Virus record (IMG/VR): IMGVR_UViG_3300045952_000124
Span: 1,531 to 65,530 of that record
Strand: one strand, 5' to 3'
Source: a virus
Taxonomy: Duplodnaviria > Caudoviricetes
Length of the DNA stretch: 64,000 nt
In this document: one piece after another, positions 1 to 64,000 of the stretch
How positions within the stretch are numbered: the first letter of the stretch is position 1
Layout of the letters: each line of letters opens with the position of its first letter
Program-made: the position numbers and the translations under genes
Notes under the pieces: model-generated
Databases searched by the model: none
The model's input: only the letters and a program-made list of their open reading frames with translations
What the model was told of the DNA's origin: nothing

Positions 1-17
1 CATGCAGAGGTGTAAAG

Positions 18-569
18 ATGCGGCAGAATGGCTCTCAGAGCGTCCTATCTATCGAAGAACAGCTTGCGGCGGCGGGCGCGACCCGGAAAGATATGCACAT
101 CGGTTCCACCGGAGCCGGGCGCGACCGCAAGTACGGCAATGAGATTGTGGATAACCTTGACGGGCGGTTTGATAGCATTGTAGAATACAGGTCGTATGTA
201 GGACTTCGGACACGCGAAGCCGCAGGAGAGATAACGGACCTGCGGCGGCAGGTGCAATTTGAAATCTACGTGAACGGTGTTTGGGTATGCGGTTGGAAGG
301 CGGACTTTGTGTTTACGGAAGCGGGCAAGCTGGTAATCGCGGACGCTAAAGGGCGGCTTGACCGGGAGTTCACACGACTGTACAGGCTGTTCTATGCCCT
401 GACGGGTATCCGCATACGCATCTACACGGAGAAGGGAATTGCGTCGGACCTGCCGCTCCGCTTTGAACGCGGGGCAGGGCGCGCCGAAGGGCTACAGAAG
501 CGAAGTGGCAAGAGGCAATACACGGTAATCCGAAAGGGGGCAAACGGTGAAAGCGACAGTTACCTATAG
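18..569 (+). CDS. DUF1064-like PD-(D/E)XK endonuclease
   Basis: KYGN..DGRFDS..E, GEITDLRRQVQFEI and KADFVF...VIADAKG motifs typical of phage DUF1064 proteins. Confidence 0.75.
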   Translation: MRQNGSQSVLSIEEQLAAAGATRKDMHIGSTGAGRDRKYGNEIVDNLDGRFDSIVEYRSYVGLRTREAAGEITDLRRQVQFEIYVNGVWVCGWKADFVFTEAGKLVIADAKGRLDREFTRLYRLFYALTGIRIRIYTEKGIASDLPLRFERGAGRAEGLQKRSGKRQYTVIRKGANGESDSYL

Positions 570-1104
570 GCGGCTAGTACCGCTCCGGCAGTACGAGAAC
601 GAAGCGTATGAGCTAACGTTGGAGGTAGACACGGGCGGAGAGGAGCCTTATTCGCAGGCGCACATTGACGAAGCGTTCCAACAGGTGCGCCGAGACGTGA
701 TCCGGCAGTGTCCGCCGAACGTGCAGGCGTATGAGGGGATTGAACGGGAGCAGGAGCCACAGGCGCAGGTCGCGCAGGCTGCAGACCCGCCGTTCAATGA
801 GGGTGGCGATGCGCCGTACGTTCCGGCGTGGGCTCCGCAGAAGCAAGTCATTACAGCGCCGCCGCAGGTCGCAGGCTCCAACGGCTACGACAGGTCGGAG
901 CGGGCAGGGGTGAGCAGCACGCCCGGCAACCCTGCGTCCGAGAAGCAGTGGAAGCTACTTGACAAGCTATGCGCGGAGCAGGGCATCGTGCTTGACACTC
1001 TGCTCTATGAGCGCGGGCTTGACCCGAACAGCCTGTCAAGCCGGGACGCAAGCGCGACGATTGAGGCGCTTATGCCTATGAGCAAAGGTCCGGGGCGGCG
1101 CTAA
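547..1104 (+). CDS. Hypothetical protein with C-terminal PASEKQ..LL...SSRDASATIEAL motif (often found on phage recombination/ssDNA-associated proteins)
   Basis: GTG start after AAGGGG, coupled to neighbours; motif recognition only. Confidence 0.5.
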   Translation: MKATVTYRRLVPLRQYENEAYELTLEVDTGGEEPYSQAHIDEAFQQVRRDVIRQCPPNVQAYEGIEREQEPQAQVAQAADPPFNEGGDAPYVPAWAPQKQVITAPPQVAGSNGYDRSERAGVSSTPGNPASEKQWKLLDKLCAEQGIVLDTLLYERGLDPNSLSSRDASATIEALMPMSKGPGRR

Positions 1105-1349
1105 TGGGCGCCCTCTCCTACGCGGAAGTGTTCAACGCGGTCCGGGCGGAGATGCCGGACGCAGATTGGACGGACGTTACAGTAGAAGCGCAGCGCAGGT
1201 TTCACGGCGACGTTGTAATGGCCCTGATAAGGGACGCGGCGACGGCGCAAGAGATGTTCGGAGACGATGAGCTAGAAAGGTTCGCATCGGAATACAAGAG
1301 AGCGCAGTTAGAAAAGACGGCAGTCTTGCCGCCTGCGGACGATCTGTAG
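1104..1349 (+). CDS. Hypothetical protein
   Basis: TAATG coupling with upstream ORF. Confidence 0.55.
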   Translation: MGALSYAEVFNAVRAEMPDADWTDVTVEAQRRFHGDVVMALIRDAATAQEMFGDDELERFASEYKRAQLEKTAVLPPADDL

Positions 1350-1443
1350 ATCGCGGCAGTTAGAAGCCGCGAGACACGCGGCAGGTTGCGGAGTAGCGTC
1401 GCCCGGCAGAACAGAGGACAGGAGCCGGGAAGGGGTACGCGGA

Positions 1444-1725
1444 GTGAGCGCGACGGTGATAGACTTTAGCGAACATGCGCGACGGCGCGGGCGGGCGGTA
1501 TGCCCGGACCCGGAGCCGATACCGATCCCTGATGCTATGGATCAGGGCTTGATGCTGTTGCTCCGCGTCCTGCCGGACCTGCAAGACAAGCCTGCGGACT
1601 TTGAGAGCCTGCTGGAGCGGCTGTCGGAAGCGGCGCGGGGCGAATTGCTAGCGGGGCGGCTTGAAGGCAGCACGGCGATTATGGCAGTCCGGCTCCTGCT
1701 TATGGCAGGGACCGGGAGAGGGTGA
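1444..1725 (+). CDS. Hypothetical protein
   Basis: GTG start, GTGA overlap with next ORF. Confidence 0.5.
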   Translation: MSATVIDFSEHARRRGRAVCPDPEPIPIPDAMDQGLMLLLRVLPDLQDKPADFESLLERLSEAARGELLAGRLEGSTAIMAVRLLLMAGTGRG

Positions 1726-2117
1726 GAGGGCGCACGATGTACCCAAACCTGAACCCGGAGCAGATGCGGCAGGCTGCAGATGAAATCCTGCGGGCGGCGG
1801 TTGAGTACGCGGTCGTAGCGGGGCGGCTCCGCGACACGAAGGCGTACAGAGAGCCGTCAACCGATGCGGACGTGCATAACGCATACCGCGACCGCAGGGG
1901 AGCCGCCGCCGCAAGCAATCGGCTAATTGACACGGTTCAACACTGGATGCGGCTAGGCATAGGCACGCTAGGCACACTACAAGGAGGCAACACACATGGC
2001 ACAGGACAACCGGAAGAACGACGGCTTATTCCGACCGCCGACGAACCTGCTGATACCTACATCGGCATTGAGGCGGGCGGAGCGCGAGAAGGAGTTGAGC
2101 CAAGAGGAGCAGAATAA
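1722..2117 (+). CDS. Hypothetical protein (3' end overlaps the next ORF)
   Basis: ORF track; coupled start. Confidence 0.4.
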   Translation: MRGRTMYPNLNPEQMRQAADEILRAAVEYAVVAGRLRDTKAYREPSTDADVHNAYRDRRGAAAASNRLIDTVQHWMRLGIGTLGTLQGGNTHGTGQPEERRLIPTADEPADTYIGIEAGGAREGVEPRGAE

Positions 2118-2487
2118 GGCGCAGTTAGAAGCGACCGCGCAGGTGGAAAACATCGGGCTTGACCCGGCGACTTTGACGGGCGGCAGGGGCGTCGCAAGGC
2201 TATCGTTTGGCGACCCTTCGGAGTTGTACGCCGGATTGGTGTGCGACATGGGGCATCGTAAGACCGTGCCGTTGGTCGAGTACATACGCGGGCTAGAAGA
2301 ACGCAGCATGGCTATATGTCACAACCCGGAACACGGTACAGCGCTGCACCAGATCAGGGCGGCAACGGGGCGCGTACCGCATGAGCTAGCGTTGAAGCAG
2401 CAATTCCGCATAATGACGGTCGCGGTCGCGGCTGTGCAGGAGCAGGGCGCGCAGGAGCAGGTCGCGACGGAAGGGGCGACAGAATGA
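1996..2487 (+). CDS. Hypothetical protein with C-x3-H / C-x4-H putative metal ligands
   Basis: Strong SD AAGGAGG upstream; CDMGH and CHNPEH. Confidence 0.6.
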   Translation: MAQDNRKNDGLFRPPTNLLIPTSALRRAEREKELSQEEQNKAQLEATAQVENIGLDPATLTGGRGVARLSFGDPSELYAGLVCDMGHRKTVPLVEYIRGLEERSMAICHNPEHGTALHQIRAATGRVPHELALKQQFRIMTVAVAAVQEQGAQEQVATEGATE

Positions 2488-2783
2488 GCGGCATACACGT
2501 TGCATCGCAGGTGAACAGCAGAGACAAGTCGCCGGGCGTAATGCTCCGCGTCAATGAGGACTTCGTGATACTTACACCTGCGGACGCCCGGAAGGTCGCG
2601 GCGGACCTGCTTGAAGCGGCGCAGGCGGCGATTGGCGACGCCTTTATCTACAACTTCCTGCAGTCGCACGGCTTCTCGGTTGGGCAGTCGGTCGCGGCGA
2701 TACAAGCGCTCCGCGACTACAGGCAAGGGTTGGAGAAGTCGGCAGGGGCAGAGGAAGCAGAGGAAGCAGAGGAACAGGAATAG
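2484..2783 (+). CDS. Hypothetical protein
   Basis: ATGA coupling; acidic tail. Confidence 0.6.
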   Translation: MSGIHVASQVNSRDKSPGVMLRVNEDFVILTPADARKVAADLLEAAQAAIGDAFIYNFLQSHGFSVGQSVAAIQALRDYRQGLEKSAGAEEAEEAEEQE

Positions 2784-2835
2784 GCGCATAGGCGCGTCGC
2801 ATATCCGACCTGCGACCGATTGACAGGAGTTCAGC

Positions 2836-3375
2836 ATGAGGTACGATGTACGGTGTTTATCGCTTACGCAGCCGTGGGCGACTTTGATGGTCATAGGAGC
2901 GAAGCGGATTGAAACGCGGAGTTGGTACACGGCGTATCGCGGGCTAGTCGGCATACATGCGTCAAAGGGCTATCCGCCCGATGCGCGCAACTTCGCGAAG
3001 TCTCGCCCGGTCTATGAGCTGCTTCTGGACGGCGGTTTCAGCACAATATCGTCGCCGGGCGTGCAGGAGCCGCTTGACATGACTTCGCGGGGCTTCGGTG
3101 AGGTGCAGCCGATGCCGTTCGGCTCAATCGTAGCGGTCGGCAGGCTTGACGAGTGTAAGAGTACGGAAGCGTTGCTATACGCCGACGCTGTGACGAAGCA
3201 GGAGCGGCTACTAGGCAACTACCAACCGGGGCGGTACGGCTTCCTGATAGGCGATATAGTGCGCCTGCCGGAGCCGATACCCGCGAGAGGCATGTTAGGA
3301 CTGTGGACACCGGACGCAACAACAGCAGAGCAGTTGGTATCGTTCTGGACAGGGAGAGCGCAGTCCCGGCTATGA
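2836..3375 (+). CDS. ASCH (PUA-like) domain protein
   Basis: LSLTQPWATL..GAKRIETRSW.T.YRG.VGIHAS and C-terminal PIPARGMLGLW, the ASCH signature. Confidence 0.9.
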   Translation: MRYDVRCLSLTQPWATLMVIGAKRIETRSWYTAYRGLVGIHASKGYPPDARNFAKSRPVYELLLDGGFSTISSPGVQEPLDMTSRGFGEVQPMPFGSIVAVGRLDECKSTEALLYADAVTKQERLLGNYQPGRYGFLIGDIVRLPEPIPARGMLGLWTPDATTAEQLVSFWTGRAQSRL

Positions 3376-3728
3376 TACTGCTCCTGCGCTTGAACGAAGT
3401 CAGATACGTGGGCGACGCGGTGTCTCCGCCCGATCCGCACCTGTACCGCCTGCGGCTTGGCGACCGCCTGTACGTGTGGCTAGGCATCGGGGAAGACTTG
3501 CTGCCGGAAGTCGGCACGAAGCTAATCACCGTATGGGAAACGGCGGGCGACGCGGCGCTAGCGCAGGAGCATCCGGTCGCGGTAGAAGTTGAATGGCCTC
3601 TGCCGTCCGGCGCGGTCGTGAAAATGCGCTGGCGCATCGGGCAGCGCTGCGTTCTGCTGCCGCCCGGACATAAATTGGGCGCAGGGGAGCAGGCAGCGCC
3701 GCCGCCGCAGGCTTCAAGGCAAGTTTAG
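3372..3728 (+). CDS. Hypothetical protein
   Basis: ATGA overlap with the ASCH stop. Confidence 0.5.
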   Translation: MILLLRLNEVRYVGDAVSPPDPHLYRLRLGDRLYVWLGIGEDLLPEVGTKLITVWETAGDAALAQEHPVAVEVEWPLPSGAVVKMRWRIGQRCVLLPPGHKLGAGEQAAPPPQASRQV

Positions 3729-3792
3729 AGCGCGTGAGATGACACAGGGCGCGTCAGGTGCGTTGCGGCAGTATAAACGCACCTGTGAGCGC

Positions 3793-3844
3793 TTGACAGC
3801 CGTCCTGCGGCGGCGGTATAATGTCGTAGTCGCGGAATACGACA
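3793..3844 (+). promoter_or_regulatory. sigma70-type promoter P1 with degenerate shared start-site box
   Basis: TTGACA(3793)-18-TATAAT(3817) then GTCGTAGTCGCGGAATACGACA. Confidence 0.75.
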
Positions 3845-3881
3845 CCCGCGACGGGCAAGAACACACAAGGAGGCAATCGGA

Positions 3882-5090
3882 ATGACCGAATTACTGGTAA
3901 GGGACGGGCATTTGACCGAGAAGATCGTGTTTACCGGACCTGCGGTGTATCAGGGCGAAGCGGAAGCGGACCCGGCTGTGGCTGTGCTGCCCGCGAAGAC
4001 GCTCCGCAAGTACATCGCGGTCGTTGAAGCAGTCTCGGCGGCATCGGGCATTGTAACGGACCGCCCGAAGTGGCACGACGCGATGCAGAGTTGGGTCCGG
4101 TCGGCGGCTCCGGCGAAGGGCATGCTGCTAATTAGCAACGATGAGTACAACACGCTTGCGAATAAGCACTCCAACCTGCGGAGCGACCTGAACGATTGGT
4201 ACTCTGAGCTACGCGCCGACATGAACGTGCCGGGCAGTCCGTACGACATGAGCGATGAGGAAATGATCGGCTACTTGAAGGCGCACGTCGCGACGTACAT
4301 GAGCAAGAAGCAGCCGCCGCAGGGCGACGCCGAGACGCTTCTTATCGGCATGCCGCACCTGTTGGATTTAGCGGCGCAGTTGGGCATTGAGAACCCTGCG
4401 GCGGCGGCGAAGCACCTGTTTGAGCAGATAATAAACATGACGGCGCATCTGCGGAAGCGGCTTGACGATTGCAAGGCGGCAAGCGACGAAGTTGACCGGA
4501 CATGGAAGGAAGTCCGCCGACACCTGCGCGACATTGACGGCGATCTGCGCCCGCACGACCCACTGTACGCCGCGTCGGTTGACCACCCGGACGAAGCGCA
4601 GGGCATATTCGTTGACTACGTGCTGCAAGAGGTTGCCCGCGCCGTGCGGCGGCTCCTGCAGGACTTGGCGGACGTGAAGCACGCTGCAGAGATAGGCGCA
4701 AGGGAGCGCACGGCGTTTGAGGTCGCGCTTAGGGTCGCAACGGCGGACTTGAAGGAGGCGCGGGGCGACGTGCTGCAGGACTTGAACAACATGATAACCG
4801 AAATTGAGACGGTGCTTGAAGTGCGCGAACCTCTGCGACCGCACGCGGAGCAGGAGCCGGGCGCGCAGCAAACAGCGCCGCCGCAGGCTGTTGAGTTGCA
4901 GGTGACAACTGCGTCCTACTATCCGGGCGACCGTTGCCCGCGCTGCCCCGGCACGCTTGTGAGGACCGTTGCATCGGATGGTGTTAGTGCGGGCGTCTAC
5001 GTTGAGTGCGATAGCTGCCACCACGCTTACACGATAGCGCCGGGCTATGAGCCGCCGCAGGCTCCGCGTGCGCTGCCGATTGAGGACTAA
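3882..5090 (+). CDS. Coiled-coil protein with C-terminal Zn ribbon
   Basis: SD AAGGAGG; heptad-like middle; CPRC...CDSC. Confidence 0.65.
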   Translation: MTELLVRDGHLTEKIVFTGPAVYQGEAEADPAVAVLPAKTLRKYIAVVEAVSAASGIVTDRPKWHDAMQSWVRSAAPAKGMLLISNDEYNTLANKHSNLRSDLNDWYSELRADMNVPGSPYDMSDEEMIGYLKAHVATYMSKKQPPQGDAETLLIGMPHLLDLAAQLGIENPAAAAKHLFEQIINMTAHLRKRLDDCKAASDEVDRTWKEVRRHLRDIDGDLRPHDPLYAASVDHPDEAQGIFVDYVLQEVARAVRRLLQDLADVKHAAEIGARERTAFEVALRVATADLKEARGDVLQDLNNMITEIETVLEVREPLRPHAEQEPGAQQTAPPQAVELQVTTASYYPGDRCPRCPGTLVRTVASDGVSAGVYVECDSCHHAYTIAPGYEPPQAPRALPIED

Positions 5091-5104
5091 CGGAGAAAGC
5101 CGGA

Positions 5105-5641
5105 ATGACTGCCGCAGGTCGGATCGTCGCCGTCTACAGCGACGGCGGAGTGGTGTTGAAAAACCCGTCGCCGTGGGCAGGTACGTGGGCATGGGTCCAC
5201 GTAGACGAAGCCGGGCAGGTCGTGAACGAAGGGAGCGGCGTCCTGCCCGGCTCCGCCGCCCGCCCGGTATCAAACAACGTCGCGGAGTTGGAAGCAGCCG
5301 TGCGGGGCATTGAGGCGCTGCCTGCGGGCTGCACGCCCTTCGCCCTGTACACGGATAGCGATGTGACCGCAGGGCGCATATCAGCTACGTACAGTGGCAC
5401 GGGCTACACGTACGCCTACAGGGGCATATCCGACGCCCTGCGAGAGCGGGCGCAGGCGTGCATCGCCCGGTATGAATACGGTGTGGTGCTATTAGCCGGA
5501 CACCCAACACGCGCAGAGTTGGCGGCAGGCAGGAGCCGGGGCGGACTGCCCGTCTCGCCGCATAACGTGCGGTGCGATGCGCTGTGCAAGGAGCGCGCGA
5601 TTGAGTTCCTAGACGAATTGAGGGAGTTAGGCTTGCTATGA
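5105..5641 (+). CDS. Ribonuclease HI-like protein
   Basis: YSDGG...NP, SNNVAELEA, YTDS, GH and NVRCDALC match RNase H catalytic motifs. Confidence 0.85.
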   Translation: MTAAGRIVAVYSDGGVVLKNPSPWAGTWAWVHVDEAGQVVNEGSGVLPGSAARPVSNNVAELEAAVRGIEALPAGCTPFALYTDSDVTAGRISATYSGTGYTYAYRGISDALRERAQACIARYEYGVVLLAGHPTRAELAAGRSRGGLPVSPHNVRCDALCKERAIEFLDELRELGLL

Positions 5642-6225
5642 TAGACACTGAAACGAAAGAAGCGTTTGCGCGCAACCTGCCGACTACGATTGACGAGTTT
5701 CGCAGAGGGACGGGCCAAAAGCCCGCCTTCGTGTTCGTATCGGCGGCGGATTGGACGGTCAACGAAGTGCAGGAGCGCGGGCTACACCGATGGGGCTTGC
5801 ACGTCCGCATAGACAAGACCCTGCCGTCAGGTATGGTGCTTGTGACCGGGCCGCGACCGGACCGGGCGGCGTATGAGCAGGGCATCGGCGCAGCGAAGGC
5901 GGACCCGGACAATACCGTGCTGTTTGACACGCTTGAGGAGAACCTTCGCGACGTGCTGCACGAAGTAGCCCGAGAGCGCCGCAGGCAGGAAGCGAAGTTC
6001 GGCTACCACGAACACTATCCTATGGAGTACCTGAGCATAATCGGAGAGGAGTACGGCGAAGCGTGCCGGGCGGCTAACACGTCGCATTGGAACGCAGAGA
6101 GCCTAGCCGCCTACAGGGAGGAGCTAGTGCATCTGGCGGCGACGACGATACAGGCGATACAGGGGCTTGACATGGCGGGCGAAGAACACGACTTTACGCC
6201 TGCGGAGCGGGAGGCGCGGGTATGA
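5638..6225 (+). CDS. MazG-like nucleotide pyrophosphohydrolase (C-terminal domain)
   Basis: ERRRQEAKFG...IIGEEYGEACRA...YREELVHLAA. Confidence 0.75.
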   Translation: MIDTETKEAFARNLPTTIDEFRRGTGQKPAFVFVSAADWTVNEVQERGLHRWGLHVRIDKTLPSGMVLVTGPRPDRAAYEQGIGAAKADPDNTVLFDTLEENLRDVLHEVARERRRQEAKFGYHEHYPMEYLSIIGEEYGEACRAANTSHWNAESLAAYREELVHLAATTIQAIQGLDMAGEEHDFTPAEREARV

Positions 6226-6509
6226 CCGAAGGTGGGCAGGAAGTCATGGGACCGCCCGCGAAGCAGAAGCGCAAGCATCGGCGGTTGGGACACCTGCCGC
6301 CGTATGAGCCGTACGTGCGGCGCAGGTGGCACGACGGAGAGCGGATAACGCTGTCAATACTGTGCGGCTGCGGCGCGGAGCAGTTACAATATGAGCATGT
6401 CTTCCGGGGCTGCGGCAAGCGCTGCGAAGAATGCGGCGGCAAGATTACCAACCGGGGCGCGTACATACCGCCGCAGGTCGCGCCCGTTCAACAGGAGCAG
6501 AACGCATGA
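6222..6509 (+). CDS. Small Zn-finger protein
   Basis: CGCG...CEECGG; ATGA couplings. Confidence 0.5.
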   Translation: MTEGGQEVMGPPAKQKRKHRRLGHLPPYEPYVRRRWHDGERITLSILCGCGAEQLQYEHVFRGCGKRCEECGGKITNRGAYIPPQVAPVQQEQNA

Positions 6510-6700
6510 AGCCGCCGCCGATACCGTTGATACCGCCGATACCTACAGCGCAGCCGCAAGACTTCCTGCCGCCGCCGCAGGTTCTTTCCGGCAGCACGGA
6601 AGCATTGGGCTTGACCCTGCTAATCCTGCTCTGCATGGTGTGCTTCGTCGCGCTTGCGCTTGTGGTCGTAGCGGGAGAACGCGACAGAAGCAGGAGTTGA
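6506..6700 (+). CDS. Small membrane protein
   Basis: SD AGGAG; one hydrophobic helix LGLTLLILLCMVCFVALALVVV. Confidence 0.55.
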   Translation: MKPPPIPLIPPIPTAQPQDFLPPPQVLSGSTEALGLTLLILLCMVCFVALALVVVAGERDRSRS

Positions 6701-6725
6701 CAGGCGGGCAACGTTCGGATAACAT
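6697..6725 (+). promoter_or_regulatory. Putative promoter upstream of the modification cluster
   Basis: TTGACA-17-TAACAT. Confidence 0.45.
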
Positions 6726-6752
6726 TAGGCCAATCTAGCGGGAGGTACAGGT

Positions 6753-7001
6753 TTGGACAGTAGACAGAACAGGAGCGACAGGAGCGGGCGGCAGAGGGAT
6801 GAGCCGGAAGAACCGCCCGAAGTCGCGATGCTTGCGGCGTTCGCGGACAGTGGCAACCCGATAGCCTTCAACGCGCACGGCGACGGGGCGTACCTGCGGA
6901 TACAGGTCCCACGCTCCGACGATGAGAACGTGTTGCTGTTGAAGAAGCACTACATGGAGCGAACGTTCCTGTTGATATTCAAGCCTGTACCGGACCGCTA
7001 G
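6753..7001 (+). CDS. Hypothetical protein
   Basis: GGGAGG SD before TTG. Confidence 0.5.
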   Translation: MDSRQNRSDRSGRQRDEPEEPPEVAMLAAFADSGNPIAFNAHGDGAYLRIQVPRSDDENVLLLKKHYMERTFLLIFKPVPDR

Positions 7002-7036
7002 ATAGCCCAACTAGGAGCATAGGAGCAAGAAAAAGC

Positions 7037-7897
7037 ATGGACAAAGGCAGCATAATCGGCGGCGACTTGACGGAGCGCATCGCCCGGCAGAGCCGCATGT
7101 ACGAAGACGGACCGCTTGCAATCGTGGAGCCTGCGCGTGTTGACACGGCGGTCGCGTATGACATGATCGCGCCGGAGTACGACGCGACGTTCTCAACGCC
7201 GCTTGCGCTTGCGGAGAACACGGTCGCGTTTGAATGGGTCAACAGGCACTACCGCGAATTGTGTGAGCTTGCGGCGGCTGCGCGACCGCAATACCCGGTG
7301 AACGTGCTTGACGTAGCCTGCGGTACTGGCCTGCTGCTTGACTACATAGACATACCGGGCAGCACGTATCAGGGGATTGACATATCGCACGGCATGCTGG
7401 CGCAGGCGCGCCGGAAGCATCCGCGCCACATGTTCTATGCGTTTGAGGCGGAGCATCTGGCGGCGCTGCCGATGCGGAGCGGCTACGCTCTGGCAGTCAG
7501 CATGTTCGGCAGTTGGTCGCACTTCGATGCGGCGCGGGTCGTTGACCAGTTGTGGCGCGTTATGCGGAGCGGCGGGCGCGTCCTGATCATGGCTATGAGC
7601 AGGCGGTACGCGCATCGCGAGAGCTACATTCTGCAGAAGAAGGGTTTGAAGGTTGATCGCAGGCTGTGGCGCTCCGACGATCTGCGGAACCTGTTTGAGC
7701 GCCGGGGCTTCGCGCAGGTGAAGATCCACGGCATGGACGGCTACGCCGACCCGCACATGGAACGTTGGGGTTGGTCGCAGCCTGCGATTGAACGATACCT
7801 GCGGGCGGAGCGGGCGACTTTGGGCCGGCTCTTACCGGACAGGTGTTTCAACCTGTGCCTTGAAGCGGTGCGCCCGTACACCGGAGTTGAGGAATGA
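7037..7897 (+). CDS. Class I SAM-dependent methyltransferase
   Basis: YDMIAPEYD, VLDVACGTG (motif I), GIDISHGMLAQAR, RVMRSGG. Confidence 0.9.
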   Translation: MDKGSIIGGDLTERIARQSRMYEDGPLAIVEPARVDTAVAYDMIAPEYDATFSTPLALAENTVAFEWVNRHYRELCELAAAARPQYPVNVLDVACGTGLLLDYIDIPGSTYQGIDISHGMLAQARRKHPRHMFYAFEAEHLAALPMRSGYALAVSMFGSWSHFDAARVVDQLWRVMRSGGRVLIMAMSRRYAHRESYILQKKGLKVDRRLWRSDDLRNLFERRGFAQVKIHGMDGYADPHMERWGWSQPAIERYLRAERATLGRLLPDRCFNLCLEAVRPYTGVEE

Positions 7898-9114
7898 GCG
7901 CCGCCGCAGGTCGCGCCGGGACCGGGGCAGGCTCCGGCACTACGGTCAAAGGCATGTCGCACGGCTCCGGGTCGTACCAACGCCGGGGCAACCTGACGAC
8001 GAACGTGTACGAAGAAGCGCTCTCCCGGCTAGTAGGACTGTACGCTGCAGGGGAGCGCGTGGTCGTAGCGTTCTCGGCGGGCAAGGATTCGGGCGTGTGC
8101 CTTGAGCTGTGCATAGAAGCCGCCCGGATAACCGGACGCCTGCCCGTTGACGTAGTAATGCGCGATGAGGAGATAATGTTTCCCGGCACGTTTGAGTACG
8201 CGGAGCGTGTGGCGAACCGACCGGAAGTAAACTTCAAGTGGCTAGTCGCGCACCAACCGATCATAAATTGCTTCAACCGGGCGGAGCCGTACTTCTGGGC
8301 GTTTGACCCGCTCCTGCCGCCCGATAAATGGGTCCGCACTCCGCCGCCGTTCGCTGAGGAAATGGGCGTTATGCACATTGAGACAATGGTGCATCCTGAC
8401 AGGTTCCCGATTGAGAGCGGGCAGACTTTGTTCTCGGTCGTAGGGCTGCGCGTGCAGGAGAGCCGGAACCGCCTGTACTCTATATTTTCCTCACGCGGAC
8501 ACCTGACGAAGCCCAACGCTTACGGCGTGCGGAATTGCCGCCCGATCTACGATTGGAAGCACGGCGACGTTTGGAAAGCAATCCACGAAAAGGGGTGGGA
8601 CTACAACCGGGCGTACGATGTGATGCTCCGCTTCGGAGTGAAGCAGTACGCCATGCGAATAGGACCGCCGACCTTGAACCCTCTCGGTGCGCGCATCTTG
8701 AAGCCTGCGGCGTCCGCTTGGCCCCGCTGGTTCGACAAGGTATGCGACAGGTTGCCGGGCGTGCGTCAGGTGGCGCTGTTCGGCTTGCGCGTCGTGCAGC
8801 CGGACAGGAGACAGGGCGAACACTGGCAGCAAACGTTCCAACGCGAATGTATTGACAACGCGCCCGGCTGGATAGCGGAGCGGGCAGTCGCTTACTCCAA
8901 CGCTATCCTAAAAGCGCACTCAAAGCACAGCACCGGACCACTGCCGGAGAAGATACCCTGCAGGATACACAAAGGCAACATCGGCAGTTGGAGGGCGCTG
9001 ACGCACGCCCTGTACAACGGCGATCCGTTCGCCCTGCGGACCGACCTGCCCGTCATAGAGCCGGAGTTCTTCCGGCAGGGAGCCGGAACGTGGGGCGGCA
9101 AGCCGACCTTTTAG
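7894..9114 (+). CDS. PAPS-reductase-family PP-loop protein (IbrA/DUF3440-like, DndC/SspD superfamily)
   Basis: VVVAFSAGKDSGV PP-loop, VVGLRVQESRNR, PIYDWKHGDVW, YNRAYD. Confidence 0.85.
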   Translation: MSAAAGRAGTGAGSGTTVKGMSHGSGSYQRRGNLTTNVYEEALSRLVGLYAAGERVVVAFSAGKDSGVCLELCIEAARITGRLPVDVVMRDEEIMFPGTFEYAERVANRPEVNFKWLVAHQPIINCFNRAEPYFWAFDPLLPPDKWVRTPPPFAEEMGVMHIETMVHPDRFPIESGQTLFSVVGLRVQESRNRLYSIFSSRGHLTKPNAYGVRNCRPIYDWKHGDVWKAIHEKGWDYNRAYDVMLRFGVKQYAMRIGPPTLNPLGARILKPAASAWPRWFDKVCDRLPGVRQVALFGLRVVQPDRRQGEHWQQTFQRECIDNAPGWIAERAVAYSNAILKAHSKHSTGPLPEKIPCRIHKGNIGSWRALTHALYNGDPFALRTDLPVIEPEFFRQGAGTWGGKPTF

Positions 9115-9124
9115 GTCGCGGAGT

Positions 9125-9144
9125 ATTGTTGTCATGACAACAAT
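9125..9144. promoter_or_regulatory. Perfect 20-bp palindrome, operator-like
   Basis: ATTGTTGTCATGACAACAAT equals its own reverse complement. Confidence 0.6.
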
Positions 9145-9172
9145 CGCTAGCAAAGATGTTCTAATTCACCCG

Positions 9173-9310
9173 GCAATAACGCTCCGCAGAGCCGCCGCAG
9201 GAAAAGCCCTGAAACGCTCTGAGAGCCATTCAGCCGCGTCAATACCGCGAATGAGTACACTTATAGTCATGCTGCTATTCTGACGATTTCGTGCGTGATA
9301 TTAGAACATG
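9173..9310 (+). repeat. Dispersed ~110-140 bp element, copy A
   Basis: CTGAGAGCCATTCAGCCGCGTCAA ... TATTCTGACGATTTCGTGC..GATATTAG shared with 33933-34040(-), 46125-46233 and (partly) 53472-53617. Confidence 0.9.
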
Positions 9311-9380
9311 AGTGTCGCAAACGCGACAGGGCGAAGTGAGGGCGGCGGAGCGGTGAGGGAACAGTTGTTCTAACGTCTAC

Positions 9381-10250
9381 ATGGGGGGGATGAGCGACAT
9401 GGCGGATTTAGTAGTGACGCAGGCGGACTTAGCGCAAGTGTATCAGGGGCTATACCGACCGGGCAACAAGAGGATCGCGGTAGACGGCTACACGGTACTT
9501 GACGGGCTTGACCTGACATTACCAAGCCTGTTCCCTGCGGCATGGGCGGGAGAGCTTGCGGCGGCGGCTGCGCTGCGCGGCAGGAAGGTCGAGAAGAAGG
9601 GGCGCGGACCGGGCAGTTTGGAGGGCGACGAAACGGCGGGCTTGGACTACCGGGTATTGACAATGAGCGGCATAAAGGACGCCTGCCCGTGGCTGTACAT
9701 ACTGTACCAATCGCCGCTCCTGCGGGCGGTCGTAGCGCACGAAGTTGGGGAGCCTGTTGACATAGCGCAGGACGAATGGGCGTTGAACGTCAACCTGCTA
9801 TTAGGCGGCGGCGGGCGGTACGAATGGCACGTTGACGGGCAACCGTACACGCTCCTGCTATACCCGGAGACGTTCTCGCATGAGGAAGGCGGCGCGCTCC
9901 TGTTGGCTCCGGGCATCAACCCGGACGGCACGACGCGGCAGTTGGCGGACTATACGCACAGGTACGCGCAGAAGAAGATCGGCGGGCGGGCGGAGCGCAT
10001 AGACCACTACCCCAATTGGGTGCAGACGGTGCGACCTGTCGCCGGGCGCTGCGTGATCTTCGATGGGAGCAGGATACCGCACGCGGTTGAACCCGTGTTC
10101 GTTGAGCGGAGCCGGGTGAGCGTGCCTATGGTGTACCTGCCCGCCACAGCCGCAGCAGCCGCCGCAGCCGCCGCAGGTCGCGACGATACGCTCTCGGGCT
10201 ATCTGTACGCAGAGCAGGAGCAGGAAGCGGAGCCGGAAGGGGACGCATGA
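9381..10250 (+). CDS. 2OG-Fe(II) oxygenase (HxD...H, hydroxylase type; resembles the BesD/HalD-like clade)
   Basis: YEWHVD, EGGALLL, FDGSRIPHAVEPV, RVSVPMVY jelly-roll motifs. Confidence 0.8.
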   Translation: MGGMSDMADLVVTQADLAQVYQGLYRPGNKRIAVDGYTVLDGLDLTLPSLFPAAWAGELAAAAALRGRKVEKKGRGPGSLEGDETAGLDYRVLTMSGIKDACPWLYILYQSPLLRAVVAHEVGEPVDIAQDEWALNVNLLLGGGGRYEWHVDGQPYTLLLYPETFSHEEGGALLLAPGINPDGTTRQLADYTHRYAQKKIGGRAERIDHYPNWVQTVRPVAGRCVIFDGSRIPHAVEPVFVERSRVSVPMVYLPATAAAAAAAAAGRDDTLSGYLYAEQEQEAEPEGDA

Positions 10251-11083
10251 TACAGGGCAGTTTGGCGCCCGTGCGAATATCGGTCGCGGTGACGCACCAC
10301 CCGGCGCGGGCGCACTGGATAGAGGGCGTAGTCAGTCGCTTCTCGGACGCGGAGCGGCGCGTGTATCCGGTCGTATATGAGGACACGGATAGCCGGGGCT
10401 TGTGGCACATAGCGCGGCAGGCTTGGCTAGGCTACGACCCGCAGGCTGACTATCACATCGTCACAGAGGACGACGTGCTAGCCTGCTCCGGCTTCGTCGG
10501 CATGGCTATTGAGGCGCTTACGGCGTTGACGGCGGCACGGGGCGAGACGCTGCCTGCCTGCTTCTACTGCCCACGCGGAGCGGTCGCGGAAGCGCAGGCA
10601 CGCGGGCATAGCTGGCTTTTGATTGACGACGGCTTTTGGGGGCAAGCTCAGGTATTGCCGACGCGGATGATTGAAGGGATGATTGAATGGGTAGACCGGG
10701 TATGGTTGCCGGGCATAAAGAACCGGGGCGACGCCCGCCCGTGCATGTTTATCATGGAGCAGGGCATGCCCGTGCATGTCAGCGTGCCGTCGCTGGTCGA
10801 GCATGCGGGCTTTGACGCATCGCTAATGGGACACGCGGGCAGGATGGGGTCGCACATTCGCCGGGCGCATCGGCTGATCGGGAAGGGGGAGCGCCCGGAT
10901 TGGGAAGCAGGGCTGCGACCGGGCGAAGTCCTGTACAGGCAATCGGCTTCACTGCGAAGCTACACCGAGAAGTACCGCACGTCGCTTCGCCCGGAGTACG
11001 TGGCATGGGTAGAAGCGGGCAGGGAGGGACTAACTTATGACAACTACCTCACGCAGCACGTCGCCCAAAGCGCCCAATCCTAA
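10247..11083 (+). CDS. GT-A fold glycosyltransferase (GT25-like)
   Basis: ISVAVTHHPAR N-terminus, HIVTEDDV acidic motif, PSLVEH...SLMGH. Confidence 0.7.
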   Translation: MIQGSLAPVRISVAVTHHPARAHWIEGVVSRFSDAERRVYPVVYEDTDSRGLWHIARQAWLGYDPQADYHIVTEDDVLACSGFVGMAIEALTALTAARGETLPACFYCPRGAVAEAQARGHSWLLIDDGFWGQAQVLPTRMIEGMIEWVDRVWLPGIKNRGDARPCMFIMEQGMPVHVSVPSLVEHAGFDASLMGHAGRMGSHIRRAHRLIGKGERPDWEAGLRPGEVLYRQSASLRSYTEKYRTSLRPEYVAWVEAGREGLTYDNYLTQHVAQSAQS

Positions 11084-11864
11084 GCACCTGTACGGCGACG
11101 CTGGCGACCGATACCCGGTTGAGGTTGGCGACGTGTGGCAGATCGGCAAGCACATCCTAGCCTGCGGCGACCTTGAGATGGGCGCGGGCGTTGAGTTCCT
11201 TGCGACGTACGTGCGCGGCGGCAGACCGGACGTGAGCTTCGTTGACCCGCCGTGGAACGCGGGCAACGCGAGAAGCTTCCGCACGAAGGCAGGCGTCGGC
11301 AGGGCAGTCAACTTCTACCGCCTGATAAGCAAAGTATTGGAGACGCTTGCGAAGTCGCGGCGCGACGTGTTCATAGAGATGGGCGTCTCGGAGTGCGACA
11401 ATGTGCGGGCGCGGCTTGAAGAATACGGGGCGCGCCTGCTTGACACATGGGACATAACGTACTACCGCAAGAACCCGTGTCGGCTCCTGTGGGGCACGTT
11501 CACGGGGCAGGCATACCCGCGCCTGTTGGACTGCAACCGACTGGACGACGAAGTAGCCACGCCGAAAGTAATCGCCGCCGCCGCAGGCAGGGGTGATATA
11601 GTCTTTGACCCGTGCATGGGCAGGGGGTTGTCGGCGGTATCGGCGCTCCGGGCAGGGGCGACGGCGGCAGGGCTTGAGTTGAACCCGCGACGGCTAGCGG
11701 TTACTATTGACAAGCTTGCCTCATTAGGGGCAGGGGCGGAGCGCGGGCAGGAGCCGCGCCGGATCGCCGTCCTCTCCTGCATGACAGGGGCGGCAGAAGC
11801 AACCGAAGCAGACAAGGAGCATCCCACCAATGGCAACCCGCACGCAGACGCAGAAGAAGACTAA
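11037..11864 (+). CDS. DNA amino-methyltransferase-like protein (beta arrangement)
   Basis: VEVGDVWQIGKHILACGD, FVDPPWN (motif IV) followed by VFDPCMGRG (motif I) and GLELNP. Confidence 0.8.
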   Translation: MTTTSRSTSPKAPNPKHLYGDAGDRYPVEVGDVWQIGKHILACGDLEMGAGVEFLATYVRGGRPDVSFVDPPWNAGNARSFRTKAGVGRAVNFYRLISKVLETLAKSRRDVFIEMGVSECDNVRARLEEYGARLLDTWDITYYRKNPCRLLWGTFTGQAYPRLLDCNRLDDEVATPKVIAAAAGRGDIVFDPCMGRGLSAVSALRAGATAAGLELNPRRLAVTIDKLASLGAGAERGQEPRRIAVLSCMTGAAEATEADKEHPTNGNPHADAEED

Positions 11865-12747
11865 AGGCAAGGCAGAGGTAGAGCGCAGGTTCGCGAAGCT
11901 GGAGCGCTTGAACGTCATATACGTGCCGATTGACAGCATCAGGTACAACGGCTACAACCCGAACAGGCAGTCAGATCACGACTTTGACCTGCTCTGCAAG
12001 AGCATGGAGGAAGACGGGTTCACGCAGCCGATACTGGTAAACGACGGCAGCACGGCTCCGCAGCACTTGAACGAAATAGTTGACGGAGAACACCGTCACA
12101 GGGCGGCGCGGGTCTTAGGCTACGAAGAAGTGCCAATCGTGTACGTGCCGTTCACTGCGGAGCAGATGCGTATCTCAACGCTCCGGCACAACCGGGCGCG
12201 GGGCAGTGAGGACATGGAGCTATCCGCCGAAGTCCTGCGCGACCTGCAGCGACTAGGCGCGCTTGACATGGCTCAGGACAGCCTCATGATGGACGACATT
12301 GAGATGCAGCACCTATTGGACGACATAGGAGCCGCCGAAGCGCTGGCAAGTGAGGAGTTCTCAACAGCGTGGGAGCCTACTTCGGCGCAGGACACGACGC
12401 TTGACGGCAAGATGAAGCCGGAACACGGCGTCCGGCAAGACAGCATGACGCCGGAAGCAGCCGACGCGATCCGCGAGAACGAACGGCGCATACAGGAAGC
12501 AAAGACCGACGAAGAACGCGCCCTTGCCCGGCGCGACGCCGACCTGTTCCGTATAACGCTCTTGTTCGCCGGAGAGCAAGCCCGCATCGTCCGCGCCGTT
12601 CTCGGCTCCGAAGCCGCGCCCGCCCTGCTCCGGCTCTGCACGGCGGAGTTGGCACGGCTTGAAGCCGAAGCCGCATCCCTGCAGGCGGAGCGCGACGGCT
12701 TGACCATAGAGCAGGCGCAGGAAGAAGCGGCAACCGCCGCCGCGTAG
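11830..12747 (+). CDS. ParB/Srx-domain protein (IbrB-like)
   Basis: NGYNPN, SMEEDGFTQPILV, IVDGEHRHRAA, STLRHNRARG. Confidence 0.9.
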   Translation: MATRTQTQKKTKGKAEVERRFAKLERLNVIYVPIDSIRYNGYNPNRQSDHDFDLLCKSMEEDGFTQPILVNDGSTAPQHLNEIVDGEHRHRAARVLGYEEVPIVYVPFTAEQMRISTLRHNRARGSEDMELSAEVLRDLQRLGALDMAQDSLMMDDIEMQHLLDDIGAAEALASEEFSTAWEPTSAQDTTLDGKMKPEHGVRQDSMTPEAADAIRENERRIQEAKTDEERALARRDADLFRITLLFAGEQARIVRAVLGSEAAPALLRLCTAELARLEAEAASLQAERDGLTIEQAQEEAATAAA

Positions 12748-12860
12748 CCGCGTAGCCGCGTAGCAGCGTAGCATAACACCACAACACAGCAAGCCCGCAG
12801 CAAGCACCAGATGACACAGGAGCGCCGCCGCAGGGCGCGCAGCGCTAACAGGATACAAAC

Positions 12861-13835
12861 ATGGCTACAAGCCCGCAAAATGGCTCTCAATCGCAGGAGC
12901 CTCAACCGCCGCCGACACAAGCGACAGGCTCCGACATTGTGCCAGCGCAACAAAGGTTCGTAGCGAAGCCGGGGCCAGCGCCGGAAGCAGGGACGAAGGT
13001 CTTTGTAGGCGACGCATGGGAGATGCAGGAGTGGGAAACGGAAGCATCGTTCCGGGCGTTCAAGACGTTCCTAGACCTGCCGCGTGGCAAAAGGTCGCTA
13101 GCGGAAGCGTACCGCGTCGCATACGCGAAAGATGCGGGAACCGAGGCAGCGCCCTTCTTGCGGGATTGGGCGCGGCAGAACCTATGGTTTGACCGGGCGC
13201 GGGCGTGGGACAATCACCTGCTGGCGGCGGAGCGCGAAGCGGAAGTTGAAGCGGTCAAGAAGTCGGCTGATAGCAGGGTCGGCGCGTACCGGGCGATGCT
13301 TGGAGCCGGGCTACAAATAATCCGGGCATCGAAGCTTGACGACAAACTGACCGAGTGGCAAGCGCGTCGGTTGCTGCCGACCGCAATCTCTGCGATAAAC
13401 GCCGCCGCCGCAGGCTTGCGGGTAGAAATGGGGGAGCCTGAAAGCATCCTGCAGGCGCGCATCGTCGGAGCGGACGGCACGTCACCCGTTGGCATGAACG
13501 TGCATCACACCGGGATGCCGGAGCAGGGCGACGTAAACGCGCTGATAATGAACATCGGCGCGGTCCTCAACAATGCGACGCCGGAAGAACGGGAGGGCAT
13601 TATCGCGTCGTACCGCACGATTATGGCGGCAAGCACAGCCATGTCGGAGCGGCTATTCCAAGCGGCGAACGGGCTTGACGACCTGTCCGACGCGGGCGAC
13701 TTTGACGGCATGTTGGAGAGCATCGGCTTGCCGACGCCGCAGGAGTTCTCTCCGGCGATGCAGGAGCCGACCCAAGCGCCCGAAGCGGGCGAAGTTACAC
13801 AGGAACAAGGAGGTTACACACATGGCGAACAGTAA
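12861..13835 (+). CDS. terS: Terminase small subunit (probable)
   Basis: WEMQEWETEASFRAFKTFLDL..RSLAEAY...W...W.DRARAWD pattern seen in phage TerS; lies upstream of TerL. Confidence 0.6.
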   Translation: MATSPQNGSQSQEPQPPPTQATGSDIVPAQQRFVAKPGPAPEAGTKVFVGDAWEMQEWETEASFRAFKTFLDLPRGKRSLAEAYRVAYAKDAGTEAAPFLRDWARQNLWFDRARAWDNHLLAAEREAEVEAVKKSADSRVGAYRAMLGAGLQIIRASKLDDKLTEWQARRLLPTAISAINAAAAGLRVEMGEPESILQARIVGADGTSPVGMNVHHTGMPEQGDVNALIMNIGAVLNNATPEEREGIIASYRTIMAASTAMSERLFQAANGLDDLSDAGDFDGMLESIGLPTPQEFSPAMQEPTQAPEAGEVTQEQGGYTHGEQ

Positions 13836-14592
13836 GAAGAAGACGCACTACACGCCGGAGCGGGCGCAAGCCGTGCAGCGTCAACTACTTGAGGATAGCG
13901 TGTACGACCGCGCCGCGCTAATGAGGCGGTACGATAAGCAGAGCGGAGCGGTCAGCATCAAGGGAGTTGGCGAAGTGTACAGCGACCTGCTCCGCGAAGC
14001 CATGAACGAATGGACGCGGGATGAGTGGAACGAACGCTTCCCTCACGTCCCGTGGTACGACGAACAGCCGTCTTCCGATCCGACTGCTCCGCAGGCAGCG
14101 CACAATGCGGACGCGCAGGCAGAGGGCGGGACCGTGTTTGAGAACGCGGACACTAACCCGGCGCTTCGCCCGGACTTCAACGCTAACGAGCCGCGCAAGT
14201 CACCTCAGGAGCGCTCAGAGCATGCTGAACAGGGCAGCAAGCTATTAGCGCCGCCGCAGGAGCAGGTTGACGCGCAGGCGGAGCGCATCGCGGCGGAAGC
14301 CGAAGAAAAAGCGCAGGCGGCAAAGACGATAGGCGGGCTGCTCTCGCCGCGTGTGCTGGAAGTAGCGCGGGCGGTCGTGCGGGAAAGGCAGCGAGGCAAG
14401 CCGAACGACGCGCTTGAAACCCGGCTCCTGCAACTGACCGTCAATTCCCCACTGCACGACGCGGCTATTGAGCAGGCGACGGCGCAGCTTGAACAGGGCA
14501 TCGGCGCGCAGGGCGAGAGCTACTTGGGCGAGAGTTCGGAGCCTGCACCTGCGGCGGCTCCTGCTTCGGAGCCTGCGGAAGAAGGGAGCTAG
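13822..14592 (+). CDS. Hypothetical protein
   Basis: SD AAGGAGG before ATG 13822, in frame with track ORF 13573-14592. Confidence 0.65.
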   Translation: MANSKKKTHYTPERAQAVQRQLLEDSVYDRAALMRRYDKQSGAVSIKGVGEVYSDLLREAMNEWTRDEWNERFPHVPWYDEQPSSDPTAPQAAHNADAQAEGGTVFENADTNPALRPDFNANEPRKSPQERSEHAEQGSKLLAPPQEQVDAQAERIAAEAEEKAQAAKTIGGLLSPRVLEVARAVVRERQRGKPNDALETRLLQLTVNSPLHDAAIEQATAQLEQGIGAQGESYLGESSEPAPAAAPASEPAEEGS

Positions 14593-14596
14593 AAGG

Positions 14597-15280
14597 ATGG
14601 GTAATTACCTGTACACGCAGGACGGGCGCAAGCTTGACCCGGAAGATGTAGCGCGGGCGACTGCGGACCGGGGCGACATGCTGCTGACGACGGCGGACCT
14701 GCCCGCAGGCAGCATACAGCCGGGCGAGACATTCGATTTGGAGCGGGCGTATCGCAACTTCCGGGGCGAGATAGTGAGGCGCAACACGGCGTACGCTCTG
14801 CGAGACGACCGCATGACGAAGCCGGACGCGCAAGCCCTGCTAATCCACATACCGGACGTGTGGGAGCCGGGGCGGGTAGAAGGTTGGTTCAATGACTGCC
14901 TGTTCGCGGACGAAGTAGCCCGGAGCGAAGCGGCTCCAAAGATGTACGTGCCGGGCGACGTGCGGGTTGAGATTACATACCCGGCGCTTCGCGACGTTAC
15001 TGAGGCTGTGCAGGTCGTGTACGTCGCGTGGAAGGGCAAGCTTCGTTGGCTGCATCTTGCAAGCGCGGTCGCGGAGCTAACTATGGACGCCTTGTCGGAC
15101 ATGGACGAAGCCGCCGCCGCAGGGATGAAGGCGGGCGCGTTCTACCTGTGGGTGTTCGCGACGCCTTTCCCGGTCGCCAATAACCCTGTGCCGGGCGACT
15201 TGCGTGGCGGCTTTATACCAACGTCGGCGCTTCGGGGCAGTCTTGCCGACCTGCAGGAAGCGCGACCGCGTTGGCTATAA
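14597..15280 (+). CDS. Hypothetical protein
   Basis: ATG 14597 after GGGAG; in frame with track ORF. Confidence 0.6.
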   Translation: MGNYLYTQDGRKLDPEDVARATADRGDMLLTTADLPAGSIQPGETFDLERAYRNFRGEIVRRNTAYALRDDRMTKPDAQALLIHIPDVWEPGRVEGWFNDCLFADEVARSEAAPKMYVPGDVRVEITYPALRDVTEAVQVVYVAWKGKLRWLHLASAVAELTMDALSDMDEAAAAGMKAGAFYLWVFATPFPVANNPVPGDLRGGFIPTSALRGSLADLQEARPRWL

Positions 15281-17115
15281 ACCGGGTTGACATAAGAGGC
15301 GCAGCCGGAGCAGGAGCCGATGATGCGTACGCCCGGCTGCGTGAGATTATAGCGCTGCAGGAGCGGCGGCGGCAGGCTATGGAGTGGCACTCCTGCTTTG
15401 AGTGGGCGCGTCGCATCGGCGTGCGGACCGAGAGCGGCGAAGTCCTGCACAACCGCGATATGCCGTGGCGCGAACAGCTTTGGCAGGAGACGCACGGGCG
15501 CATCGTTATGGAGAAGCCGACGCAGATCGGCGCGACCACGTTTGAGTACGTGTGGGCGATGCACCGGGCGGCGGTCCGGGGCAATACCGTGATCTACACG
15601 ATGCCAACAGGCTCCGACGTAACGGACTTTATAAAGGGCCGGCTCAACAAAGTAATCGAGTTTACGCCGGAGTTGGCGGCTATGGTCGGCAGAGGTACGC
15701 GGGTCCGCGACAAGATAGACGGCTCCGGCATGAAGTCGTTCGGCAGAGGCATGATCTACTTCCGTGGCACGTTCACAGAACGGGCGGCTATCTCGGTCCC
15801 GGCGCACGCCCGCGTGCATGACGAAGTAGACTTCTCGGTCGCGGAAGTATTGGAGATGTACAGGCGCAGGTTGTCCGCTCTCCCGGCGTCGCAGCATCAG
15901 GAGCTATTCGCAAGCACTCCGACCGTTGAAGGCTTCGGCATAGACAAGTTGCTGCAGGAGAGCGACTATAAGGAATGGCTTGTCAAGTGTCCTAGTTGCG
16001 GCAAGTGGGAGAACGGGTCGCTGGATTACTGGACGCACACGGACGGCGTGCTTCTATTCCTTCAATGCCGCTTCTGCAAACAGAAGCTTGACCCGCGACA
16101 CGGCGCTTGGGTCGCCCGATACCCGGAGCGGAGCAAGAACATTCTGCGGAGCCGGGGCTACAAGATAGTGCGAATGATGGCAGTCCTACCCGATGCGCGG
16201 GGGGAGGAGCTGCTAACCGACCTGCACACGGCGCGGGCTAACGCGCAATTTCAACGGCACTTCTACAACATGGACTTGGGCGTTACATCGTCGGAAGGCA
16301 CGACCGCGCCGACTATGGAGGGCGTGCTAGCTGCCTGCTACTCCGGCTTCCCACATTACGGCATGACGCAAATCCCGGTCGCAGAGACAGGCACGGGGCC
16401 ATACTACGCAGGTGTAGACGTAGGGAGCGAATTGAACGTTTGGGTAGCGCGCTGCGACCCGTACAAAGACGGGAAGCGCATGCGGTTGGTGTACGCGGAC
16501 AGGCTATCCGACCCGTCGCGTGGTAGCGGGGCTTGGGGCGAGATCCAACAGAGCGGCAAGCCGGGGCTAGCGGGCATCATGCAGCGCTTCGGGATACGCA
16601 AGCTAGTGATAGACGGGATGCCGGAGAGCGCATTGTCGCACGACTTCGCGCAGAGGTTCCCCGGCAGGGTGCTTGTGTGCTACTATAGAGAAAACCAACG
16701 GGCGGAAGTTAGCGCATCGTCGGATGTGATACGGCGGGCGACGGGCATTGAAGCAGGCGCAACGGATAACGCGGAGCGGTTTGACGTGAACGTAGACAGG
16801 ACCGAAAGTCTTGACCGCACGATAGGCGAGATATTAGGCGGCGGCTGGATGTTTCCGGGCGAACCGCCCGTGCTGCATCGCGAAGTCGAAGAAAGCATAA
16901 TGCACCTTACGAACCTGCTCCGCAAGCCGGAAGACCAGAAGCGCAACGGCTTGATTGTAGGCACGGTGTACAGATGGAGCCACAGAGGACCGGACCACTA
17001 CGCGCACGCCGCGAATTACTGCCGGATAGCCCGCGATGAGGACCGCCGCCTGTCCGCAATCAACCCGCCGTCAACCGCTCCGATAGGGATAACGGGCGTC
17101 AACTTCGCACGGTAG
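15271..17115 (+). CDS. terL: Terminase large subunit (lambda GpA-like)
   Basis: MEKPTQIGATT (Walker A variant), VHDEVD (Walker B), ASTPT, CPSC..CRFC Zn ribbon, AGVDVG, VIDGMP, DHYAHA nuclease motifs. Confidence 0.9.
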   Translation: MAINRVDIRGAAGAGADDAYARLREIIALQERRRQAMEWHSCFEWARRIGVRTESGEVLHNRDMPWREQLWQETHGRIVMEKPTQIGATTFEYVWAMHRAAVRGNTVIYTMPTGSDVTDFIKGRLNKVIEFTPELAAMVGRGTRVRDKIDGSGMKSFGRGMIYFRGTFTERAAISVPAHARVHDEVDFSVAEVLEMYRRRLSALPASQHQELFASTPTVEGFGIDKLLQESDYKEWLVKCPSCGKWENGSLDYWTHTDGVLLFLQCRFCKQKLDPRHGAWVARYPERSKNILRSRGYKIVRMMAVLPDARGEELLTDLHTARANAQFQRHFYNMDLGVTSSEGTTAPTMEGVLAACYSGFPHYGMTQIPVAETGTGPYYAGVDVGSELNVWVARCDPYKDGKRMRLVYADRLSDPSRGSGAWGEIQQSGKPGLAGIMQRFGIRKLVIDGMPESALSHDFAQRFPGRVLVCYYRENQRAEVSASSDVIRRATGIEAGATDNAERFDVNVDRTESLDRTIGEILGGGWMFPGEPPVLHREVEESIMHLTNLLRKPEDQKRNGLIVGTVYRWSHRGPDHYAHAANYCRIARDEDRRLSAINPPSTAPIGITGVNFAR

Positions 17116-17157
17116 CAGGACAGGAGCGCAGGGCAGGAGCAGGAGCAGGAGGTAGGC

Positions 17158-19071
17158 ATGGACACAACAGCGCAGGAGCATGAGCCGCCGCAGGCGACAG
17201 AAGTTCGCAACCGCCCTCTGTCGCCGGAGCAGGTCGCGGCGATAATAGACTTCAACCCGGACGAAGAAGCGCGGGCGGCGGCTCCGGGCATCGGGCAAGC
17301 GATGCGCCCCTTCCTGTCGCCGGGCAGGGAAGTCGAGACGGTTGACCCCCACAAGTTCTACATGCAGGGCATGGGGCTTGCGTCCGTGCCGCGCCAACCC
17401 GGTCGCGAAATAGACCTGTTGAAAATGCTCAAGTTGCTCCGCACGTACGACGCGGACGCAGCCGCAGCCGTGACGACAGCGCTCCGCATCGCCAATTCCG
17501 GGCATACGGTAGAAGTGCTGACACGCGACGGCGCTGCTCACCCGGAAGGCACGACCCGCGTCAACACGCTTGCGAAACGGGTATGGGAGCCGGGCGGCGG
17601 CGGCACAGATGCGCTTGTAAACTGTCTCAACCTGTCTCAAATGACCTACGGCGGCACGGGCATAGACGTTGCTCCGCTTCCTAGCCTAATGGAAGTGAGG
17701 GACGCATACCCGTTTACGCCTGCTGAGATAGACTTCCGCACGGTGTTCAACGAAGCGACGCAGGAGCCGGAGCAGGTCGCGTACCCACGCGAGACGATAC
17801 CCGGCAGGGACGCCGCGCCGATAAACATGAATCAGGTGCGATACCTGCCGATTGACGCGGAGCCTGACGACCCGTACGGCACGCCCCAAATCCTGCCCGG
17901 AGTATCGTCGCTGATCGGTCTAATATCTCTGCTGCATGAGGTGCAGTCGGTCGCGAAGATCGCCGGGTATGGGCAGCGCGACGTTGTGATAAGCGAAGCG
18001 GCGGCAAAGGCGTCGGCTCCGGCATACCTGCACCAACCCGGCAGCGAAGCGGGCATGTCATCCTACTTGACCGCGCTCCGCAAAGAGATAGAGAAGGCGA
18101 TAAAGGATATTAGGGCGACCGACGCTTACGTGCATTATGACAACCTTGTGGTCAACACGACGCAGCCTAGCGTCCGGGGCATACCGCTTGACCCTGTAAT
18201 GCTGCAGTACGGTCGGCGCATTGTGACGGGCCTCAAGACGATGCCGTTCCTGTTAGGAGCCGCAGAGGGAACGCAGACCCAAAGCACGGTGCAGTGGCAG
18301 GTGTACGCGATTGGCCTGCAGACCATGACCAACAACACGGAGCGGTTGTTGGAGTTCATGTACAACGTAGCGCTTACGCTGTGGGGAATAGACGCCCACG
18401 CGAATGTAACGTTCAACCCGATACGCAAAACGGACCGGGTAATGGACGCAAGCGCGCAGGCGTCGGAGGACACCAATTCGTACAATCGCTACTATTGGGG
18501 CATAGACTCACACAAGACGTTCGCGAACAGGGTCGCGGAGCATGACCCGGAAGGACCGCCGCCGCCGACTGCGGCTGACGTGTTCGCGGCAGGCCAATTC
18601 GCTTCGCTGTTCCCGGCTTCGGAGATAGGCGGAGAGATACCGGACGCGCCCGGCACGATAGCGCCCGCGACGCCTGCAGAGGGAACGGCGCAGCCCGGCA
18701 CGGACGCCGGAGTGACGGCGGAAGAAGGCGCTGCGCTGGACGGCATAAGCACGGGCGCGGGCGCTCCTGCACCTGCGGACGCTGCCAACGTCGCGCCTGC
18801 ACCTGCGTTGCCTGCGGCGGCTCCGGCTCCGGCTCCGGCTCCTGCCCCGAGACGATACAAGCGGGCAACCGAAGTGCTTGACGACGGCACGGTTGTGCCG
18901 GACTTGGGCGAGAACGCCGCCGACGTGTTAGGCAAGGACATAGTTGAGGATACCCGCAACACGCTCCGCGATCTTGGCGCGTCAGAGCTAATCAACTTCC
19001 TAGACGCCGGGCTTGACGAAGCGATTGAAGCGGCGCAGGAGCAGGAGCAGGCAGAGGACGAAGCGGAATGA
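17158..19071 (+). CDS. Portal protein with long Pro/Ala/acidic C-terminal tail
   Basis: Directly after TerL; DDPYGTPQI motif; helical core; size. Confidence 0.75.
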   Translation: MDTTAQEHEPPQATEVRNRPLSPEQVAAIIDFNPDEEARAAAPGIGQAMRPFLSPGREVETVDPHKFYMQGMGLASVPRQPGREIDLLKMLKLLRTYDADAAAAVTTALRIANSGHTVEVLTRDGAAHPEGTTRVNTLAKRVWEPGGGGTDALVNCLNLSQMTYGGTGIDVAPLPSLMEVRDAYPFTPAEIDFRTVFNEATQEPEQVAYPRETIPGRDAAPINMNQVRYLPIDAEPDDPYGTPQILPGVSSLIGLISLLHEVQSVAKIAGYGQRDVVISEAAAKASAPAYLHQPGSEAGMSSYLTALRKEIEKAIKDIRATDAYVHYDNLVVNTTQPSVRGIPLDPVMLQYGRRIVTGLKTMPFLLGAAEGTQTQSTVQWQVYAIGLQTMTNNTERLLEFMYNVALTLWGIDAHANVTFNPIRKTDRVMDASAQASEDTNSYNRYYWGIDSHKTFANRVAEHDPEGPPPPTAADVFAAGQFASLFPASEIGGEIPDAPGTIAPATPAEGTAQPGTDAGVTAEEGAALDGISTGAGAPAPADAANVAPAPALPAAAPAPAPAPAPRRYKRATEVLDDGTVVPDLGENAADVLGKDIVEDTRNTLRDLGASELINFLDAGLDEAIEAAQEQEQAEDEAE

Positions 19072-19685
19072 GCTACACATGGGACGCATCGGCGCGACGC
19101 TACAGGGATGGGAGCGGTCGGTTTGTGCCGCAGTCGGTCGTACGCTCCATGATGGACCAGCTATGGCAGGGCGGGCGGCGCGAGAACATGAAGCTAACGC
19201 GGCAATTCGTCCGGGGCGAGATAGGGGCGGACGAATGGAACAAAGGTATGCGGAGCATCGTAAAGGGCATCCACTCTGCGGCGGCAGTGTTTATGCGGGG
19301 CGGCTTCCTGAACATGACGCGCTCCGATTGGGGCTTCGTCGGAAGCCGGGTAAAGGCGCAGTACCGCTTCGTTGACAGGTTTGAGGGCGACATAACGCAC
19401 ACGCTTGAAGACCTGCCCGCCGATGCGGACCTGCCGGAAGGGGCGATGCTGCAGAGAGCAGGGATGTACTCCGACGCAGGGCGCGGCACGATGCAGCAGA
19501 TGGGGCGCAGGGTTGCCCGGCAGAGCGGTCTGACAGAGGAGCGGCGGATACTGCGACCCGGAGCCGAACACTGTACGGACTGCAAGGAAGCCGCCGCCGC
19601 AGGGTGGCAGGAAATCGGCACTCTCCCGGTTATAGGCGACAGCGCTTGCGTTACCAACTGTGAGTGTGAGTTTGGGTACAGGTAG
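19068..19685 (+). CDS. Head morphogenesis / minor capsid (MuF-like) protein
   Basis: After portal; RYRDGSGRFV N-terminus and HCTDC...GW..IG.LP..G...CVTNCEC C-terminus. Confidence 0.65.
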   Translation: MSYTWDASARRYRDGSGRFVPQSVVRSMMDQLWQGGRRENMKLTRQFVRGEIGADEWNKGMRSIVKGIHSAAAVFMRGGFLNMTRSDWGFVGSRVKAQYRFVDRFEGDITHTLEDLPADADLPEGAMLQRAGMYSDAGRGTMQQMGRRVARQSGLTEERRILRPGAEHCTDCKEAAAAGWQEIGTLPVIGDSACVTNCECEFGYR

Positions 19686-19713
19686 ACCGCCCTGTTCGCT
19701 GTTATGCACACCC

Positions 19714-19743
19714 TTGACATAATGGTCGCAGATAGGATATAAA
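19714..19743 (+). promoter_or_regulatory. Putative promoter before head genes
   Basis: TTGACA-18-TATAAA. Confidence 0.4.
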
Positions 19744-19745
19744 CT

Positions 19746-20153
19746 ATGCCAAACACACGCGACGCGGAAGCACGCGCAGCCGACCGCAACCCGGACCCAA
19801 GAAACCTGCAACTTCGTGACAAGCTAGCGGTTCTCGCGGAAGGGCAACGGTCGCTGCAGGAGCAGGGCGAGAAGCCCGTCAAAGTACCTCCCGAATGGCC
19901 TGCGGAAATCGTCTGCCCAAACTGCGAGAACAGGCAACCGACCGGAGCCTACACGATACTTGGCAGACGCGGACCAAACCGCCGCCGCAGGCGCTTGCTG
20001 AACCGGGTGTGCATCTGCCCGCAACCGATGTGCCGACACATATTCTCGCCGTCGTTTGCGTACTTTAGGGAGACTTGCCCTGACCTAGCGGGGCGCACGA
20101 CCAACGGAGCGCATGCAGGAACAGGAGCCGAAGCAGGAGCAGGTCGCCCATGA
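19746..20153 (+). CDS. Small Zn-finger protein
   Basis: CPNC...CPQPMCRH. Confidence 0.55.
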   Translation: MPNTRDAEARAADRNPDPRNLQLRDKLAVLAEGQRSLQEQGEKPVKVPPEWPAEIVCPNCENRQPTGAYTILGRRGPNRRRRRLLNRVCICPQPMCRHIFSPSFAYFRETCPDLAGRTTNGAHAGTGAEAGAGRP

Positions 20154-22204
20154 CCCCCAAGCTGTTAGAAAGAAACAAGTTTGTCCGCGAAGGAGAGCCG
20201 ACCGCCGATGAGATTGCGGCGGCAGGTCGCGGCACGTTCAAGGCGCGCATCGGCTCCAACTTAGGCCAACCGTCCGACGCTGTAGCCCGCATGCTGCATG
20301 ACGTGTACGGCGAACCTATGGATCCAACGCGGCTGTTCCTAGTGCCTGCAGAGCTATCAAACAACCTGCCCGATAGCTATTACACTTACATGCTTCCTGA
20401 GACGCTTGAGCGCTACGTCGTGCAGGCGAAGCAGGGGCGCGCGCTCATGCTGGCGCACGATTACATGGACCTGCCTGTAGGACAGTCGTTTGACGGCACG
20501 ACGGAGAAGCTACAGGAAGCGGAGAGTACGCGGCTCCTGCGCGATTGGTTCCTGTCGCATCGGCGGAGCGCCGGGCTAGACATGGGCAGGTGGGCGGGCG
20601 GCGTCCTGCAAAACTTCTACTGCGTGTGGTACATCACACGGGGCGGAGCCGGGGCAAACAAGCCTAACGACGCCGTAATTGACAGCATTGAGACGCGGAC
20701 GTACCGCGACGTGTCCATAGGGTTCACGCCGGGGCGCATGCGCTGCGACCTGTGCGGCGAGAACATCATGTCGTGGGACTGCCCGCACCTGCCGGGCGCG
20801 GAGTACGACGCCAACAATGGCACAGACCAGACGGTTATCTGTTTAGCGGGCGTCGAGAACGGCGACATGAACGAAGGTTCGTTCGTCGTAAAGGGCGCCA
20901 CGCCGGACGCGGCAGTAATCCCGGTCAAGGCGCGCATGATAGCCGCGACCCAACGTTTATCGCAGGACGAAGCCCGCGTTGTCTCGGAGTTGGAGATGCG
21001 CGTCGGCGTGCGCCTGCTGGACCCGCGACACCTAGAACGGGCTTGGACGGTAATACCGTTGAGCAATATCGCGCAAGCACCGGAGCATACAGGCACAGGC
21101 ACAACAGGCACACAGCACAAGGAGGCTTCAATGGTCAAGCGAACGGGCGGCACGACTGCCGCAGGAGCAGGAGCAGGCGCAGGGACACGCGGCACGCGCC
21201 AAACCGATCCGGCTGCGGTAGAGGACGCTGTAGCGCAGGCTGCGGAAGACGTAGCGCAGGCGCTAGCGGACCGGATACCGGAGTTGGACACGCAGATAGC
21301 CGCGTTGGAGCAGGAGATCGTCGGCGTGCAGGAGCAGATTGACGGGCTATCCGCCGCGACCGAAGTGGACAACACGGAGGCAATCGCCGGACTGCAGACG
21401 CAGAAGCAGGCGCTTGAAATCCAGTTGGACGCATTGAAAGCGGAGCGCGACACCGTGCAGGCGGAGTTGGACGCGCAGAACGGGCTAGCGGAAGCGACTG
21501 GCGGCACGCCCGTTGAAGCGCCCGCCGCCGACGCTCCTGCCGCGACCGAGACACCAGCAGCGCCGCCGCAGGGCAACACAATCGCGTCGTCACCCGCCGC
21601 CCGCATGCGCGCCGCGCTGACGCAGGCATTGGGCATCGTGCGGAATAACGTGCTGCCCAACCGGGTCGCGTTGAAGCGGATAACGACCGAAGAAGCGCAG
21701 CCTATACTTGACCTGCTCAATCAGTTGACGGCGGAAGTGCAGGCGCTCATTACGGATGCAGGGGCGGAGCCGCCCGTCACGAACGGCGTCCGCATCATAC
21801 TTGACAAGCTTCGCGCCGCGACGGGAGAGCGCAGCCTGTCATTTACAGGAGTAACCCGCATGGTAAACGACGCAGCCGCAGGCAAGCATTATCTAGCCCG
21901 GCTCCGCGATGAGTGCGCCCGCGCCTATGTGCGGTCCCACCCGCACGGCTCCGGCGACGTGGAGCGCTACAAGCGCATGATAGCCACACTGCCCGCGTCC
22001 GACTTGGAGAAGGAGTTGGAGGACGGGCTGCAGTCGGCGGGCGATCACTTCACAGCCGGGCGGAGCGTCCTGTCCGCACTCATTCCGCAGGACGCGACCG
22101 CGACCGACAAAGACCCGGCTCCGAAGCCCGTGAACAACGGCAACGGGGCGCACGACAGGATACCGACGTTGGCGGAGCAGACCAACGCGGGCAGCAAGTT
22201 CTAA
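20150..22204 (+). CDS. Prohead protease-scaffold fusion
   Basis: LAHD, DVSIGF, RCDLCG..CPHLPG, EGSFV.KGA in the N-domain; long coiled coil in the C-domain; upstream of MCP. Confidence 0.75.
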   Translation: MTPKLLERNKFVREGEPTADEIAAAGRGTFKARIGSNLGQPSDAVARMLHDVYGEPMDPTRLFLVPAELSNNLPDSYYTYMLPETLERYVVQAKQGRALMLAHDYMDLPVGQSFDGTTEKLQEAESTRLLRDWFLSHRRSAGLDMGRWAGGVLQNFYCVWYITRGGAGANKPNDAVIDSIETRTYRDVSIGFTPGRMRCDLCGENIMSWDCPHLPGAEYDANNGTDQTVICLAGVENGDMNEGSFVVKGATPDAAVIPVKARMIAATQRLSQDEARVVSELEMRVGVRLLDPRHLERAWTVIPLSNIAQAPEHTGTGTTGTQHKEASMVKRTGGTTAAGAGAGAGTRGTRQTDPAAVEDAVAQAAEDVAQALADRIPELDTQIAALEQEIVGVQEQIDGLSAATEVDNTEAIAGLQTQKQALEIQLDALKAERDTVQAELDAQNGLAEATGGTPVEAPAADAPAATETPAAPPQGNTIASSPAARMRAALTQALGIVRNNVLPNRVALKRITTEEAQPILDLLNQLTAEVQALITDAGAEPPVTNGVRIILDKLRAATGERSLSFTGVTRMVNDAAAGKHYLARLRDECARAYVRSHPHGSGDVERYKRMIATLPASDLEKELEDGLQSAGDHFTAGRSVLSALIPQDATATDKDPAPKPVNNGNGAHDRIPTLAEQTNAGSKF
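21131..22204 (+). CDS. Scaffolding protein from an internal in-frame start
   Basis: AAGGAGG SD at 21119-21125 before in-frame ATG 21131, at the domain boundary. Confidence 0.6.
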   Translation: MVKRTGGTTAAGAGAGAGTRGTRQTDPAAVEDAVAQAAEDVAQALADRIPELDTQIAALEQEIVGVQEQIDGLSAATEVDNTEAIAGLQTQKQALEIQLDALKAERDTVQAELDAQNGLAEATGGTPVEAPAADAPAATETPAAPPQGNTIASSPAARMRAALTQALGIVRNNVLPNRVALKRITTEEAQPILDLLNQLTAEVQALITDAGAEPPVTNGVRIILDKLRAATGERSLSFTGVTRMVNDAAAGKHYLARLRDECARAYVRSHPHGSGDVERYKRMIATLPASDLEKELEDGLQSAGDHFTAGRSVLSALIPQDATATDKDPAPKPVNNGNGAHDRIPTLAEQTNAGSKF

Positions 22205-22300
22205 CGCTTCGCTTGACTTGCTTCTTAGTGTTACGCGGACCGGACCGCATAGCCGCGTACAATCAGGGCCACAACAGCACACAATGCAGGAGTTAGAACC

Positions 22301-23398
22301 ATGAGCCGAAGAACAGCAGCGAAAGCCCGCAAGTATGACTACACCAACAAGCGGTATGTAGGCGACGGGCATAACATGGAACGGGACTTCGTTGAAGTCC
22401 CTGTAGGCGACGAGATGGTGCTTGAGCTGCGCCGCCTGTCGAAGAAGTGGGATAGCTCACATGTCGCAAACTTCCTAGAGGAGCGTGGCACGACGTTGCC
22501 CGCCCTGTACGAAGCGCTGGACATAAAGCCCGAGAAGCTTCGCGGGATGATGGTTCGCGAGATGATCACATCGGACGAATTGTCACCCCTGTTCGTCGCT
22601 ACGACGGAGGACGGCTTCCGCACGGGCATCAACGAAGTCGCCACGAAGTGGGAGCCGCTAATCGGCACGACCGTGACGATTGACAAGTCCGCCGCCAAGT
22701 GGTTCAACCTTGAAGGGGCGAACACTTCCGACGATTACACGTTGAAGGCGGTCGCGCAGGGTTCAGAAATCCCGGTCGCTACGCTCACCCTGTCGGAGCG
22801 CGAGATACACCTGACCAAGAAGGGCAGGGGCATCCAGTGGACGGACGAAGCGGACATTTACATGCCCGTCTCGCTTGCCCAACTGTACTTCCGCGTGTTG
22901 GGTATCCGCATCGGGCAGTCGTACTTCCGCATGGTCGCGACGCGCATCATGAACGGGTATTTGGACGACGGCTCCGACGCTCCGACCGTAATCAACACGC
23001 TGACAGCCGGGACGTTCGTCTATCAGGACGTGCTGCGCGGCATTGACACGTTGCAGGAAGAAAACGGTTTTCCTGCAACCGACATGATTATGTCGCCTAC
23101 GCGCATGATCGCTATGAAGGTAATGGAGACACCTGCGGGTGACTACCTGATACCGAACGGCGACATAGCCGCGTTCTTCGGACTGCAGGCGGTCCACAGG
23201 TCCGCCGCGATACCGGACGATGTGATCGTGATCTTCAACCGCTCCGCCGCTCTGACGCGGTACGTCGCGAAGCCGTTCAGCACCGAGGAAGCCCGGTATG
23301 AGTCGCGGCAGATAAACGCGATCTATGGCACGCTGATCGACCAAGTTGTTCCGGCAATTCCGAACAGCCGCGTCGTAGTTGACAGCACTTGGGTATAA
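22301..23398 (+). CDS. Major capsid protein (HK97 fold, probable)
   Basis: Position and size; VAQGSEIP, KKGRGIQWTDEA, ATDMIMSP motifs. Confidence 0.8.
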   Translation: MSRRTAAKARKYDYTNKRYVGDGHNMERDFVEVPVGDEMVLELRRLSKKWDSSHVANFLEERGTTLPALYEALDIKPEKLRGMMVREMITSDELSPLFVATTEDGFRTGINEVATKWEPLIGTTVTIDKSAAKWFNLEGANTSDDYTLKAVAQGSEIPVATLTLSEREIHLTKKGRGIQWTDEADIYMPVSLAQLYFRVLGIRIGQSYFRMVATRIMNGYLDDGSDAPTVINTLTAGTFVYQDVLRGIDTLQEENGFPATDMIMSPTRMIAMKVMETPAGDYLIPNGDIAAFFGLQAVHRSAAIPDDVIVIFNRSAALTRYVAKPFSTEEARYESRQINAIYGTLIDQVVPAIPNSRVVVDSTWV

Positions 23399-23597
23399 CC
23401 CAAGCCGACCTACGCTAACCCTGTAGGCGGACCGGACCACCGACCGGACCGTCTTGTGTGGAAAGCCTGCGGCGGCGGCGCTTTGGAGAGGGGCGTGGGA
23501 CCGCCGCAGGCAGGGGCAACGGGCAACAGACAGGGCAAGTTGATTGACACACCACATCTAACAGCGCGCAGGAACAACAGCGCGGGAGGAACATACA

Positions 23598-24041
23598 ATG
23601 CCTACTGAATACTTTGGCATGGCAAGCGGCGCGAAGCAGGGGATGCACCTTGGCGACACGACCACGAAGCAGGCTCCGTCAGACCTGTCGGAGAGCGTCG
23701 TAATCGTGCAGGGGGAGCCGCTCCGCTTCGGACGTGAGGGCGCTTCGGGCGTCGGCGTAACGGTTGTGAAGTGCGAGGACGACGATGTGCCGGAGTGCAT
23801 CGCTATTGAGCGCTGCGCTATCGCAAATCACCCGATTGGGGTGCGTCTTATTCCGAACGCGGTCGCAGCAAGCGCCAACGCAGCCGCCTTCATAGATGAG
23901 CTTGTGTATACCGGGGCGGTCCCTGCGGGCGACGATCTTGGTGTGCTTGCGAACGGCGCGGGCGCTTGGAAGATTGTCGCGGCGGGCGGCATCGGCAAGG
24001 TAATCTCTGCTGCGGGCGGGCTTGCGATAGTCCAGTTCTAA
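23598..24041 (+). CDS. Head decoration/cement protein (probable)
   Basis: Small beta-rich Gly/Ala/Val protein after MCP; SD GGAGG. Confidence 0.5.
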   Translation: MPTEYFGMASGAKQGMHLGDTTTKQAPSDLSESVVIVQGEPLRFGREGASGVGVTVVKCEDDDVPECIAIERCAIANHPIGVRLIPNAVAASANAAAFIDELVYTGAVPAGDDLGVLANGAGAWKIVAAGGIGKVISAAGGLAIVQF

Positions 24042-24183
24042 ACCTGCCGTCTTTACGGTATGTGGGTGGCTGTACGACCGGGCAGGTACAACACGGTAAA
24101 CCTGACCGTCAGGAGCCGCCCGCCAAGACAGCCGCCGCCCACATATTAGCCTGACGCAACCATGACACCGGGAGGTACACACA

Positions 24184-24813
24184 ATGGGATTTTACGTGCA
24201 ACTGACAAATCCGACGCAGGTCTACCGCTCCTACGATCACCAGATCGTAGTAAGGGGCAACGCGGTCGTAGAAGTGCCGAACCCTCTGCCGGACGATATA
24301 AAGAACAAGCTTGCGGGCGGCATGCTGCAGTTGGTTGAAGGTCCGGCGAAAGACAACGACCTGCCGCCCGCGCATCGCGCCGCGAACGCTGAACCCGCCG
24401 TCCCTGTATGGCGCAAAGACAGCCTAGCGACCGGGCGTCCTTCGGGCGGCGACGGCGGGCTAACGCCAAGCATGCAGCCGCATCCCGGCACGCCGGGCGT
24501 GGCAGGCGTCGGCACTCCCAAAGCATCGCCGGAAGGGGCGACTTCGGGACCGAACATACCCGGACCCGCTTCAACGACCGACCTTGACGCCGAAATCAAA
24601 GCGAAGCACGGAAGCGCCGCCGCCGCAGGCTCCGCAGACGCCGGGTCAAACGCCCTCACTGCGCCTGCGCCGGGCGCGGATGCTGTAGCAGGCACAGCCC
24701 CGTCCTCAGAAGCCCTCACAGCCGATGCTCCGCCCGATGCGACGGAAGATACCGACGATGGGGGTAAGACGCCGCCTAGTGGCGCTCAGGGGCGCAGGGG
24801 GCGCGGTAACTAA
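24184..24813 (+). CDS. Virion-associated protein with disordered Pro/Ala/Thr tail
   Basis: SD GGAGG; head-tail region position. Confidence 0.55.
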   Translation: MGFYVQLTNPTQVYRSYDHQIVVRGNAVVEVPNPLPDDIKNKLAGGMLQLVEGPAKDNDLPPAHRAANAEPAVPVWRKDSLATGRPSGGDGGLTPSMQPHPGTPGVAGVGTPKASPEGATSGPNIPGPASTTDLDAEIKAKHGSAAAAGSADAGSNALTAPAPGADAVAGTAPSSEALTADAPPDATEDTDDGGKTPPSGAQGRRGRGN

Positions 24814-25310
24814 TGCCGCAGATAATAACCGCAGCCGAAGTAAGCAGCCTCAATTCGTTCCCTCAAAACGTGCCGTCCGAAGCGATAGATAAATGGATAC
24901 TGGCACGGCAGGGCGAATTGTTCACAATGCTTCGGCTGCGGGGCTTTACTGACGCGACGCTGCCGCCGTACGGCGCGCCTGTCTCGCAGGTCCGGGCGGA
25001 CTTCCTTGAGAACCTGCGTCTGATCGTCATGTACGGGGCGGCGGCTATGGTCGAGAGCGCTCCGCCGATTGGACACAGCCCGGACGAATATGCGGCGGCG
25101 GTCGCAAGCTGGCTATCGGAGTATGCGCGCCTGTACAACAACCTTGCGGCGCTTACTCTGGAAAACTTCGTCGCTATGGGCCTGATACCGCCCGTGGTAA
25201 GCGTTGAAGGCTACGACCTGTCGGCGGTATCGCTTGGGGTCGTGCGTCACGCAAGCATGGAGCCGCGACCCGCGACCGACTTCTACCCGTGGCGTCTAAT
25301 TGAAAACTAA
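24813..25310 (+). CDS. Head-tail adaptor (probable)
   Basis: Synteny, size, helical composition. Confidence 0.5.
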   Translation: MPQIITAAEVSSLNSFPQNVPSEAIDKWILARQGELFTMLRLRGFTDATLPPYGAPVSQVRADFLENLRLIVMYGAAAMVESAPPIGHSPDEYAAAVASWLSEYARLYNNLAALTLENFVAMGLIPPVVSVEGYDLSAVSLGVVRHASMEPRPATDFYPWRLIEN

Positions 25311-25336
25311 CGGACCGAACGACCGAACGGACGAAC

Positions 25337-25840
25337 ATGGACCCGCTACCATTCCCCAACCTAGAGCTACTTGGCAGGCGCTACCTGACGCTCCTGCAGG
25401 CAGGGCTTCCGACGTACATCGGGCAGGTTGAAGCATGGTGGGCGGATGCAGGCGCGCCGATGGTGCTGCCCGCAATCGCGCAGTGGGAGCGGGGCATGAT
25501 ACCGTTGGAGAACGTCGGCAAAGTGCTACAGGCGTTTCCGGCATGCACGGTTGAGATAACCGGGATGACTACGACGCCGCCGCCGCAGGCTCCTATTCGG
25601 ACCGTGCCTCAACTGTTAGTGAAGACGTACGTAATCGGCACGACGCCGACCGAGACGGACGATCTAAACCACAGGTACGGTTTGGCTGTCAGCCTGTTCC
25701 TGCAGGAGAACAAAGTGCAGGGCATAAAGAACGCGGGCGACGTAAGCATTGACGTAAGCGAGACGCTAATCGCTTCTGCCGCGATGTACTTCAAAATGGC
25801 AGCATGCGTGCAGCCGCTTGTGCTTGGGGGTATCCGGTAA
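25337..25840 (+). CDS. Tail terminator/completion protein (probable)
   Basis: Synteny; FPACTV motif. Confidence 0.45.
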   Translation: MDPLPFPNLELLGRRYLTLLQAGLPTYIGQVEAWWADAGAPMVLPAIAQWERGMIPLENVGKVLQAFPACTVEITGMTTTPPPQAPIRTVPQLLVKTYVIGTTPTETDDLNHRYGLAVSLFLQENKVQGIKNAGDVSIDVSETLIASAAMYFKMAACVQPLVLGGIR

Positions 25841-26334
25841 TGGCTCCGCCTACGACTCTCGCGGGCGGGCTTGCAATCGTCCTGAAGTTCCCAACACGCG
25901 GAGCGCGCAAGGCTTTACAGGCGACCGCCGCCCGGTTGCCGCGTGGCTTCGGCATCCTGTTAGACCGGGGCGCAGCGATCCACAAAGAGGAATTGGAGAA
26001 GCGGACGCCGATTGGCAAAGGGCTTACATCGGGCGAGACGCGCCGGAGTTGGTTCGTGCGTAAGGTCGGAGCCGGAGCCGGAGCGCGCCGGGTCGTAGCG
26101 AACAAGAAGAAGCACATCATTTTCCTGTTCCGGGGCAGGGGCGCGATTGACAACACCGGGAGGGGCTACCCGCTACACTTCTGGATAAGCGGCAAGGAGT
26201 TCTACAGGTGGAAAGTCGGACCTGCACGCGCCAACCCGTTCCACAAGCACGCCGCCCGTGCTGCCCGCCGTCGCATCGTGCAACTGATGCCCGGAGAGGT
26301 CGCACGGTTGATAAGCGTGCGGGGCGCGAAGTAA
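25840..26334 (+). CDS. HK97 gp10-like neck protein
   Basis: Basic protein; RTPIGKG...GETRRSW and ARANPF motifs. Confidence 0.6.
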   Translation: MAPPTTLAGGLAIVLKFPTRGARKALQATAARLPRGFGILLDRGAAIHKEELEKRTPIGKGLTSGETRRSWFVRKVGAGAGARRVVANKKKHIIFLFRGRGAIDNTGRGYPLHFWISGKEFYRWKVGPARANPFHKHAARAARRRIVQLMPGEVARLISVRGAK

Positions 26335-26385
26335 CAGGTTAGAATAGCAACATCAACGAACCGACAGAAGCAGGAGGCAGCAACA

Positions 26386-26862
26386 ATGGCAGACAACACG
26401 ACTAACACGACCGGAGCCGCCGCAGGCAACGCAGGAGCCAACACGACGCCCGTTCCAAGCCGCGCAAGCGCTAACGCCGCCGCAGGCTCCCCAACCCGCG
26501 CAGGGTCCAGTACAGCCGCTAGCGGAGCCGCAGGAGCCGGGGCAGGCGCGACGGGCGCGAACGCTGGCGAAGTGGGCTCCGACGCGGATAGCCTGCAGGA
26601 AGTCGCGGGTCTTTCGGGCGCGAAGCTTCGCAACGCGGAGTACAGCGCCGCCGCAGAGGTAGCAATCGCTATGAAGCAGGCGGACGATCTGCAAGCCTTC
26701 CGCGTAGCGAAGCGAAAAGGCAGGGGCAAGAACACACGCGGCACGCACCTTGAAGTTGCGGGCATGCAGGTTCCGTTCGGACACGCCCTGATAGTAACGG
26801 CTGACGAAGCCGCGAAACTACAGGACGCCGATCTTGGCGACTACGAATGGCACGCGGAGTAA
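26386..26862 (+). CDS. Hypothetical virion-region protein with Ala/Gly/Thr/Asn-rich N-terminus
   Basis: SD AGGAGG. Confidence 0.6.
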   Translation: MADNTTNTTGAAAGNAGANTTPVPSRASANAAAGSPTRAGSSTAASGAAGAGAGATGANAGEVGSDADSLQEVAGLSGAKLRNAEYSAAAEVAIAMKQADDLQAFRVAKRKGRGKNTRGTHLEVAGMQVPFGHALIVTADEAAKLQDADLGDYEWHAE

Positions 26863-26965
26863 TCACCGCTCCGCTCCGGCGCAACAGGACGCGACGCATT
26901 AGTGATACCCGGTCCTAGCGGGCAGAGACGATAGCACGTAGCACGACACGACAGGAGCAGCAACA

Positions 26966-27589
26966 ATGGCAAACTTCAAACAATTTGATGAGCGTGCCGA
27001 GACTGCCGGACCGGGCCGCATCGGAGTAACACCAACCGTAATCGTGGCTGATCCGGGCGACATGGCAGACATAATGACGGTCGCGGACTTTGAGTTCGTC
27101 GCGCCGTTTGAGGACGTAGGAGCAACGGACGGCGGCATCGCCGTGAGCAAAGGCTTTGAGGAAACCGGGTATCGTGTTGACCAGTCGGAAGCCGACTTCA
27201 AGACGGAGAACACCGGGCATAGCCTGACGGTCACGACGAACCTTGCCGCGACGGGCGACATTGAGACGTTCGTCCTAGCGTGGGTGCTGCCTACAGCCAC
27301 GACAATCGTAGCGGGTCCGCCGGAAGGCAGGAAGAAGGGGCTTGCGGCGAAGCGGATCGTACCGCGCCGGAGCGTCGCCGTTATGGAGATAGACGAAGAA
27401 GACAAGCTTCGCTCCTACTTCATTCGCGACATGGGCAACGCGGCAGGCGACAGCGCAATCAACCTTGCGCCGGGCGCTCTGCACGTAATCGCCATGACCC
27501 TGCGGGGCTTCACGAAGTCGGCGGCTGCGGATGAGGAGTTCGGCTTCATAATCGAAGATGACGGATTTGGTGGGTTTGACAACGCCTAA
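26966..27589 (+). CDS. Major tail (tube) protein
   Basis: DVGATDGGI...VDQ pattern of siphovirus tail tube proteins; upstream of chaperone and TMP. Confidence 0.75.
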   Translation: MANFKQFDERAETAGPGRIGVTPTVIVADPGDMADIMTVADFEFVAPFEDVGATDGGIAVSKGFEETGYRVDQSEADFKTENTGHSLTVTTNLAATGDIETFVLAWVLPTATTIVAGPPEGRKKGLAAKRIVPRRSVAVMEIDEEDKLRSYFIRDMGNAAGDSAINLAPGALHVIAMTLRGFTKSAAADEEFGFIIEDDGFGGFDNA

Positions 27590-27604
27590 TCCGGCGACTA
27601 TAAT
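27576..27604 (+). promoter_or_regulatory. Perfect consensus sigma70 promoter at the end of the tail tube gene
   Basis: TTGACA(27576)-17-TATAAT(27599). Confidence 0.65.
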
Positions 27605-27617
27605 CTAGCCAAGCCCG

Positions 27618-27653
27618 GCGACTGTGGGGGCTGCAGCCTGCTCCCACAGTCGC
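27618..27653 (+). terminator. 11-bp stem hairpin (terminator or leader structure)
   Basis: GCGACTGTGGG / CCCACAGTCGC; no U-tract. Confidence 0.45.
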
Positions 27654-27720
27654 TAGCCCGTCGCCCGGCACACCTGCGGCGGCAGTGGGCAATAAGTTAC
27701 ACGTAAGGGAGTTTAGCCTT

Positions 27721-28377
27721 ATGACAACCGCAACACGCGGAAGCGGCAAAAGAGCCGCAGCGCCGCCGCAGGCGCAGGAGCAACAGCCGGAGCAGGTGCA
27801 GGAGCCGGAGCGGAAGTACCCAAGCCCGCAGGAGCGCGCAGAGGCGCAGGCGAAGCAAACGCAGGAGCAGGACCGCGCAAGCCGGGCAGCGCTCCGCAAT
27901 GACGACCCGTATCTGCTGGACAGCATAACGATTACGCGACCGCGCAAGAGGTCGGACCCGGACGATGAGGGCGAGAGCCGCACTTATACGTTTGAGGAGT
28001 TGACCATGCTCCGCACGTCCGAAGTAGGGGAGCTAATCGCTGAGAACCTCAACGCGCTGGTCGCAGAGGGCATACTAACGCAGGAGACTTGGGACAAGCT
28101 TGACCCGTCCAATCTCATACAGCTAGCCGACCTGCTCCGCAAAGTATGGGTAAAGATACCGGACCTGATCAGGAAGCTTCTCGGGCTAATCCTGTCGGCA
28201 GAGGACGAAGCGGACGAAGCGTTCATATTCTCATGGTTGAAGGTAACACAGTTACCGCACGTCCTAGACGGGTTCTTTGCGGCGAATGAGGTTGCTGACA
28301 TAGCAGACAGTTTTTTTCGGTCGGGTCAGAAAGTTCTGGGAGCGGTCCGGGCAGCAAGGGAGCCGCGACCTACCTAG
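27721..28377 (+). CDS. Tail assembly chaperone (G-like)
   Basis: Between tail tube and TMP; T7 slippery run at 28311-28317. Confidence 0.75.
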   Translation: MTTATRGSGKRAAAPPQAQEQQPEQVQEPERKYPSPQERAEAQAKQTQEQDRASRAALRNDDPYLLDSITITRPRKRSDPDDEGESRTYTFEELTMLRTSEVGELIAENLNALVAEGILTQETWDKLDPSNLIQLADLLRKVWVKIPDLIRKLLGLILSAEDEADEAFIFSWLKVTQLPHVLDGFFAANEVADIADSFFRSGQKVLGAVRAAREPRPT

Positions 28378-28871
28378 AAGAAGGGCATTTACTGAGCGTA
28401 TGTACGGAATTGACGATGCACGGCTTCGGGCCGAACCCGGCGTCAGTCCTGCGTTGGAGGCAGTTTTGGTACGCATGGGCGCACATCTACCTGAAGGACA
28501 GCCGGACCTATTTGAGATCCCGTCACGATCTGCTTTACGCGGCGGTCCTGCCGCACAGCAAAAAGGCGGACGAATTTCTCGCCCGATTGGAGGCGCAGCA
28601 AAGAGCAAGCGACACACAACTACGTAAGATACTCCGAAGGTATCTCCCGCGAAGCGTAGCGCGTCTGATAAACGCTCCGCAGCCGATAGCCCGCACAATG
28701 GGCGAATGGTACGACATGTGGATTGCGGAGCAACGGACGCCGGGAAGGAAAGCCTTCGTAGAAGCCGCGAAGCGGGCGTACATGCGCCGTAAGCGGAGTG
28801 GCCGACAGTTAGATCGGCAGGTCATAATCGGCGGCGTCGCGGTATCCCCACATGCCGCAACCGTCAATTGA
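27721..28871 (+). CDS. Tail assembly chaperone GT-like, via -1 programmed frameshift
   Basis: AGT TTT TTT CGG; the -1 frame is open from 28311 into track ORF 28410-28871. Confidence 0.75.
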
Positions 28872-29044
28872 CCTTTAGTCCTTAGCGAACCTACCGCCCG
28901 GAATTAGCCGACGCGCAGAGGGGCAGTCCTCCACCCGATGCGCCCGGCTATTTCCATTGTCCGACCGGGCAGCTCAGGCGAAGCAGAGCAGGCAGGAGCC
29001 GCCGCAGGGCCGCAGGTCGCGCAAGGCAACAGGAAGCAAAAGAT

Positions 29045-32000
29045 ATGGCAGATAACACGATACACGAAACAGTAATATTGGACGGCAATTCCGCAGGGGC
29101 GGAGCGTGCTATCGTGCGAACAGCCGACAGTATGGGCGTTGCTGAGAAGAAGGCAACTAGCTTCGGGGCGCGCATCAAAGCGTGGGGGCAGAACGTATCG
29201 CAGGCTGTTACCCGCACAGCAACGGGCGTAAAGAAGGCAGGCTCCGACCTTAGTAGCGGTCTGGACAAAGCGGAGCGCAGCACGTCCAAGATGAGCAAGG
29301 TTGCGCCCGGATTTATTCGCGGTCTAACCGGGATGAAGCTAGGCATCTTAGGAGCCGCGCTTGCCGCAGCGAAGTTGATAAAGGGTCTGATTGACATAGC
29401 AGGGCAGTCGGACCAAGCGCGGGAATTAGGCGAAACATGGAAGAAGTTGAAGGCGCAGATGGTCGCGCCGTTCGTGCATTTCCTAGCCGCAGCGTTCTCA
29501 ATATTGAACCGGGTCATGTCCGACCCGGCTGTGCAGAGGCTAATCGGTTGGTTCGCGGACCTTGCCCGGATCGTCCTGTCCGCCGTGCTGCCTGCAATCT
29601 CTGCGCTTGCCGGAGCCTTTCAAGGCTTCGCCGCCGCAGTCGTATCGGGCGATTGGGCAAACATATTCACACGGACTTGGGAAGGCTTCGTCGCAGGTTG
29701 GAACGATGCGGGCAAGGCGGGCGGCGTCGCTGCAGGAGCATCGTTCAATAAAGCGTTTGAGGCGGAAGCGGCAAAGGCGGCGGGCGGCGGCGGCGGCGGC
29801 AAGGCTGCGGGCGGTTTCCTGCGGAAGATAGGCGACTTGGGAACGGCTGCGGTTGACAGCCTGCTCTCCGCGTTCAGCAAGCCGGACCTAGATGTACTCG
29901 ACCAAGCAGCCGCAGCGATAAAGAGCCGGCTTGAAACGCTGTTCAAGCGGGGCGATATTGCGGAGGTAAACATAATCCCGGCGCAGATTGCCGGAGAGAA
30001 CGCGGTCGCGTTCGCTCTTGCCGAAGCGAACAAGGCGGGAGCCGACACGGAGAAGATCGTCGCCCGCGTCCGCGCCCGGTTGGTTACTCTCGGACCTGCC
30101 GTGCAGGACTACGTTGAGAACCTAATCCGCGCCCGCGAAGCGATGCGCCAACTGGAAGCCGCGACCGCCGACCTTGAAGAAGTGCAGTCGGAGCTAACGC
30201 GGGCGCAGGCTGAGTTCGCCGCAGCGCAATTGAGACAGGCTCAGGAAGCCGCAAAGCTGCTGCCTATATCAGACGCCCTGCGCGACAATGAGCAGGCTTT
30301 ACAGCGCCTCACAATCGCGCAGACGGCGGACCGCGAGAAGATTACAAGTCTAGCGGAAGAACAGGAGGACGCGGAGCGGGAGATAGCCCGGCTGCAGGGC
30401 GAACAGGCGGCGAAGCTTGCGGCATTGAAGCCGCTCCGCGACGCTGTGACGGCGGCGGCGGAAGCGCAGGCTGCGGCGGAGCGCAAAGTCAGGGACGCTC
30501 AGGATGAGCTAATCCCGTTGCAGGACAAGCTATATGAGCAGAACAAGGCAATCGCCGCCGCCGCAGAAGGGGTCACTGCAGCATCGGCGGAGCTAGCGGA
30601 CCTGCAGGAGCGTATTGGCGAAGCGCAAGCCGCCCGGCAGGAAGAAATATCGGACCTGCAGCAGCAGATTGAGGAAGCGGTACTGACGCAGGAAGCGGCG
30701 TTGAAGCAGGTCGCGGAGCATTACGCCCGGCAGATCGCGGACCAACAGAAGATCGTTGACGATGTAGACGCCCGTTGGAAGCGTGAGATAGACGGCGCGA
30801 CCGAAGCGTACCGGGCGGCGCAGCGCATACTTGCGTTGGAGGACAGGCGGCTCCGCATCGCCAATCTGCAGTACGCAAGGGAGCGGCTTGCGGCGCAGGG
30901 CATTACTGACCCCAACAAGCGGATCGCCGCGCTAGCGAAAATCAACCGGGCGCAGGAGCAATACAACGACCGGACGAAGGATGGGTACGAAGTCGCCCAA
31001 CTTGCGGCGCAGGTCGCGGAGGAAGAACTCAAGCTAAAGCAGGAAGCGGTTGACGCGGAGAAGGCGGAAGCGGTCGCGACGATAGCCCGCTTACAGGAAG
31101 CGCTTGAAAAAGAGCAGAAGTCGGCGGCGGAGCGGATCGCCAGCATCAGGGAGCAGGGCGCGATCCGGCTCCGCGACCTGCAGAGGGCGAACGACGAACA
31201 GACGAAGATAGAGCAGTCGGCAGTAAAGGAAGCGCAGGCGCGGGTAGAAGCGGCTCAGGCTGTGCAGGCGGCGGCGCAGGAGCAGGCTGACGCGACGGCG
31301 GCAAGCATTGAGGAAGGGAGCCGCCGCATCGAATTGCTCTCCCGAGAAGCCGAAGCAGCCCGGCGCACGGCAGAGGACGCCCGCACGCTATTGGAGAAGC
31401 GTGAGGCGGCGGTCCTGTCCGAGACGCAGGGAGCAATTGAAGCGGCGGAAGTGCGGGCTAAGAGCCTGTCGGACCAGCGCGCCGAAATTGAGGACCGACT
31501 AGGCGACGAAGCGCGGGCGCTTGAAGAACGCATATCGCGTGAGCAAAACGCGCTAGCGCTCCGCAAGTCGGAGTTGGAGGAACAGGCGGAGATTGAGAAC
31601 CGCCCACTACAGGCACGGCTTGATGCGTTAGGGCAGGAAGAAGCAGGGGCGCAGAAGCGCGTTGACGACGCGCAGGCGCTTGTAGATAAATATACCCTTG
31701 TCGCAGAGTTGGCGCAGGCGCGGGCGGAAGCCGAAGCCCGGAGCGCGGAGAGCATCGCGGCGCAGCGACAGGTGCTTGACGAAATGATAGCGGCAGCGCA
31801 AGCCGCAGGCGGAGGGGGAGCCGCCGCAGGACCGGACCTGTCCGGGTTCAACAGTGAGCTATCAAAGCTAATACAGGGCAGCAAGCCGCTTATAACCGAC
31901 TTCTGGCAGGGCTTCATAGATGAGCTTGTCAAGCGCAACCCGGACATTGTAAAAGCTTGGGATGATCTGGTCGCAAGGTTCAGCCTGTCCGGGCTTGGCA

Positions 32001-33865
32001 CGTTCCTAGACGAATTAGGCAAGACAGGCACATGGGCGTCGTTCGGCGGCTTTGAAGAAACGTTCACCGACATTGAAAACTTCCTTGCCGATCCGGGCAA
32101 GCAGTTTACCAAGTGGTGGGACGATATAGGGAAGCAGTGGGAGGAGTTCGGCAAAGGCGAAGCGGCTACCAGCTTCAACAACACTTTGAAGGGCATCGGA
32201 GACTCAATAGGGGATAGCTTCTCCAAAGTCGGCACGGCTTTTGTATGGCTGTGGGAAACGCTAGTCGGAGCGTGGAACGGCGGCACGCAATTCATAGGCG
32301 ACGCCGGGGCGTACATCGGTGACATGGCGGCGCGGCTGTGGCAATCCCTGTCGCAGACTTGGACCGACATAACGCAGGGAGCAAAGAACCTTTGGTCCGA
32401 CGTTACAGGTTGGTTCAAGCAGATTTGGGACGATCTGGTAGGCAACAGCATCGTACCGGACATAGTTGACGACGTTATGGAATGGTTCGGCAAGCTGCCG
32501 GGCAAGCTTATTGAAGTAGGCAAGAAAATCCTAGACGGCGCGACGCAGCCGTTCAAGGACGCAGCGAAGAACATAGTCGGCGCAGGCTCCGCAGTCGGCG
32601 GCTTCATAGGCGACATTTACAAGGGAGTAACGGGCGGCTTTACGGACGTGAAGGACGATACCGGACCCCTGATAAAGACCTTCTTGGACGGCGCGCAGGA
32701 CATGTTCAAGGGAGCGCGTGATGTTGTCGTAGGAGCGACCGGGCAGGGCGGCGTAATCCAAACCGTAAAAGAGGGCGTGCAGTCCGGGTTCTCCGCTATG
32801 AAGGAGCAGGCGGTCGGCACGGACGGCAAGAGCGGGCTAGTCGGTGGGCTGATCGCGGGCGTCGGCAGCATGTTCGGGCTAATGAAGGATGAGGTTGCAG
32901 GACCGACGAACAGCAAGCTAGCGCAGCTCAAGTCGGACGCCGGGACGCGCCTGCAGGAGTTCAAGACCGAAGCGGAAACAAAGACCGGAGAGATAAAGAC
33001 GTCGGTCACAGGCAACCTAGCGACGGCGCAAACAGAGGGGTCGGCGTCGTTCAACACGTTGAAGAACGATGTTGTGCTTGTGTTGACTAACCTGCCGGGC
33101 GCAATCGGTCCGCTCCTGATAGCGATTATGAACGCCTTCAAGGTAGTGTTCGGACCGAAGGAGCAGAACGGCACGATACTTTGGATGATGACGCACGGCG
33201 ACCAACCGAACGGCAACATAGCGGGCGGCTTCTTCCCGATGCTGGAATACTGGATCAGGTACTATCTGGACTACCAGCGCAACAGCGTGTGGGTCGCAAG
33301 CTTCGATGCCTTGTTCGGCGCGCTAAAAACGTTCCTAGACCCGGAAGGGCATAAAGCGATTGAGCTACTCGGTTGGGTAGAAAGTCTAGGCACGAAGATC
33401 GGAGAGGCGCTAGCGAAGGGCATCCTATCGCAGAAGCAGGCGACGTACGACGCAGGCAAGGCGATAGTTGACAGCGCGAAGCAGGGCGCGGACGATGCGG
33501 CGGGCAACCCTCAATCGCCTGCTCCTGCGTTTATACCGCTAGGCAAGCAGAGCGGCGAGGGCTACGAATACGGGCTATTGAGCATGCTCCGGCGCATCGC
33601 TTCGGCAGGTCGCGCAATGGTCACAGTCGCAGCCGCCGCCGCAAGCGGGGGAGGAAGCTTCGGACCAATGCCTATGCCCGCTCTTGCCGGAGCCGCAGGA
33701 CGGGGCGCAATCGGAGTGAGCGGCATAGCCGGAGTAGCGGTAGCGCCTCTGCCGTCGCGGGCGCAGGCTCCGGTGCATACCCACATCGGAGTGCAGCACG
33801 TCCACAACAACAACCCGTACACGGACCTGTCGGAGCAGGAGCGGCTTGGCGGACTGGTCAGGTAG
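29045..33865 (+). CDS. Tape measure protein
   Basis: 1606 aa, Ala/Glu/Gln coiled coil, periodic W/F repeats, C-terminal SPAPAFIPLGKQSGEGYEYGL motif. Confidence 0.9.
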   Translation: MADNTIHETVILDGNSAGAERAIVRTADSMGVAEKKATSFGARIKAWGQNVSQAVTRTATGVKKAGSDLSSGLDKAERSTSKMSKVAPGFIRGLTGMKLGILGAALAAAKLIKGLIDIAGQSDQARELGETWKKLKAQMVAPFVHFLAAAFSILNRVMSDPAVQRLIGWFADLARIVLSAVLPAISALAGAFQGFAAAVVSGDWANIFTRTWEGFVAGWNDAGKAGGVAAGASFNKAFEAEAAKAAGGGGGGKAAGGFLRKIGDLGTAAVDSLLSAFSKPDLDVLDQAAAAIKSRLETLFKRGDIAEVNIIPAQIAGENAVAFALAEANKAGADTEKIVARVRARLVTLGPAVQDYVENLIRAREAMRQLEAATADLEEVQSELTRAQAEFAAAQLRQAQEAAKLLPISDALRDNEQALQRLTIAQTADREKITSLAEEQEDAEREIARLQGEQAAKLAALKPLRDAVTAAAEAQAAAERKVRDAQDELIPLQDKLYEQNKAIAAAAEGVTAASAELADLQERIGEAQAARQEEISDLQQQIEEAVLTQEAALKQVAEHYARQIADQQKIVDDVDARWKREIDGATEAYRAAQRILALEDRRLRIANLQYARERLAAQGITDPNKRIAALAKINRAQEQYNDRTKDGYEVAQLAAQVAEEELKLKQEAVDAEKAEAVATIARLQEALEKEQKSAAERIASIREQGAIRLRDLQRANDEQTKIEQSAVKEAQARVEAAQAVQAAAQEQADATAASIEEGSRRIELLSREAEAARRTAEDARTLLEKREAAVLSETQGAIEAAEVRAKSLSDQRAEIEDRLGDEARALEERISREQNALALRKSELEEQAEIENRPLQARLDALGQEEAGAQKRVDDAQALVDKYTLVAELAQARAEAEARSAESIAAQRQVLDEMIAAAQAAGGGGAAAGPDLSGFNSELSKLIQGSKPLITDFWQGFIDELVKRNPDIVKAWDDLVARFSLSGLGTFLDELGKTGTWASFGGFEETFTDIENFLADPGKQFTKWWDDIGKQWEEFGKGEAATSFNNTLKGIGDSIGDSFSKVGTAFVWLWETLVGAWNGGTQFIGDAGAYIGDMAARLWQSLSQTWTDITQGAKNLWSDVTGWFKQIWDDLVGNSIVPDIVDDVMEWFGKLPGKLIEVGKKILDGATQPFKDAAKNIVGAGSAVGGFIGDIYKGVTGGFTDVKDDTGPLIKTFLDGAQDMFKGARDVVVGATGQGGVIQTVKEGVQSGFSAMKEQAVGTDGKSGLVGGLIAGVGSMFGLMKDEVAGPTNSKLAQLKSDAGTRLQEFKTEAETKTGEIKTSVTGNLATAQTEGSASFNTLKNDVVLVLTNLPGAIGPLLIAIMNAFKVVFGPKEQNGTILWMMTHGDQPNGNIAGGFFPMLEYWIRYYLDYQRNSVWVASFDALFGALKTFLDPEGHKAIELLGWVESLGTKIGEALAKGILSQKQATYDAGKAIVDSAKQGADDAAGNPQSPAPAFIPLGKQSGEGYEYGLLSMLRRIASAGRAMVTVAAAAASGGGSFGPMPMPALAGAAGRGAIGVSGIAGVAVAPLPSRAQAPVHTHIGVQHVHNNNPYTDLSEQERLGGLVR

Positions 33866-33932
33866 AGGGCAAGTGTTCTAATTTTCTTACCTGCGGCGGC
33901 GGTCGCAGCAGGAGCAGCGCCCGGTCGCATAG

Positions 33933-34040
33933 TAGCAACCATGTGCTAATATCAGGCACGAAATCGTCAGAATATGGGCATGACTATAAACGTACTCTGC
34001 AGAGGTATTGACGCGGCTGAATGGCTCTCAGCGCGTCTCA
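33933..34040 (-). repeat. Dispersed element copy B (inverted), inside 13-bp inverted repeats
   Basis: Reverse complement TGAGACGCGCTGAGAGCCATTCAGCCGCGTCAATACC...TATTCTGACGATTTCGTGCCTGATATTAGCAC; flanked by TGTTCTAATTTTC (33874-33886) and GAAAATTAGAACA (34103-34115). Confidence 0.9.
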
Positions 34041-34141
34041 AAGGGAATGACGGGAGCATGCGAAACAGCCGCCGCAGGGGTAAAATGGGGGCAGGCGGAG
34101 CGGAAAATTAGAACAGAATGTAAAGAAGTGAGGGACGCAGA

Positions 34142-35881
34142 ATGGCGGCACAACCGTACTCCGTGAAGATAATTGACCCTGTGACGCTCGATGAGTTGGA
34201 CATAGGAGACGATGTAAACTTTACATCGGAGACGTTCGGCTTGCATGACTACCCAACGGTTGAAGCGGTAATCTCTGCCGGGCAGCGCGGGGCGAAGCTG
34301 GTAGATGCGCGGTACGTGCCGCGACAGTTCACACTCAACATAACGATTGAGGCAGGGGCGGACGTATGGCCCGTGAGGAACGCAGCTCATAACGTCGCCC
34401 GCGACCTGCTAATCCGCGCCCTGCCGCCCGGAGAGGAGCGCATCATCCGCACGCAGTATCTAGGCACGGCGGGCTTTTGGGACTGCCGGGCGGTCGTGAA
34501 CAACATCGCTTGGCAGGTCGGCTCGCGGACGTACGCCGCAAGCTTTACGGCTCCTGACCCGGAGCTAGTCAACACGGCTGTGCAGGACGATACTCAGACT
34601 TTGCCTAGCGGAGCATCGCCGCAGAGGTCGTTCAATATTCCGGTCGGCGGCAACGTCGCGACGCGCCCACAGCTTGTCATAACGCCGACCGCTCCGAAGC
34701 TTACGCGCTGGAACTGGCGGCGCGTGTACACGGTTGAGAACCCTGACAACATCTATGTGCGCGGGTATCCGGTGTGCATTGACATAGACTATGCCGCGCT
34801 GATCGGGGCGGGCAAGCTTGAAGCGGCGGCGGAAGACCTGCGCGTGATAGCGAACGGGATTATGTCAAACTGGTGGGTCGGCAACTTCCCTGACGCGGAC
34901 GGCAAGCTTTGGGTAGAGTTGGACATCCCGGCACTAGGCACGGTTGAGGTGCAGGTAATCTACGGCAACGCCAGCGCGGAAGAATGGGAGAACAGTTATC
35001 TAGGACCGTTGTTCAATACTAGCGACAGCACGAACCTTATGTGGCGGTACTTCGGGCGCTTCAAGGATGTTGCGGGCTTCGCATCGTCGCATACTTGGCA
35101 GTGGACGGAGCATACCGCGACGGCGCAGGGCATGCAGCCGATCCGGTCGCACAAGCCGCCGCCGTGGTACGCGATTGACGCGGGCAAAGTCAATGCGGCG
35201 GGCGGAGAGGTTCCGGTCGCGGCGCAGATACAGGGCTACGCCGGGCTATCGCTGCACCACCCGCTAGGCTTCTGGAAGTATGACGTTGCGGGCTACACGC
35301 TGCTGGACCCGGACAATGCGAAGCTTGTCTCCCGGCTCCGCCCGTTTGACGGCACGCCGCAGGTTGACACGGTGCTTGAAGATGCGGACACTTCCGGGGC
35401 GCTGACGCGGTTCCCTGCGGTCGGACTGGACACGTACACGCTGGCGCAGTCGTATGAGGCTATCACATTCGCCGTGCGCTCCGGCAGCGTGCATGCGGAG
35501 GAAGCGGGGCCAATCGGCGGCGTCGCGGAGTGCAACCTGTACATTGACGTTGACAAGGCTCCTATCGTATCGGGCGGCGTCGAAGAACAGATATACATGC
35601 TTGAGTTCTCAATCACGAACGCCCGCACGGGCGATGTGGTGCGGCTGTTCGGAGTAATCACCAAGACGGGCGGCGTGTGGAACTCGGTCATTGTAGACTT
35701 CGATGAGCAGACGGCGACAATGGCGGGCGGCAACTTCTACTACGCCCTGTCGCTTGGCGTGCCGATCCGCTCCGATTGGTTCCGGTTGAAGCCGGGCGAC
35801 AATAACGTTACCATACGGGATGAGGGGTCGGTCGGCGGCGGCTTGGAAGTCTACTTGGAGTGGCGGGAGCGCAGGTTATAA
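34142..35881 (+). CDS. Distal tail protein (Dit) with inserted domain(s)
   Basis: After TMP; PRQFTLNI, FTAPDP, GNVATRP, WFRLKPGDNNV, WRERRL; DUF2341-like insert (YPVCIDID...GKL....DLRV). Confidence 0.75.
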   Translation: MAAQPYSVKIIDPVTLDELDIGDDVNFTSETFGLHDYPTVEAVISAGQRGAKLVDARYVPRQFTLNITIEAGADVWPVRNAAHNVARDLLIRALPPGEERIIRTQYLGTAGFWDCRAVVNNIAWQVGSRTYAASFTAPDPELVNTAVQDDTQTLPSGASPQRSFNIPVGGNVATRPQLVITPTAPKLTRWNWRRVYTVENPDNIYVRGYPVCIDIDYAALIGAGKLEAAAEDLRVIANGIMSNWWVGNFPDADGKLWVELDIPALGTVEVQVIYGNASAEEWENSYLGPLFNTSDSTNLMWRYFGRFKDVAGFASSHTWQWTEHTATAQGMQPIRSHKPPPWYAIDAGKVNAAGGEVPVAAQIQGYAGLSLHHPLGFWKYDVAGYTLLDPDNAKLVSRLRPFDGTPQVDTVLEDADTSGALTRFPAVGLDTYTLAQSYEAITFAVRSGSVHAEEAGPIGGVAECNLYIDVDKAPIVSGGVEEQIYMLEFSITNARTGDVVRLFGVITKTGGVWNSVIVDFDEQTATMAGGNFYYALSLGVPIRSDWFRLKPGDNNVTIRDEGSVGGGLEVYLEWRERRL

Positions 35882-36901
35882 GTGCTGAACTTCTCCGGCG
35901 AATTGAGGGTGTTTGACCCGTTCGGCAAGCCAGTCGGAAGCCTGCCCGCGACGGGCATCGCGGTCGGTTGGAGCCTTGACGGGGCGGACCAAGCAAGCTT
36001 CGCCGTGCCTGCGGTTGGGCAGAAGTACGCGACGCAATACCTGCAGGAATTGAACCGGGTTGAGTTTCACCATGAAGCGCTGCCGCAGGTGTGGACAGGC
36101 GTTATCCTAAACACGAAGCCGGGCGGCGGCGTCCTGTCCGCGTCGTGCATATCGGCGGAGTGGTATTACCAGAAGCGGCACACGGAAGTCTGGACGCAAA
36201 TCATAGGCACGGGCGGAGCGATAGCGCAGGAGCTACACGCGCAGGCGGTCCGCAGGGAGCCGTTGGGCATCGTGTGCGGAGAGGTAGACAGGTCCGGCGC
36301 GGAGTATTACTTTGAGGCCAGCTTGAAAAGCACGTACGACGCCCTGCAGGAATTGAAGGAAATGGCGGGCGGCTACTATTGGGTAGAGAAGACCGGGCAT
36401 CTGCACTCCGACCTGTGGCAATTGCGATGGGCGAAGCATCGCGGAGTGAGGCGGGTCGCGGACGTGCTGCTCTGCGGAGAGGTAATCGCGGAGCCGGACT
36501 TCAACCGGAGCGCCGCCGACGTTGCCACGTTCGCCTACGTGTTAGGCGGCGGCACAGGCAGCGAAATATGGCAGCGCTTGAACGTTGAGATGGTCAACCG
36601 GAGCGCCCGGCAGCAGTACGGGCTAATGGAGACGGTCATAGAATACCCGGAAGTTATAGACCTGACGCTGTTGCAGGACGCGGGCGGGCGCGACTTGGCG
36701 AAGCGGGGCAAAGTCGCAAAGACATTAGGCGTCTCGGTAGATAACAGGCGCAACATATTCGGCACATTTTGGGTAGGAGACACGGTACGGGCGCTCCTGT
36801 CCGGCGTAAACTTCTCCGGCTTCGATGGATCCGTGTTCGTCCGGGGCGTACAGTACAACACAGACACGGAAGCGCTTGGTTTAGTAGTGGAGATCGTCTA
36901 A
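35882..36901 (+). CDS. Minor tail / hub protein
   Basis: After Dit; YGLMETV, FWVGDTV motifs. Confidence 0.65.
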   Translation: MLNFSGELRVFDPFGKPVGSLPATGIAVGWSLDGADQASFAVPAVGQKYATQYLQELNRVEFHHEALPQVWTGVILNTKPGGGVLSASCISAEWYYQKRHTEVWTQIIGTGGAIAQELHAQAVRREPLGIVCGEVDRSGAEYYFEASLKSTYDALQELKEMAGGYYWVEKTGHLHSDLWQLRWAKHRGVRRVADVLLCGEVIAEPDFNRSAADVATFAYVLGGGTGSEIWQRLNVEMVNRSARQQYGLMETVIEYPEVIDLTLLQDAGGRDLAKRGKVAKTLGVSVDNRRNIFGTFWVGDTVRALLSGVNFSGFDGSVFVRGVQYNTDTEALGLVVEIV

Positions 36902-39900
36902 ATGGCTATAGTAATTCGGGATGAGCGCCTGAACAGGTCGCAGATCGCGCAGGTGCAGTACCCAAACAACATATTTTCCCGGCTTGCGGACCTAGAATTG
37001 GGCGCGCGCCTGCCGCATGGCGGCGTCCGGGGCGGCGGCGACCCAAACGCGGGCGGCACGCTTGAAACTCCGCGCATAACGGCGGTCGCGCCGCAGTACG
37101 CATGGGACCCGGAGCTATCGCGGTGGGTAATTTCGCTGTCAGTGACCTTTGCCTACGCTCCGCCGTCCGATTTCATGCACCTGCACGTAGAAATCAACGG
37201 TCCGGGCGGATTTTACTACCCGGTTTTCATATACCCGCCCTACGCAAGCCCGTCCGTCATAAGCGACGTTGGCCTGCAGTTCAACGGCGACTACTTCCTG
37301 CGGGTAAGGGCGGCGACGCGGAGCCGGGGCTACACGGAATGGTCGGACTTCGCCGGACCGTACCACATTGACGCCGATCCGCGCCGCCCGGAAGCGCCGA
37401 CGAACGTCCGGCGAGACATGACTATCAATCCGCCGTTCGGCTATACGTACGCTCCGGCAGGCGGCGGCGTCGTGCGCGGCGAAGTGGGCATACTGTGGGA
37501 TTGGGACGGCGGCAGCATCGCTAACCCGGACGAATGGGAGTTCAAGTTCTGGCACGACGGGCAGGTTGAGGCGGACGCTATAATCTGGTCACTGCCGGGC
37601 GTGTGGCGCGGCGTCTACGTGCAGAACCTTCAGCTACCGCATACTTGGCACTTCCGCGTGCGCGGTCGGTTGGGACCGCTATGGGGCGACCTGTCCGGCG
37701 ATTACAACTTCCTCTTTCCCGCGTTCGTCTCGCAGCCGCCGACGCTGTTCACCCGCGACACTGCAGCCGGGCAGAACGGTTGGGCGTACCCTTCGCCGGG
37801 CGTCGCCGGGATACACTTGAAGTTTGTTGCTCCTGCGCTGCAGCCGGACCAATACCACCTGCACGAATATGTGACGGGCAGTCCGACGCCGATCCGGTCG
37901 TTCACTGTGGCAGGCGACGCGACAACAGCCTTCATAACAGGGCTATCGGTCGGCACGAATTACACGTACAAGATTGTCGCGATAAAGTTTGGCGCCCCTT
38001 CGGTCGGCGTGGATTACGTCGCGGGCGTCGTGCCGGACCCGCCGAACCCAAGCCCGCCGACTTGGAACGTTCCGGCAATCCTGTACGCCGGGCAAGACCC
38101 GATTACGGGCAAGAGCAACCTGCACCTTCAATGGGTACACGCGGTCGGCAGCACGGAGCTAGACCACGCATGGTACGACCTGTGGTGGCAGCAGGCGGCG
38201 AACGGCAAATACTATGAGGACGGCGACGCCTACACGCCGCCCGTGCATGGGGTGAGGGTGCAGGGCTTCCGGGTCGCGGAGACGATAGTCGGCAGGTTTG
38301 ACCGGGGCGTGCAATACAACTTCTGGATAAACGCAGAGAGCGCCGCAGGGGGATACTCCGCGAACAGCGCCGTCCAGTCCTTCACAATCGCTGCCCCGGC
38401 TCCGCCGCCGCCGCCGACTGACGACACGTTCACGAAGCAGACTGACAACCCGATAGGCACGCTTGTGCCGGACCCGGCAGGAGACGTGTTCAGCGTTGAG
38501 CTATCCAACGATGTAACGTTCGCCGGGGCGCAGTCCATGTTTGCGAAGTTCACCGGGCTATCGTTCATACTTGGCGGACCGCCGTACCAAGCGGAGCAGT
38601 TTTTCTACGGGCCTTACTACAAGGCGGAGCCGGGGCGCGTGTACAATGCGCGGAGCGCGGCTCACAAGAGTACCGCATCGGGCATCTATGAAACGGACTT
38701 CCGCGACTTCGTTGAGTTCTACGATGAGGGCGGGTCGTTCGTAAGTGAGGTAGACGTGCAGGCGGCAGTGACGCTTGCGGACGATACCGACACATTCTTT
38801 GAGGCGAAAGTTGAGGCTCCTGCGGCGGCGCGCATAATGCGCCGGGTCTACTGGCTAGGCATCGCTGTGGCAACATCGGGCGTGGAGCAGGATGTGTATC
38901 TAGGCTCCCCCCACATAGAGGAAGAAACGACGGCTCCTAAACTGTCGCTGCTCCTGCCGTACAAAGGCACGATGCAGCTCATAGACACCGGGCTGTTAGA
39001 AGCGGGCAAGGTATCCCTGTCGGAAGACGGTCAATTTGTGCAGGCGGACGCAGCGTCTACCGGGTCGCAGGTCACGTTCCTGACGGACGAAGTGCCGCCG
39101 CGAGAGTACGGGCGTCTTGCCGGAGTAGGCGGCGGTTTGGAGTGGAATGTCGGCTTTGACCTGCTACACCCGGACGCGCTAGGACAGGTCAACTTCGTCA
39201 ACACGATAGACGGGCGCGTGCAATTCCTTAGTTCGTCAACCTTCTTCTTTGAGGTTACAGGCTTCGGCTCCGCCCGCTTCGGGTCGGAGTTGTGGGCGAC
39301 CAACACGCTCCGGGCATCGGGCGAAGTGAGCGGCTACTCACACAGCGTCAGGCTGCGAATAGGCAACTATGCCTACTCCGGCTTGGACCGGGCGGCTGTG
39401 CGGTTTGAGGGCGTTGCTGCGGGCAGCACGTTTACCCTGTTGAACGATTACACGGCGGTCGCGATGCGGCTCCTGTTGAACACGACAGAGGTATTGCGGG
39501 TAGAGAGCGACGGCGACTTGGTAGCGCTGCAGGACGTGTACGCCCGCGACTTCGTAGCGTCTCGGGAAGTGCTTGCGACGGGCGACGTTGAGACGCAAGC
39601 CAACTTCCGGGGCGCGAACGGCACGGTCCTTTGGTGGGGGTCTGACACGAACCTGTACAGGTCGGCGGCGGGCTACTTGAAGTCGGATAGCGGTTTCTCA
39701 ATGACGGGCAAGTTCGCATCGGGCGGAGTGCTTGACGGAACCTATTGGGCGCGCATCTACTCAACGCTAAAGGTAGACGGCGTGATTACAACAGGTGCTT
39801 CGTACCAAGCGGGCGGCGAGATACAGATGTTCGGCTACGGAGTGTACACGTCATACGACACGATGCACGGTATGGTACAGGACGCCGGGATAAACGGTCC

Positions 39901-40228
39901 GAAGGTAATGGGGTGGGCGGCGGTAGACATAGGCACGAATGAGAGCGGGTGGACACCGATACTGAAGATAAAGTCGGACCGGGTAGACGCGACCGCCGAC
40001 TACTGGCGGAACGGCACAAAGGTGCTAGGCACACGGGCGACGGGCTGGACGGGCGATCCGACAGGCACGCTCAACCGCACGACGTTCGTCTCCTACGCCG
40101 GAGCGACGCATGGGTTGTCCTACTCTGCAGGGTTGGTGCAGGCGCTTGACAACGCGGTACGGGATAACAGCCGCCGATTAGCCGCCCTCATAGTAGACCT
40201 GCGGGCGCACGGCATGATAAACACGTAG
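36902..40228 (+). CDS. Tail tip/fibre protein with FN3-like repeats, CBM-like segment and beta-rich fibre
   Basis: Repeated P..PT.., W-x-W, GLSVGTNYTYKIVA, YFLRVRAA FN3 patterns; C-terminal ...LAALIVDLRAHGMI. Confidence 0.75.
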   Translation: MAIVIRDERLNRSQIAQVQYPNNIFSRLADLELGARLPHGGVRGGGDPNAGGTLETPRITAVAPQYAWDPELSRWVISLSVTFAYAPPSDFMHLHVEINGPGGFYYPVFIYPPYASPSVISDVGLQFNGDYFLRVRAATRSRGYTEWSDFAGPYHIDADPRRPEAPTNVRRDMTINPPFGYTYAPAGGGVVRGEVGILWDWDGGSIANPDEWEFKFWHDGQVEADAIIWSLPGVWRGVYVQNLQLPHTWHFRVRGRLGPLWGDLSGDYNFLFPAFVSQPPTLFTRDTAAGQNGWAYPSPGVAGIHLKFVAPALQPDQYHLHEYVTGSPTPIRSFTVAGDATTAFITGLSVGTNYTYKIVAIKFGAPSVGVDYVAGVVPDPPNPSPPTWNVPAILYAGQDPITGKSNLHLQWVHAVGSTELDHAWYDLWWQQAANGKYYEDGDAYTPPVHGVRVQGFRVAETIVGRFDRGVQYNFWINAESAAGGYSANSAVQSFTIAAPAPPPPPTDDTFTKQTDNPIGTLVPDPAGDVFSVELSNDVTFAGAQSMFAKFTGLSFILGGPPYQAEQFFYGPYYKAEPGRVYNARSAAHKSTASGIYETDFRDFVEFYDEGGSFVSEVDVQAAVTLADDTDTFFEAKVEAPAAARIMRRVYWLGIAVATSGVEQDVYLGSPHIEEETTAPKLSLLLPYKGTMQLIDTGLLEAGKVSLSEDGQFVQADAASTGSQVTFLTDEVPPREYGRLAGVGGGLEWNVGFDLLHPDALGQVNFVNTIDGRVQFLSSSTFFFEVTGFGSARFGSELWATNTLRASGEVSGYSHSVRLRIGNYAYSGLDRAAVRFEGVAAGSTFTLLNDYTAVAMRLLLNTTEVLRVESDGDLVALQDVYARDFVASREVLATGDVETQANFRGANGTVLWWGSDTNLYRSAAGYLKSDSGFSMTGKFASGGVLDGTYWARIYSTLKVDGVITTGASYQAGGEIQMFGYGVYTSYDTMHGMVQDAGINGPKVMGWAAVDIGTNESGWTPILKIKSDRVDATADYWRNGTKVLGTRATGWTGDPTGTLNRTTFVSYAGATHGLSYSAGLVQALDNAVRDNSRRLAALIVDLRAHGMINT

Positions 40229-40247
40229 CGCACGGGCGCGCAAAGTG

Positions 40248-40290
40248 TGGTATACTGCGTCACATGCAGGACGTACGACACACGACACGA
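40248..40290 (+). promoter_or_regulatory. Extended -10 promoter with shared leader motif
   Basis: TGG-TATACT(40251) then GCAGGACGTACGACACACGACAC, similar to P6 and P8. Confidence 0.5.
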
Positions 40291-40309
40291 CTTGACAGGA
40301 GCGCACCAT

Positions 40310-40681
40310 ATGGCAACTAGAGCGCCAAACGCAGCGAACGCGCCGAACGCGCCGGGCGGACCGACCGGACCGGGCGCACCTGACCCGGCTAACCCGCCGC
40401 CGCCAAGCTACGCGGTCATTCTAGCGGGCAAGAGGTACAGGGTCGCGGGCGCGGTCCTGCTGGCTTACACGGAAGCGGCAGAGGAGCCGCAGTCGCGCCC
40501 GTCAAGCTACCTGTACCGGACGCAGCGAGACAACTACTTTCACGTACACCGGACGCCGAACGGCACGTATGAAGCGGGCGCGCTGCTGCCGCCGCAGGCG
40601 TTGAACGCCTATCTGCAGCACCTTGTTACGATGCTGCCGGAGCAGGCGGCGTTTCCGGGGCTTGTCATTGAGGAAGGTTGA
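40310..40681 (+). CDS. Hypothetical protein
   Basis: SD AGGAG; YLYRTQRDNYF motif. Confidence 0.55.
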   Translation: MATRAPNAANAPNAPGGPTGPGAPDPANPPPPSYAVILAGKRYRVAGAVLLAYTEAAEEPQSRPSSYLYRTQRDNYFHVHRTPNGTYEAGALLPPQALNAYLQHLVTMLPEQAAFPGLVIEEG

Positions 40682-40687
40682 GGGTCC

Positions 40688-41011
40688 ATGATAGACGAAC
40701 GCAGAGTGAGTGCCGCAGGGCAGGTAATACAGCGAATAGCGCCGCTCCTGTCGCCGGGAGAATTGCTGTTCTTTGAGGACTTTCTGAACGACGTGTACGC
40801 GATGCTGCCGAAGCCTACTGAGAAGCCGCAGCCGTTGGAGCCCATGCCTGCGCCGCCGCCCGTGCCTGCTATGAAAGCGCCGGAGCCGGAGCCGGAGCCG
40901 GAAGAAGCGCCTGCGGCGGCGGCGGTTGAGGCTGCAATCGAAGCGGCGGCGGCAAGGAAAAGCCCCGGCAAGCAACAGCCGGGGCATCAACCGCAGGGCA
41001 GGGCGGGATGA
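40688..41011 (+). CDS. Hypothetical protein
   Basis: SD GAGGG; Pro/Glu tail. Confidence 0.5.
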   Translation: MIDERRVSAAGQVIQRIAPLLSPGELLFFEDFLNDVYAMLPKPTEKPQPLEPMPAPPPVPAMKAPEPEPEPEEAPAAAAVEAAIEAAAARKSPGKQQPGHQPQGRAG

Positions 41012-41019
41012 TTTACGGG

Positions 41020-41547
41020 TCAGGGCAGGACATGCACCTGCAGGGCGCGGACGCGGAGAGCGGAGCCGCCCGGCGTCGCCTGCCCGCTAATCACTACCCC
41101 AATCGGATCGGGTCCGTACGTGCGCTCCAACTGTACGGTTACATTCGTCCACACGCCCGGCTGCGCGACTTCGCATTGAGTATCGCCCGGCACAGTTTGC
41201 AGGCATACCGTACCGTCGCCTTCTACCTGCGCCTGCATCTTGTAGACGTTATACCCGGAGAAGATCGGCTGCTGCCAATCGTAGTACCGGGCAAGCTCAA
41301 CGTTGCTGCCGGGCGGCACGACCTGCTCCGCGACCTGCTCAATCGGCAGCACGACGGGCGCGCCTTCCGCGCAACAGCCGACCGGACCGCCCTTCCCGCT
41401 ATCAGCGCTTACGTGCGCCGATACTCCCACGCCTGCGGACGCGACCCGCCCGGCTCCGCTATCCGCCGTCATTGTTCCTGCGACCGCCCCAAACAGCAGG
41501 GCAACGGCACAAGCTACGACGGGTATCCTTCCATGCTTCCTGTCCAT
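41020..41547 (-). CDS. Secreted/exported beta-rich protein (moron-like, the only well-supported minus-strand gene)
   Basis: AAAGGAGG SD before ATG at 41547; signal-peptide-like MDRKHGRIPVVACAVALLFGAVAG; putative own promoter TTGCGT(41631)-18-TATACT(41607). Confidence 0.7.
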   Translation of the reverse strand: MDRKHGRIPVVACAVALLFGAVAGTMTADSGAGRVASAGVGVSAHVSADSGKGGPVGCCAEGAPVVLPIEQVAEQVVPPGSNVELARYYDWQQPIFSGYNVYKMQAQVEGDGTVCLQTVPGDTQCEVAQPGVWTNVTVQLERTYGPDPIGVVISGQATPGGSALRVRALQVHVLP

Positions 41548-41656
41548 TAGAACACCTCCTTTGCACTTCGCCATTATGTAAACTAGCACTCCGCCGACGA
41601 AAGTATACTGAAAGTCGGATGCCGGACGCAAGCCCACATAGGACAGGAGCCGCAGA

Positions 41657-42010
41657 TTGACAACACCGGACCTGCTGAACAAAGCTTTTGAAGCTGCCTT
41701 ACTGACAACCGCCTACTTTATGCAGACATTGACACCGGAAAATTGGTTCGCGGTCCTGCTTAGTTGGGGACCGCCAAGCGTCGTGTTAGGGGTCGCGCTA
41801 TGGACGATATACACCGGGCGCTTTCACACGCGGGCATCGGTAAACGCGCTCATAAAGCTGTACGAAGGGCAGATCGTGGAGTTGAAAACCGACCGCGACG
41901 ATTACAAACAGATAGCACGGGACGCGACAGAGGCGCTAGCGGAGCTAACCCGCCCGGCGAACATCGCAAAGACGCAGCCGCCGCAGGCTCCGCGCAAAGT
42001 ATCGCGGTGA
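41657..42010 (+). CDS. Membrane protein with coiled coil (holin/lysis accessory)
   Basis: TM helix then coiled coil; upstream of endolysin. Confidence 0.55.
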   Translation: MTTPDLLNKAFEAALLTTAYFMQTLTPENWFAVLLSWGPPSVVLGVALWTIYTGRFHTRASVNALIKLYEGQIVELKTDRDDYKQIARDATEALAELTRPANIAKTQPPQAPRKVSR

Positions 42011-42018
42011 GGTCAATC

Positions 42019-42246
42019 ATGAAACTGTTCAAGTGGATAATTAGTAAGGTGTGGAGCATGCCAATCGTAGTGCCTGTGCGACTTACGCCCGATGAGAAAG
42101 CGGACAGGGAAAAAGAGGCGATGCGTAGGAAGGTGCAGGTCGCGAAGGCGCGGGTCGCGACGCTTGGCGATGAGGTTGACATAAAGCTACGACGGGGCGC
42201 GGAGCCGGGCGCGTCGCCGCAGGAGCAACCGCAGGGGAGCCAATGA
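42019..42246 (+). CDS. Small hypothetical protein
   Basis: ATG after GAGG; ATGA coupling. Confidence 0.45.
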   Translation: MKLFKWIISKVWSMPIVVPVRLTPDEKADREKEAMRRKVQVAKARVATLGDEVDIKLRRGAEPGASPQEQPQGSQ

Positions 42247-42884
42247 GTACCGAGATAAACCTTGAAGTAATACTGCGACTGTTCTGGACAGCCTATTGCG
42301 GAACAGCCGCCGTCGCCTGCGTAATATTTGGGTACGTTGAGGCGCAGGGCGACTTGGACGCGCTTGACGATCAGGGCGTGCGAAACGGCAGGCGCACGCA
42401 GGCATTGGGCAATCGCCGGGGCGAACTGGTAAAGGTGCTAATCTGCGTGTTCTTCTGCACGATTGGTATCCTTCTCCTGATGCGCGGACCTGCGCCGCCC
42501 TCAGACGTGCCTGTAACCCGTGAGGTAAACGTATGGCTTGGGCTGTACACGGGCTTGGGCTTCGTCGGCATTGTTACGATGCTCCTGTACGACACGGTAA
42601 AGGGCGCGTCGGAGCGTAGGTCAATCCGGCGCGGCAAGATAGCGGAGCATGAGCTTGAAGAAGCGGCGGCGGCGGTCGCTGCGCTTGCCGAAGAAAACGC
42701 GGTCAAGCTTGCGGCGGCGGAAGCGGCTCCGTCAAACGTGCCGGGCGTGGAACCTGCTCCTGCGGCGGCTCTGCGTGAGGCGATTGATGTCAATGTTGTA
42801 AACACGGAGCGGGCAGTCCCGGTAGAAGTACGGGAAGAAAAGCCCAAGCCCGAAACTACAGGAGCGAACGATGAACACAGTTGA
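42243..42884 (+). CDS. Three-TM membrane protein (holin-like)
   Basis: Three hydrophobic segments; adjacent to amidase. Confidence 0.55.
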   Translation: MSTEINLEVILRLFWTAYCGTAAVACVIFGYVEAQGDLDALDDQGVRNGRRTQALGNRRGELVKVLICVFFCTIGILLLMRGPAPPSDVPVTREVNVWLGLYTGLGFVGIVTMLLYDTVKGASERRSIRRGKIAEHELEEAAAAVAALAEENAVKLAAAEAAPSNVPGVEPAPAAALREAIDVNVVNTERAVPVEVREEKPKPETTGANDEHS

Positions 42885-43557
42885 GATGCTCATAGAGCGA
42901 TACTTGCGGAGCATCGGGCTTCCTAACCTGCCGGAATACTTGAAGCGCATTATCGTGATCAACGTCTTTGAGCGGGGCAACCCGTCCGGCGTAGTCACGC
43001 AATCGAAGCTATACTGGAAGTGGCCTGCGAAGCCGATTGGCGGGCTGCGGCACGGCACGGTCGGCTCAAACAGCCTGCGCTACCTTGCCGGACCTAACGA
43101 CCGCGACGTGTGCGCGCACCAGCTTATCCCACGCGACCCGTTCACGATCTACGCGCTTGTGCCGCCCGGCTACGCCTGCGGGCATGCTGGCGTAAGCGTT
43201 TGGCAGGGGCGCAGGAATTGCAACGACTTCATGTACGGCTACGAATTGGAGAGCCTGCAGCGCGGTCGGTTTGACGACTATTCGTTCTGGCAGTACATGA
43301 AGCTTGCGGCGACGTGGGCGTACCGCTCCGCCGCCGAGAAGCTATCCGACAACAATTTCACCGACCACGCGGACGTTGCGATCTACGGCTCCGGCATACC
43401 GGGGCATAATCCAAACGATAAGGGGCGCAGGTCCGATCCGACGTTCTTCAATCACATGCTGCTAGGCGGCGTCCTGTCGGCAATTCGCAAGCCGGAAGTA
43501 TGGCCGGACTTCTGGCATCTGGAGCTATGGGACGGCGGTCCGCAGTTTGGCGTGTAG
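42871..43557 (+). CDS. Endolysin, N-acetylmuramoyl-L-alanine amidase (Amidase_2-like)
   Basis: RHGT, CAHQLI, GHAGVSVWQG...N..MYGYELE, TDHADVA, RRSDP Zn-amidase motifs. Confidence 0.85.
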   Translation: MNTVEMLIERYLRSIGLPNLPEYLKRIIVINVFERGNPSGVVTQSKLYWKWPAKPIGGLRHGTVGSNSLRYLAGPNDRDVCAHQLIPRDPFTIYALVPPGYACGHAGVSVWQGRRNCNDFMYGYELESLQRGRFDDYSFWQYMKLAATWAYRSAAEKLSDNNFTDHADVAIYGSGIPGHNPNDKGRRSDPTFFNHMLLGGVLSAIRKPEVWPDFWHLELWDGGPQFGV

Positions 43558-43662
43558 CCTGCCGCTCCGCCGCATCGCGTAGCCCGAGAAGCACAATCTA
43601 CCTGCAGCGCATCGGCGCAGAGCCGCCGCCGCAGGCAACCCAAAGAACAGGAGTGACACACA

Positions 43663-44058
43663 ATGGACCCAGAGACATTTCTACAGGCTATGGCAACGGC
43701 ATTGAACAACCCAACCCACCCGCTAGCGGTTGCGGTATCGAAGATGATCAAGAACAATTCACAGATCGGCGCGTTCCGGGCGCTGACCAACGGCGAAGCC
43801 GACGCCGCCCTGCTCGATGAGGGTGAGCTGAACGAAGCGCTTGCGGGCATGTTCACCGGACCGACAGAGGGCGCGGGCGGAGAGTTCTACGAAGGGCATG
43901 GTCCGTTCAAGCGCATCGAAGAAACCGTGTACGGCACGGTCGGTAAGGTGCTTGACGAGCGCGGCTTCCCCAAAAAGCCCGGACCGACAGGCGGACCAAT
44001 CGGCGGCTCCGGCTCCGCGTCCGGCGGCAGTGGCGGCGGCGGCGGCAACGCAGAGTAA
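43663..44058 (+). CDS. Hypothetical protein with Gly-rich tail
   Basis: SD AGGAG. Confidence 0.6.
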   Translation: MDPETFLQAMATALNNPTHPLAVAVSKMIKNNSQIGAFRALTNGEADAALLDEGELNEALAGMFTGPTEGAGGEFYEGHGPFKRIEETVYGTVGKVLDERGFPKKPGPTGGPIGGSGSASGGSGGGGGNAE

Positions 44059-44269
44059 CCCTGTAGAAAGGGGGTGACGCCGCGCAAACAGCGAAGCGCA
44101 AAGGGTGCGGAGCGGCAAACAGCGCCGGGCCGTGCCTCTGATAAGGGACCGCCTGCGGTTCGCGCCTCTCTCACAGGTACGAACACACAGGCACTAGCTA
44201 TAGCGGGCTTCTGAGGGCTTCTCAAACGCTCTCAGAAGCCGCTAATACGCCCGAAAGTGAGGATTTAGC

Positions 44270-45139
44270 ATGCTACTGACGATTATTGGGGCAATTCTGC
44301 TCCGCCTGCTCCTGCAGGCAAACGAAGGCACGCCCGTTGAATGGCTTGGCGAAGCGCTAGGCAACATCTTGAAGCAGGGCGGCACGCTTGGGGCTGTGTC
44401 ATGGGTCGTAATCGGCGGCGTTATAACCGCGTGGAAGGACCGTTGGGGGGAGCCGACTAACCTTACGAAGAACATCATATCAATTGCGGCTCCGGTCGTA
44501 ATCGTGTTCGCCGCCTACTTCTTCGGCGTGTTCGCGGGCTACTGGCCTTACGACCGCACAAGCTTCGTGAACGCAATCTCGGTGCTGGCGGTTGAGATAG
44601 CAGGCAGCAAGACAATATTCGTAACGTCGCGGGGCATTGAAACGATGCGCGAAGGCAACCGGGCGAACGTACTGGCGAAACACCCTGACGCGGCGCTCAT
44701 GCATCCCGATGCGACCGTGCAGCCTGCGGCGGCGCTCCTGCCGGGCGTGACTACTTTGGGCGCGGTCGCGGAGCCTGCACCGGAGCCGGAGCCTGACGCC
44801 TATGGCGACGTTATACAGCCGACCGCGTACGCCTCAATCGTGCAGGGTGGTAGGCCAAGCGTAACGGTATTGGGCGCGCCGCCGCCGCCGCCGCAGGATT
44901 GGCCTGTAGTTGAGGATGCGCGCATCGTCCTAGACTTGGACGACCCGGCGCTCTATGTGCCGGACTTCGGAGAGGCTACACCGGAGCCGGGCGGCGAGAC
45001 GGTTGCGGAGCAGGTCGTCAACGCGCAGGCGGAAGCGCTTACACCTGTTGAGCCGGCTGAGGATCCAAGCGCTTCTCCTGCTCCTGCTTCGCCTGCGGCG
45101 GCTCCTAAGACTACGAAGAAGAAGGCGACGCATGGATAA
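44270..45139 (+). CDS. Multi-TM membrane protein (holin-like) with acidic Pro-rich tail
   Basis: 3-4 hydrophobic helices in the N-terminal half. Confidence 0.6.
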   Translation: MLLTIIGAILLRLLLQANEGTPVEWLGEALGNILKQGGTLGAVSWVVIGGVITAWKDRWGEPTNLTKNIISIAAPVVIVFAAYFFGVFAGYWPYDRTSFVNAISVLAVEIAGSKTIFVTSRGIETMREGNRANVLAKHPDAALMHPDATVQPAAALLPGVTTLGAVAEPAPEPEPDAYGDVIQPTAYASIVQGGRPSVTVLGAPPPPPQDWPVVEDARIVLDLDDPALYVPDFGEATPEPGGETVAEQVVNAQAEALTPVEPAEDPSASPAPASPAAAPKTTKKKATHG

Positions 45140-46121
45140 GCGTAGTTGGACGCTAGACTTCTCAATGCCTCTGTCGCCGGAGCGCGACCGACCGAACCTT
45201 GCCCGCTCCGGCGTCAAGCGCGTCATGCTGCCGTTCGCTATCGCGGCGCGCCACCCTGATCAGGTCGCATGGCTAGGACAGAACGGCTACGCTGTAATCC
45301 TGCGTATGGAGCAGGAGAGCTATCACGCCGACCTGTCGTACACCAACGGGCGCATCGTGCCGACGCCGGGCGGCAAGTCGGAGCATGACAAAGCGGCAGA
45401 GGCATTGACGTACCTGCACCGGGCGGTCCGCGACGCTCCGATTGAGGGCGTCGCAATCGGAGTTGAGCCGGACCTTCCTAGACTGCCGTACTACAACTAT
45501 CGCGGTTGGCTCGATGATAAGGTCAACGGCGACGGCAGCGTATCGGCAGGAGCGAAGCGGCACAAGGTCTACTTCGCGACGATGCACCGGGCTATAAAGG
45601 GCGCCTTCCCGCAGATGCACACCATAAGCGGCGGGCTGTCTTGCCCGTTCCGGGCAGAGGGCGACATGCCTTATCCGGGCTACGTCGCGTGGCGGGACGA
45701 AGTTGCGGAAGTCTACTCCGAAGCGGACACCAACGCTTTCCACGCTTACACCTACAATGCTATCTCGCCCTGCCCGGACCAACTTCGCCTGCAGTTCATA
45801 GTCCAGTTCGGCGCAAGCATGTGGCACAAGCGGATAGACCTGTTGGAGCTAGGCGTCCTGTTTGAGCCGGAGAACGGAGTGCGGAAGCTTGGCCTAGAGT
45901 GGCAGCTACGCCGCATGCAGGCTTACATAGACTTCGCCAACTGGCTTGACCTGCCGTGGCAGCGCGACGTAGATCAGGACGGGCATCCATACAAGACGGG
46001 CGGCAGGGTCCGCCTGTACTCCCCATTCGTGAGCAACGGCGTGCCGTCCGCATGGCCCGAAGAATACCTTTTGGACCGCCCGGAAGTGTACGACCTGCTC
46101 CGCAGGCACGTAGACCAGTAA
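45132..46121 (+). CDS. Glycoside hydrolase-like TIM barrel (clan GH-A)
   Basis: VAIGVEPD (acid/base position), ISGGLS, ADTNAFHAY, IDLLELG (nucleophile position). Confidence 0.6.
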   Translation: MDKRSWTLDFSMPLSPERDRPNLARSGVKRVMLPFAIAARHPDQVAWLGQNGYAVILRMEQESYHADLSYTNGRIVPTPGGKSEHDKAAEALTYLHRAVRDAPIEGVAIGVEPDLPRLPYYNYRGWLDDKVNGDGSVSAGAKRHKVYFATMHRAIKGAFPQMHTISGGLSCPFRAEGDMPYPGYVAWRDEVAEVYSEADTNAFHAYTYNAISPCPDQLRLQFIVQFGASMWHKRIDLLELGVLFEPENGVRKLGLEWQLRRMQAYIDFANWLDLPWQRDVDQDGHPYKTGGRVRLYSPFVSNGVPSAWPEEYLLDRPEVYDLLRRHVDQ

Positions 46122-46124
46122 CCA

Positions 46125-46233
46125 CTGAGACGCGCTGAGAGCCATTCAGCCGCGTCAAGCGGTGGCAGAGCTATGTTTATAGCCATGCCCCTATTCTGAC
46201 GATTTCACGCACGATTTTAGCTACCATGTTCTA
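46125..46233 (+). repeat. Dispersed element copy C
   Basis: CTGAGACGCGCTGAGAGCCATTCAGCCGCGTCAA...CTATTCTGACGATTTC..GATTTTAG. Confidence 0.9.
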
Positions 46234-46282
46234 ACCTATGCCGGGCAACCTGCAGCCGCCGCAGGCTCCGCCCGGCATAGAT

Positions 46283-46374
46283 ATTGGTCCGACCAATTGC
46301 CTAGATTGGCCTAGAATTACCTTGCGCTGCCTGCTGCCCCTTGCTATAATTGTCGTAGGTCGGACATACAACAC
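46283..46374 (+). promoter_or_regulatory. Early-type promoter P2
   Basis: ATTGG repeats, TTGCGC(46322)-17-TATAAT(46345), TGTCGTAGGTCGGACATAC. Confidence 0.8.
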
Positions 46375-46423
46375 GGCGGCGCAAAACTTAGCGCCCCGAT
46401 AGCAACACATGGAGGCAAACACT

Positions 46424-48025
46424 ATGGCAGGCACAAGCAAGAAGCAGGCTCCGCAGGCAGAGGTAGTAGCCGGACACATCGCCGGGATTGACGATTGGAA
46501 GACGCAGGTCGTTGACTTCGGATCGGGCGATTACGGCGCGAAGGTATGGCACGGTCTGACGGGTATACACGTCGGAGCGTGGACGACGTACGCAAGCGCG
46601 GAGTTGGCGCAGAAGGCTATGGATCGCATCGTCCGCGACCGGAAGGCGCAGAACGTGAGGATAATCCGGGCGCTGGACGTGCTGCAGGAGAAGCGCGGCA
46701 ACGTTCGGATAATAGACTTCGCTGACAGCACTTGGATTTTCGGGGCGGCGCTAGAAGGCGGAGCCGACTATGAGATCGTCCGCGATTACGTAGCCGCGCG
46801 GTTGGGACACCTGTTTGACGTGCAGGTAGTTGAGACTGCTCCGAAGCCGAAGCCCGAGAAGCCTGCGGCGGCGGCTCCTGCGGCTGATGCTTCCGATACG
46901 GATGCGCCCGCGACCGAGAAGCCGAAGAAGGGCAAGAGCGGCACGGCAGGCAAGACGCCTGCCGCCGCGCCTGCCGCGACACCGAAGCCGAAGCGCGAGA
47001 GTGCGCTTCGGTCGCAACAGAGGGCGGCTGCGGCTGAGATGCAGGTCGGCATCGCGAAGAAGAACAGAGGCACGGGTCCGGTCGCGGACGTTACGCCCGG
47101 CAAAGAGGTTACAGGCGTGGCGGTATCGCGGGCGGACGTGACGGCGGAGTTGGTGCTTATGTCCTACAGGGAGCGCGACCTGTTGAACCTGCCCGATGAT
47201 AGCCTGCGGAAGTTGTACTCCGCCGCCCTGTCGGAGCGGCTGAACAACACATGGTCGGAATTGCCGCAAACGGTTGAGCGGCAGATAGCGGAGGGGCGGC
47301 AGATCGCCCGCCCCTCCGTGCCGCGACGCGCTGACGACGGCAAGCCGATTGACGGTGTGCAGTCCGCCCGCCCCTCCGCGCAGCCGAACGCCTATGAGCG
47401 GGCAGCGCAGGAGCAGGACGTGAAGCAGGCAGGCGCGGCGCTCCTGCAGTTGGAGCGCGACGCGGACGCAGAGCAGAGCGAAGCAGGGACGATAATGGAC
47501 AGGTACGCAGAGTGGAACCCGGTTGACACGGCTCCGATGCACGAAGGGCTTGACGAAGCGGAGCAGGACGAAGCTGACGCGCTTGCGGCACGCGCCGGGC
47601 TTGAAGTGCCGAACGACTTGGGACCGGGCGGGCAGTACGTCGGCAAGACGGGCGCGGCAATCGGCATTGAGCCTGACAGCCCGTTCGCGGACATGGAAAT
47701 CATTAGCGCCTACAGCGCGGAAGATGCGCTCCGCGACGGCGACTTGGTAGACGTGAGCAGCATCGCGAAGACGCGGGGCTTTACAATCCGCACGATGGTA
47801 AGCAGGAGCATACACGACGCCTGTGAGCGCGGGCAGGGCAAAGACCCGGCTTCCTACACGGCGCGTATGGGCGACGTGCTGCACATGCTGTACATGGCAA
47901 TCAAGGCGGGCGGCGGCGATGACGACAGGTTGAATTACGGCGTCCGCGTCGGCAAGACAACGCTGCACCTGCAGGCGATAATGGACGGCGCTGGCATAAC
48001 GATTGTGCAGGCAGGGGAGCGGTAG
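46424..48025 (+). CDS. Multidomain early protein with C-terminal DUF6573-like domain
   Basis: SD GGAGG; IISAYSAEDALRDGDLVDVS...RMGDVLHM motif. Confidence 0.65.
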   Translation: MAGTSKKQAPQAEVVAGHIAGIDDWKTQVVDFGSGDYGAKVWHGLTGIHVGAWTTYASAELAQKAMDRIVRDRKAQNVRIIRALDVLQEKRGNVRIIDFADSTWIFGAALEGGADYEIVRDYVAARLGHLFDVQVVETAPKPKPEKPAAAAPAADASDTDAPATEKPKKGKSGTAGKTPAAAPAATPKPKRESALRSQQRAAAAEMQVGIAKKNRGTGPVADVTPGKEVTGVAVSRADVTAELVLMSYRERDLLNLPDDSLRKLYSAALSERLNNTWSELPQTVERQIAEGRQIARPSVPRRADDGKPIDGVQSARPSAQPNAYERAAQEQDVKQAGAALLQLERDADAEQSEAGTIMDRYAEWNPVDTAPMHEGLDEAEQDEADALAARAGLEVPNDLGPGGQYVGKTGAAIGIEPDSPFADMEIISAYSAEDALRDGDLVDVSSIAKTRGFTIRTMVSRSIHDACERGQGKDPASYTARMGDVLHMLYMAIKAGGGDDDRLNYGVRVGKTTLHLQAIMDGAGITIVQAGER

Positions 48026-48033
48026 GAAGGCAC

Positions 48034-48072
48034 ACCTGCGGCGGCGGAGCCGGGCGCGCCGCCGCCGCAGGT
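48034..48072. terminator. 14-bp perfect intergenic hairpin built from the CCTGCGGCGGC motif
   Basis: ACCTGCGGCGGCGG-11-CCGCCGCCGCAGGT. Confidence 0.5.
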
Positions 48073-48097
48073 ACAAACACACAGGAGAGGCAATAAC

Positions 48098-48610
48098 ATG
48101 AGCGCAGAAGCCACTACAGGAGCGCAGGACGCGCAGGCAGAGGGGCAATCGCAGGAGCCGACAATGAAGCGGTTCGTCGTGATTGGCAAGTGCAAGATGA
48201 AAGGCGGCGGCATCGGAGTAGTCGTGCAGCCGATTGACGCGGATGGTGCATACGTCGGTCCTGAGGAAGTCTACCCTGCGGCTGGACGGATCGCGTTGAA
48301 GGTCGCGGTCGGAAGCATCTACAGCGTGATAGGAACAGCCAGTGGGATACGCCCGGCGACGGCGAAGTTTGAGCGGCAGTGGCCTGATAACCGGGCGCTC
48401 CTGCGCTGGCAGTCGGCGGCGCGGGCGTTTGACGACGTGCAGGCGGCGATCCGGTCGGAGAAGAAAGCGGTCAGCAGGGACGCGATGCGCGCACAGTTGG
48501 AACCTATGGTCGCCGCGTACCGCAGGTTGAACACGGCTGCGGAGCGCATCGCGTTTGAGGTCCGCGTGCTATCGGTCCTGCGCGAGACGCGGTTGGACCG
48601 CGAAGGCTAA
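48098..48610 (+). CDS. Hypothetical protein
   Basis: SD AGGAGAGG. Confidence 0.65.
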   Translation: MSAEATTGAQDAQAEGQSQEPTMKRFVVIGKCKMKGGGIGVVVQPIDADGAYVGPEEVYPAAGRIALKVAVGSIYSVIGTASGIRPATAKFERQWPDNRALLRWQSAARAFDDVQAAIRSEKKAVSRDAMRAQLEPMVAAYRRLNTAAERIAFEVRVLSVLRETRLDREG

Positions 48611-48681
48611 CAGGCAGCAGTACGCCGGGCGGCTCCGCGTCACCCGGCACAAGTCACTACAGACGAACAGGAGCGAACACA

Positions 48682-48918
48682 ATGGCTTATGGAACACTGC
48701 CGAAGCCCGGCACGAAGCTTGGCCCCTGCCTGAACCGGGGCTGCAATCACCGGGACTGCGAAGCGACGCGGCAAATGGCGGCGCAGGGCTGCAGCCTGTG
48801 CAACAAAGAAATCGGCTACGACACACCGTTCTATGACGACCCTCTGCGGCATCGCGACTGCAGTGAGGACGCGGCGGAGCAGGAGCGCCGGGCGGCATCG
48901 GGCGCGGAGGGCAAGTAG
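48682..48918 (+). CDS. Small Cys/His Zn-binding protein
   Basis: GPC...CNHRDC...CSLC...HRDC. Confidence 0.65.
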   Translation: MAYGTLPKPGTKLGPCLNRGCNHRDCEATRQMAAQGCSLCNKEIGYDTPFYDDPLRHRDCSEDAAEQERRAASGAEGK

Positions 48919-49527
48919 ATGCCGTACCACGGAATGACAAGCAAGCCGTGCGAAGGCTGCGGCGAAGGCGGCGGGCGTCCGGTCGGCAAGCTGTGCGCCG
49001 CCTGCACGCGCAAGTTGAAGAAGGCGGATGAGCTAGTCGCGGCGGAGCAGGCGCGGGGCGACTTGAAGGAATACAAGCGCGACCCGCACGGCTATGGGTA
49101 CTATTACAGTCACCCGGACGCCGCCCGCAATTACACTGGCACAAGCGGTCCGGGGCGGCAGGTGCAGGAAGCATGGCGCGACCTGCTGTTGGCTATGGAG
49201 ACGCCGCCCGTATCTGATAACTACTTCGACCACATGAAGGCGGAGCGGTTGATGCAGGGCGTCGGCAGGCGGTCGGACAATGAGACCAAAGTAATCCGCC
49301 TGCCGGAAGCGGTCGCGCTTGAGCTGCGTCGGCTTGACAAAGCGCTACACCTGCTAATCGTGCAGACGTACGGCGAAGGCTTCCGCGACGGCACGGCGAT
49401 GCTGCGGCGACTGGCGACAGGCAACCTAACTGTAGACGAATTGAACAAAGTCACTGCACCTGCTTACGCGGAGCCGGAGCCGCCGCAGGTGCAGGAAGCG
49501 AAAGGAGCGGACACCAATGGCAAGTAA
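48919..49527 (+). CDS. Hypothetical protein with N-terminal Zn finger
   Basis: CEGC...CAAC. Confidence 0.6.
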   Translation: MPYHGMTSKPCEGCGEGGGRPVGKLCAACTRKLKKADELVAAEQARGDLKEYKRDPHGYGYYYSHPDAARNYTGTSGPGRQVQEAWRDLLLAMETPPVSDNYFDHMKAERLMQGVGRRSDNETKVIRLPEAVALELRRLDKALHLLIVQTYGEGFRDGTAMLRRLATGNLTVDELNKVTAPAYAEPEPPQVQEAKGADTNGK

Positions 49528-50200
49528 AACAGCGAAGCCGAAGCAGGCAGAGGAAGCGCAGGAGCAGGAGCAGGAGCGCGACCCATACGGACCCGGACCG
49601 AAAGAGTACACGTTGGAGGACGTGGCGTATTGGTGCTATCTCCCGGCGTCGCACGACCTGCCGACTGGCAAGATCGTGCAGTTGGGCATCAACAGGCTGC
49701 GGGTCGTAGGGGCGCAGATTGAGCTATGCAGCGTGGGCGTAGGCTCCGCGACCGCAAAGGCTTCCTCTGCCTGCGGCTATTACCCGCACGTCCGCATCTT
49801 CGCCTACGATTGGGCGGGCGCGCTCCGGCAACTACACCCCTCAACGCAGGTGAAGTACGCACGGGCAGTACCGCCCGGCGACGTGGTGCTTGCCCCGGTC
49901 GGAGAGGACGTTGGGTCGCACGGCGTAGGGGAGCCAATGAAGCGCGGCGGCTACGTCGTGCCGTCCGACGCGCTCCGCGACTGGATAGCCACACTGCCAA
50001 TCGTGCTGCATCGCTTTGAGGTTGACCGGACATACGACCCTTCGGCGCTGCCCGGCTACATCGGCGTCTCGGACGCCCTGCGGCAGCAGGTCGTGAGGCA
50101 GGCGACTTGGGCGTGCGACTTGGTAGACGGCGTGCTTGACCCGCCGAAGCCGACGATCTACCTCTCCGCCGACCTGCAGGAGCAGCCAGCGCCCTACTAA
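49517..50200 (+). CDS. Hypothetical protein
   Basis: SD AAGGAG; coupled. Confidence 0.6.
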   Translation: MASKTAKPKQAEEAQEQEQERDPYGPGPKEYTLEDVAYWCYLPASHDLPTGKIVQLGINRLRVVGAQIELCSVGVGSATAKASSACGYYPHVRIFAYDWAGALRQLHPSTQVKYARAVPPGDVVLAPVGEDVGSHGVGEPMKRGGYVVPSDALRDWIATLPIVLHRFEVDRTYDPSALPGYIGVSDALRQQVVRQATWACDLVDGVLDPPKPTIYLSADLQEQPAPY

Positions 50201-50363
50201 CGCCCAAAACGGCGCTCTGAGATGACACAGGGCGCGTCAGAATAGCCCTGCGTGTATGTTCGCCTGCGTGAACTACTGCAGGGCTTCTCTGTTGCCTGTC
50301 GTGCGCCGCCGCCGCCGCAGGCTCCGCGACCTGCGCCCGGCAGAGAGCCGGCCACGCGCCAAT

Positions 50364-50450
50364 ATTGGTGCGAATATTGGTAGCGGATTGGTCCCGAAAC
50401 AGGTTGATACCCCACGCAGGACTTGCTATAATGTCTTAGGTAGGACATAC
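50364..50450 (+). promoter_or_regulatory. Early-type promoter P3
   Basis: ATTGG at 50364/50376/50387, TTGATA-17-TATAAT(50427), TGTCTTAGGTAGGACATAC. Confidence 0.8.
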
Positions 50451-50500
50451 GGCAGGCACACAGCGAAGCAGGCGCGGATAGCGCCGGAAGGGACACGAAA

Positions 50501-50773
50501 ATGGATAAGCAGATTGAGGACGTAACGACGTTTGAGCAGATCGCGGACGGGCAGGTGTTGCATGAGGATTTAGGCGACTATGACGGGCGCTGGTGGCTTA
50601 TGCTTGAGCCGATTGTGCGCTTGAACGGAGTGGTCTACTTCCGGTCGGCGGTCGTATCTGAGGACTGCGAAGCGTACTTGGACCTGCCGCATCTGAACAC
50701 GAAAGAGAGCGCGGTCGCACTGGCCCCGCAGTACATCGCAGACTATGAGTGGAAGCACGGGCGACGCGGATAA
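50501..50773 (+). CDS. Hypothetical protein
   Basis: After P3 and pentaloop hairpin; SD GAAGGG. Confidence 0.65.
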   Translation: MDKQIEDVTTFEQIADGQVLHEDLGDYDGRWWLMLEPIVRLNGVVYFRSAVVSEDCEAYLDLPHLNTKESAVALAPQYIADYEWKHGRRG

Positions 50774-50847
50774 GAAGTCAACAGGCTCCGCAGGTCGGAG
50801 CCGCGAGAACACAAGCGGCGCGAACAGCGCCGGAAAGGGACACGAAA

Positions 50848-51270
50848 ATGAGCGAGAAGTTTTACGGCACGAACGGCACGATGTACACCGAAGTGGAGTG
50901 GGCAGGGCTTATGAAGCTAGCGAACGTTTTGGGCGGAGTTCTCGGAAGGATAACGGACGCCGCCGCCGCAGGCAGGTCGCACGACGCGCTTGACAGGCAG
51001 AGCATCGCCGCCCTGAACGCGATGCGCCGCTTGGAAGCTTCGGGCAAGGCACGCGCCGCCGAACACTCCTGCAACGCCTGCGTTGAGACGCCCGGCTGCT
51101 GGCGGCTAGACGGCAAGGAAGTAACCTGCGTGTGCTGCGACGGTCGCGGGTGGTACACACCGGAGCAGGAAGCGGAGCATCTGGATATGCTCCGCGAGAT
51201 GCAGGCGGAGCGCACGGCGGAGCGCCGGAACGAAGAAGCGCTGTACAAGTACGAATTGCCTGCCGACTGA
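50848..51270 (+). CDS. Hypothetical protein with CxxC..CxxCxGxG Zn motif
   Basis: Leader nearly identical to that of 50501. Confidence 0.65.
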   Translation: MSEKFYGTNGTMYTEVEWAGLMKLANVLGGVLGRITDAAAAGRSHDALDRQSIAALNAMRRLEASGKARAAEHSCNACVETPGCWRLDGKEVTCVCCDGRGWYTPEQEAEHLDMLREMQAERTAERRNEEALYKYELPAD

Positions 51271-51271
51271 T

Positions 51272-51360
51272 ATTGGTCGCAGATTGGTCCTGCGGACCGG
51301 GCAGATCGGCTTGACGCCCCTCCGCAGGACTTGCTATAATGTCGTAGGTAGGACATACGA
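51272..51360 (+). promoter_or_regulatory. Early-type promoter P4
   Basis: ATTGG at 51272/51283, TTGACG-18-TATAAT(51335), TGTCGTAGGTAGGACATAC. Confidence 0.8.
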
Positions 51361-51411
51361 CGGCGGCAACGCAAGAACACACCGGGCGAACAGCCCTGAA
51401 AGGAAAAGACA

Positions 51412-52182
51412 ATGACGAACGAAATGAGCAGCGACATGAGGAAGCGACAGCAGGTGCGGAGCGGTGGCAAGTATGCGAAGTATGACGTAACGTGTGAGTT
51501 GTGCGGCAGGGGCATAAATGAGGACACTATGGAGACGCCGAACGGGTTGTACTTCGCGACCGATGAGTTGGGCTTTGTACCCTGCATCTGCGAGAAGTGC
51601 ATCCCGGTGTTTGATTGGATGAAAGAGCCGGAAGCGGTCGCGTACCTGTTGAAGTACGGAGACGGCACGCAGAAGCCCGGCAAGAAGGCGGCGGATTGGG
51701 TGTTCGTCGCGGAGCCTGCGGTTGAGGCTCCTGCGGCGGCGGCTCCGGTTGAGGTTGAGGACATGCCTGCCCCTGAGAAGGGCGACACGTTTGAGTACAG
51801 GAACGCATACGCGGCGGCGCAGGCAGAGGCGCGGGCGCAGGTCGCAGCGATTGAGAAGCGCCGGGCGCACATGCTAGCCTGTGAGCGGCTTGTACACTTC
51901 GCCCGCGAAGCGGAGCAGGCAGCGCGAGACGCCGGGTTCTCTAACACAGCCGACGTGATGCACAAGGAATATGCGTTCGGCGTTACGATGCTGGCGAAGG
52001 CTATGGACGACCTGCACGCGCTAGGCGTGCCGATGAGCTTGATGTTAGACACGCAGGGGCTTGGCAAGGCTCCTGCGGCGGCTGCGCCCGGCTCCGGCTC
52101 CGCAGGTGCAGGTCGCGAGATGCCTGCAGGCTTCGGACCGATACGCACGATGAAGGTAGTTGAGCGAGAGGACGGCAGGTAG
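51412..52182 (+). CDS. Hypothetical protein with N-terminal Zn finger
   Basis: CELC...CEKC; SD AAAGGA. Confidence 0.65.
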   Translation: MTNEMSSDMRKRQQVRSGGKYAKYDVTCELCGRGINEDTMETPNGLYFATDELGFVPCICEKCIPVFDWMKEPEAVAYLLKYGDGTQKPGKKAADWVFVAEPAVEAPAAAAPVEVEDMPAPEKGDTFEYRNAYAAAQAEARAQVAAIEKRRAHMLACERLVHFAREAEQAARDAGFSNTADVMHKEYAFGVTMLAKAMDDLHALGVPMSLMLDTQGLGKAPAAAAPGSGSAGAGREMPAGFGPIRTMKVVEREDGR

Positions 52183-52410
52183 ATGAGCTACAAGACTTTT
52201 GCGGAATTGTGCGCGGACCGCGACGGCGAGAAGTACGCCGAGAAGCCGCGCACGTTCCGGCGAGGGCAGGCGGTCCGGTACGGCACGCTGCAGGGTAAGG
52301 TCCGCAGGTTGACCGGGCGCATGTTGACGATAGACTTGGACGGCGGAGCCGGGCGGATACAGGCAAGGATAAGCGACTGCGTAGCGGTCGGAGAGGACGG
52401 CACAGCATGA
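52183..52410 (+). CDS. Small SH3/KOW-like beta protein (tentative)
   Basis: FRRGQAVRY...GKVRR pattern. Confidence 0.5.
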   Translation: MSYKTFAELCADRDGEKYAEKPRTFRRGQAVRYGTLQGKVRRLTGRMLTIDLDGGAGRIQARISDCVAVGEDGTA

Positions 52411-52706
52411 AGGCATTTACTGAGCAGCAGAAGCAACTAGCGTTTGAGCTGGTCAAGACGGAGAGCGCCCGCAACGTCGCAGGCAACAAGGCGCGCAAGC
52501 GCCCGGCGCAGGACGCGGAATGGCACAGCCTGCACGGGTCGGTCGCACGGCTTCTGGACACAGAGGAAGCTTTGGAGAAGCGCCTGTTGGACCTGCTGCG
52601 GCAGGACGGCGCAGGAGCCTCCGCGAATTACTACCTGAGCGAGTTGAAGATGATCGGGCGCGACCGGATGCGGCGTGAGGGTTCGCCCTACGTTTGGGCG
52701 AAGTAG
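52407..52706 (+). CDS. Hypothetical protein
   Basis: ATGA coupling. Confidence 0.55.
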   Translation: MKAFTEQQKQLAFELVKTESARNVAGNKARKRPAQDAEWHSLHGSVARLLDTEEALEKRLLDLLRQDGAGASANYYLSELKMIGRDRMRREGSPYVWAK

Positions 52707-52753
52707 TCTCCCGGCACAGTATTGCGCGAACAGCGCGGAAAGGACGGCACACG

Positions 52754-53356
52754 ATGAGGGACGAAGGCATGCACACACACTTGGCAGTAACAGTCAGGGC
52801 GGGCGCGGAGTTGACCGACGTAAAGACCGGGGCGCGGCTCCGGCTTGCGGAGCCGATTGAGACGGCAGTGATAGCAGTAACGGCTACGACCTGCTTCGCC
52901 TATGACAGCCGCATATACGCAGTCTCGGCGGAGTACGTGACGATAGACGGCATATGGAGCGGAGCCTTTGCGCGGGCGGCGGCGGAGCGGCACGCGGCAG
53001 GCATGGACCGGATCGGCTTGAAGACGGCACGATACCCGGCTCCGCAAGGGGAGCCTCTGCAGGCTCCGACCTGCCCGGCATGCGGAGCGGCGCTTGACCC
53101 CTCTGTGCGGCACACCTGCGGCGGCACGTTGGCGGAGTTGGAAGCCCTGCAGCATGAACACATGGCAGGACAGGTCCGGGTCCGGGCAAGGGCGAACGCC
53201 GTCGCGGAGCGCATCGCAGAGGGCAGGGCGGCGGGCGTTGAGCCGACGATCTGCAAGTCATGCAAGGCGGAGTGTCCTGCCGGGGCGACGATGTGTTGGT
53301 GCTGCCGCAACTGGACGGACGGCATGATCCGGGGCATGACGAACGATAGCGACTGA
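52754..53356 (+). CDS. Hypothetical protein with Zn ribbons
   Basis: CPACG, CKSC..C..CWCC; hairpin plus SD leader. Confidence 0.6.
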   Translation: MRDEGMHTHLAVTVRAGAELTDVKTGARLRLAEPIETAVIAVTATTCFAYDSRIYAVSAEYVTIDGIWSGAFARAAAERHAAGMDRIGLKTARYPAPQGEPLQAPTCPACGAALDPSVRHTCGGTLAELEALQHEHMAGQVRVRARANAVAERIAEGRAAGVEPTICKSCKAECPAGATMCWCCRNWTDGMIRGMTNDSD

Positions 53357-53478
53357 TGCGATTGCGAACCTTCCTGCGGCTTGCCGGAGTAGCGTTGGTG
53401 CTGCTCCGCTTGCCGTTTCTTTGGTTCTTCTGCGGCTTCGCGGGTGGCCTGTTATTCGCCCTTTTGCTGCTGCAATAG
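53356..53478 (+). CDS. 40-aa hydrophobic membrane peptide (absent from the ORF track)
   Basis: TGATG coupling; MRLRTFLRLAGVALVLLRLPFLWFFCGFAGGLLFALLLLQ. Confidence 0.5.
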   Translation: MRLRTFLRLAGVALVLLRLPFLWFFCGFAGGLLFALLLLQ

Positions 53479-53617
53479 CGCTCCGCAGAGCCGCCGCAGG
53501 ACACGCCCTGAGACGCGCTGAGATGACACAGGACGCATCAATACCCCTCTGTGGCTATGTATGCAGCCGTGCCGCTATTCTGACGATTTTGTGCGTGATT
53601 TTAGAACGTGGTTGCTA
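53472..53617 (+). repeat. Dispersed element copy D (hybrid of the two subtypes)
   Basis: Shares GCAATA.CGCTCCGCAGAGCCGCCGCAGG and GCTATTCTGACGATTT.GTGCGTGAT.TTAGAAC with copy A, and CTGAGATGACACAGG with the short copies. Confidence 0.9.
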
Positions 53618-53676
53618 CATCTGCTCCGCTCCTGCGGACCTGCAGCAGCGACGCCGCCCGGCTCCGGCAGGCGCAA

Positions 53677-53770
53677 ATTGGGCGTAGATTGGCGGCAGAT
53701 TGGGCGCGGAGCGGCTTGACCCTGCTCCGCCGACCATGCTATAATTGTCGTAGGTCGGACATACAACACA
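53677..53770 (+). promoter_or_regulatory. Early-type promoter P5
   Basis: ATTGG at 53677/53688/53699, TTGACC-18-TATAAT(53740), TGTCGTAGGTCGGACATAC. Confidence 0.8.
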
Positions 53771-53801
53771 CGGCGCGGATAGCGCAGAAGGAGCAAACGG
53801 G

Positions 53802-54341
53802 ATGGACAGTCCTGAGCGGACAATCGAATTGACGAACGGCAAGCAGGTCGCTATTGACCCTGCGGATTACGACTTGGTATCGGGGCTGCGCTGGTACGAA
53901 GTGCGCGGGTATGCTGCGGCGAGAGTACGGGGCGGCGGAGTAGTGCTGATGCACGTCTACATAATGACGGGCGGCGACTACAATGGGGCGCGGCAAGAGT
54001 CGGTCGTAGATCACAAGGACGGCGACAGGCTCCGCAATACCCGCGACAATCTGCGTTGGGCGACATACAGGCAGAACGGCTACAACAAAGGCAAGGCGTC
54101 CGGCAAGTCTAGCGCGTACAAGGGCGTGAGCAAGTGTTCGGACCGCGACAGGTGGCTTGCCTGCGTACACGTCGGCAATAAGAGCATAACGCTTGGGCGC
54201 TTCGCTACTGAGCTAGAAGCGGCGGCGGCGTACAATGAGGCGGCTTGCGCCCTGTTCGGCAAGTGGGCGCGGTTGAACAACCTGCGGGCGTCGGAGCCGT
54301 GCTTGGTTCCCGCAGATGAGATTGACGACCTGCCGTACTAA
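53802..54341 (+). CDS. HNH-AP2 homing endonuclease
   Basis: MHVYIM, VVDHKDGDRLRNTRDNLR (HNH) plus SSAYKGVS..W.A....LGRFATELEAAAAYNEAA..LFG (AP2). Confidence 0.9.
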   Translation: MDSPERTIELTNGKQVAIDPADYDLVSGLRWYEVRGYAAARVRGGGVVLMHVYIMTGGDYNGARQESVVDHKDGDRLRNTRDNLRWATYRQNGYNKGKASGKSSAYKGVSKCSDRDRWLACVHVGNKSITLGRFATELEAAAAYNEAACALFGKWARLNNLRASEPCLVPADEIDDLPY

Positions 54342-54387
54342 TCGGGCGGCAGGCTTGAACGTGCGAACAGCACAAGGAGGCTATACA

Positions 54388-54711
54388 ATGGCTACAATAC
54401 CCGGACTGGCCCTATTGGACACGTTCTGCGAAGCGGCGATGAAAGCCTGCGTCCTGCAGGCGCGGAGCCGCAACTTGGAGGTAGACGCGGAGTTGGTGAT
54501 CGGTCCTCTGCGCGTGCAGACTGCGGAGCAGTACAATAACCTGTTGGCGGACGTGAAGCACGCCGCCGCCGCAGGCGGAGTAAGCGTTGAGCGCGCTTTG
54601 GAGATGCTGCCGGGCGACATGCTCCGCGACCTGACTAACAGTCGCGCTAACGTGGCGGGCGTGCAGGCTTTGATAGCGGCGGGCTACATTCCCGCCGAAG
54701 GAGGACAGTAG
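54388..54711 (+). CDS. Hypothetical protein
   Basis: Hairpin plus AAGGAGG SD. Confidence 0.65.
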   Translation: MATIPGLALLDTFCEAAMKACVLQARSRNLEVDAELVIGPLRVQTAEQYNNLLADVKHAAAAGGVSVERALEMLPGDMLRDLTNSRANVAGVQALIAAGYIPAEGGQ

Positions 54712-54713
54712 AC

Positions 54714-55190
54714 ATGGCGGCAAAGAAGGCTTGGGGCGACGCGATTGCCCCGGACAGTGGGCAGGCGGCTATGGGGCTGCAGTCGGAGTTGACGATACCG
54801 CAGAAGGTCGTAATTGACAACGCGCTTGCGCTTCTGAAAGAGCCAAGCAACTTCTGCAAGGGACGCCCGGCAGTTGACATACACGGGCGGCGCGTCTCTC
54901 CGACCGACCGCGAAGCCGTGCGTTGGGACATTCTAGGAGCGCTCCGCAGGGCAGCAACTATGCCGCCCGGCGCGACCGAGAACGACTTGAAGGCGGTTGA
55001 GGCTGTGCTGTACGAGAAGATACGGGCGAATGAGGCGTACGCGAAGTGGGACCTGCTAGGTTTGAACGACCACAGGGGTTACTACTTCGTCGTGTCTCTC
55101 CTGCAGGCGGTCCGCGACGGCTCCGCGTGGCAAGTGCCGGATACCGCGCAGGACCGCCGCAACGCCCGGAAGAAGGCGGCAGCGAAATGA
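54714..55190 (+). CDS. DUF6197-like phage protein
   Basis: ALALL..P..FCKG..A.D..G..V.P....AVRWDILGALRRAA...LND. Confidence 0.55.
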   Translation: MAAKKAWGDAIAPDSGQAAMGLQSELTIPQKVVIDNALALLKEPSNFCKGRPAVDIHGRRVSPTDREAVRWDILGALRRAATMPPGATENDLKAVEAVLYEKIRANEAYAKWDLLGLNDHRGYYFVVSLLQAVRDGSAWQVPDTAQDRRNARKKAAAK

Positions 55191-55588
55191 GGACAGGGGC
55201 GATACCCGCGCAGGACTACGAAGGGGAGCAGGATTGGCAATCCGTTCTCCCGCGACCGGGCTTCTGCCGGGTAAAAGAGGCGTTTCTGTGGAGTACCGCT
55301 AAATCGCTGTTTGTGCCGTGGCATGCGTTCGGCTTCGTTTGGGAGTTGCGGCTTGAATGCGGGCGCGTGCATGATACGTATCGTCCGCGCTACGTGCCGG
55401 AGCGCGAGAGCAAGCACCGGAGCGTCGCCCACATACGCGCCGCAGGTGACGTGCTGCCGCCGCCAGCGCAGGTGAAATGCTCCTGCGGATTGAACCCGGA
55501 CTATGGACGCTGCAAAGGCTGCGGTCGCAAGCTAAAGAACCCGTACTACTGCGACGGCTGCGGGCGGAAAAAGGACCCGGCGAAGTAG
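55187..55588 (+). CDS. Hypothetical protein with C-terminal Zn ribbon
   Basis: ATGA coupling; LECG, CKGC..CDGC. Confidence 0.55.
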   Translation: MRTGAIPAQDYEGEQDWQSVLPRPGFCRVKEAFLWSTAKSLFVPWHAFGFVWELRLECGRVHDTYRPRYVPERESKHRSVAHIRAAGDVLPPPAQVKCSCGLNPDYGRCKGCGRKLKNPYYCDGCGRKKDPAK

Positions 55589-55589
55589 C

Positions 55590-55650
55590 TTGACACACCT
55601 GCGGCGGCGGCGTATACTTCGCAGGTCGGACACACGACACACGACACGGA
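55590..55650 (+). promoter_or_regulatory. Promoter P6
   Basis: TTGACA-17-TATACT then TCGCAGGTCGGACACACGACACACG; near-identical to P8. Confidence 0.8.
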
Positions 55651-55670
55651 CAGGAAGGGGGGTGATAGGC

Positions 55671-55844
55671 ATGAAGGAACGGGCGATGTACTGGCTTCGG
55701 CAGGCGGCATGGGCTGCGATATGCGTCTCGGCTGCGTTGCTGGTGCTGTTCGGTTTAGCGCGCCTGATGTACATCGGCTTGCCTGTGGCGGCGGATTGGC
55801 TCCGGGCGTTCTGCATAGTGCAGGACGGATGCCCCGGACACTAG
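55671..55844 (+). CDS. Small membrane protein
   Basis: SD GGGGGTGA; TM helix. Confidence 0.55.
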   Translation: MKERAMYWLRQAAWAAICVSAALLVLFGLARLMYIGLPVAADWLRAFCIVQDGCPGH

Positions 55845-55907
55845 CGGAAAGATGCGTCCTAGTGGCTCTCAGGAGCCGGGGCGCGGAGCGAATTGGAGGC
55901 AATACAC

Positions 55908-56135
55908 ATGGCTAGATACGTGCCTATAACAGAAGCGGAGCGCATGCGGCGTGCGTCGGAGTTGATAACAGAGACGACGAACGCTTACGAGAGGTTTATG
56001 CTCCTGTCCACAGATGAGGCGTTGAACGCTAGCAAGCGGGCGGACATGTTGATAGAAGCGCGGAAGTGCTTGGAGCTTCTAGGCAAGCTTACGGGCGCGC
56101 TTCCGGTCGCGCCGACCGCAGAGGAGTACAACTAA
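55908..56135 (+). CDS. Hypothetical protein
   Basis: SD GGAGG. Confidence 0.6.
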   Translation: MARYVPITEAERMRRASELITETTNAYERFMLLSTDEALNASKRADMLIEARKCLELLGKLTGALPVAPTAEEYN

Positions 56136-57088
56136 TGAGCGGCATTGGAGCGATACCCGTCAAGCGCGGCTGCGGCACGCGGCAGGCGGGCGGAGTGTAT
56201 TGGGAGTTGGGTATAGGTCCGGGCGGCGCGCCTGCAGAGGCGTTTCTGGTAGACGCTCCGCAGCTTCTACCGGAAGGGTACGTGCTACCAAACCGGGGCG
56301 TCGGCATACTGGAGCGGGGCGCAGTAACGCACTTGGTAGACCGGATCGGGCTGTCGGATTACCCTAACACGCTGGACTACTTTTTGGAGGGCAAGGAGTA
56401 CGGCTACAGCCGCCGTCTCCCGGCGACGCTTGACTACAGCGTGCTAGGAGAAGCGTCGCGGCTCCTGCCCGTGCATGACCGCGCGTTCCTGCACAACTAT
56501 GCGGACCTGTGCGCGGCGAACGTGACGCTGCCCTCTGTAATCTGCCCGAAGGGGTTGCCGCACCACCCGCTATGGTGCGCTATCGGCAGGGCGGAGCAGG
56601 TCGGTTGGCAGGAGTACGGAATAGAATTGGAGCCGCCGCAGGAGTTGAGGTCGTTCGGCACGATTGAGCGGGTCGGAGTAATCCTGCCGACGCAGCGCGT
56701 GAACCCTTTGTACGTGCGTGAGGACGCGCTTGCGGCGTCGGCACGCGGAGAGGCGTACGAACACTACCACATCGAAGTCGTGCCGCCTGAACCGATGTGC
56801 TGCTCCGCTTGGTGGAGCCTGCTTGACCCGGACACCTGCGAACCTGCGCCGCAGGTACACGGTTGGGGCGACGGCTACAGCAAGCGGAAAATGCCGTCGT
56901 TTGAATACAACGCCTACAAGGTTCCGGGCGACTTCTCTCCGAAGTACGCCCCGGCGATATTTATGAGCCTGCCTGCTTCGCGGATCGTAATCGTCCGCGA
57001 CGAAGACGACCCGCAGTACGCGGAGAAGGCGGAGCGCATAGACCGCATGCTTGACGGGCGGCTACACTTTACGGAGGTAGATCAGTGA
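56135..57088 (+). CDS. Conserved-looking hypothetical protein (RGCG.R..GGVY N-terminus)
   Basis: TAATG coupling; YPN..D...EG...G.SRRLP motif. Confidence 0.65.
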   Translation: MSGIGAIPVKRGCGTRQAGGVYWELGIGPGGAPAEAFLVDAPQLLPEGYVLPNRGVGILERGAVTHLVDRIGLSDYPNTLDYFLEGKEYGYSRRLPATLDYSVLGEASRLLPVHDRAFLHNYADLCAANVTLPSVICPKGLPHHPLWCAIGRAEQVGWQEYGIELEPPQELRSFGTIERVGVILPTQRVNPLYVREDALAASARGEAYEHYHIEVVPPEPMCCSAWWSLLDPDTCEPAPQVHGWGDGYSKRKMPSFEYNAYKVPGDFSPKYAPAIFMSLPASRIVIVRDEDDPQYAEKAERIDRMLDGRLHFTEVDQ

Positions 57089-58584
57089 GTGACAATCGGA
57101 CGAACACGAACAGGAAGCAGGGTGAGGGGCAGGCTGCACAATCGGCGCTAGACCTGTCTCTCCTGCCGGGCAAGATGCCCGAACACATAGCGAACGCGAA
57201 CATACCGCTCAACGTGCTGCCGCCCGATGCGGAGTTGATAGGACCGGAGCCGACGCCGGGCTTGATGCAGAGCCTTCGCGACTTCGGCGGCGTGCTTGTG
57301 CCGCTCCTGCTGATAGCGGAAGGGCAGCTACAGGGACCAACCGGATACATCGTAGTGGACGGCACGCGGCGCGTGAAGGGTATGCGGCGCTGGCAGCGCG
57401 AATGGGCAGAGGAAGCGGAGCGCATAGAAGCGAAGCACGGGCAGGTAGACGTTGACGCCGGAGAGGTCGCGGACTTCCGGGCGTCGCGCCCGCCCCAAAC
57501 TGTTCCGGCGCGCATATTCCCGCCGGGTTGGAGCCGGGCAGAGGTGCTATCGGTCGTAGCGAATGAGGAGCGGTCGGAGAACCTGCCCCGGACGCTTGAC
57601 AACCTGCGGCGGCTCCTGCAGGCAGGGGTTGACCCGGAAGAAGTGCGGCGCTCCTGCGGGCTTGACAAGACGCAGTACAAACAGGTCGCGCAGTTGCTAG
57701 CCTTGAACGCGGTACTCCTGCAGGCGTTGATAGACGGCAAGCTTCCGGCAGGGCGGGCGCGTGAGATAGCGAGAATGCCCGTCGCCCGGCAGGATAAGCT
57801 TGCGGCGATGTACGAAGCAGAGGGCAAGCTATCGGCAGAGGACGTGCGAGAAGTGCGGTCGGTTGGATCTGCGGCGGCGGCGGCGCTAATCCCTGACGAC
57901 GTGTTCAACACGCCCGGCGCTGATGCGTCGGCTCCGGCATGGGGCGCTATGGGGTTCACTCCGGGCGCTGTGTTGACGGCGCAGGGCATGGCGACAATCG
58001 TAGCCGTACCTGCCGGGCAGGAGCCTTCAATACCCTACGTGTACAGGGAAGTAGACACCGAACACTGGCTTGCGAAGGTCAACAGGCTTATAGCGGAAGC
58101 GCTTGACGCGACGCCTGCCGATGCTCCGCACGCGCACCAGCTAATCGCATCGCTTGCGCGGTCGGCAGAGGAAGCGGACTTCCTGCTGACGCTGTACGCG
58201 CACGGTGAGCCTAGCGGTCCTACTCCGCATGAGCAGCTAATGTCTGAGCTTGCGGCGGCGGAAGCGGAAGACCTGCGGCGGCAGTCGGAGCAGGAGCCGG
58301 AGCGGAAGAAGAAGCCCAAGAAGGAACGGCGGGCGCTATCGTCCGAGACGTACGACAACATCCCGGCTGATAGCCCGTTCTCTACGTCCGCCGATCCGAC
58401 TACGCTCCCAACAGAAGTCGCGGAGCAGGTCGGCGTTGAAGACCTGCAGGTTGACGACTTCGCGTCGCTGGCGAAGGGCGTGCAGTCGGAGCGGGTCGCG
58501 CCCGCCGAACCTGTATGGAGGCGAAAGAAGCCTGCAGAGGCGGCAGGAGTAGCCCCTGAGATGACACAGGGCGCGTCAGAATAG
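57085..58584 (+). CDS. ParB/Spo0J-like protein with HTH
   Basis: SLRDFGGVLVPLLL, YIVVDGTRRVKG, ANEERSEN, HTH-like EEVRRSCGLDKTQYKQ, GKLPAGRAREIARM. Confidence 0.75.
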   Translation: MSDNRTNTNRKQGEGQAAQSALDLSLLPGKMPEHIANANIPLNVLPPDAELIGPEPTPGLMQSLRDFGGVLVPLLLIAEGQLQGPTGYIVVDGTRRVKGMRRWQREWAEEAERIEAKHGQVDVDAGEVADFRASRPPQTVPARIFPPGWSRAEVLSVVANEERSENLPRTLDNLRRLLQAGVDPEEVRRSCGLDKTQYKQVAQLLALNAVLLQALIDGKLPAGRAREIARMPVARQDKLAAMYEAEGKLSAEDVREVRSVGSAAAAALIPDDVFNTPGADASAPAWGAMGFTPGAVLTAQGMATIVAVPAGQEPSIPYVYREVDTEHWLAKVNRLIAEALDATPADAPHAHQLIASLARSAEEADFLLTLYAHGEPSGPTPHEQLMSELAAAEAEDLRRQSEQEPERKKKPKKERRALSSETYDNIPADSPFSTSADPTTLPTEVAEQVGVEDLQVDDFASLAKGVQSERVAPAEPVWRRKKPAEAAGVAPEMTQGASE

Positions 58585-58663
58585 GTCGGCGCGTATGTTT
58601 GTATGCGTGAGGGGCGGGCGGCTGTCTGAGCGCCCCTCAACAACACGAAAGGACGAAACACGA

Positions 58664-59491
58664 ATGGACGGCATAAGCGAACACTTTGGCGATGTAGACA
58701 TGGACGAAGCAACGGATAACGGCTATCAGGGCGGCTCCGCCCGGAATTACGGCGATTGGTCGGCGCACGACCTGCTAGCCCGGTCGGTTGAGCTGCAGGA
58801 GCAGCAGGTCGCGCAGTTGGCGCGGTCGGCGGCGGCTCAGGAGCGGATCGCGATACAGGAGACGCGCAAGAGCAACTATCTCGGCGGGATACTCCTGCTC
58901 CTGCACTCTGCGGCGGCGGCGCATCTGGACCCGATAGTAACCGACCGCATACCGTTCGGCTTTGACGACTATGAGGAGCCGGGCGACGGTCCGGGCGGAG
59001 CCGGAGCAGGTGCAGGGGCAGCAGCCGCCGCAGGGCGGGAAGGACCGCAGGCTTCGGTGTCAATCGGGGCGCGCATCAACGAAGACGGCACAATGACGCC
59101 GATAGCTTGCCCGCACAACCCACTTGGACCGGAAGCTTGCGCGCTCTGCGCGGCAGCGTTTGAGGCTATGGCCCCGATGATGCAGGACGCGGCGGCGGAC
59201 CTGCGGGCGCGGGCTGCTTCGGCAACGCAGGCGTACCAAGAGTACGTCGCAAGCGTCGGACCGGGGCAACCGCTAATGACCCTGCAGGAATGGAACCGCC
59301 AAAACGCGGCGGCGTCTCCGGCTCCGCGCCGGGCAGGTGGCAGACCGCCGATCACTCCGACCGAAGCCGGGTGGCTATCCGACCTGTACGCGCAGGGACC
59401 CAAGCAGGCGCAGGAAGCGCACGACCGCCGCATGGCAGCGAAGCAGGACGAACACGCCGAGACACAGGAGCCTTTGCCGCCGCAGGCATAA
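58664..59491 (+). CDS. Hypothetical protein
   Basis: SD AAAGGA. Confidence 0.6.
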   Translation: MDGISEHFGDVDMDEATDNGYQGGSARNYGDWSAHDLLARSVELQEQQVAQLARSAAAQERIAIQETRKSNYLGGILLLLHSAAAAHLDPIVTDRIPFGFDDYEEPGDGPGGAGAGAGAAAAAGREGPQASVSIGARINEDGTMTPIACPHNPLGPEACALCAAAFEAMAPMMQDAAADLRARAASATQAYQEYVASVGPGQPLMTLQEWNRQNAAASPAPRRAGGRPPITPTEAGWLSDLYAQGPKQAQEAHDRRMAAKQDEHAETQEPLPPQA

Positions 59492-59570
59492 ATTGGTAGC
59501 GGATTGGCGGCGGAGCGGCTTGACGGCGGCTCCGCCTGCCGCTATAATGTCTGTAGTAGGACATACGACG
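59492..59570 (+). promoter_or_regulatory. Early-type promoter P7
   Basis: ATTGG at 59492/59503, TTGACG-17-TATAAT(59543), TGTCTGTAGTAGGACATAC. Confidence 0.8.
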
Positions 59571-59607
59571 CGGGCATTGACCCGCTACACAGAAAGGTAG
59601 GTCGGAC

Positions 59608-59997
59608 ATGACGAACATAGGCAAGCTTGAAGGCGACACGTTTGGGAGCAGGCGCAGGCAGGCGGAAGAAAGCCGCTCCGCTACGTCTGCCTTCGCGCAG
59701 AAGCAACGCGACCGGGCGCAGGCTGTGCTTGACGGGTACACGCCGGAGCAGGTCGAGAAGCATCGGCGGTTGGGGCAGGTGCGTGAGGACGCGGCGCAGT
59801 TGGGGCAGGCGGCGTTCGTCCTGCAGAAGCGCGGCAAGGAGCGGCTTGGGCTGCAGGTCCGCCGCGAACACCTGTTGGCGCTTGCGGAGCGCGACGCGCT
59901 GCAAGAGGAATTGGAGCGCACGACGGGCGGCGTGTGGGGCGTGCAGGCGTTGGGCGACGCGATACTCCGGTATGACCGGATTATGATCGAAGGGTAA
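59608..59997 (+). CDS. Hypothetical protein
   Basis: SD AAAGG; GTAGGTCGGACATG box overlaps the start codon. Confidence 0.6.
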   Translation: MTNIGKLEGDTFGSRRRQAEESRSATSAFAQKQRDRAQAVLDGYTPEQVEKHRRLGQVREDAAQLGQAAFVLQKRGKERLGLQVRREHLLALAERDALQEELERTTGGVWGVQALGDAILRYDRIMIEG

Positions 59998-60050
59998 TCG
60001 GCGGCAGGTCGGATTGATTGCGCGAACAGCGCAGAAAGGCAGGCAATACA

Positions 60051-60983
60051 ATGGCAATCGTATACACACTGGAGAACGGCGACAAGTGGGCGGCATTGAA
60101 GGCTCCGAAGCAGTACGTCGCGGAGCGGGCGGCAAGGTATCCGGGCGGCAACCTGCGCCTGCAGGTAGAATGGGACGGCAATTGGCGGCGCATATCGCAC
60201 AAGCATGACTGCCCGCACTACGTTGGGTACGGCGCGCTGCCTGACTATTACGACATAAACCGCCTGTACCCGGACTGCGTGAACTACGACAGTCAGCAGG
60301 CAGAGAACGGTCCTGCCTATGGCTGCGGTCCGTTCGGTCCGACCGTGCGCCTGATAGCGTGGGAAGGCTGCGTGCTTGAGGAGCGCGAGAGCAACTTCCT
60401 AGACGATAGCGACTTCTACGCCTACGTGTGGGACGCGGAGCGCGGCTGCACAATGTCGCATGAGTACGCTACTACCCGCTTCGGCGGCGGCGGTTGGTGT
60501 TCGGTAGACGCTACTCCTGAAGTCAGGGCGGCGGCGGCGGAGTACACGAAGGGGCAACTTCTGAGCATACTGCAGCAGGAGAACGAATTGCAGGCGACCT
60601 ATCGGCAGGTCGGTCGTATCGTCCGCTTGAACATGGACGGTACGCTGCCCGTCCGCGACAAGGCGGCACGCGCAGAGTTGGAAAGCTACCGGGGCGCGCT
60701 TGGCGTGATCCGCTGGCAGGGCGAACGCAAGTATGGGCAGAGCCGATGGGCTCCGACCTACGTGCGGATCGGCGTTGAGATACTTGCGGACGAATTGCTC
60801 CTGCAGGGCGCTGGCTACGTGTTTATGGACCCGGACAATGTTGAGGTCGCGTTCCCTGATATGTACTTGGTCCCTGCGGAGCAGTTGGAGCGCGCAGCCG
60901 ATAACGGCAAGGGACGCCCGTCCGCTCCTGCCGGGCTTATTATGAACCGGGTGGCTAGCAGGACGGGAATGGTATACGTCTAA
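60051..60983 (+). CDS. Hypothetical phage protein
   Basis: DDSDFYA.VWD...EYATTRFGGGG...VDATPEV motif; hairpin plus SD leader. Confidence 0.7.
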   Translation: MAIVYTLENGDKWAALKAPKQYVAERAARYPGGNLRLQVEWDGNWRRISHKHDCPHYVGYGALPDYYDINRLYPDCVNYDSQQAENGPAYGCGPFGPTVRLIAWEGCVLEERESNFLDDSDFYAYVWDAERGCTMSHEYATTRFGGGGWCSVDATPEVRAAAAEYTKGQLLSILQQENELQATYRQVGRIVRLNMDGTLPVRDKAARAELESYRGALGVIRWQGERKYGQSRWAPTYVRIGVEILADELLLQGAGYVFMDPDNVEVAFPDMYLVPAEQLERAADNGKGRPSAPAGLIMNRVASRTGMVYV

Positions 60984-61090
60984 CAGCGTGCGGGCGCTCC
61001 TGAGATGACACAGGAGCGCCGATCCGGGTGGGGCGTGTGTGTTTGTACCTGTGGGTACGCGCCGCCCGGCAGAAAGGAGCAGGTAACAGC

Positions 61091-61369
61091 ATGAACCTAG
61101 AAGAAGCGAGACGACAAACGATTGCGGTACGGCGGATCACACGGCTCCGCATCGCGGCGACGAAGATAGATCGGCTCCGCGTGCAGGTGCTAGATGTGAC
61201 TATGGAGACGAAGGATTACGCGGCGCGTGAATTCGTCGCGAAGGCGGCGGACTTTTTGAGGCGGGCGCAAGAGGAGTTGGAGCAGACGGCGACGCACGAA
61301 GCGCACAACCTGCAGGAGTTGCAGGAAGTGGCGCGGGTCAACGCGATGCGCGACAGGGGTGAGCTATGA
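61091..61369 (+). CDS. Small coiled-coil protein
   Basis: SD AAAGGAG. Confidence 0.6.
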   Translation: MNLEEARRQTIAVRRITRLRIAATKIDRLRVQVLDVTMETKDYAAREFVAKAADFLRRAQEELEQTATHEAHNLQELQEVARVNAMRDRGEL

Positions 61370-61965
61370 GCACGACGGGCGCGCCCGGCTCCGGCAGCAC
61401 GGGCAAAGGCTCCGCGAAGGTGCAGGTCAAGCGGCTGCTAGCGGAAGTTGAGATAGCGGTCGCAGGTCCGGTTGACATGGACGGGACGAAGTACCGCCCG
61501 GTCCCGTTCACCTACGACGCGATAGGCTACTGGCGGCAGGCGCAGTACACAAAGATACCAGTGCCGCCGACCGACTTCTATTCGTACCTGCGCGCAAAGA
61601 AGCTGTGCTTTGAGTGCTGCGGTCGCGGGCAGAGGAACACGGTACAGCGCCCGGTGTTCGGTCGCAACACGGCGAACAAGAACGGGCTTGACTACCTGTA
61701 CACGCCCTGCGCGACCTGCGGCGGCAGTGGGAAGCTACAGCCGGAGCAGGAAGAAGGTTGGTGGGCCAAGCACTTCGCCTACAAACAGGCATTGGAGCAG
61801 GAAGCGGCAAGGCACGCGGCGCAACCGCCGCCGCAGGCTCCGCCGATGAGACAGATCATTATCGCTCCTGCGGTTGACCGGATGCTTGACCGGGTAGACC
61901 CTGAAACCGGAGAGATACGGGAGCCGGAAGAAGCAGAAGAAGCAGAAGAAGGGGAGGAAGAATAG
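61366..61965 (+). CDS. DnaJ-type Zn-finger (CxxCxGxG) protein
   Basis: CFECCGRG and CATCGGSG; C-terminal VDPETGEI. Confidence 0.6.
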   Translation: MSTTGAPGSGSTGKGSAKVQVKRLLAEVEIAVAGPVDMDGTKYRPVPFTYDAIGYWRQAQYTKIPVPPTDFYSYLRAKKLCFECCGRGQRNTVQRPVFGRNTANKNGLDYLYTPCATCGGSGKLQPEQEEGWWAKHFAYKQALEQEAARHAAQPPPQAPPMRQIIIAPAVDRMLDRVDPETGEIREPEEAEEAEEGEEE

Positions 61966-61967
61966 AC

Positions 61968-62252
61968 ATGGATAACACGCAGAAGGCGCGCCCGGACCCG
62001 GCGCAGGCGAAGCAGGTAAGCATGGACGCGGCAGAGAAGCTAGTCGCCCTTGAAGCGGCAGGGCGGGCGCTCCGCGATGCGCTGGTAGGCTGTGAGGAAG
62101 CAGTGGAGCGCGACCGCTTGAAGTCGGAGCTAACTAAGGTCCGGCAAGAGATACTTGAAGCGTCGGCGGTCGCACGCAACGTGCCTCTGCCCCAAACGAC
62201 CGGACCGTACCACAAGCGGCAGGGGCGCACGGGGCAGGGCGGAGAGAAGTAG
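61968..62252 (+). CDS. Hypothetical protein
   Basis: SD GGAGG. Confidence 0.55.
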   Translation: MDNTQKARPDPAQAKQVSMDAAEKLVALEAAGRALRDALVGCEEAVERDRLKSELTKVRQEILEASAVARNVPLPQTTGPYHKRQGRTGQGGEK

Positions 62253-62281
62253 CCTGCCTGCGGCTCCGCTACTCCGCAGGC

Positions 62282-62345
62282 TTGACACACCTGCGGCGGC
62301 GGCGGTATACTTCGCAGGTAGGACACACGACACACGGCACACGAC
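62282..62345 (+). promoter_or_regulatory. Promoter P8
   Basis: TTGACA-18-TATACT then TCGCAGGTAGGACACACGACACACG. Confidence 0.8.
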
Positions 62346-62376
62346 ACGGAACAGAACGGAAGGGGGATGCACGGAT

Positions 62377-62688
62377 ATGGAAGGATACGAATTGGGCGCG
62401 GGCGCGGCTCCGGCATACAAGCTGGTTAGCGCGGGCTACGTGGCTAACGTCGCTGCTACAAGCACAAAGACGGTGCAGCGTTGGGCAGAGGACGGGTTGC
62501 TGCAGAGCTACGACCGGGTGAACGGCGACATGTGGGTATTCGATAAGGCGTACATTGACGAGATCGCGGAGCAGTTGCGGGCGGGCAAGAAGGCGCTGCA
62601 ATCTCTGCAGGGCGCAGGGGAGCAGGGCGCGCCGGACACGGCGGAGCCGGAAGCCGTCGCGGTCGCGTCAACCGACGCCGGACAATGA
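62377..62688 (+). CDS. MerR/Xis/BldC-like (HTH_17) DNA-binding protein
   Basis: LVSAGYVANVAATSTKTVQRWAEDGLLQSY..NG.MWVF matches the excisionase-type winged HTH. Confidence 0.75.
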   Translation: MEGYELGAGAAPAYKLVSAGYVANVAATSTKTVQRWAEDGLLQSYDRVNGDMWVFDKAYIDEIAEQLRAGKKALQSLQGAGEQGAPDTAEPEAVAVASTDAGQ

Positions 62689-62766
62689 GAAGCCCCGGTG
62701 CGGCAACCGGGGCTTCTGAGGCAATACACACAACGTTGAGCGGGTCGGACACTCGCGGTTGAGGCA
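62683..62766 (-). ncRNA. Candidate ~80-nt antisense small RNA
   Basis: Minus-strand TTGACA(62800)-17-TATCAT(62777) with extended TGn, followed ~50 nt later by the 62688-62717 hairpin. Confidence 0.5.
62688..62717. terminator. 12-bp stem hairpin, possibly a bidirectional terminator
   Basis: AGAAGCCCCGGT-6-ACCGGGGCTTCT directly after the HTH stop codon. Confidence 0.65.
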
Positions 62767-62844
62767 TCCCTATGATAGCAGGCGTCGTGCCGCCTGTCAA
62801 CGGGTAATCTGCAAGAGGCAAGTATTCTACAGGAGTATTGCTCT

Positions 62845-63291
62845 ATGAAGACATTTAGACTTGACCCCGGCACGGACGGTCACTTCGTCGCCGCGTACAT
62901 GGAGTTGGACGGGCAGATCGCGGAGCCTTTAGCGGCGATGCTGCAGGTATTGAAGGAGCGCGCCGAGACGGGGCGAGAGCCGGACCTTACAGCGCTCCGC
63001 GCACACCTGCAGAACGCATGGAGCGCATTGACCTACAGCCGCAACGTTATGCGCCTGTACGTTGAGCGGCACGGTCCGCGACTGTTCAGCGAAGCGCAGG
63101 CGGCGATGCGCGCAGATATGGGCAAACTGGTAGACCTTGAAGCGGAGAAGGCGAAGCGTACGGCGATGCGTCCGATGTGCAGGTGTACAACTGACGACGT
63201 GACGCAGGAGCCGCCGCAGGAGCCTTCTCCGCAAGCCGGGTCTATCCCTGCCGAGACTACACACAAGGGGGAGACGCCTATGGATAGTTAG
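62845..63291 (+). CDS. Hypothetical protein
   Basis: SD AGGAG. Confidence 0.6.
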   Translation: MKTFRLDPGTDGHFVAAYMELDGQIAEPLAAMLQVLKERAETGREPDLTALRAHLQNAWSALTYSRNVMRLYVERHGPRLFSEAQAAMRADMGKLVDLEAEKAKRTAMRPMCRCTTDDVTQEPPQEPSPQAGSIPAETTHKGETPMDS

Positions 63292-63479
63292 GTTGTAAGG
63301 TTTCCCGGTGAGAGCGGGGCGGGCGTTTTGAGTTGCGCGCCGCTCCGACCGAAAGAACCCGGCTCCTATGCTCCGCAGGCTTGTTAGTTGTCCGTCAGGG
63401 CGCTTGAAACGGCTTGAGAGCGGCGGAGCCGGGCGAAGCGGTACGATTACACCCGCAGAACGATTGGAGGCAGTACAGA

Positions 63480-64000
63480 ATGACAGTAGAAACTTGGCGG
63501 GCTTTACGGGCGCTCCTGCAGCGACCGATTGCGTTTCACAGGGCGCTAGCAGAATTGGCGGGCAGCACGGCGGGCGGCGTGTTCCTGTCGCAAGCGCTTT
63601 ACTGGCAGGAGCGGTCAACCGACGATGCAGGTTGGTACTGGAAAACGCAGGCGGAATGGTACGACGAAACGATGTTGACCCGGTCGGAGCAGGAGCGGGC
63701 GCGGGCGCGGCTCCGCGAATTGGGCGTGCTGCATGAGAAGAAGGCAGGCACGCCCGCGAAGCTTTACTACCGGGTAGACTTTGAGCGGTTGTACGACCTG
63801 CTTGGCAGTCCGCAGGCGGACCCGCAAACAAGGATGCTGGATCGTGCAGACTTGGGCGTGCAGAACGGACAAGCAAGCCTGTCAAATCCTGCAACCTCTT
63901 ACAATACAGAGACTACAAGCATAGACTACGCAGAGACTACACTTGCGGCAGGGGCGCGAGAGCCTGCGGCGGCGGCTGCACCTGCACCTGCGGCGGCTGC
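63480..64000 (+). CDS. Phage replication initiator (O-like wHTH), truncated by the window end; not in the ORF track
   Basis: My translation from ATG 63480 (SD GGAGG): RPIAFHRALAELAGSTAGGVFLSQALYW...GWYWKTQAEWYDETMLTRSEQERARARL...GTPAKLYYRVD...TETT. Confidence 0.8.
   Translation, partial: MTVETWRALRALLQRPIAFHRALAELAGSTAGGVFLSQALYWQERSTDDAGWYWKTQAEWYDETMLTRSEQERARARLRELGVLHEKKAGTPAKLYYRVDFERLYDLLGSPQADPQTRMLDRADLGVQNGQASLSNPATSYNTETTSIDYAETTLAAGAREPAAAAAPAPAAA

Follow-up and report, generated by a model that had tools for sequence, protein, structure and literature searches.

The window analyzed here, 64,000 nt in full, comes from the genome (65.5 kb, with terminal repeats) of an uncultured soil phage. 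Upstream of its terminase genes lie six plus-strand ORFs, A to F, which a preliminary description had presented as a modification cassette. The ORF list confirmed their coordinates, and Pfam, PHROGs, PADLOC and motif searches gave the assignments below (matches in parentheses).

7037–7897, plus strand: A, predicted class I SAM methyltransferase, UbiE/Methyltransf_11-like (286 aa; Methyltransf_11, 5e-13)
7894–9114, plus strand: B, predicted IbrA-like PP-loop ATP-pyrophosphatase (406 aa; PAPS_reduct, 9e-11; phrog_2302, 3e-52)
9115–9380, no strand: non-coding gap splitting the cassette (266 nt)
9381–10250, plus strand: C, predicted HalD/BesD-like 2OG-Fe(II) oxygenase (289 aa; 2OG-FeII_Oxy_3, 8e-8)
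10247–11083, plus strand: D, predicted GT-A fold glycosyltransferase (278 aa; phrog_854 'glucosyltransferase', 2e-9; no Pfam family)
11037–11864, plus strand: E, predicted divergent beta-class amino-methyltransferase (275 aa; phrog_498, 2e-8; PADLOC MTase_II, 2e-8)
11830–12747, plus strand: F, predicted IbrB-like ParB/Srx protein (305 aa; ParB_N, 7e-12; phrog_2159, 1e-30)
12861–13835, plus strand: small terminase subunit, context (phrog_6299, 7e-10)
15271–17115, plus strand: large terminase subunit, context (GpA_ATPase, 1e-21; phrog_675, 1e-73)

F ends 113 nt before the small terminase gene, and two ORFs of no assigned family separate the genes of the two subunits. The six genes had been described as coupled. 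This holds for A/B and C/D (4-nt overlaps each), D/E (47 nt) and E/F (35 nt), but A–B are set apart from C–F by the 266-nt gap, so the cassette is not one unbroken coupled string. It may comprise two transcription units divided at that point. The gap contains a perfect 20-bp palindrome (9125–9144) and one copy (9173–9310) of a ∼100-nt repeat with four intergenic copies in the genome; no Rfam family was matched. No promoter- or terminator-like sites were found in 9115–9380, and the RNA fold z-score of the gap is –1.57. A conserved small ORF of ∼95 aa replaces the gap in 6 of 11 close relatives.

Sequence comparisons support the proposal that B and F are an IbrA/IbrB-type pair and show that they form a mobile, very conserved core. 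The translation of B shows the PP-loop motif SFSAGKDS in a PAPS_reduct N-domain, followed by a DUF3440-like C-domain; its nearest ESM Atlas clusters have the same PAPS_reduct+DUF3440 architecture (score 0.98, TM 0.83). Alignment of B homologues (816, the best ∼60% identical) identifies H342, H345 and C356 as invariant and C319 and C359 as nearly so. The database version of B begins at residue 21, probably the true start. F has an N-terminal NTP-binding domain, a conserved C-terminal part and the motif DGEHRHRA, with YNPN, FTQP, DGEHR and TLRHNRARG invariant in the alignment. It matches the ParB part of phrog_498 (8e-24) and, weakly, the ParB/Srx-fold serine kinase SerK (2e-4). The ParB partner of B is obligate: among 80 viral loci, 78 have a ParB-type F gene no more than 3 kb from B, the other two ending at a contig boundary, and 61 of the 65 genome loci with B include an F-type gene. 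To our knowledge, no chemistry or target has been established for any IbrA/IbrB pair.

Gene A, which carries the motif VLDVACGTG and has UbiE-like NCBIfam matches far under their cut-offs, regularly precedes B as its partner in the close clade. An A-like gene adjoins B in 10 of the 11 closest viral loci and in 15 of the 65 genome loci. Across relatives, identity is 52–62% for B and 47–58% for F, compared with 23–43% for A, C, D and E; the neighboring terminases are unrelated (no match for the small subunit, ≤26% identity for the large). Members of the close B clade come from phages and from MAGs that represent seven or more phyla (Dehalococcoidia, Chthonomonadaceae, Kapaibacteria/Ignavibacteria, Planctomycetota, Hyphomicrobiales, Gemmatimonadetes, Spirochaetia).

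The slot between B and F varies. In relatives it is empty or holds E, D, D+E or D+C; here it holds C+D+E. Variants include A-B-E-D-F (L098), B-D-E-F-F (L190) and A-B-D-F (L194) and, with C, B-D-C-F-terS (L010), E-D-C (L013) and B-D-C (L014). Placement beside the terminase, remarked on earlier for this locus alone, is real and recurrent: in a hand count of 47 loci, 29 had the module next to a terminase or portal gene, and the large subunits belonged to many unrelated families. In E, DPPW comes first and DPCMGRG (FxGxG-type) later; its score against Pfam N6_N4_Mtase is 18.9 bits (cut-off 26.7). E matches the methyltransferase half, and F the ParB half, of the fusion phrog_498.

D carries the motif E74-D75-D76 in its translation, with D76, P138, D162, H186 and a PSLVEH motif invariant. 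Its large phage family, 1184 representatives at E ≤ 1e-3, is covered by no Pfam model. D had been labeled GT25-like, but none of 63 family members matches Glyco_transf_25. Comparisons with an AF2 model (pLDDT 93.6) put POMGnT1 (Z 14.4) and GnT-I (Z 13.6) at the top, with ppGalNAc-T2 also among the best solved matches and ColGalT1 35th (Z 9.9). By its modeled fold, D resembles GT13 rather than GT25. Relatives of D are fused to partners directed at DNA: an E-type DPPW methyltransferase in P0039 (which shares 30% identity with E across 210 aa, 1e-16), ParB_N in P0035 and P0093, and the Lsr2 DNA-binding domain in P0140 and L154.

D is present and a C-type oxygenase absent in 8 of 145 B-anchored loci. 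Conversely, 12 of 80 D-anchored loci hold B, and none of these 12 has C; no Pfam oxygenase was found in the four B+D loci without C that were checked. Because D occurs inside IbrA/IbrB cassettes that have no oxygenase, the base J logic suggested earlier (hydroxylate, then glycosylate, with C making the acceptor for D) is not supported. The remaining 68 D-anchored loci lack B, and most of the D family lies away from B and F. In 61 non-redundant D-only loci, neighbors or fusion partners are GTs, sugar-type O-methyltransferases (FkbM, TylF, Methyltransf_24), and polysaccharide pyruvyl transferases; TET_JBP or thymidylate synthase was found near D in none of them. D-only loci sometimes lie beside structural genes, a few by terminase, connector, protease or amidase genes. 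The only cultured-phage relative of D is Pas35 of Actinoplanes phage phiAsp2, part of a GT–MTase–GT cluster (Pas33–35) that follows the tail genes and includes no B, C or F.

C has the triad H150-x-D152...H234 plus R245, all invariant in 14 sequences together with the motif GRGPGSLExEETAGLDY. It scores 19.1 bits against Pfam HalD, under the 26-bit cut-off. For the AF2 model (pLDDT 77), the best Foldseek matches are HalB, HalD, HalA and BesD (E ∼1e-12), and its ESM Atlas neighbors are HalD clusters. Alignment with HalB (VIA) gave Z 21.4 (240/246 residues, rmsd 3.4), versus 16.3 for the second-best match and 12.8 for NgTET1 (VIA); the Pfam search returned no PF12851 (TET/JBP) match. The view that the oxygenase is closer to HalD/BesD than to TET/JBP thus held up, and with its hydroxylase-type HxD...H triad C is predicted to be a hydroxylase. 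The best profile match is a prolyl hydroxylase (P. putida P4H, 9e-4), and LH3/ColGalT1 and the mimivirus lysyl hydroxylase are among the fold matches of C and D. The enzymes related to C by sequence and fold have amino acids, protein prolines or sugars as substrates rather than nucleobases. The oxygenase–glycosyltransferase pair had been expected to co-occur with IbrAB-like genes. Among seven distinct loci with a C relative, this is so in four, where D adjoins C and IbrA-, IbrB- or E-like genes flank them, but not in L009 and L016, which have none of these genes; the seventh contig is too short.

The reading we prefer, with roughly even confidence, is that the cassette would carry out post-replicative DNA hypermodification before packaging; DNA as the target is what we infer. 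F would clamp on DNA in a nucleotide-dependent manner and place or activate the enzymes. B would spend ATP to adenylate a DNA oxygen (a base carbonyl or backbone phosphate), opening the way to attachment of a nucleophile. A may put a methyl group on the adduct or base, and D would attach a sugar. C might hydroxylate an amino-acid-like or sugar portion of the adduct, with the acceptor for D not made by C, and E would add a methyl mark, N6-adenine or N4-cytosine. Part of one paper (PMC13229309) gives experimental evidence that a DNA T-dioxygenase requires a phage ParB-like protein on dsDNA, and reports that T-dioxygenase pathways co-occur with GTs (31%), ParBs (27%) and terminases (19%). Excerpts of two others describe DNA glycosylation by phage GT-A enzymes (10.1101/2023.12.21.572611) and frequent fusion of phage ParB folds to N6_N4 and other methyltransferases (PMC12704722). 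The overall interpretation in the preliminary description is partly supported.

Several observations count against a DNA target: most of the D family occurs without B or F, Pas35 sits in the phiAsp2 cluster, relatives of C do not act on nucleobases, C stands alone in L009 and L016, the 266-nt gap interrupts the cassette, and E falls under the Pfam DNA-methylase cut-off.

The chief alternative is that the slot genes modify proteins or glycans. It would make the locus a composite, with A, B and F (and E with F) DNA-directed and C and D unrelated cargo in an accessory-gene hot spot, which we consider unlikely. C and D would then act on a virion, ParB or terminase protein, in the manner of hydroxyproline/hydroxylysine O-glycosylation, or build or tailor glycans. 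The glycan-building genes around D in the D-only loci fit this, as do the phiAsp2 cluster, the protein-glycan enzymes that are the best solved matches of D, the prolyl hydroxylase match of C, and the LH3/ColGalT1 and mimivirus fold matches. Freeman and colleagues are said to have provided direct proof, in 2023, of capsid glycosylation in mycobacteriophages. In a genome announcement (PMC11256854), two GTs of a phage are taken to indicate that its capsid is glycosylated. Yet C and D sit between B and F, or beside E, in 4/4 informative relatives, D is fused to the DNA-directed partners named above, no chosen plus-strand ORF of the window has a collagen-like G-X-Y run, and HalD/BesD relatives use free amino acids, not proteins. 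That the module acts on the host, signaling or nucleotide pools instead of phage DNA, as an anti-defence or regulatory device (for example, a ParB/Srx kinase and an adenylyltransferase working on a small molecule), seems improbable. Sandt and colleagues reportedly described IbrA/IbrB in 2002 as co-activators of prophage genes. The SerK match of F is consistent with such a role, as are the free amino acid substrates of C relatives and the small-molecule adenylyltransferases of the PAPS_reduct family, such as CysD, which B matches weakly. According to part of PMC12704722, the NTPs bound by ParB folds vary, and DNA segregation is not their only role. Nevertheless, E matches one half of a DNA methyltransferase fusion and F the other, D is fused to DNA-binding domains, and the module heads late or packaging genes in the same 29 of 47 loci, a placement whose timing would suit action on progeny DNA.

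Phosphorothioation and sulfur metabolism are not favored by the sequence evidence. It is quite improbable that B and F are the phage version of DndC/DndB (or SspD, BrxP) and carry out backbone phosphorothioation, the other enzymes being extras. Although B shares a superfamily with DndC, SspD and BrxP (PADLOC BrxP 2e-8, DndC 8e-4), the BrxP match is limited to the PP-loop stretch (residues 54–120) and the DndC matches reach 15–16 bits. DGEHR of F resembles DGQHR, the motif of DndB. Parts of PMC12839542 and PMC12704722 place DndB in the ParB superfamily. Yet PHROGs and Pfam revealed no cysteine desulfurase, DndD/E or SspA–C-like gene among the window ORFs, and the regular clade partner of B is methyltransferase A, not a sulfur donor; the link to phosphorothioation drawn earlier is not supported, and the DndC match is faint. 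That B is the auxiliary sulfur-metabolism gene cysH, encoding PAPS reductase, is hardly credible. Viromics papers give such genes this label, the Pfam family name of B points that way, and phage cysH, including a DUF3440-bearing clade, was counted the most abundant organosulfur auxiliary gene in part of 10.1101/2021.01.05.425418. But B scores 22 bits against the NCBIfam PAPS-reductase equivalog (cut-off 154) and far under the cut-offs of CysD models, a profile of B (30 relatives) reaches PDB CysD at E 0.022 and PAPS reductase at 0.32, and B has an obligate ParB partner. CysH carries a catalytic cysteine motif at its C-terminus, whereas B ends ...GTWGGKPTF with no cysteine nearby.

Among known systems, base J (JBP + JGT), T-even glucosyl-hmC and hydroxylysine/hydroxyproline O-glycosylation (LH3/ColGalT1, mimivirus L230, Skp1) resemble this locus in having genes for an oxygenase and a glycosyltransferase side by side. 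Here, however, comparative data argue against a dependence of D on C, D is nearer GT13 than GT25, C is not TET/JBP-like, and no collagen-like target was found in the window. C has the whole-chain fold of BesD/HalA/HalB/HalD, halogenases and hydroxylases of free Lys/Orn, and the HxD triad of the hydroxylase members, but is ∼15% identical to them, phage-encoded beside a glycosyltransferase and ParB, and distinguished by its own GRGPGSLExEETAGLDY motif. DndB/DndC, SspD and BrxP of BREX type 4 likewise set a PAPS-reductase-superfamily PP-loop ATPase with or beside a ParB-superfamily protein on DNA, but matches are faint and sulfur-donor, DndD/E and Ssp partners were not found in the window. Phage ParB–methyltransferase fusions (phrog_498; ParB-CTPase+N6_N4_Mtase in part of Kaljevic et al. 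2025, PMC12704722) are also related, F and E corresponding to the two parts of phrog_498; here, however, there are two genes in reverse order, methyltransferase first, and E is divergent.

ParB-dependent thymine dioxygenase pathways, as described in parts of O'Toole et al. 2026 (PMC13229309) and Pyle et al. (10.1101/2023.12.21.572611), also place a ParB-like protein, a 2OG-Fe(II) oxygenase, a GT-A enzyme and N6/N4 and other methyltransferases near terminase. Here the oxygenase is HalD/BesD-like rather than TET/JBP, and the conserved core is a PP-loop enzyme; 'PAPS reductase' does not occur in the main texts of PMC13229309 and 10.1101/2023.12.21.572611. IbrA/IbrB pairs are found in the E. coli ECOR-9 island, Streptococcus phage CHPC1148, Mycobacterium phages Gaia and Phaedrus, Flavobacterium phage 1H and Escherichia phage PhiR5_2, the cultured-phage genes being annotated as IbrA, 'PAPS reductase-like domain protein' or 'DUF3440 protein'. 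They share with B and F the PAPS_reduct PP-loop enzyme with a DUF3440-like C-domain, the ParB-N partner and, often, a place by the terminase. In 206 cultured-phage records, however, no version exceeds 31% identity to B, its 52–62% clade is known only from metagenomes and MAGs, and four extra enzymes are present here. Of the phage IbrA/IbrB-type modules known, this cassette is the most elaborate: its core is widespread, and its hydroxylase-bearing six-gene form is new.

The source record is 65,530 bp long with direct terminal repeats, and the window corresponds to its bases 1531–65530. The long genes of the window all lie on the + strand and include a siphovirus-like set (terminase, portal, major head, tape-measure, Dit and tail genes, amidase); most of the remaining genes have no family. 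The six ORFs that the preliminary description had placed at 7037–12747 were found exactly there. Each matches the superfamily claimed for it, and all motifs named for them are present in the six translations.

Matches of the six cassette proteins (genes on the + strand, 7037–12747)
A, class I methyltransferase: Methyltransf_11, 5e-13
B, PP-loop enzyme: PAPS_reduct, 9e-11; phrog_2302, 3e-52
C, 2OG-Fe(II) oxygenase: 2OG-FeII_Oxy_3, 8e-8
D, glycosyltransferase: phrog_854 ('glucosyltransferase'), 2e-9; no Pfam family
E, DPPW methyltransferase: phrog_498, 2e-8; PADLOC MTase_II, 2e-8; Pfam N6_N4_Mtase below cut-off
F, ParB/Srx protein: ParB_N, 7e-12; phrog_2159, 1e-30

B and F represent an IbrA/IbrB-type pair. 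B has an N-terminal PAPS_reduct domain (PF01507, 42.5 bits versus a cut-off of 22.5), and its PP-loop, SFSAGKDS, is kept across 30 sequences. PF11922 (DUF3440) gave no match to B at E ≤ 0.01. The ESM Atlas neighbours of B are PAPS_reduct+DUF3440 clusters, mostly viral; the nearest carry DUF3440 in 67–98% of their members, and one DUF3440-bearing cluster aligns to B residues 29–399 with a TM of 0.83. F matches PF02195 (ParB_N) at 45.7 bits versus 26.3. Its predicted nucleotide-binding box, GxxRxxA, has the sequence GEHRHRA, and DG-H-R does not vary across 18 sequences. As for an IbrB-like partner, F lies 2.7 kb downstream of B on the same strand.

This pairing recurs. We collected 816 B homologues, the top ones ∼60% identical, and fetched the best 80 of 302 viral loci around B relatives, scoring ORFs with profiles from our own alignments. 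In 78 of these best 80 loci, a same-strand ParB gene of the F type sits no more than 3 kb from B, and in the other two the contig ends directly after B. F is likewise present in 61 of 65 B loci from species genomes. Cultured-phage records with B relatives (n = 206, identity at most 31%) carry the annotations IbrA, PAPS reductase-like or DUF3440 protein. Identity to the window proteins is highest for B (52–62%) and F (47–58%), followed by E, D, A and C (23–43%), while the terminases are unrelated. On this evidence, B and F are an IbrA/IbrB-type pair that travels together from one phage to another, unrelated one. The close clade of B also occurs in metagenome-assembled genomes (MAGs) of Dehalococcoidia, Chthonomonadaceae, Kapaibacteria/Ignavibacteria, Planctomycetota, Hyphomicrobiales, Gemmatimonadetes and Spirochaetia. 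In the genome-contig loci (L178–L195), this clade is 53–62% identical over at least seven phyla, unusually conserved for a phage-borne gene. Among distant IbrB-like ParB genes, those of L055, L059, L063, L069 and L076 share a conserved N-terminal extension of ∼130–150 aa (HLExCYCVSGKG...).

The slot between B and F varies. Relatives show the orders A-B-F, A-B-E-F and A-B-D-F, and also A-B-E-D-F (L098), B-D-E-F-F (L190) and B-D-C-F-terS (L010). In the 11 closest viral B loci, A precedes B in 10, and E, D and C occur in 4, 1 and 0, respectively. In one close relative, the slot is occupied by a 183-aa ORF (L019:2857-3408) that shows the pattern H-x-D ... H and lacks a Pfam match; from its sequence, it may be a different small oxygenase. 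A conserved small ORF of ∼95 aa (W-x-W-A-K...APHWY...YKYW, no Pfam family) comes directly after B in 6 of these 11 loci:

L021:10104-10397, ∼95-aa ORF
L022:10125-10415, ∼95-aa ORF
L023:10168-10464, ∼95-aa ORF
L024:10098-10460, ∼95-aa ORF
L025:1631-1903, ∼95-aa ORF
L027:10143-10457, ∼95-aa ORF

To judge by its sequence, this ORF may be a further cassette component. The window does not have it; a repeat-bearing gap occupies the same place. This 266-nt gap between B and C is the sole break in the gene string. It contains a perfect 20-bp palindrome (9125–9144), 11 nt past the B stop and with no T-run behind it, and one of four copies of a ∼100-nt repeat (78–86% identical):

9173–9310, + strand, repeat copy in the B–C gap
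33940–34040, – strand, inverted copy after the tape-measure gene
46125–46220, + strand, repeat copy followed by a second common element
53472–53610, + strand, repeat copy followed by the same second element

All four copies are intergenic, and the second element contains TATAAT. The repeat may, on sequence grounds, be a phage promoter or regulatory site. A promoter/terminator scan gave nothing in the B–C gap, the RNA fold of the gap is not unusual (z –1.57), and an Rfam search of the window, repeat included, gave no family. An HNH endonuclease gene with an AP2 domain lies at 53802–54341, just past one copy. A 36-nt GC-rich stretch in C (9536–9571) is 92% identical to a terminal-repeat stretch (G000:C1:71-106, 65474-65509), a likeness that is probably low-complexity chance. 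Compared with GenBank phages, similarity of the cassette DNA is confined to one 105-nt stretch. Three soil-metagenome runs contain the window stretch or part of it, all as contigs, with no RNA run among them.

Downstream of the cassette, terS (small terminase subunit) starts 113 nt past F, and terL (large subunit) follows after two ORFs without a family. We surveyed 47 B-anchored loci whose sequence runs on for at least 2.5 kb past the cassette and has one or more ORFs of ≥150 aa in that part. By hand count, a terminase or portal gene lies within ∼4 kb downstream in 29 of the 47. The terL genes near B loci belong to many different families, and the remaining loci adjoin helicase, recombination or replication genes. 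Placement near the terminase is thus recurrent, yet this is also a usual spot for accessory genes. Beyond position, nothing points to the suggested coupling with the packaging reaction itself.

The oxygenase C is scarce: our own profiles found it in 0 of 145 B-anchored and 0 of 80 D-anchored loci. It had no match in 50,697 GenBank phage records or, by pattern scan, in 185,579 species genomes, and scanning viral contigs with C or D as single proteins gave nothing usable. HxD iron ligands mark a hydroxylase and HxG/A a halogenase. In C and its 13 homologues (∼40% identity), H150, D152, H234 and R245 are invariant; with H150 and D152 kept in all 14 sequences, C is of the hydroxylase type. The C model (pLDDT 77) matched HalB, HalD, HalA and BesD best in Foldseek, and the top 22 among the matches listed were all Hal/BesD. 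A second, Foldseek-independent fold search gave Z 21.4 over 240 residues against HalB and at most 16.3 for the next families (PasI, PolD, prolyl hydroxylases), so that the likeness to HalD/BesD extends over the whole chain. TM values in the Atlas reached 0.85 for neighbours of this type. Pfam HalD scored 19.1 bits on C, below its gathering score of 26, and the nearest solved chains to the C-family profile were prolyl hydroxylases and BesD, as weak P4H/BesD matches. PF12851 (TET/JBP) did not match C at E ≤ 0.01, the C-family profile reached only E 0.8 against the NgTET chain, and a BFVD fold search returned generic phage 2OG oxygenases only. Foldseek, fold Z-scores and the Atlas thus bear out the view that C is nearer HalD/BesD than TET/JBP. 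NgTET1 ranked 25th (Z 12.8); the jelly-roll fold is common to both, so a DNA substrate is compatible with the structure.

C relatives occur at seven distinct loci (L010 and L015 are the same contig). In L010, L011, L013 and L014, D lies immediately upstream of the C relative, flanked by B, E or F; the L012 contig is too short to show this. At L009 and L016, C-like genes occur with none of B, D, E or F. The expected co-occurrence of oxygenase and glycosyltransferase with IbrAB-like genes is therefore seen in four of the seven loci and fails in two.

D belongs to a family of 1184 representatives covered by no Pfam model. Its model (pLDDT 93.6) has a GT-A fold, nearest POMGnT1 (Z 14.4) and GnT-I (13.6), with TarP at 11.1. 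In all, 95 PDB representatives reached Z ≥ 8, the top ones among the matches listed being GT-A enzymes, and the acidic DxD-type motif (D75 near-invariant, D76 invariant) is as expected for this fold. D had been called GT25-like, which our data do not support: PF01755 (Glyco_transf_25) matched 0 of 63 family members at E ≤ 0.1, and the GT25 enzyme ColGalT1 reached only Z 9.9. Searching PDB sequences with B, C and D brought no significant match, and D-family and B-family profiles against the PDB gave nothing useful.

The base J-like logic proposed earlier, in which C makes the acceptor for D, also lacks support. D is found in IbrA/IbrB cassettes without C, and four such loci that we checked have no other Pfam oxygenase either; therefore, the acceptor of D cannot in general be made by C, which more likely tailors the amino-acid-like or sugar part of an adduct. 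Among 80 D-anchored viral loci (scanned with a smaller alignment, the full one being too diverse), B occurs in 12 and an F-type ParB in 16. For 61 non-redundant D loci without B, the scan covered 137 proteins, from the genes directly next to D and from long D ORFs (hand counts). These are mainly further glycosyltransferases (∼16), methyltransferases of the FkbM (9), TylF (4) and Methyltransf_24 (6) types, and polysaccharide pyruvyl transferases (5); a few match terminase, connector, protease, amidase, ParB_N or Lsr2, and none matches TET_JBP, 2OG oxygenase or thymidylate synthase. The one cultured relative of D, Pas35 of phiAsp2, sits in a GT-MTase-GT cluster behind tail genes. D-family genes also form tandem arrays (four copies, L126:4742-7675; three copies, L149:6923-10327) and fusions to FkbM or Methyltransf_24 methyltransferases and DXD-type glycosyltransferases, a pattern that, from sequence, points to multi-sugar glycans made by phages.

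What the cassette acts on can be weighed from these data. Our leading reading, which we rate at about even, is that the target would be DNA, modified after replication. Several observations favour it. D is fused to an E-type DPPW methyltransferase (P0039), to ParB_N (P0035, P0093) and to an Lsr2 DNA-binding domain (P0140, L154). E and F together correspond to a phage ParB-methyltransferase fusion, phrog_498. And a 2026 study showed that a phage ParB-like protein activates a DNA thymine dioxygenase when the DNA is double-stranded (PMC13229309). In E itself, DPPW (near residue 70) precedes DPCMGRG (near residue 190), the order typical of beta-class N6/N4 amino-methyltransferases, in which (D/N/S)PP(Y/F/W) comes ahead of the SAM-binding FxGxG motif, and Pfam N6_N4_Mtase scores 18.9 bits versus a gathering score of 26.7. 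The main alternative, that C and D act on protein or glycan, is a good deal less probable. The sugar-related neighbours of D suit it, whereas the fusions of D to E-type methyltransferase, ParB_N and Lsr2 stand against a glycan-cluster picture; for a collagen-like target, no G-X-Y run of at least five repeats occurs in the chosen + strand window ORFs. We consider it improbable that the cassette works on other substrates in an anti-defence or regulatory capacity.

Sulfur chemistry fits the sequence data poorly. DNA phosphorothioation would suit a PAPS-reductase-family enzyme, but in a PADLOC scan of the six cassette proteins DndC reached only 15–16 bits on B (E 8e-4 and 1.7e-3, ∼60 residues), and cysteine desulfurase, DndD/DndE and SspA–C are absent among the window ORFs scanned (65 with PHROGs, 40 with Pfam); we give it little credence. 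CysH-type sulfur metabolism is very improbable: the equivalog model NF002537 scores 22 bits on B against a cut-off of 154. For a pre-replicative route, a thymidylate-synthase-like hydroxymethylase, a kinase and TET/JBP were sought, and the scanned window ORFs contain none of these.

A specific form of the DNA reading is a long shot: B might do on DNA what lysidine synthase does on tRNA, the product being a glycosylated hydroxy-amino-acid nucleobase. With F as a ParB clamp on the DNA, B would adenylate a base carbonyl and then ligate a lysine- or ornithine-like amino acid to it. The HalD/BesD-like C would hydroxylate the attached amino acid, and the adduct would then be O-glycosylated by D and methylated by A. 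If so, the product would be a DNA hypermodification class not yet described, and the simpler A-B-F cassettes, found across at least seven bacterial phyla, would make its unglycosylated form.

The IbrA/IbrB pairing was already known as annotation; our literature search, mostly of abstracts, gave no paper that characterises the pair biochemically. New here are the presence of a HalD/BesD-like hydroxylase in the slot, the combination of all six genes, and evidence that D is independent of C. With 816 B homologues, 302 viral loci and 206 cultured-phage records, the pair ranks among the most frequent sets of unexplained enzymes in phages; in the close clade of B, identity stays at 52–62% over phages and MAGs from at least seven phyla, even as the surrounding genes change. 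Viromics papers place such genes among the 'cysH' auxiliary genes of sulfur metabolism (10.1101/2021.01.05.425418), a labelling that would be wrong if the B/F pair modifies DNA. All six genes together occur in none of the 231 other loci that we examined. The window cassette is thus the richest version among them and therefore suited to expose core chemistry and tailoring steps jointly.

ParB-methyltransferase fusions are reported to be common in phages (PMC12704722). With a ParB-activated DNA dioxygenase at hand, it can be tested directly whether ParB serves as a general loader for DNA-modifying enzymes. The gene neighbourhoods described in PMC13229309 abound in glycosyltransferases, ParBs, terminases, N6/N4 and O-methyltransferases, APH and GNAT, a gene list that matches the fusion partners of D found here.

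Follow-up and report, generated by a model that had tools for sequence, protein, structure and literature searches.

Genomic setting

The window analysed here, a stretch of 64,000 nucleotides, belongs to an uncultured, siphovirus-like soil phage with a 65.5-kb genome, a GC content of 62% and all of its genes on the same strand. Six sigma-70-like promoters lie on the plus strand between 50.4 and 62.3 kb, and the genes described below are presumed to be early on the basis of these promoters. The motif ATTGG-N6-ATTGG has five matches in the window (0.03 expected), each of them at the promoters of operons that also carry a small pentaloop hairpin. All seven hairpins listed in the initial annotation are present in the sequence (Table 1), and they are confined to four operons with promoters of this class. 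The operons of P1, P2 and P3 have two copies each; the first gene of the P5 operon (59608) has a leader hairpin that differs from the pentaloop element, and hp7 stands before the second gene. Three copies thus lie in primary leaders and four between cistrons, with no promoter nearby. The TATACT promoters at 55590 and 62282, which lack ATTGG, have CA-rich leaders in which the hairpin is absent. All of the genes downstream of the hairpins are orphans or encode a homing endonuclease. Repeated regulatory cassettes are abundant across the genome, and HTH and ParB-like proteins are encoded by the phage.

Table 1. Positions of the pentaloop hairpins, of the genes that follow them and of the associated promoters
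Feature	Position	Strand	Sequence	Context	SD	Score (bits)	Closing-pair probability	Downstream gene
Possible degenerate relative	23565..23584	+	CGCGC-AGGAACAACA-GCGCG	structural region; 10-nt loop containing GAACA	GGGAGG	19.6 (E 1.6e-4)		ATG 23598
Promoter P1	50376..50432	+	TTGATA-17-TATAAT with TG; ATTGG-N6-ATTGG upstream	drives hp1 and hp2				
hp1	50471..50485	+	GGCGC-GGATA-GCGCC	P1 leader	GGAAGGG, directly after	39.5	0.87	ATG 50501; 50501-50773; 90 aa, no family
hp2	50816..50832	+	CGGCGC-GAACA-GCGCCG	intercistronic, 42 nt past upstream TAA	GGAAAGGG	41.5	0.99	ATG 50848; 50848-51270; 140 aa, CxxCxGxG zinc-finger-like
Promoter P2	51272..51340	+	TTGACG-18-TATAAT with TG; ATTGG-N6-ATTGG	drives hp3 and hp4				
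hp3	51384..51396	+	GGGC-GAACA-GCCC	P2 leader; compensated G-C pair	GAAAGGA	43.9	1.00	ATG 51412; 51412-52182; 256 aa
hp4	52724..52736	+	GCGC-GAACA-GCGC	intercistronic, 17 nt past TAG; two more U.G pairs possible (52722-52738)	GGAAAGGA	40.6	0.89	ATG 52754; 52754-53356; 200 aa, Cys-rich
Promoter P3	53677..53745	+	TTGACC-18-TATAAT with TG; ATTGG three times, 11-nt spacing	drives hp5 and hp6				
hp5	53773..53785	+	GCGC-GGATA-GCGC	P3 leader	AGAAGGAG	37.0	0.95	ATG 53802; 53802-54341; HNH-AP2 endonuclease
hp6	54361..54373	+	GTGC-GAACA-GCAC	intercistronic, 19 nt past TAA; compensated U-A pair	AAGGAGG	35.9	0.99	ATG 54388; 54388-54711; 107 aa
Promoter P5	59492..59548	+	TTGACG-17-TATAAT; ATTGG-N6-ATTGG	hp7 on second gene				
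hp7	60019..60033	+	TGCGC-GAACA-GCGCA	intercistronic, 21 nt past TAA; one added U.G pair (60018-60034)	GAAAGG	42.9	0.98	ATG 60051; 60051-60983; 310 aa
Overlapping or abutting starts without hairpin	52183, 52407, 53356, 54714, 55187, 56135, 57085, 61366, 61968							

Abundance and conservation of the hairpin

A scan of the window for G-R-A-Y-A loops on a perfect stem of at least 3 bp gave 16 hairpins on the plus strand and three on the minus strand, and raising the minimum to 4 bp left nine and one, respectively. When a C-G closing pair was also required, hp1 to hp7 were the only ones on the plus strand, and the single minus-strand hairpin (2967-2979) lies within a plus-strand gene. These eight C-G-closed hairpins on both strands compare with 0.70 ± 0.87 (maximum 4) in 300 dinucleotide-preserving shuffles, and for the 9-nt core GCGRAYAGC the count is 17 where 5.3 ± 2.6 are expected, a number that none of 100 shuffles reached.

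Among the seven copies, the 13-nt core has a mean pairwise identity of 85%, whereas in the flanks, namely the 30 nt that precede it and the first 30 coding nt, the identity is no higher than chance (27%; random expectation 0.27). The core has therefore been maintained by selection or has spread as a unit, and does not reflect a recent regional duplication. The loop is GAACA in five copies and GGAUA in two, and there is no third form. Some extra similarity in the flanks is shared by hp1 with hp2 and by hp6 with hp7. No Rfam family matched the window at its gathering score, and a search of 50000-60500 with E-values up to 5 gave just two unrelated sub-threshold matches.

The stems were originally described as varying with compensation around a fixed loop and C-G closing pair, and this description holds for the loop, for the closing pair and for two compensatory changes; the compensation itself is thin, being limited to one stem pair and to two events among seven paralogous copies of one phage. 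The third pair counted from the loop is C-G in five copies, G-C in one and U-A in one, the remaining three core pairs are invariant, and all 28 of the core cells are paired. In a shuffle control, this share of paired cells was reached in 6 of 500 trials and the covariation score in 9 of 500, whereas the number of doubly changed pairs is not exceptional (218 of 500). In their native contexts all seven hairpins fold, in the MFE or centroid structure and with a closing-pair probability of 0.87–1.00, and the SD is mostly unpaired (0.61–0.93). Judged from the sequence, two loop forms, invariant top two pairs and a compensated third pair make up the pattern that would be expected if the tip of the hairpin were recognized by its sequence, and not if it served simply as a structural plug.

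Position at the ribosome-binding site

Every hairpin ends 14–17 nt 5' of the ATG start of a coding-type ORF. The placement just upstream of an AAGG-type SD, as first reported, was confirmed for all seven copies, with a gap to AAGG of 0–3 nt, and the stems adjoin or overlap the first SD purines. A GAAAGG-like SD is found in six of the seven hairpin genes but in only 10 of the 77 other genes, and a GGAG or GAGG SD in two of the seven as against 59 of the 77. Because the hairpin genes use a distinct SD, the conserved unit consists of the hairpin together with the SD.

By our own gene calls, seven of the 14 independently started early genes (50.2–63.3 kb) have the hairpin, including all six between 50.4 and 54.4 kb, and it is found in none of the nine early genes that overlap or abut the upstream gene (gap of 2 nt or less). 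The element is thus limited to sites of fresh ribosome starts. Unrelated hairpins occur upstream of the SD at other independent early starts (58664, 59608, 61091 and 46424), so that some hairpin is present at most such starts, beyond the seven. The proposal of a recognition site for a whole regulon is supported in so far as the element is discrete, oriented with transcription, structure-preserving and spread in a regulon-like manner by ribosome-binding sites, all at the mRNA level; its antitermination part is not supported.

Proposed function

The best explanation, to which we give a probability of about 0.4, is that the element is an mRNA operator of a trans-acting RNA-binding translational regulator, most likely one encoded by the phage. 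The element itself is a cis-acting module of the mRNA within the region of translation initiation, in which a G+C stem of 4–6 bp, closed by C-G and capped by a G-N-R-N-A pentaloop, is fused to a GAAAGG-type SD. Recognition by the regulator would involve the loop and the top two base pairs; so placed, the regulator would occlude or open the adjoining ribosome-binding site, and the immediate-early gene set might in this way be switched jointly after transcription, by a RegA-like or Com-like logic. That a protein does the reading, that this reader is of phage origin and in which direction it acts are points that we infer. The reading is favoured by the assignment of the loops to published GNRNA-type pentaloop families, whose solved members include hairpins in complex with proteins (PMC12550061, PMC9830547), and by the U.G extension pairs of hp4 and hp7. 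In the T4 RegA regulon, the gp43 operator and Mu Com-mom, the mRNA is bound by phage proteins in or next to the SD, and early translation is repressed or activated; these systems furnish the working model, and RegA sites are not known to be hairpins. More tentatively, the hairpin and GAAAGG may be the RNA operator of a new phage RNA-binding family that reads the GNRNA pentaloop, and with the ATTGG-repeat promoters they may form a two-layer (transcription and translation) tag of an immediate-early regulon.

No RNA-binding family was recognized in the early region by Pfam or PHROGs, three candidate proteins had no match below E 0.1 among solved structures, and an Atlas look-up of a basic 133-aa protein returned zinc ribbons only. 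For the ASCH protein, earlier named as a candidate binder, a Pfam scan of 84 proteins gave no ASCH domain.

The main rival, which we count as unlikely but serious, is an intrinsic stabilizer or insulator with no dedicated binder: a compact and unusually stable GNRNA-capped hairpin would shield each separately translated segment of the polycistronic early mRNAs from 5'-end-dependent decay, insulate the SD from the sequence ahead of it and perhaps stack on the SD/anti-SD helix. It is serious because other independently started early genes bear unrelated hairpins at the same place, and the high folding probability and the contact of the stems with the first SD purines agree with it. When the 5' arm was barred from pairing, the mean SD accessibility dropped in six of the seven copies (from about 0.75 to 0.64), and GAAAGG would pair with a 16S tail, presumed to be CCUUUC, as far as the hairpin base. 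However, the accessibility effect is small and is reversed in hp7, the 4-bp stems (-4.3 to -6.6 kcal/mol) are weak barriers, and such a role needs neither a fixed loop nor invariant top pairs, yet the core is conserved amid flanks of random identity.

The operator reading is also to be weighed against processing of the message by a Csy4/Cas6-like endoribonuclease logic, in which a cut at the 3' base of the hairpin would give monocistronic messages starting at the SD. The substrate geometry, in which a short GC stem bears a C-G-closed pentaloop of the type G-Y-A-Y-A/GNRNA (family CGYAYAG), and the exactly intercistronic sites beside the SD fit this; we nevertheless find it improbable, with HNH and RNase H as the only nuclease families detected, none of them Cas6-like, and with three copies in primary leaders, where cleavage has no obvious use. 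Somewhat more doubtful is a DNA-level operator, in which the inverted repeat GCGC-N5-GCGC would be bound by a phage DNA-binding protein, the HTH and ParB-like proteins being at hand. Short, intergenic inverted repeats in one orientation recall the stoperators that are contrasted with SAS in PMC3203893. Both half-site changes are mirrored, however, and conservation is highest in the asymmetric spacer; the extension pairs of hp4 and hp7 are U.G, which would mismatch in DNA or on the opposite strand, and the spacing is constant relative to the SD and ATG but not relative to promoters, which are lacking near four copies. Very unlikely is a recombination linker without RNA function, in which hairpin and SD would be a short PeSL-like joint for swapping orphan early genes between phages: the nature of the downstream genes, the shared flanks of the two hairpin pairs and the wealth of repeated cassettes suit it, but 13–25 nt are short for homologous exchange and a DNA joint needs no upkeep of compensatory pairing. 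The linker role and an RNA function could coexist.

The scarcely credible reading is a lambda-type nut site, with boxB for an N-like, Arg-rich antiterminator. The boxB-like character of the pentaloop is upheld, since GAACA and GGAUA both fit the G-N-R-N-A class that includes lambda boxB, and GAACA is a member of a solved GNRNA-type family, an assignment made here from the loop sequence with the fold predicted; the solved families include protein-bound boxB-N and the Csy4 repeat (PMC12550061, PMC9830547). A short stem and a place in early phage transcripts are further likenesses to the boxB of lambda and P22, whose fold class phage proteins are known to read. Here, however, the sites number about two per operon rather than one near the promoter, four are intercistronic, all adjoin the SD, no terminator lies systematically downstream, and no N family was found among the phage proteins by Pfam or PHROG. 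The closing pair is C-G, whereas that of lambda and P22 boxB is U-A. With the boxA consensus YGCTCTTTA and at most one mismatch, the window has 14 matches, below the 20.4 expected, and those on the plus strand (21744 and 56133 only) are neither in a leader nor near a hairpin. The 129-aa product of the first P5 gene has an Arg-rich N-terminal stretch that may resemble N; it matches none of the solved N peptides, and its PDB matches all have E-values of 1.9 or more.

Comparison with other systems

CsrA/RsmA target hairpins have GGA in the loop; here GGA is in only two of the seven loops, the other five being GAACA, and we do not place the element among them. The SAS of cluster K mycobacteriophages (PMC3203893) is a 13-bp GGGATAGGAGCCC that contains the SD and lies 3–7 bp from the start; the function of SAS and ESAS is given as unknown and thought to concern translation initiation, and the extended SAS has no support for RNA pairing. 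Like SAS/ESAS, the present element is a short repeat in one orientation, at non-structural genes only, near mostly ATG starts (all seven here, and on the coding strand in all seven, within 50.4–60.1 kb) and in front of unrelated gene families; unlike it, the element is a hairpin with compensated pairs, lies 5' of the SD and has another sequence (PMC3203893). By the 13-bp consensus it is not an SAS, as sequence and placement both differ.

The Csy4 (Cas6f) CRISPR repeat hairpin likewise has a C-G-closed G-x-A-Y-A pentaloop on a short GC stem (CGYAYAG family); in known cases the protein that reads it is specific for sequence and shape and cuts at the 3' base (PMC9830547). The loops there are GUAUA or GCACA, rather than GAACA or GGAUA, and the present copies form no array: the distances between them range from 346 to 5,658 nt, every copy stands ahead of a gene, and no cas family turned up among the phage proteins, so that they are not Cas6f-type CRISPR repeats. 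The PeSL cassettes of T4-type phages resemble the element as repeats of a sigma-70-like promoter, stem-loop and SD before orphan early genes, but in PeSL the stem-loop, which lies beside the promoter or overlaps it, serves as a terminator (PMC2839356). The present hairpins are small (stems of 4–6 bp), have no U tail on the plus strand, adjoin the SD and have a promoter ahead in only three of the seven copies, so that PeSL cassettes were rejected as well.

Repeated motifs where early phage genes start, such as SAS and PeSL, have been described before, but their function is unsolved. The present hairpin is an unusually clean case, with a 13-nt island of conservation, a fixed loop of protein-binding type, a special SD, a single promoter class and de novo ribosome loading sites, and may serve as a compact test of the idea that phages control regulons after transcription by means of private hairpin tags. 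Should there be a binder, it would form with the hairpin a small orthogonal hairpin–protein tool comparable to boxB-N or Csy4. Apart from the seven copies, the sole match above 12.3 bits is the possible degenerate relative in the structural region (Table 1).

Seven pentaloop hairpins ahead of early genes

All seven of the plus-strand pentaloop hairpins reported in the initial annotation (hp1 to hp7) are present at the coordinates listed in the table. In the window, perfect stems of 3 bp or more under a G-R-A-Y-A loop were found 16 times on the plus strand and three times on the minus strand; when a C-G closing pair and a minimum stem of 4 bp were required, hp1 to hp7 alone remained on the plus strand, and on the minus strand a single hairpin, lying inside a gene. 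These eight compare with 0.70 ± 0.87 expected (maximum 4) from 300 dinucleotide shuffles, and GAACA is the most frequent loop of the 275 plus-strand pentaloop hairpins whose stems reach 4 bp or more. A covariance model made from the seven copies (R1) scored them at 35.9–43.9 bits; the next-best match in the genome, a larger-loop variant ahead of the gene at 23598, scored 19.6 bits, and no other match exceeded 12.3 bits.

The core, G[C/G/U]GC-G[A/G]A[C/U]A-GC[G/C/A]C, has a mean pairwise identity of 85% among the seven copies, and the flanks (30 nt on the upstream side and the opening 30 nt of the coding sequence) are at 27%, the random value. Two loop forms exist, GAACA and GGAUA, the latter in hp1 and hp5, each of which belongs to the first gene behind a promoter. 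The two loop-adjacent core pairs and the fourth are invariant, the third is C-G in all copies but hp3 (G-C) and hp6 (U-A), and pairing is kept in 28 of 28 core cells; U·G occurs among the extension pairs of hp4 and hp7. The stems had been said to change with compensation, and the third pair does so, but the shuffle control was only moderately convincing (the observed share of paired cells was reached by 6 of 500 shuffles, the covariation score by 9 of 500 and the number of double-change pairs by 218 of 500); seven paralogous copies can give no more.

The position just upstream of an AAGG-type Shine-Dalgarno sequence (SD) was borne out in every copy, the 3' end of the stem lying 0–3 nt ahead of AAGG and 14–17 nt ahead of the ATG. 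Six of the seven hairpin genes use a GAAAGG-like SD, compared with 10 of the 77 others; GGAG/GAGG occurs in two of the seven and in 59 of the 77. A 16S tail such as CCUCCUUUCU would suit a host in which the seven hairpin initiation regions are translated. In the seven native contexts, the predicted probability is 0.87–1.00 for the closing pair and 0.61–0.93 for an unpaired SD, and each of the seven hairpins is part of the MFE or centroid structure.

Early region and promoter classes

The IMG/VR record is 65,530 bp long and has a 127-bp direct terminal repeat; CheckV estimates its completeness at 77%, and the repeat suggests a whole genome instead. The window has a G+C content of 62%, and its coding-type ORFs lie on the plus strand only. 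The phage, whose source is soil metagenomes, encodes a gpA-type large terminase, a portal, a major capsid protein, a 1,606-aa tape measure and Dit, and owes its siphovirus-like look to this set. From ~50.2 kb to the window end, six strong sigma-70-like promoters on the plus strand drive short operons of small proteins, nearly all familyless, and these promoters and operons are the only basis for calling the region early. DnaJ-like CxxCxGxG zinc-finger motifs were recognized in two early proteins, and an HNH-AP2 homing-type endonuclease gene in the region is preceded by a promoter (P3) and a hairpin (hp5) of its own.

Based on our own gene calls for 50.2–63.3 kb, 14 early genes have an upstream gap of their own, and the hairpin exists on seven of them, including all six in 50.4–54.4 kb; it is on none of the nine that overlap or abut (≤2 nt) the upstream gene. 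Three copies are in promoter leaders and four are intercistronic, 17–42 nt past the upstream stop codon. Because all seven copies are inside the four operons with ATTGG-N6-ATTGG promoters (P1, P2, P3 and P5), and the TATACT promoters at 55590 and 62282, without ATTGG repeats, have CA-rich leaders with no hairpin, the hairpin co-marks one promoter class. The window contains five ATTGG-N6-ATTGG matches versus 0.03 expected, all at those four promoters, and the repeats are likely to be a transcription-factor array or UP-like element defining this class. Unrelated hairpins lie upstream of the SD at four other independent early starts, of which that at 46424 sits behind a copy of the P3 promoter.

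Positions of the hairpins and associated features in the window (hp1 to hp7 and the strong early promoters are on the plus strand)
Feature	Position	Remark
hp1	50471-50485	P1 operon
hp2	50816-50832	P1 operon
hp3	51384-51396	P2 operon
hp4	52724-52736	P2 operon
hp5	53773-53785	P3 operon
hp6	54361-54373	P3 operon
hp7	60019-60033	P5 operon, second gene
Minus-strand G-R-A-Y-A hairpin	2967-2979
Strong early promoters	50404, 51311, 53716, 55590, 59520, 62282
ATTGG direct repeats	50364-50391, 51272-51287, 53677-53703, 59482-59507	11-12 nt spacing, just upstream of -35 of four promoters
Second-class promoters and leaders	55590-55670, 62282-62376, about 40253-40310
Initial transcribed sequence	46355, 50436, 51344, 53750, 55621, 62314
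Overlapping or abutting early genes	52183, 52407, 53356, 54714, 55187, 56135, 57085, 61366, 61968	no hairpin
Starts with unrelated hairpins	58664, 59608, 61091, 46424
~55-nt element	3734-3788, 50217-50271, 53518-53572, 58556-58610	operon ends
~100-nt cassette	9204-9304, 46120-46220, 53503-53604	repeat families D10, D20
HNH-AP2 gene	53802-54341
Genes with DnaJ-like motifs	50848-51270, 61366-61965
133-aa protein gene	55187-55588
Minus-strand promoter-like site	62772-62800	TTGACA-17-TATCAT with TG
Terminal repeat	63874-64000	genome 1-127 and 65404-65530

Searches for relatives

Megablast of 50000–62000 against the phage collection found no relative, IMG/VR related-locus searches gave none for either the terminase or the 499-aa ParB-like protein, and homologue searches with the 310-aa and 158-aa early proteins returned self-matches only. 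The contigs of two soil runs gave the same phage only, its hairpins without variants. Sixteen terminase relatives (P0003-P0018, 38–48% identity) are on Logan, ENA and JGI contigs; P0012 lies on an ENA contig of 64 kb and P0011 on one of 22.5 kb. With an alignment of 15 of them and the phage's own terminase as the query, the IMG/VR loci kept (80 of 151) matched with at most 39% best-segment identity, and at most 32% where most of the protein was covered; genome contigs gave one locus, at 28%.

The sequence GCGCGAACAGCGCNGAAAGG was found at five IMG/VR loci (two distinct sequences). GCGAACAGCNNNGAAAGG gave 77 loci on 77 contigs in 65 distinct contexts, nine with a stem of at least 4 bp; a start and ORF followed it in four of these nine versus 13 of the 56 without the stem, which is not significant. 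On five IMG/VR single-match records, R1 detected a single strong copy per record and did not reveal a regulon. Hairpin, N14-18 and ATG together gave at least 120 rows in IMG/VR, with one conserved coding family dominant among the matches listed and an SD-like spacer in 4 of 120 listed rows, so that the scan was uninformative. The metagenome motif scan gave at least 120 matches, mostly GC-rich coding DNA among the matches listed; a few of those listed are intergenic hairpin-SD-ATG cases (L213/L257, L249/L251/L276, L263 and L253), which are leads only, because such cases are what the search pattern picks out. Among the matches listed, the IMG/VR and metagenome motif scans gave no second phage in which the hairpin is present several times, and these matches are chance-level or self-selected. 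The metagenome contigs L213 (match at 876) and L257 (match at 105) carry diverged homologues of one small gene (start MYYQ..NRETGKLEL), each with a terminator, promoter-like sequence, A/C-rich leader, identical GCGC-GAACA-GCGC hairpin, GGAAAGG and ATG. This architecture matches that of the present phage, though the two contigs were selected by the search pattern.

Nature of the hairpin

No Rfam family matched the hairpin. According to the available text of PMC9830547, the GNRNA pentaloop folds like a GNRA tetraloop with its fourth base turned out, and two solved families of the class are CGYAYAG (the Csy4-bound CRISPR repeat) and KGARYAV (including a GAACA loop); the turned-out base is described as touching protein in boxB-N and CRISPR RNA complexes (PMC12550061). 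By sequence, C-GAACA-G and C-GGAUA-G fit this class. The nearest described system is the start-associated sequences (SAS) of cluster K mycobacteriophages, which are, in the available text of PMC3203893, likewise repeated, in one orientation, restricted to non-structural genes, near ATG starts and unexplained in function; unlike the hairpin, they contain the SD, and no support for RNA pairing was reported for them. The hairpin is a variant of the SAS kind of element and has a boxB/Csy4-type loop.

Several identities were rejected for the seven hairpins: a CRISPR array; a CsrA site (GGA is in only two of seven loops); a promoter-early stem-loop (PeSL) terminator of T4-type phages (the stems are short and without a U tail, and four of seven copies are without a promoter); an N4-type hairpin promoter (the largest protein of the phage is the tape measure, and a giant RNA polymerase is missing); and a minus-strand terminator (a scan flagged hp2 on that strand, but its kind of stem is not long enough and the tails are poor).

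We tentatively regard the hairpin as an mRNA operator of a trans-acting regulator, with a probability of roughly 0.4. The regulator, probably phage-encoded, would read the loop and top pairs and thereby control whether the 30S subunit can reach the neighbouring SD, and the immediate-early genes of the ATTGG operons would be switched together via the hairpin. Such an operator would explain why the loop stays fixed although the flanks drift, why the hairpin is fused to an SD of a special kind, and why it is present at fresh ribosome starts (7 of 14) and not at closely abutting or overlapping genes (0 of 9).

The main rival, somewhat less probable, is that the hairpin is an intrinsic stabiliser or insulator: other early leaders carry hairpins too, and barring the 5' arm is predicted to lower SD accessibility slightly (mean 0.75 to 0.64, in six of seven copies), but the loop is then left unexplained. 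That it is an RNA processing signal is improbable. A DNA operator is still more unlikely, in that a change in one half-site is mirrored in the other, conservation is highest in the asymmetric spacer, and the distance is constant to the SD and not to the promoters; a recombination joint is less credible again. Antitermination, one of the roles suggested in the initial annotation, is the least probable: a scan with the boxA consensus found no boxA-like sequence on the plus strand of any leader, the operons have about two copies each, and every copy is fused to an SD, so a nut site was rejected.

Regarding possible binders of the putative operator, a PDB sequence search with the 129-aa protein (first gene of the P5 operon), the 133-aa protein and the 75-aa protein found nothing, the best match being LSm4 (E-value = 0.16) for the 75-aa protein, and an Atlas look-up of the 133-aa protein gave zinc ribbons alone, with scores below 0.9. 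The basic 133-aa protein has two zinc ribbons at its C-terminus and is a candidate nucleic-acid binder. The other basic early proteins that are candidate binders are those of 75 aa (52183), 99 aa (52407), 158 aa (54714) and 129 aa (59608).

Other elements

In a second class of promoters (TTGACACACCTGCGGCGGCGGCG-TATACT), the leaders are long, CA-rich and G-poor (GGACACACGACACACGACACGG) and without a hairpin. An initial transcribed sequence, GTAGGT(A/C)GGACA(T/C)AC, directly follows the -10 of six promoters (six matches versus 0.02 expected); at three of these promoters, a mini-hairpin of 3 bp and a G-R-A-Y-A loop could be formed by GTA-GGACA-TAC. A ~55-nt element starting CTGAGATGACACAGGGCGCGTCAG, which may act as a terminator or attenuator module, is present in four copies; the copy at 58556 overlaps the final codons of the 499-aa ParB-like gene. 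Two of the three ~100-nt intergenic cassettes are directly upstream of the near-identical promoters 46339 and 53734 (97% identity over 36 nt). The sole strong promoter-like site on the minus strand could give rise to an antisense or divergent transcript.

Follow-up and report, generated by a model that had tools for sequence, protein, structure and literature searches.

Between a regulator gene and the replication genes of an uncultured soil siphovirus, we found a strong minus-strand promoter that faces a perfect 12-bp hairpin, and as judged from sequence statistics this promoter-hairpin pair is real and statistically unusual. We tentatively interpret the pair as a convergent cis-antisense transcription unit resembling lambda pO/OOP, and give this interpretation somewhat less than an even chance of being correct. 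The complementarity to many genes of the phage, for which the locus had been proposed to encode a multi-target antisense RNA, is largely a product of the likeness of the element to a ribosome-binding site (RBS) and of a repeat-rich, GC-biased genome.

The phage and the genes flanking the element

The phage is represented by a 65,530-bp virus record, of which bases 1531-65530 were analyzed (64,000 nucleotides; hereafter the window, the first base of which is position 1). A 127-bp terminal repeat defines a circular unit of 65,403 bp (~65.4 kb), and the window corresponds to nearly the whole genome. The genome has a GC content of 62% and a non-coding fraction of roughly one-tenth, and a simple gene call of the window places 81 of 81 genes on the plus strand. 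Comparison with PHROGs and Pfam recognized structural genes of the siphovirus type (small and large terminase, portal, major head, tape measure and Dit), together with an O-like/DnaD-like replication initiator and genes of the DNA-modification and ParB-like types; with the same resources, neither an integrase nor a repressor or cII-type decision module was recognized in the phage. The identity of TerL and of the major capsid protein to those of any cultured phage is at most about 25-28%. Three soil DNA runs, from three soil metagenome studies, contain the phage sequence, in all cases as identical sequence only; among the runs listed as containing it there is no RNA run. Short exact repeats are abundant: the genome carries 2,646 maximal direct repeats of at least 12 nt, and an average 49-nt segment has 4-5 exact repeats of at least 10 nt elsewhere in the genome.

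The region examined here reads, in the order of the plus strand, helix-turn-helix (HTH) gene, putative antisense unit, gene 62845 and O-like Rep, with the plus-strand promoter P62282 facing the minus-strand promoter P62800. The HTH gene (62377..62688) encodes a helix-turn-helix protein of 103 aa (HTH_17, excisionase or MerR-like) assigned by phrog_66 with an E-value of 3.7e-4 and by PF12728 with 22.7 bits, which is below the cut-off of 27. Gene 62845 (62845..63291, plus strand) encodes a 148-aa protein, gp62845, for which the promoter scan found no plus-strand promoter of its own. The replication initiator (Rep; 63480..64000, plus strand) has an O-like or DnaD-like N-terminal domain, is 332 aa long and continues past the end of the record. 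P62282 (62282..62311; TTGACA-18-TATACT) is a convergent early promoter, the transcript of which must cross the element. Between 62311 and 63480 the scan detected no plus-strand promoter matching at least 9/12 consensus positions, indicating that gene 62845 and rep need read-through through the spacer.

A minus-strand promoter and a hairpin

The original prediction described a minus-strand promoter of the form TTGACA-17-TATCAT with an extended TGn, and promoter alignment confirmed it at 62800-62772. The -35 hexamer TTGACA (62795..62800) matches the consensus at 6/6 positions and is followed, after a spacer of 17 nt, by an extended -10 (62772..62780) made up of TG (62780-62779), c and TATCAT (62777-62772). 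The promoter thus matches 11 of 12 positions of the sigma-70/sigma-A consensus in addition to the TGn. From the promoter geometry, transcription is predicted to start at 62764..62767 on the minus strand, with G 62765 as the seventh base past the -10. Counting sites with at least 11/12 consensus positions and a spacer of 16-18 nt showed that this is the sole minus-strand site in the window; the plus strand has eight (3793, 27576, 50404, 51311, 53716, 55590, 59520 and 62282), each of which precedes genes, and the 1,530 genome bases outside the window contain no further one. Dinucleotide shuffles (200) yielded a mean of 0.14 such sites with both strands pooled and a maximum of 2; the minus-strand match exceeds chance expectation. 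The promoter sits outside genes, within a 156-nt non-coding spacer, and has the extended -10 form TGcTAT in common with the plus-strand promoters 46323, 50404, 51311 and 53716.

The predicted 12-bp hairpin was also recovered, by hairpin search and folding, at 62688..62717, where it can form on either strand. It is perfect, with a 6-nt loop and an 8-bp GC core, and is the longest of the six perfect hairpins in the window with stems of at least 9 bp; the folding energies on the two strands are -25.6 and -25.8 kcal/mol (z -3.9 and -4.9). Past the GC core, the minus strand continues with the tail UUCUCAUUGU and the plus strand with UUCUGAGGCA. When the four A-U/G-U-rich basal pairs (AGAA/UUCU) are counted as tail, the GC core of the minus-strand RNA is followed by UUCUCAUU, with 5 U in 8 positions, and that of the plus strand by UUCUGAGG, which is purine-rich with 3 U in 8. 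A classical U-run after the hairpin is absent on both strands, and a terminator consensus scan called neither. The hairpin lacking a clean U-run is equally readable as a plus-strand terminator or attenuator of the HTH gene, an observation that counts against a cis-antisense unit. By its tails, the hairpin nevertheless appears somewhat better suited to stopping leftward than rightward transcripts, which agrees with rightward transcripts having to get past it.

The distance from promoter to hairpin is about 78 nt. Since the lone strong minus-strand promoter is followed by the longest hairpin and the minus strand has the U-richer tail, a short RNA from this strand is plausible, and would extend from about 62765 to about 62683-62688, i.e. 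over ~78-83 nt. The earlier statement that promoter and hairpin define an RNA of ~80 nt is thus backed by sequence statistics as far as the two elements are concerned, the RNA itself being predicted. The predicted RNA folds with -33.3 kcal/mol (z -3.5), and the significance of this fold comes from the putative terminator hairpin. The body of the RNA (62718..62765, minus strand) is predicted to form a weak 5' stem-loop with the loop UCCGACC followed by single-stranded UUGCCUC, and this 5' body folded alone is no better than shuffles (z -0.59). A leaderless or small ORF on the minus strand was considered and rejected: the ATG at 62767-62765 is too near the -10, and the frame it opens runs antisense to the HTH gene and is rich in Arg and Pro. 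Depending on its 3' end, the predicted RNA would have about 1-8 nt in common with the HTH gene; it would start about 65 nt upstream of the Shine-Dalgarno sequence (SD) of gene 62845 and run away from it. Reaching neither the RBS of 62845 nor much of the HTH gene, it has no obvious translational target in cis, which counts against the cis-antisense unit.

We propose that a promoter of the host-sigma type fires leftward from about 62765 and that most leftward transcripts would end at the hairpin abutting the HTH stop codon, while gene 62845 and the replication initiator would depend on read-through from P62282 or from further upstream. Two actions in cis can be envisaged. RNA polymerases may collide with or occlude each other between the facing promoters, which are about 450 bp apart, and the RNA may pair perfectly with nucleotides 62688-62765 of the long mRNA, forming a duplex of ~78 bp that could serve as an RNase III substrate and that would lie between the regulator and the replication cistrons. 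The net effect would be a tuning of the amount or timing of early transcription that reaches the replication module. The RBS-like and leader-like words of the spacer, described below, would then be plus-strand sequence features and not seeds that act in trans.

An alternative explanation, which we consider unlikely but still deserving of weight, is that there is no functional minus-strand RNA. The hairpin would then be a terminator, an attenuator or a processing site of plus-strand transcripts after the HTH gene, the 13-mer GAGGCAATACACA next to it would be a relic or an accessory SD-like element, and the promoter match would be coincidental or silent in the host. The first base of the hairpin, 62688, is the final base of the stop codon (62686-62688) of gene 62377, which is the usual place for a terminator, and with about 0.07 chance matches of 11/12 expected per strand per genome, a coincidental promoter is not impossible. 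However, the promoter equals the phage's own promoters in quality and shares their extended -10 form, lies in the non-coding tenth of the genome, and faces the hairpin at the distance expected of a small RNA. Furthermore, the plus-strand tail of the hairpin is purine-rich, and the dependence of the downstream genes on read-through excludes an efficient plus-strand terminator.

The RBS-type word and its matches

The 13-mer GAGGCAATACACA (62718..62730, plus strand) was identified by word search and RBS comparison as an RBS-type word without a start codon behind it. It has an exact copy at 55896 and copies with one mismatch at 1984 and 512, all on the plus strand. The matches originally listed for the corresponding segment of the antisense RNA, to genes 55908 (13/13), 1996 (12/13), 60051, 48098, 54388 and 63480, are all present as described. 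The question is whether they exceed what the composition of SDs and their spacers gives in this phage. The GAGGCAAYACAC family occurs four times on the plus strand and never on the minus strand: before the starts of genes 1996 and 55908, inside a gene (512) and at 62718. The copies of its hexamer GAGGCA number 21 on the plus versus five on the minus strand; seven of the plus-strand copies are placed 11-13 nt ahead of a start codon, making GAGGCA a favored SD-plus-spacer word of the phage. The spacer itself contains three GAGGCA copies (62718, 62761 and 62815; spacings of 43 and 54 bp) plus the real SD, and this three-copy cluster within 150 nt is the only one in the window. The strand bias of both words, the position of GAGGCA before starts and its presence in the spacer beside a real SD all speak for the explanation without a functional minus-strand RNA. 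The 13-mer, then, behaves as an RBS word of the plus strand.

That it is a working RBS can be dismissed, since it is not followed by a start codon and scores only 1.0-1.3 bits with a (blurred) position-weight matrix, as against a median of 3.3 for real sites; the same lack of a start codon or open frame and the low score speak against the explanation without a functional minus-strand RNA. A small plus-strand ORF behind the word was rejected, as the frame has no start codon (ACA ACG TTG ... TGA) and stops after 10 codons. In the minimum-free-energy fold, 62720-62727 forms a long-range pairing with the spacer of the 62845 RBS, but this fold is no better than shuffles (z -0.84). We also rejected the idea that the region is a relic of a duplication between P55590 and P62282: these have only 73 nt of promoter and leader in common, at 92% identity, and their first genes are unrelated.

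The candidate segment shares runs of at least 9 nt with five translation-initiation regions (TIRs). Matches to at least five TIRs with such runs were found in only 4 of 2000 shuffles and in none of 386 coding segments, which favors targeting in trans; they were also found in 6 of 80 segments taken from real RBSs. The antisense of any consensus-type RBS would accordingly look like a multi-target RNA, and the RBS matches do not go beyond the general SD/spacer composition, their level being equalled by the top 6 of 80 real plus-strand RBS segments.

Are the proposed targets beyond background?

The most far-reaching claim for the locus was that one trans-acting small RNA silences many early genes and replication. 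In this model the 13-mer, through UUGCCUC, would block the RBSs of 55908, 1996, 60051, 48098, 54388 and rep, and the GUGUCCGACC loop would pair with the 5' ends of the P46323, P53716 and P55590 transcripts and with the start of gene 59608, with a coordinated change in early expression as the outcome. We judge this improbable. Several observations do speak for it. In the predicted fold, which has the 7-nt loop UCCGACC, the two words occupy the most open regions (mean unpaired probabilities of 0.67 and 0.74; opening energies of 4.9 and 2.0 kcal/mol), the RBS word matches at 13/13 and 12/13 positions at two genes, and both words occur together in none of 21,237 plus-strand and none of 21,284 minus-strand overlapping 49-nt segments otherwise. 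The thresholds of this last comparison were, however, fixed post hoc at the candidate's own values, and a weaker joint criterion was satisfied by 218 plus-strand and 108 minus-strand segments; the uniqueness of the two-word combination is for this reason suggestive and not decisive.

The remaining comparisons place the matches at background. The 49-nt body has five blocks with an exact same-strand repeat of at least 10 nt elsewhere, against a genome mean of 4.5, and as many blocks were found in 49% of 3000 random and 42% of 361 intergenic segments. Eleven same-strand matches of at least 10 nt were detected, of which two are in TIRs (55908 and 60051), one is in a promoter leader (55624), one in another spacer and seven in coding sequence. 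The longest match, of 14 nt at 56664, lies inside gene 56135-57088 and gives the strongest duplex of all (-36.3 kcal/mol), and the 12-nt match at 512 is likewise inside a gene. On the wrong strand there are four matches of 11 nt, one of which covers the leader word. The three matches in the P55590 operon are not unusual, as clusters of this kind occur in 4671 of 12,745 segments, 672 of which include two matches of at least 13 nt. Finally, RNAduplex run against all TIRs gave no discrimination: in this GC-rich genome all pair with energies between -26 and -39 kcal/mol, and among the antisense-of-RBS controls the candidate takes a middle rank. With its matches at the level of background and of RBS likeness, the claim of one RNA silencing many genes is not supported, on the very ground that had been named in advance as refuting it.

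The leader word

The second word, GGTCGGACAC (62743..62752, plus strand), was found by word search to correspond to the first transcribed bases of P55590, P46323 and P53716 and to the start region of gene 59608. It has an exact copy at 55624, and its 9-mer GGTCGGACA is also found on the plus strand at 46358, 53753, 59600 and 49271 and on the minus strand at 28957 and 29516; for 5 of the 8 copies of GGTCGGACA, a strong promoter is found at most 60 nt upstream. The plus-strand promoters have TATAAT-GTCGTA-GGTMGGACAYACRAC in common. Of the pairing originally proposed between the RNA and the promoter leaders, the matches at 55624, 46358, 53753 and 59600 are present, but the anti-leader word fits only 3 of 9 leaders, the others having a central C-to-A change, GGTAGGACA. 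Of 2000 shuffles, 32 share runs of at least 9 nt with at least three leaders, as do 32 of 8952 natural segments, a result in favor of trans action; taken alone, each of the two words is at background level or RBS-like. Against it, the leader word covers the variable GGTCGG part and misses GGACAYAC, which is common to nearly all leaders, and an 11-nt match to it is also present on the wrong strand, at 29527. Its pairing site would be the 5' extremity of the mRNA, 30-50 nt from the RBS, where at P55590 0-2 of the paired 5'-terminal bases may not be transcribed, and the stem-loop that would present the word is, as noted above, no more stable than shuffles.

At five plus-strand promoters (46323, 50404, 51311, 53716 and 59520), the leader word is the right half of the palindrome ATGTC-N8-GACAT, which spans the -10 and the start point and, by its sequence, looks like an operator for a protein such as a repressor. 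The least probable of the explanations we considered is built on this resemblance and takes the spacer as an operator cluster or an origin-associated protein-binding region, in which the GAGGCA copies would be bound by the HTH protein or the initiator, GGTCGGACAC would be a copy of the site overlapping the start points of early promoters, and the minus-strand promoter would be controlled by these sites or would serve them, e.g. in transcriptional activation of an origin; the location of most GGTCGGACA copies just downstream of strong promoters, the unique GAGGCA cluster and the adjoining replication module agree with it, whereas the copy at 62743 has neither a promoter in front nor a left half-site (GTTGA in place of the expected GTGTC), iteron-like repeats or an AT-rich stretch were not found in 62650-63500, the long imperfect palindrome at 62734-62801 folds no better than shuffles (z -0.96), and GAGGCA is simply the SD-plus-spacer word of the phage.

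Search for relatives of the element

A blastn search of phages with 62300-63600 gave no match, and no relative was confirmed when IMG/VR was scanned with gp62845, the HTH protein, TerL or the Rep N-domain as single proteins. Scanning IMG/VR and the genome collection with exact patterns of the two-word arrangement or the promoter-operator word gave 0 matches, and a relative search with gp62845 recovered no protein other than that of the window itself. For the HTH protein, one relative of 66% identity (P0003) was found, on a contig of 1,032 bp; a metagenome scan with the HTH alignment detected three distant loci without promoters or motifs, P0003 not being among them. The Rep-domain alignment detected 145 loci, showing a wide distribution of the domain among prophages of Proteobacteria, Acidobacteriota and Chloroflexota. 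None of the 145 shares the spacer or the neighboring genes, and no relative carrying the spacer was found in phages, IMG/VR, the metagenome or the genome collections. An antisense promoter of at least 11/12 positions within 1.5 kb upstream of rep is present at only 2 of the 145 loci, and this scarcity of comparable promoters counts against a cis-antisense unit. Rfam gave 0 matches in the window at gathering score. A scan of 62400-63000 with a permissive E-value gave sub-threshold hairpin matches only, including one to the covariance model of P22 sar (RF00262; 14.4 bits versus a gathering score of 43, E 6.9) that involves the hairpin only.

Comparison with known antisense RNAs of phages

Lambda OOP is an RNA of 77 nt whose overlap with the coding region of cII spans about 50 nt. 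The unit proposed here resembles it in that a short RNA, predicted at ~80 nt, would start from a promoter facing the main early transcription and end at a hairpin, and in its position between a regulator gene and a replication initiator gene. In PMC3985674, pO is described as convergent to pR, lowering pR transcription beyond pO and affecting replication, and the oop RNA as acting on cII mRNA via RNase III (see also the review PMC12197685). Interference between convergent promoters and RNase III action on the overlapped mRNA would constitute a further likeness, and are only proposed for the present phage. The differences are that sequence and structure homology to OOP is lacking, with no Rfam match at gathering score; that OOP overlaps the coding region it regulates, whereas the RNA here would cover only the last few nucleotides of the HTH gene; that an extra gene for which no relatives were found sits between the unit and the initiator; that the phage has no recognized integrase, repressor or cII-type decision module; and that its Rep family differs from lambda O. 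The comparison with OOP had first been drawn with the reservation that OOP acts on an overlapping transcript. By position it holds better than this reservation allowed: as no plus-strand promoter was found in 62311-63480, the RNA would be fully complementary to the read-through transcript bound for 62845 and rep. A substantial overlap with coding sequence is what it does not share, and given this and the lack of homology, the unit may work like OOP without being a member of its family. With no integrase or repressor found, a role in lysis-lysogeny such as that of OOP would have no visible partner.

P22 sar, an antisense RNA that covers the RBS of the downstream gene ant, is transcribed from a promoter that faces a strong promoter and sits between cistrons of a one-directional operon. 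The proposed unit shares with it the small antisense RNA, the promoter within an intercistronic spacer of a one-directional operon and the convergent strong promoter. It differs in its score, below the threshold of RF00262, and in that sar covers the ant RBS, whereas the RNA here would run away from the SD of 62845.

The nearest precedents for action in trans on multiple targets are the c4 RNA of P1/P7 and the CI RNA of P4, which carry short seed boxes matching several sites in the phage's own early transcripts. These RNAs arise by processing of the same-strand transcript in which the targets lie, and they have validated, conserved boxes. The boxes found here are, in contrast, indistinguishable from RBS likeness and background repeats, and the RNA would come from the opposite strand. 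The c4 antisense RNA is also mentioned in the review PMC12197685. Were the present element to act in this manner, an apparently virulent, one-directional phage would use a single opposite-strand small RNA with two exposed seeds, an anti-SD 13-mer and a loop complementary to the 5' ends of some early transcripts, as an early-to-middle switch without a protein repressor, a scheme to which we give little credence.

For the prediction of antisense targets in GC-rich phages, the locus illustrates a pitfall, in that the reverse complement of a consensus-type RBS seems to match many genes. If the RNA is real, the cis-antisense interpretation would add an OOP/pO-like unit in a phage without recognizable relatives or a lysogeny module, and an antisense promoter at the gate of the replication genes would suggest a recurrent design rather than a peculiarity of lambdoid phages.

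Repeated words and predicted long-range pairing in the spacer upstream of gene 62845

In the spacer upstream of gene 62845 the motif GAGGCA occurs three times on the plus strand within 100 nt (62718, 62761 and 62815; spacings of 43 and 54 bp), the sole cluster of its kind in the window. One of these copies lies upstream of the minus-strand -35 element and therefore outside the candidate RNA, a predicted minus-strand RNA of ~80 nt. In the plus-strand RNA, GGCAAUAC (62720-62727) is able to form 8 bp with GUAUUGCU (62836-62843), which lies in the SD-AUG interval of gene 62845. This pairing appears in the minimum-free-energy fold, which is no better than that of shuffled sequences (z -0.84). The predicted antisense RNA would compete with the GGCAAUAC-GUAUUGCU pairing.

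Matches to the candidate RNA were also found inside genes. The longest match to its body across the whole genome is an exact 14-nt copy of 62736-62749 (TTGAGCGGGTCGGA) at 56664-56677, within gene 56135-57088, and this match extends to 17/18 with one indel. The RBS-type word, a 13-mer at 62718-62730 that includes the first GAGGCA copy, recurs at 12/13 at positions 512-524 within a Holliday-junction-resolvase-like gene (18-569). The gene that follows begins with a GTG 23 nt downstream of this copy, which itself is not followed by a start codon.

Repeated elements at promoters and gene ends

The plus-strand promoters P55590 (55588-55660) and P62282 (62280-62352), the latter facing the minus-strand promoter, are duplicates with 92% identity over 73 nt, sharing TTGACA..TATACT followed by a CA-rich leader, ACACGACACACG. 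Their first genes are unrelated, encoding a 58-aa membrane-like protein and an HTH protein, respectively. In five plus-strand promoters, a palindrome, ATGTC-N8-GACAT (consensus TATAATGTCGTAGGTMGGACATACGAC), spans the -10 element and the start point (46345-46370, 50427-50450, 51335-51360, 53740-53765 and 59543-59565), and a degenerate copy is found at promoter 3793. The palindrome is probably an operator for a phage or host regulator.

A 15-nt word, CTGAGATGACACAGG, is present in four copies in the window (50217, 53518, 58556 and 61000), located at gene ends or shortly past them; the copies at 50217 and 58556 have 29 nt in common. At 60993-61020 lies a perfect 10-bp hairpin, the only intergenic perfect hairpin besides that at 62688-62717, and the word supplies its loop and a portion of its stem. 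CTGAGATGACACAGG may represent a conserved element involved in termination or processing.

Genome organization and a putative modification module

The genome of the whole record is circular (65,403 bp) with all genes on one strand, and neither tRNA nor integrase was found in it. Searches of phages, IMG/VR, and metagenome and genome collections revealed no close relative in any of them; two other soil studies contain the identical sequence at low depth. The cluster at 7894-12747 comprises PAPS-reductase-like, endonuclease V-like, glucosyltransferase-like, methyltransferase-like and ParB-like nuclease genes, and may constitute a DNA-modification or anti-restriction module.
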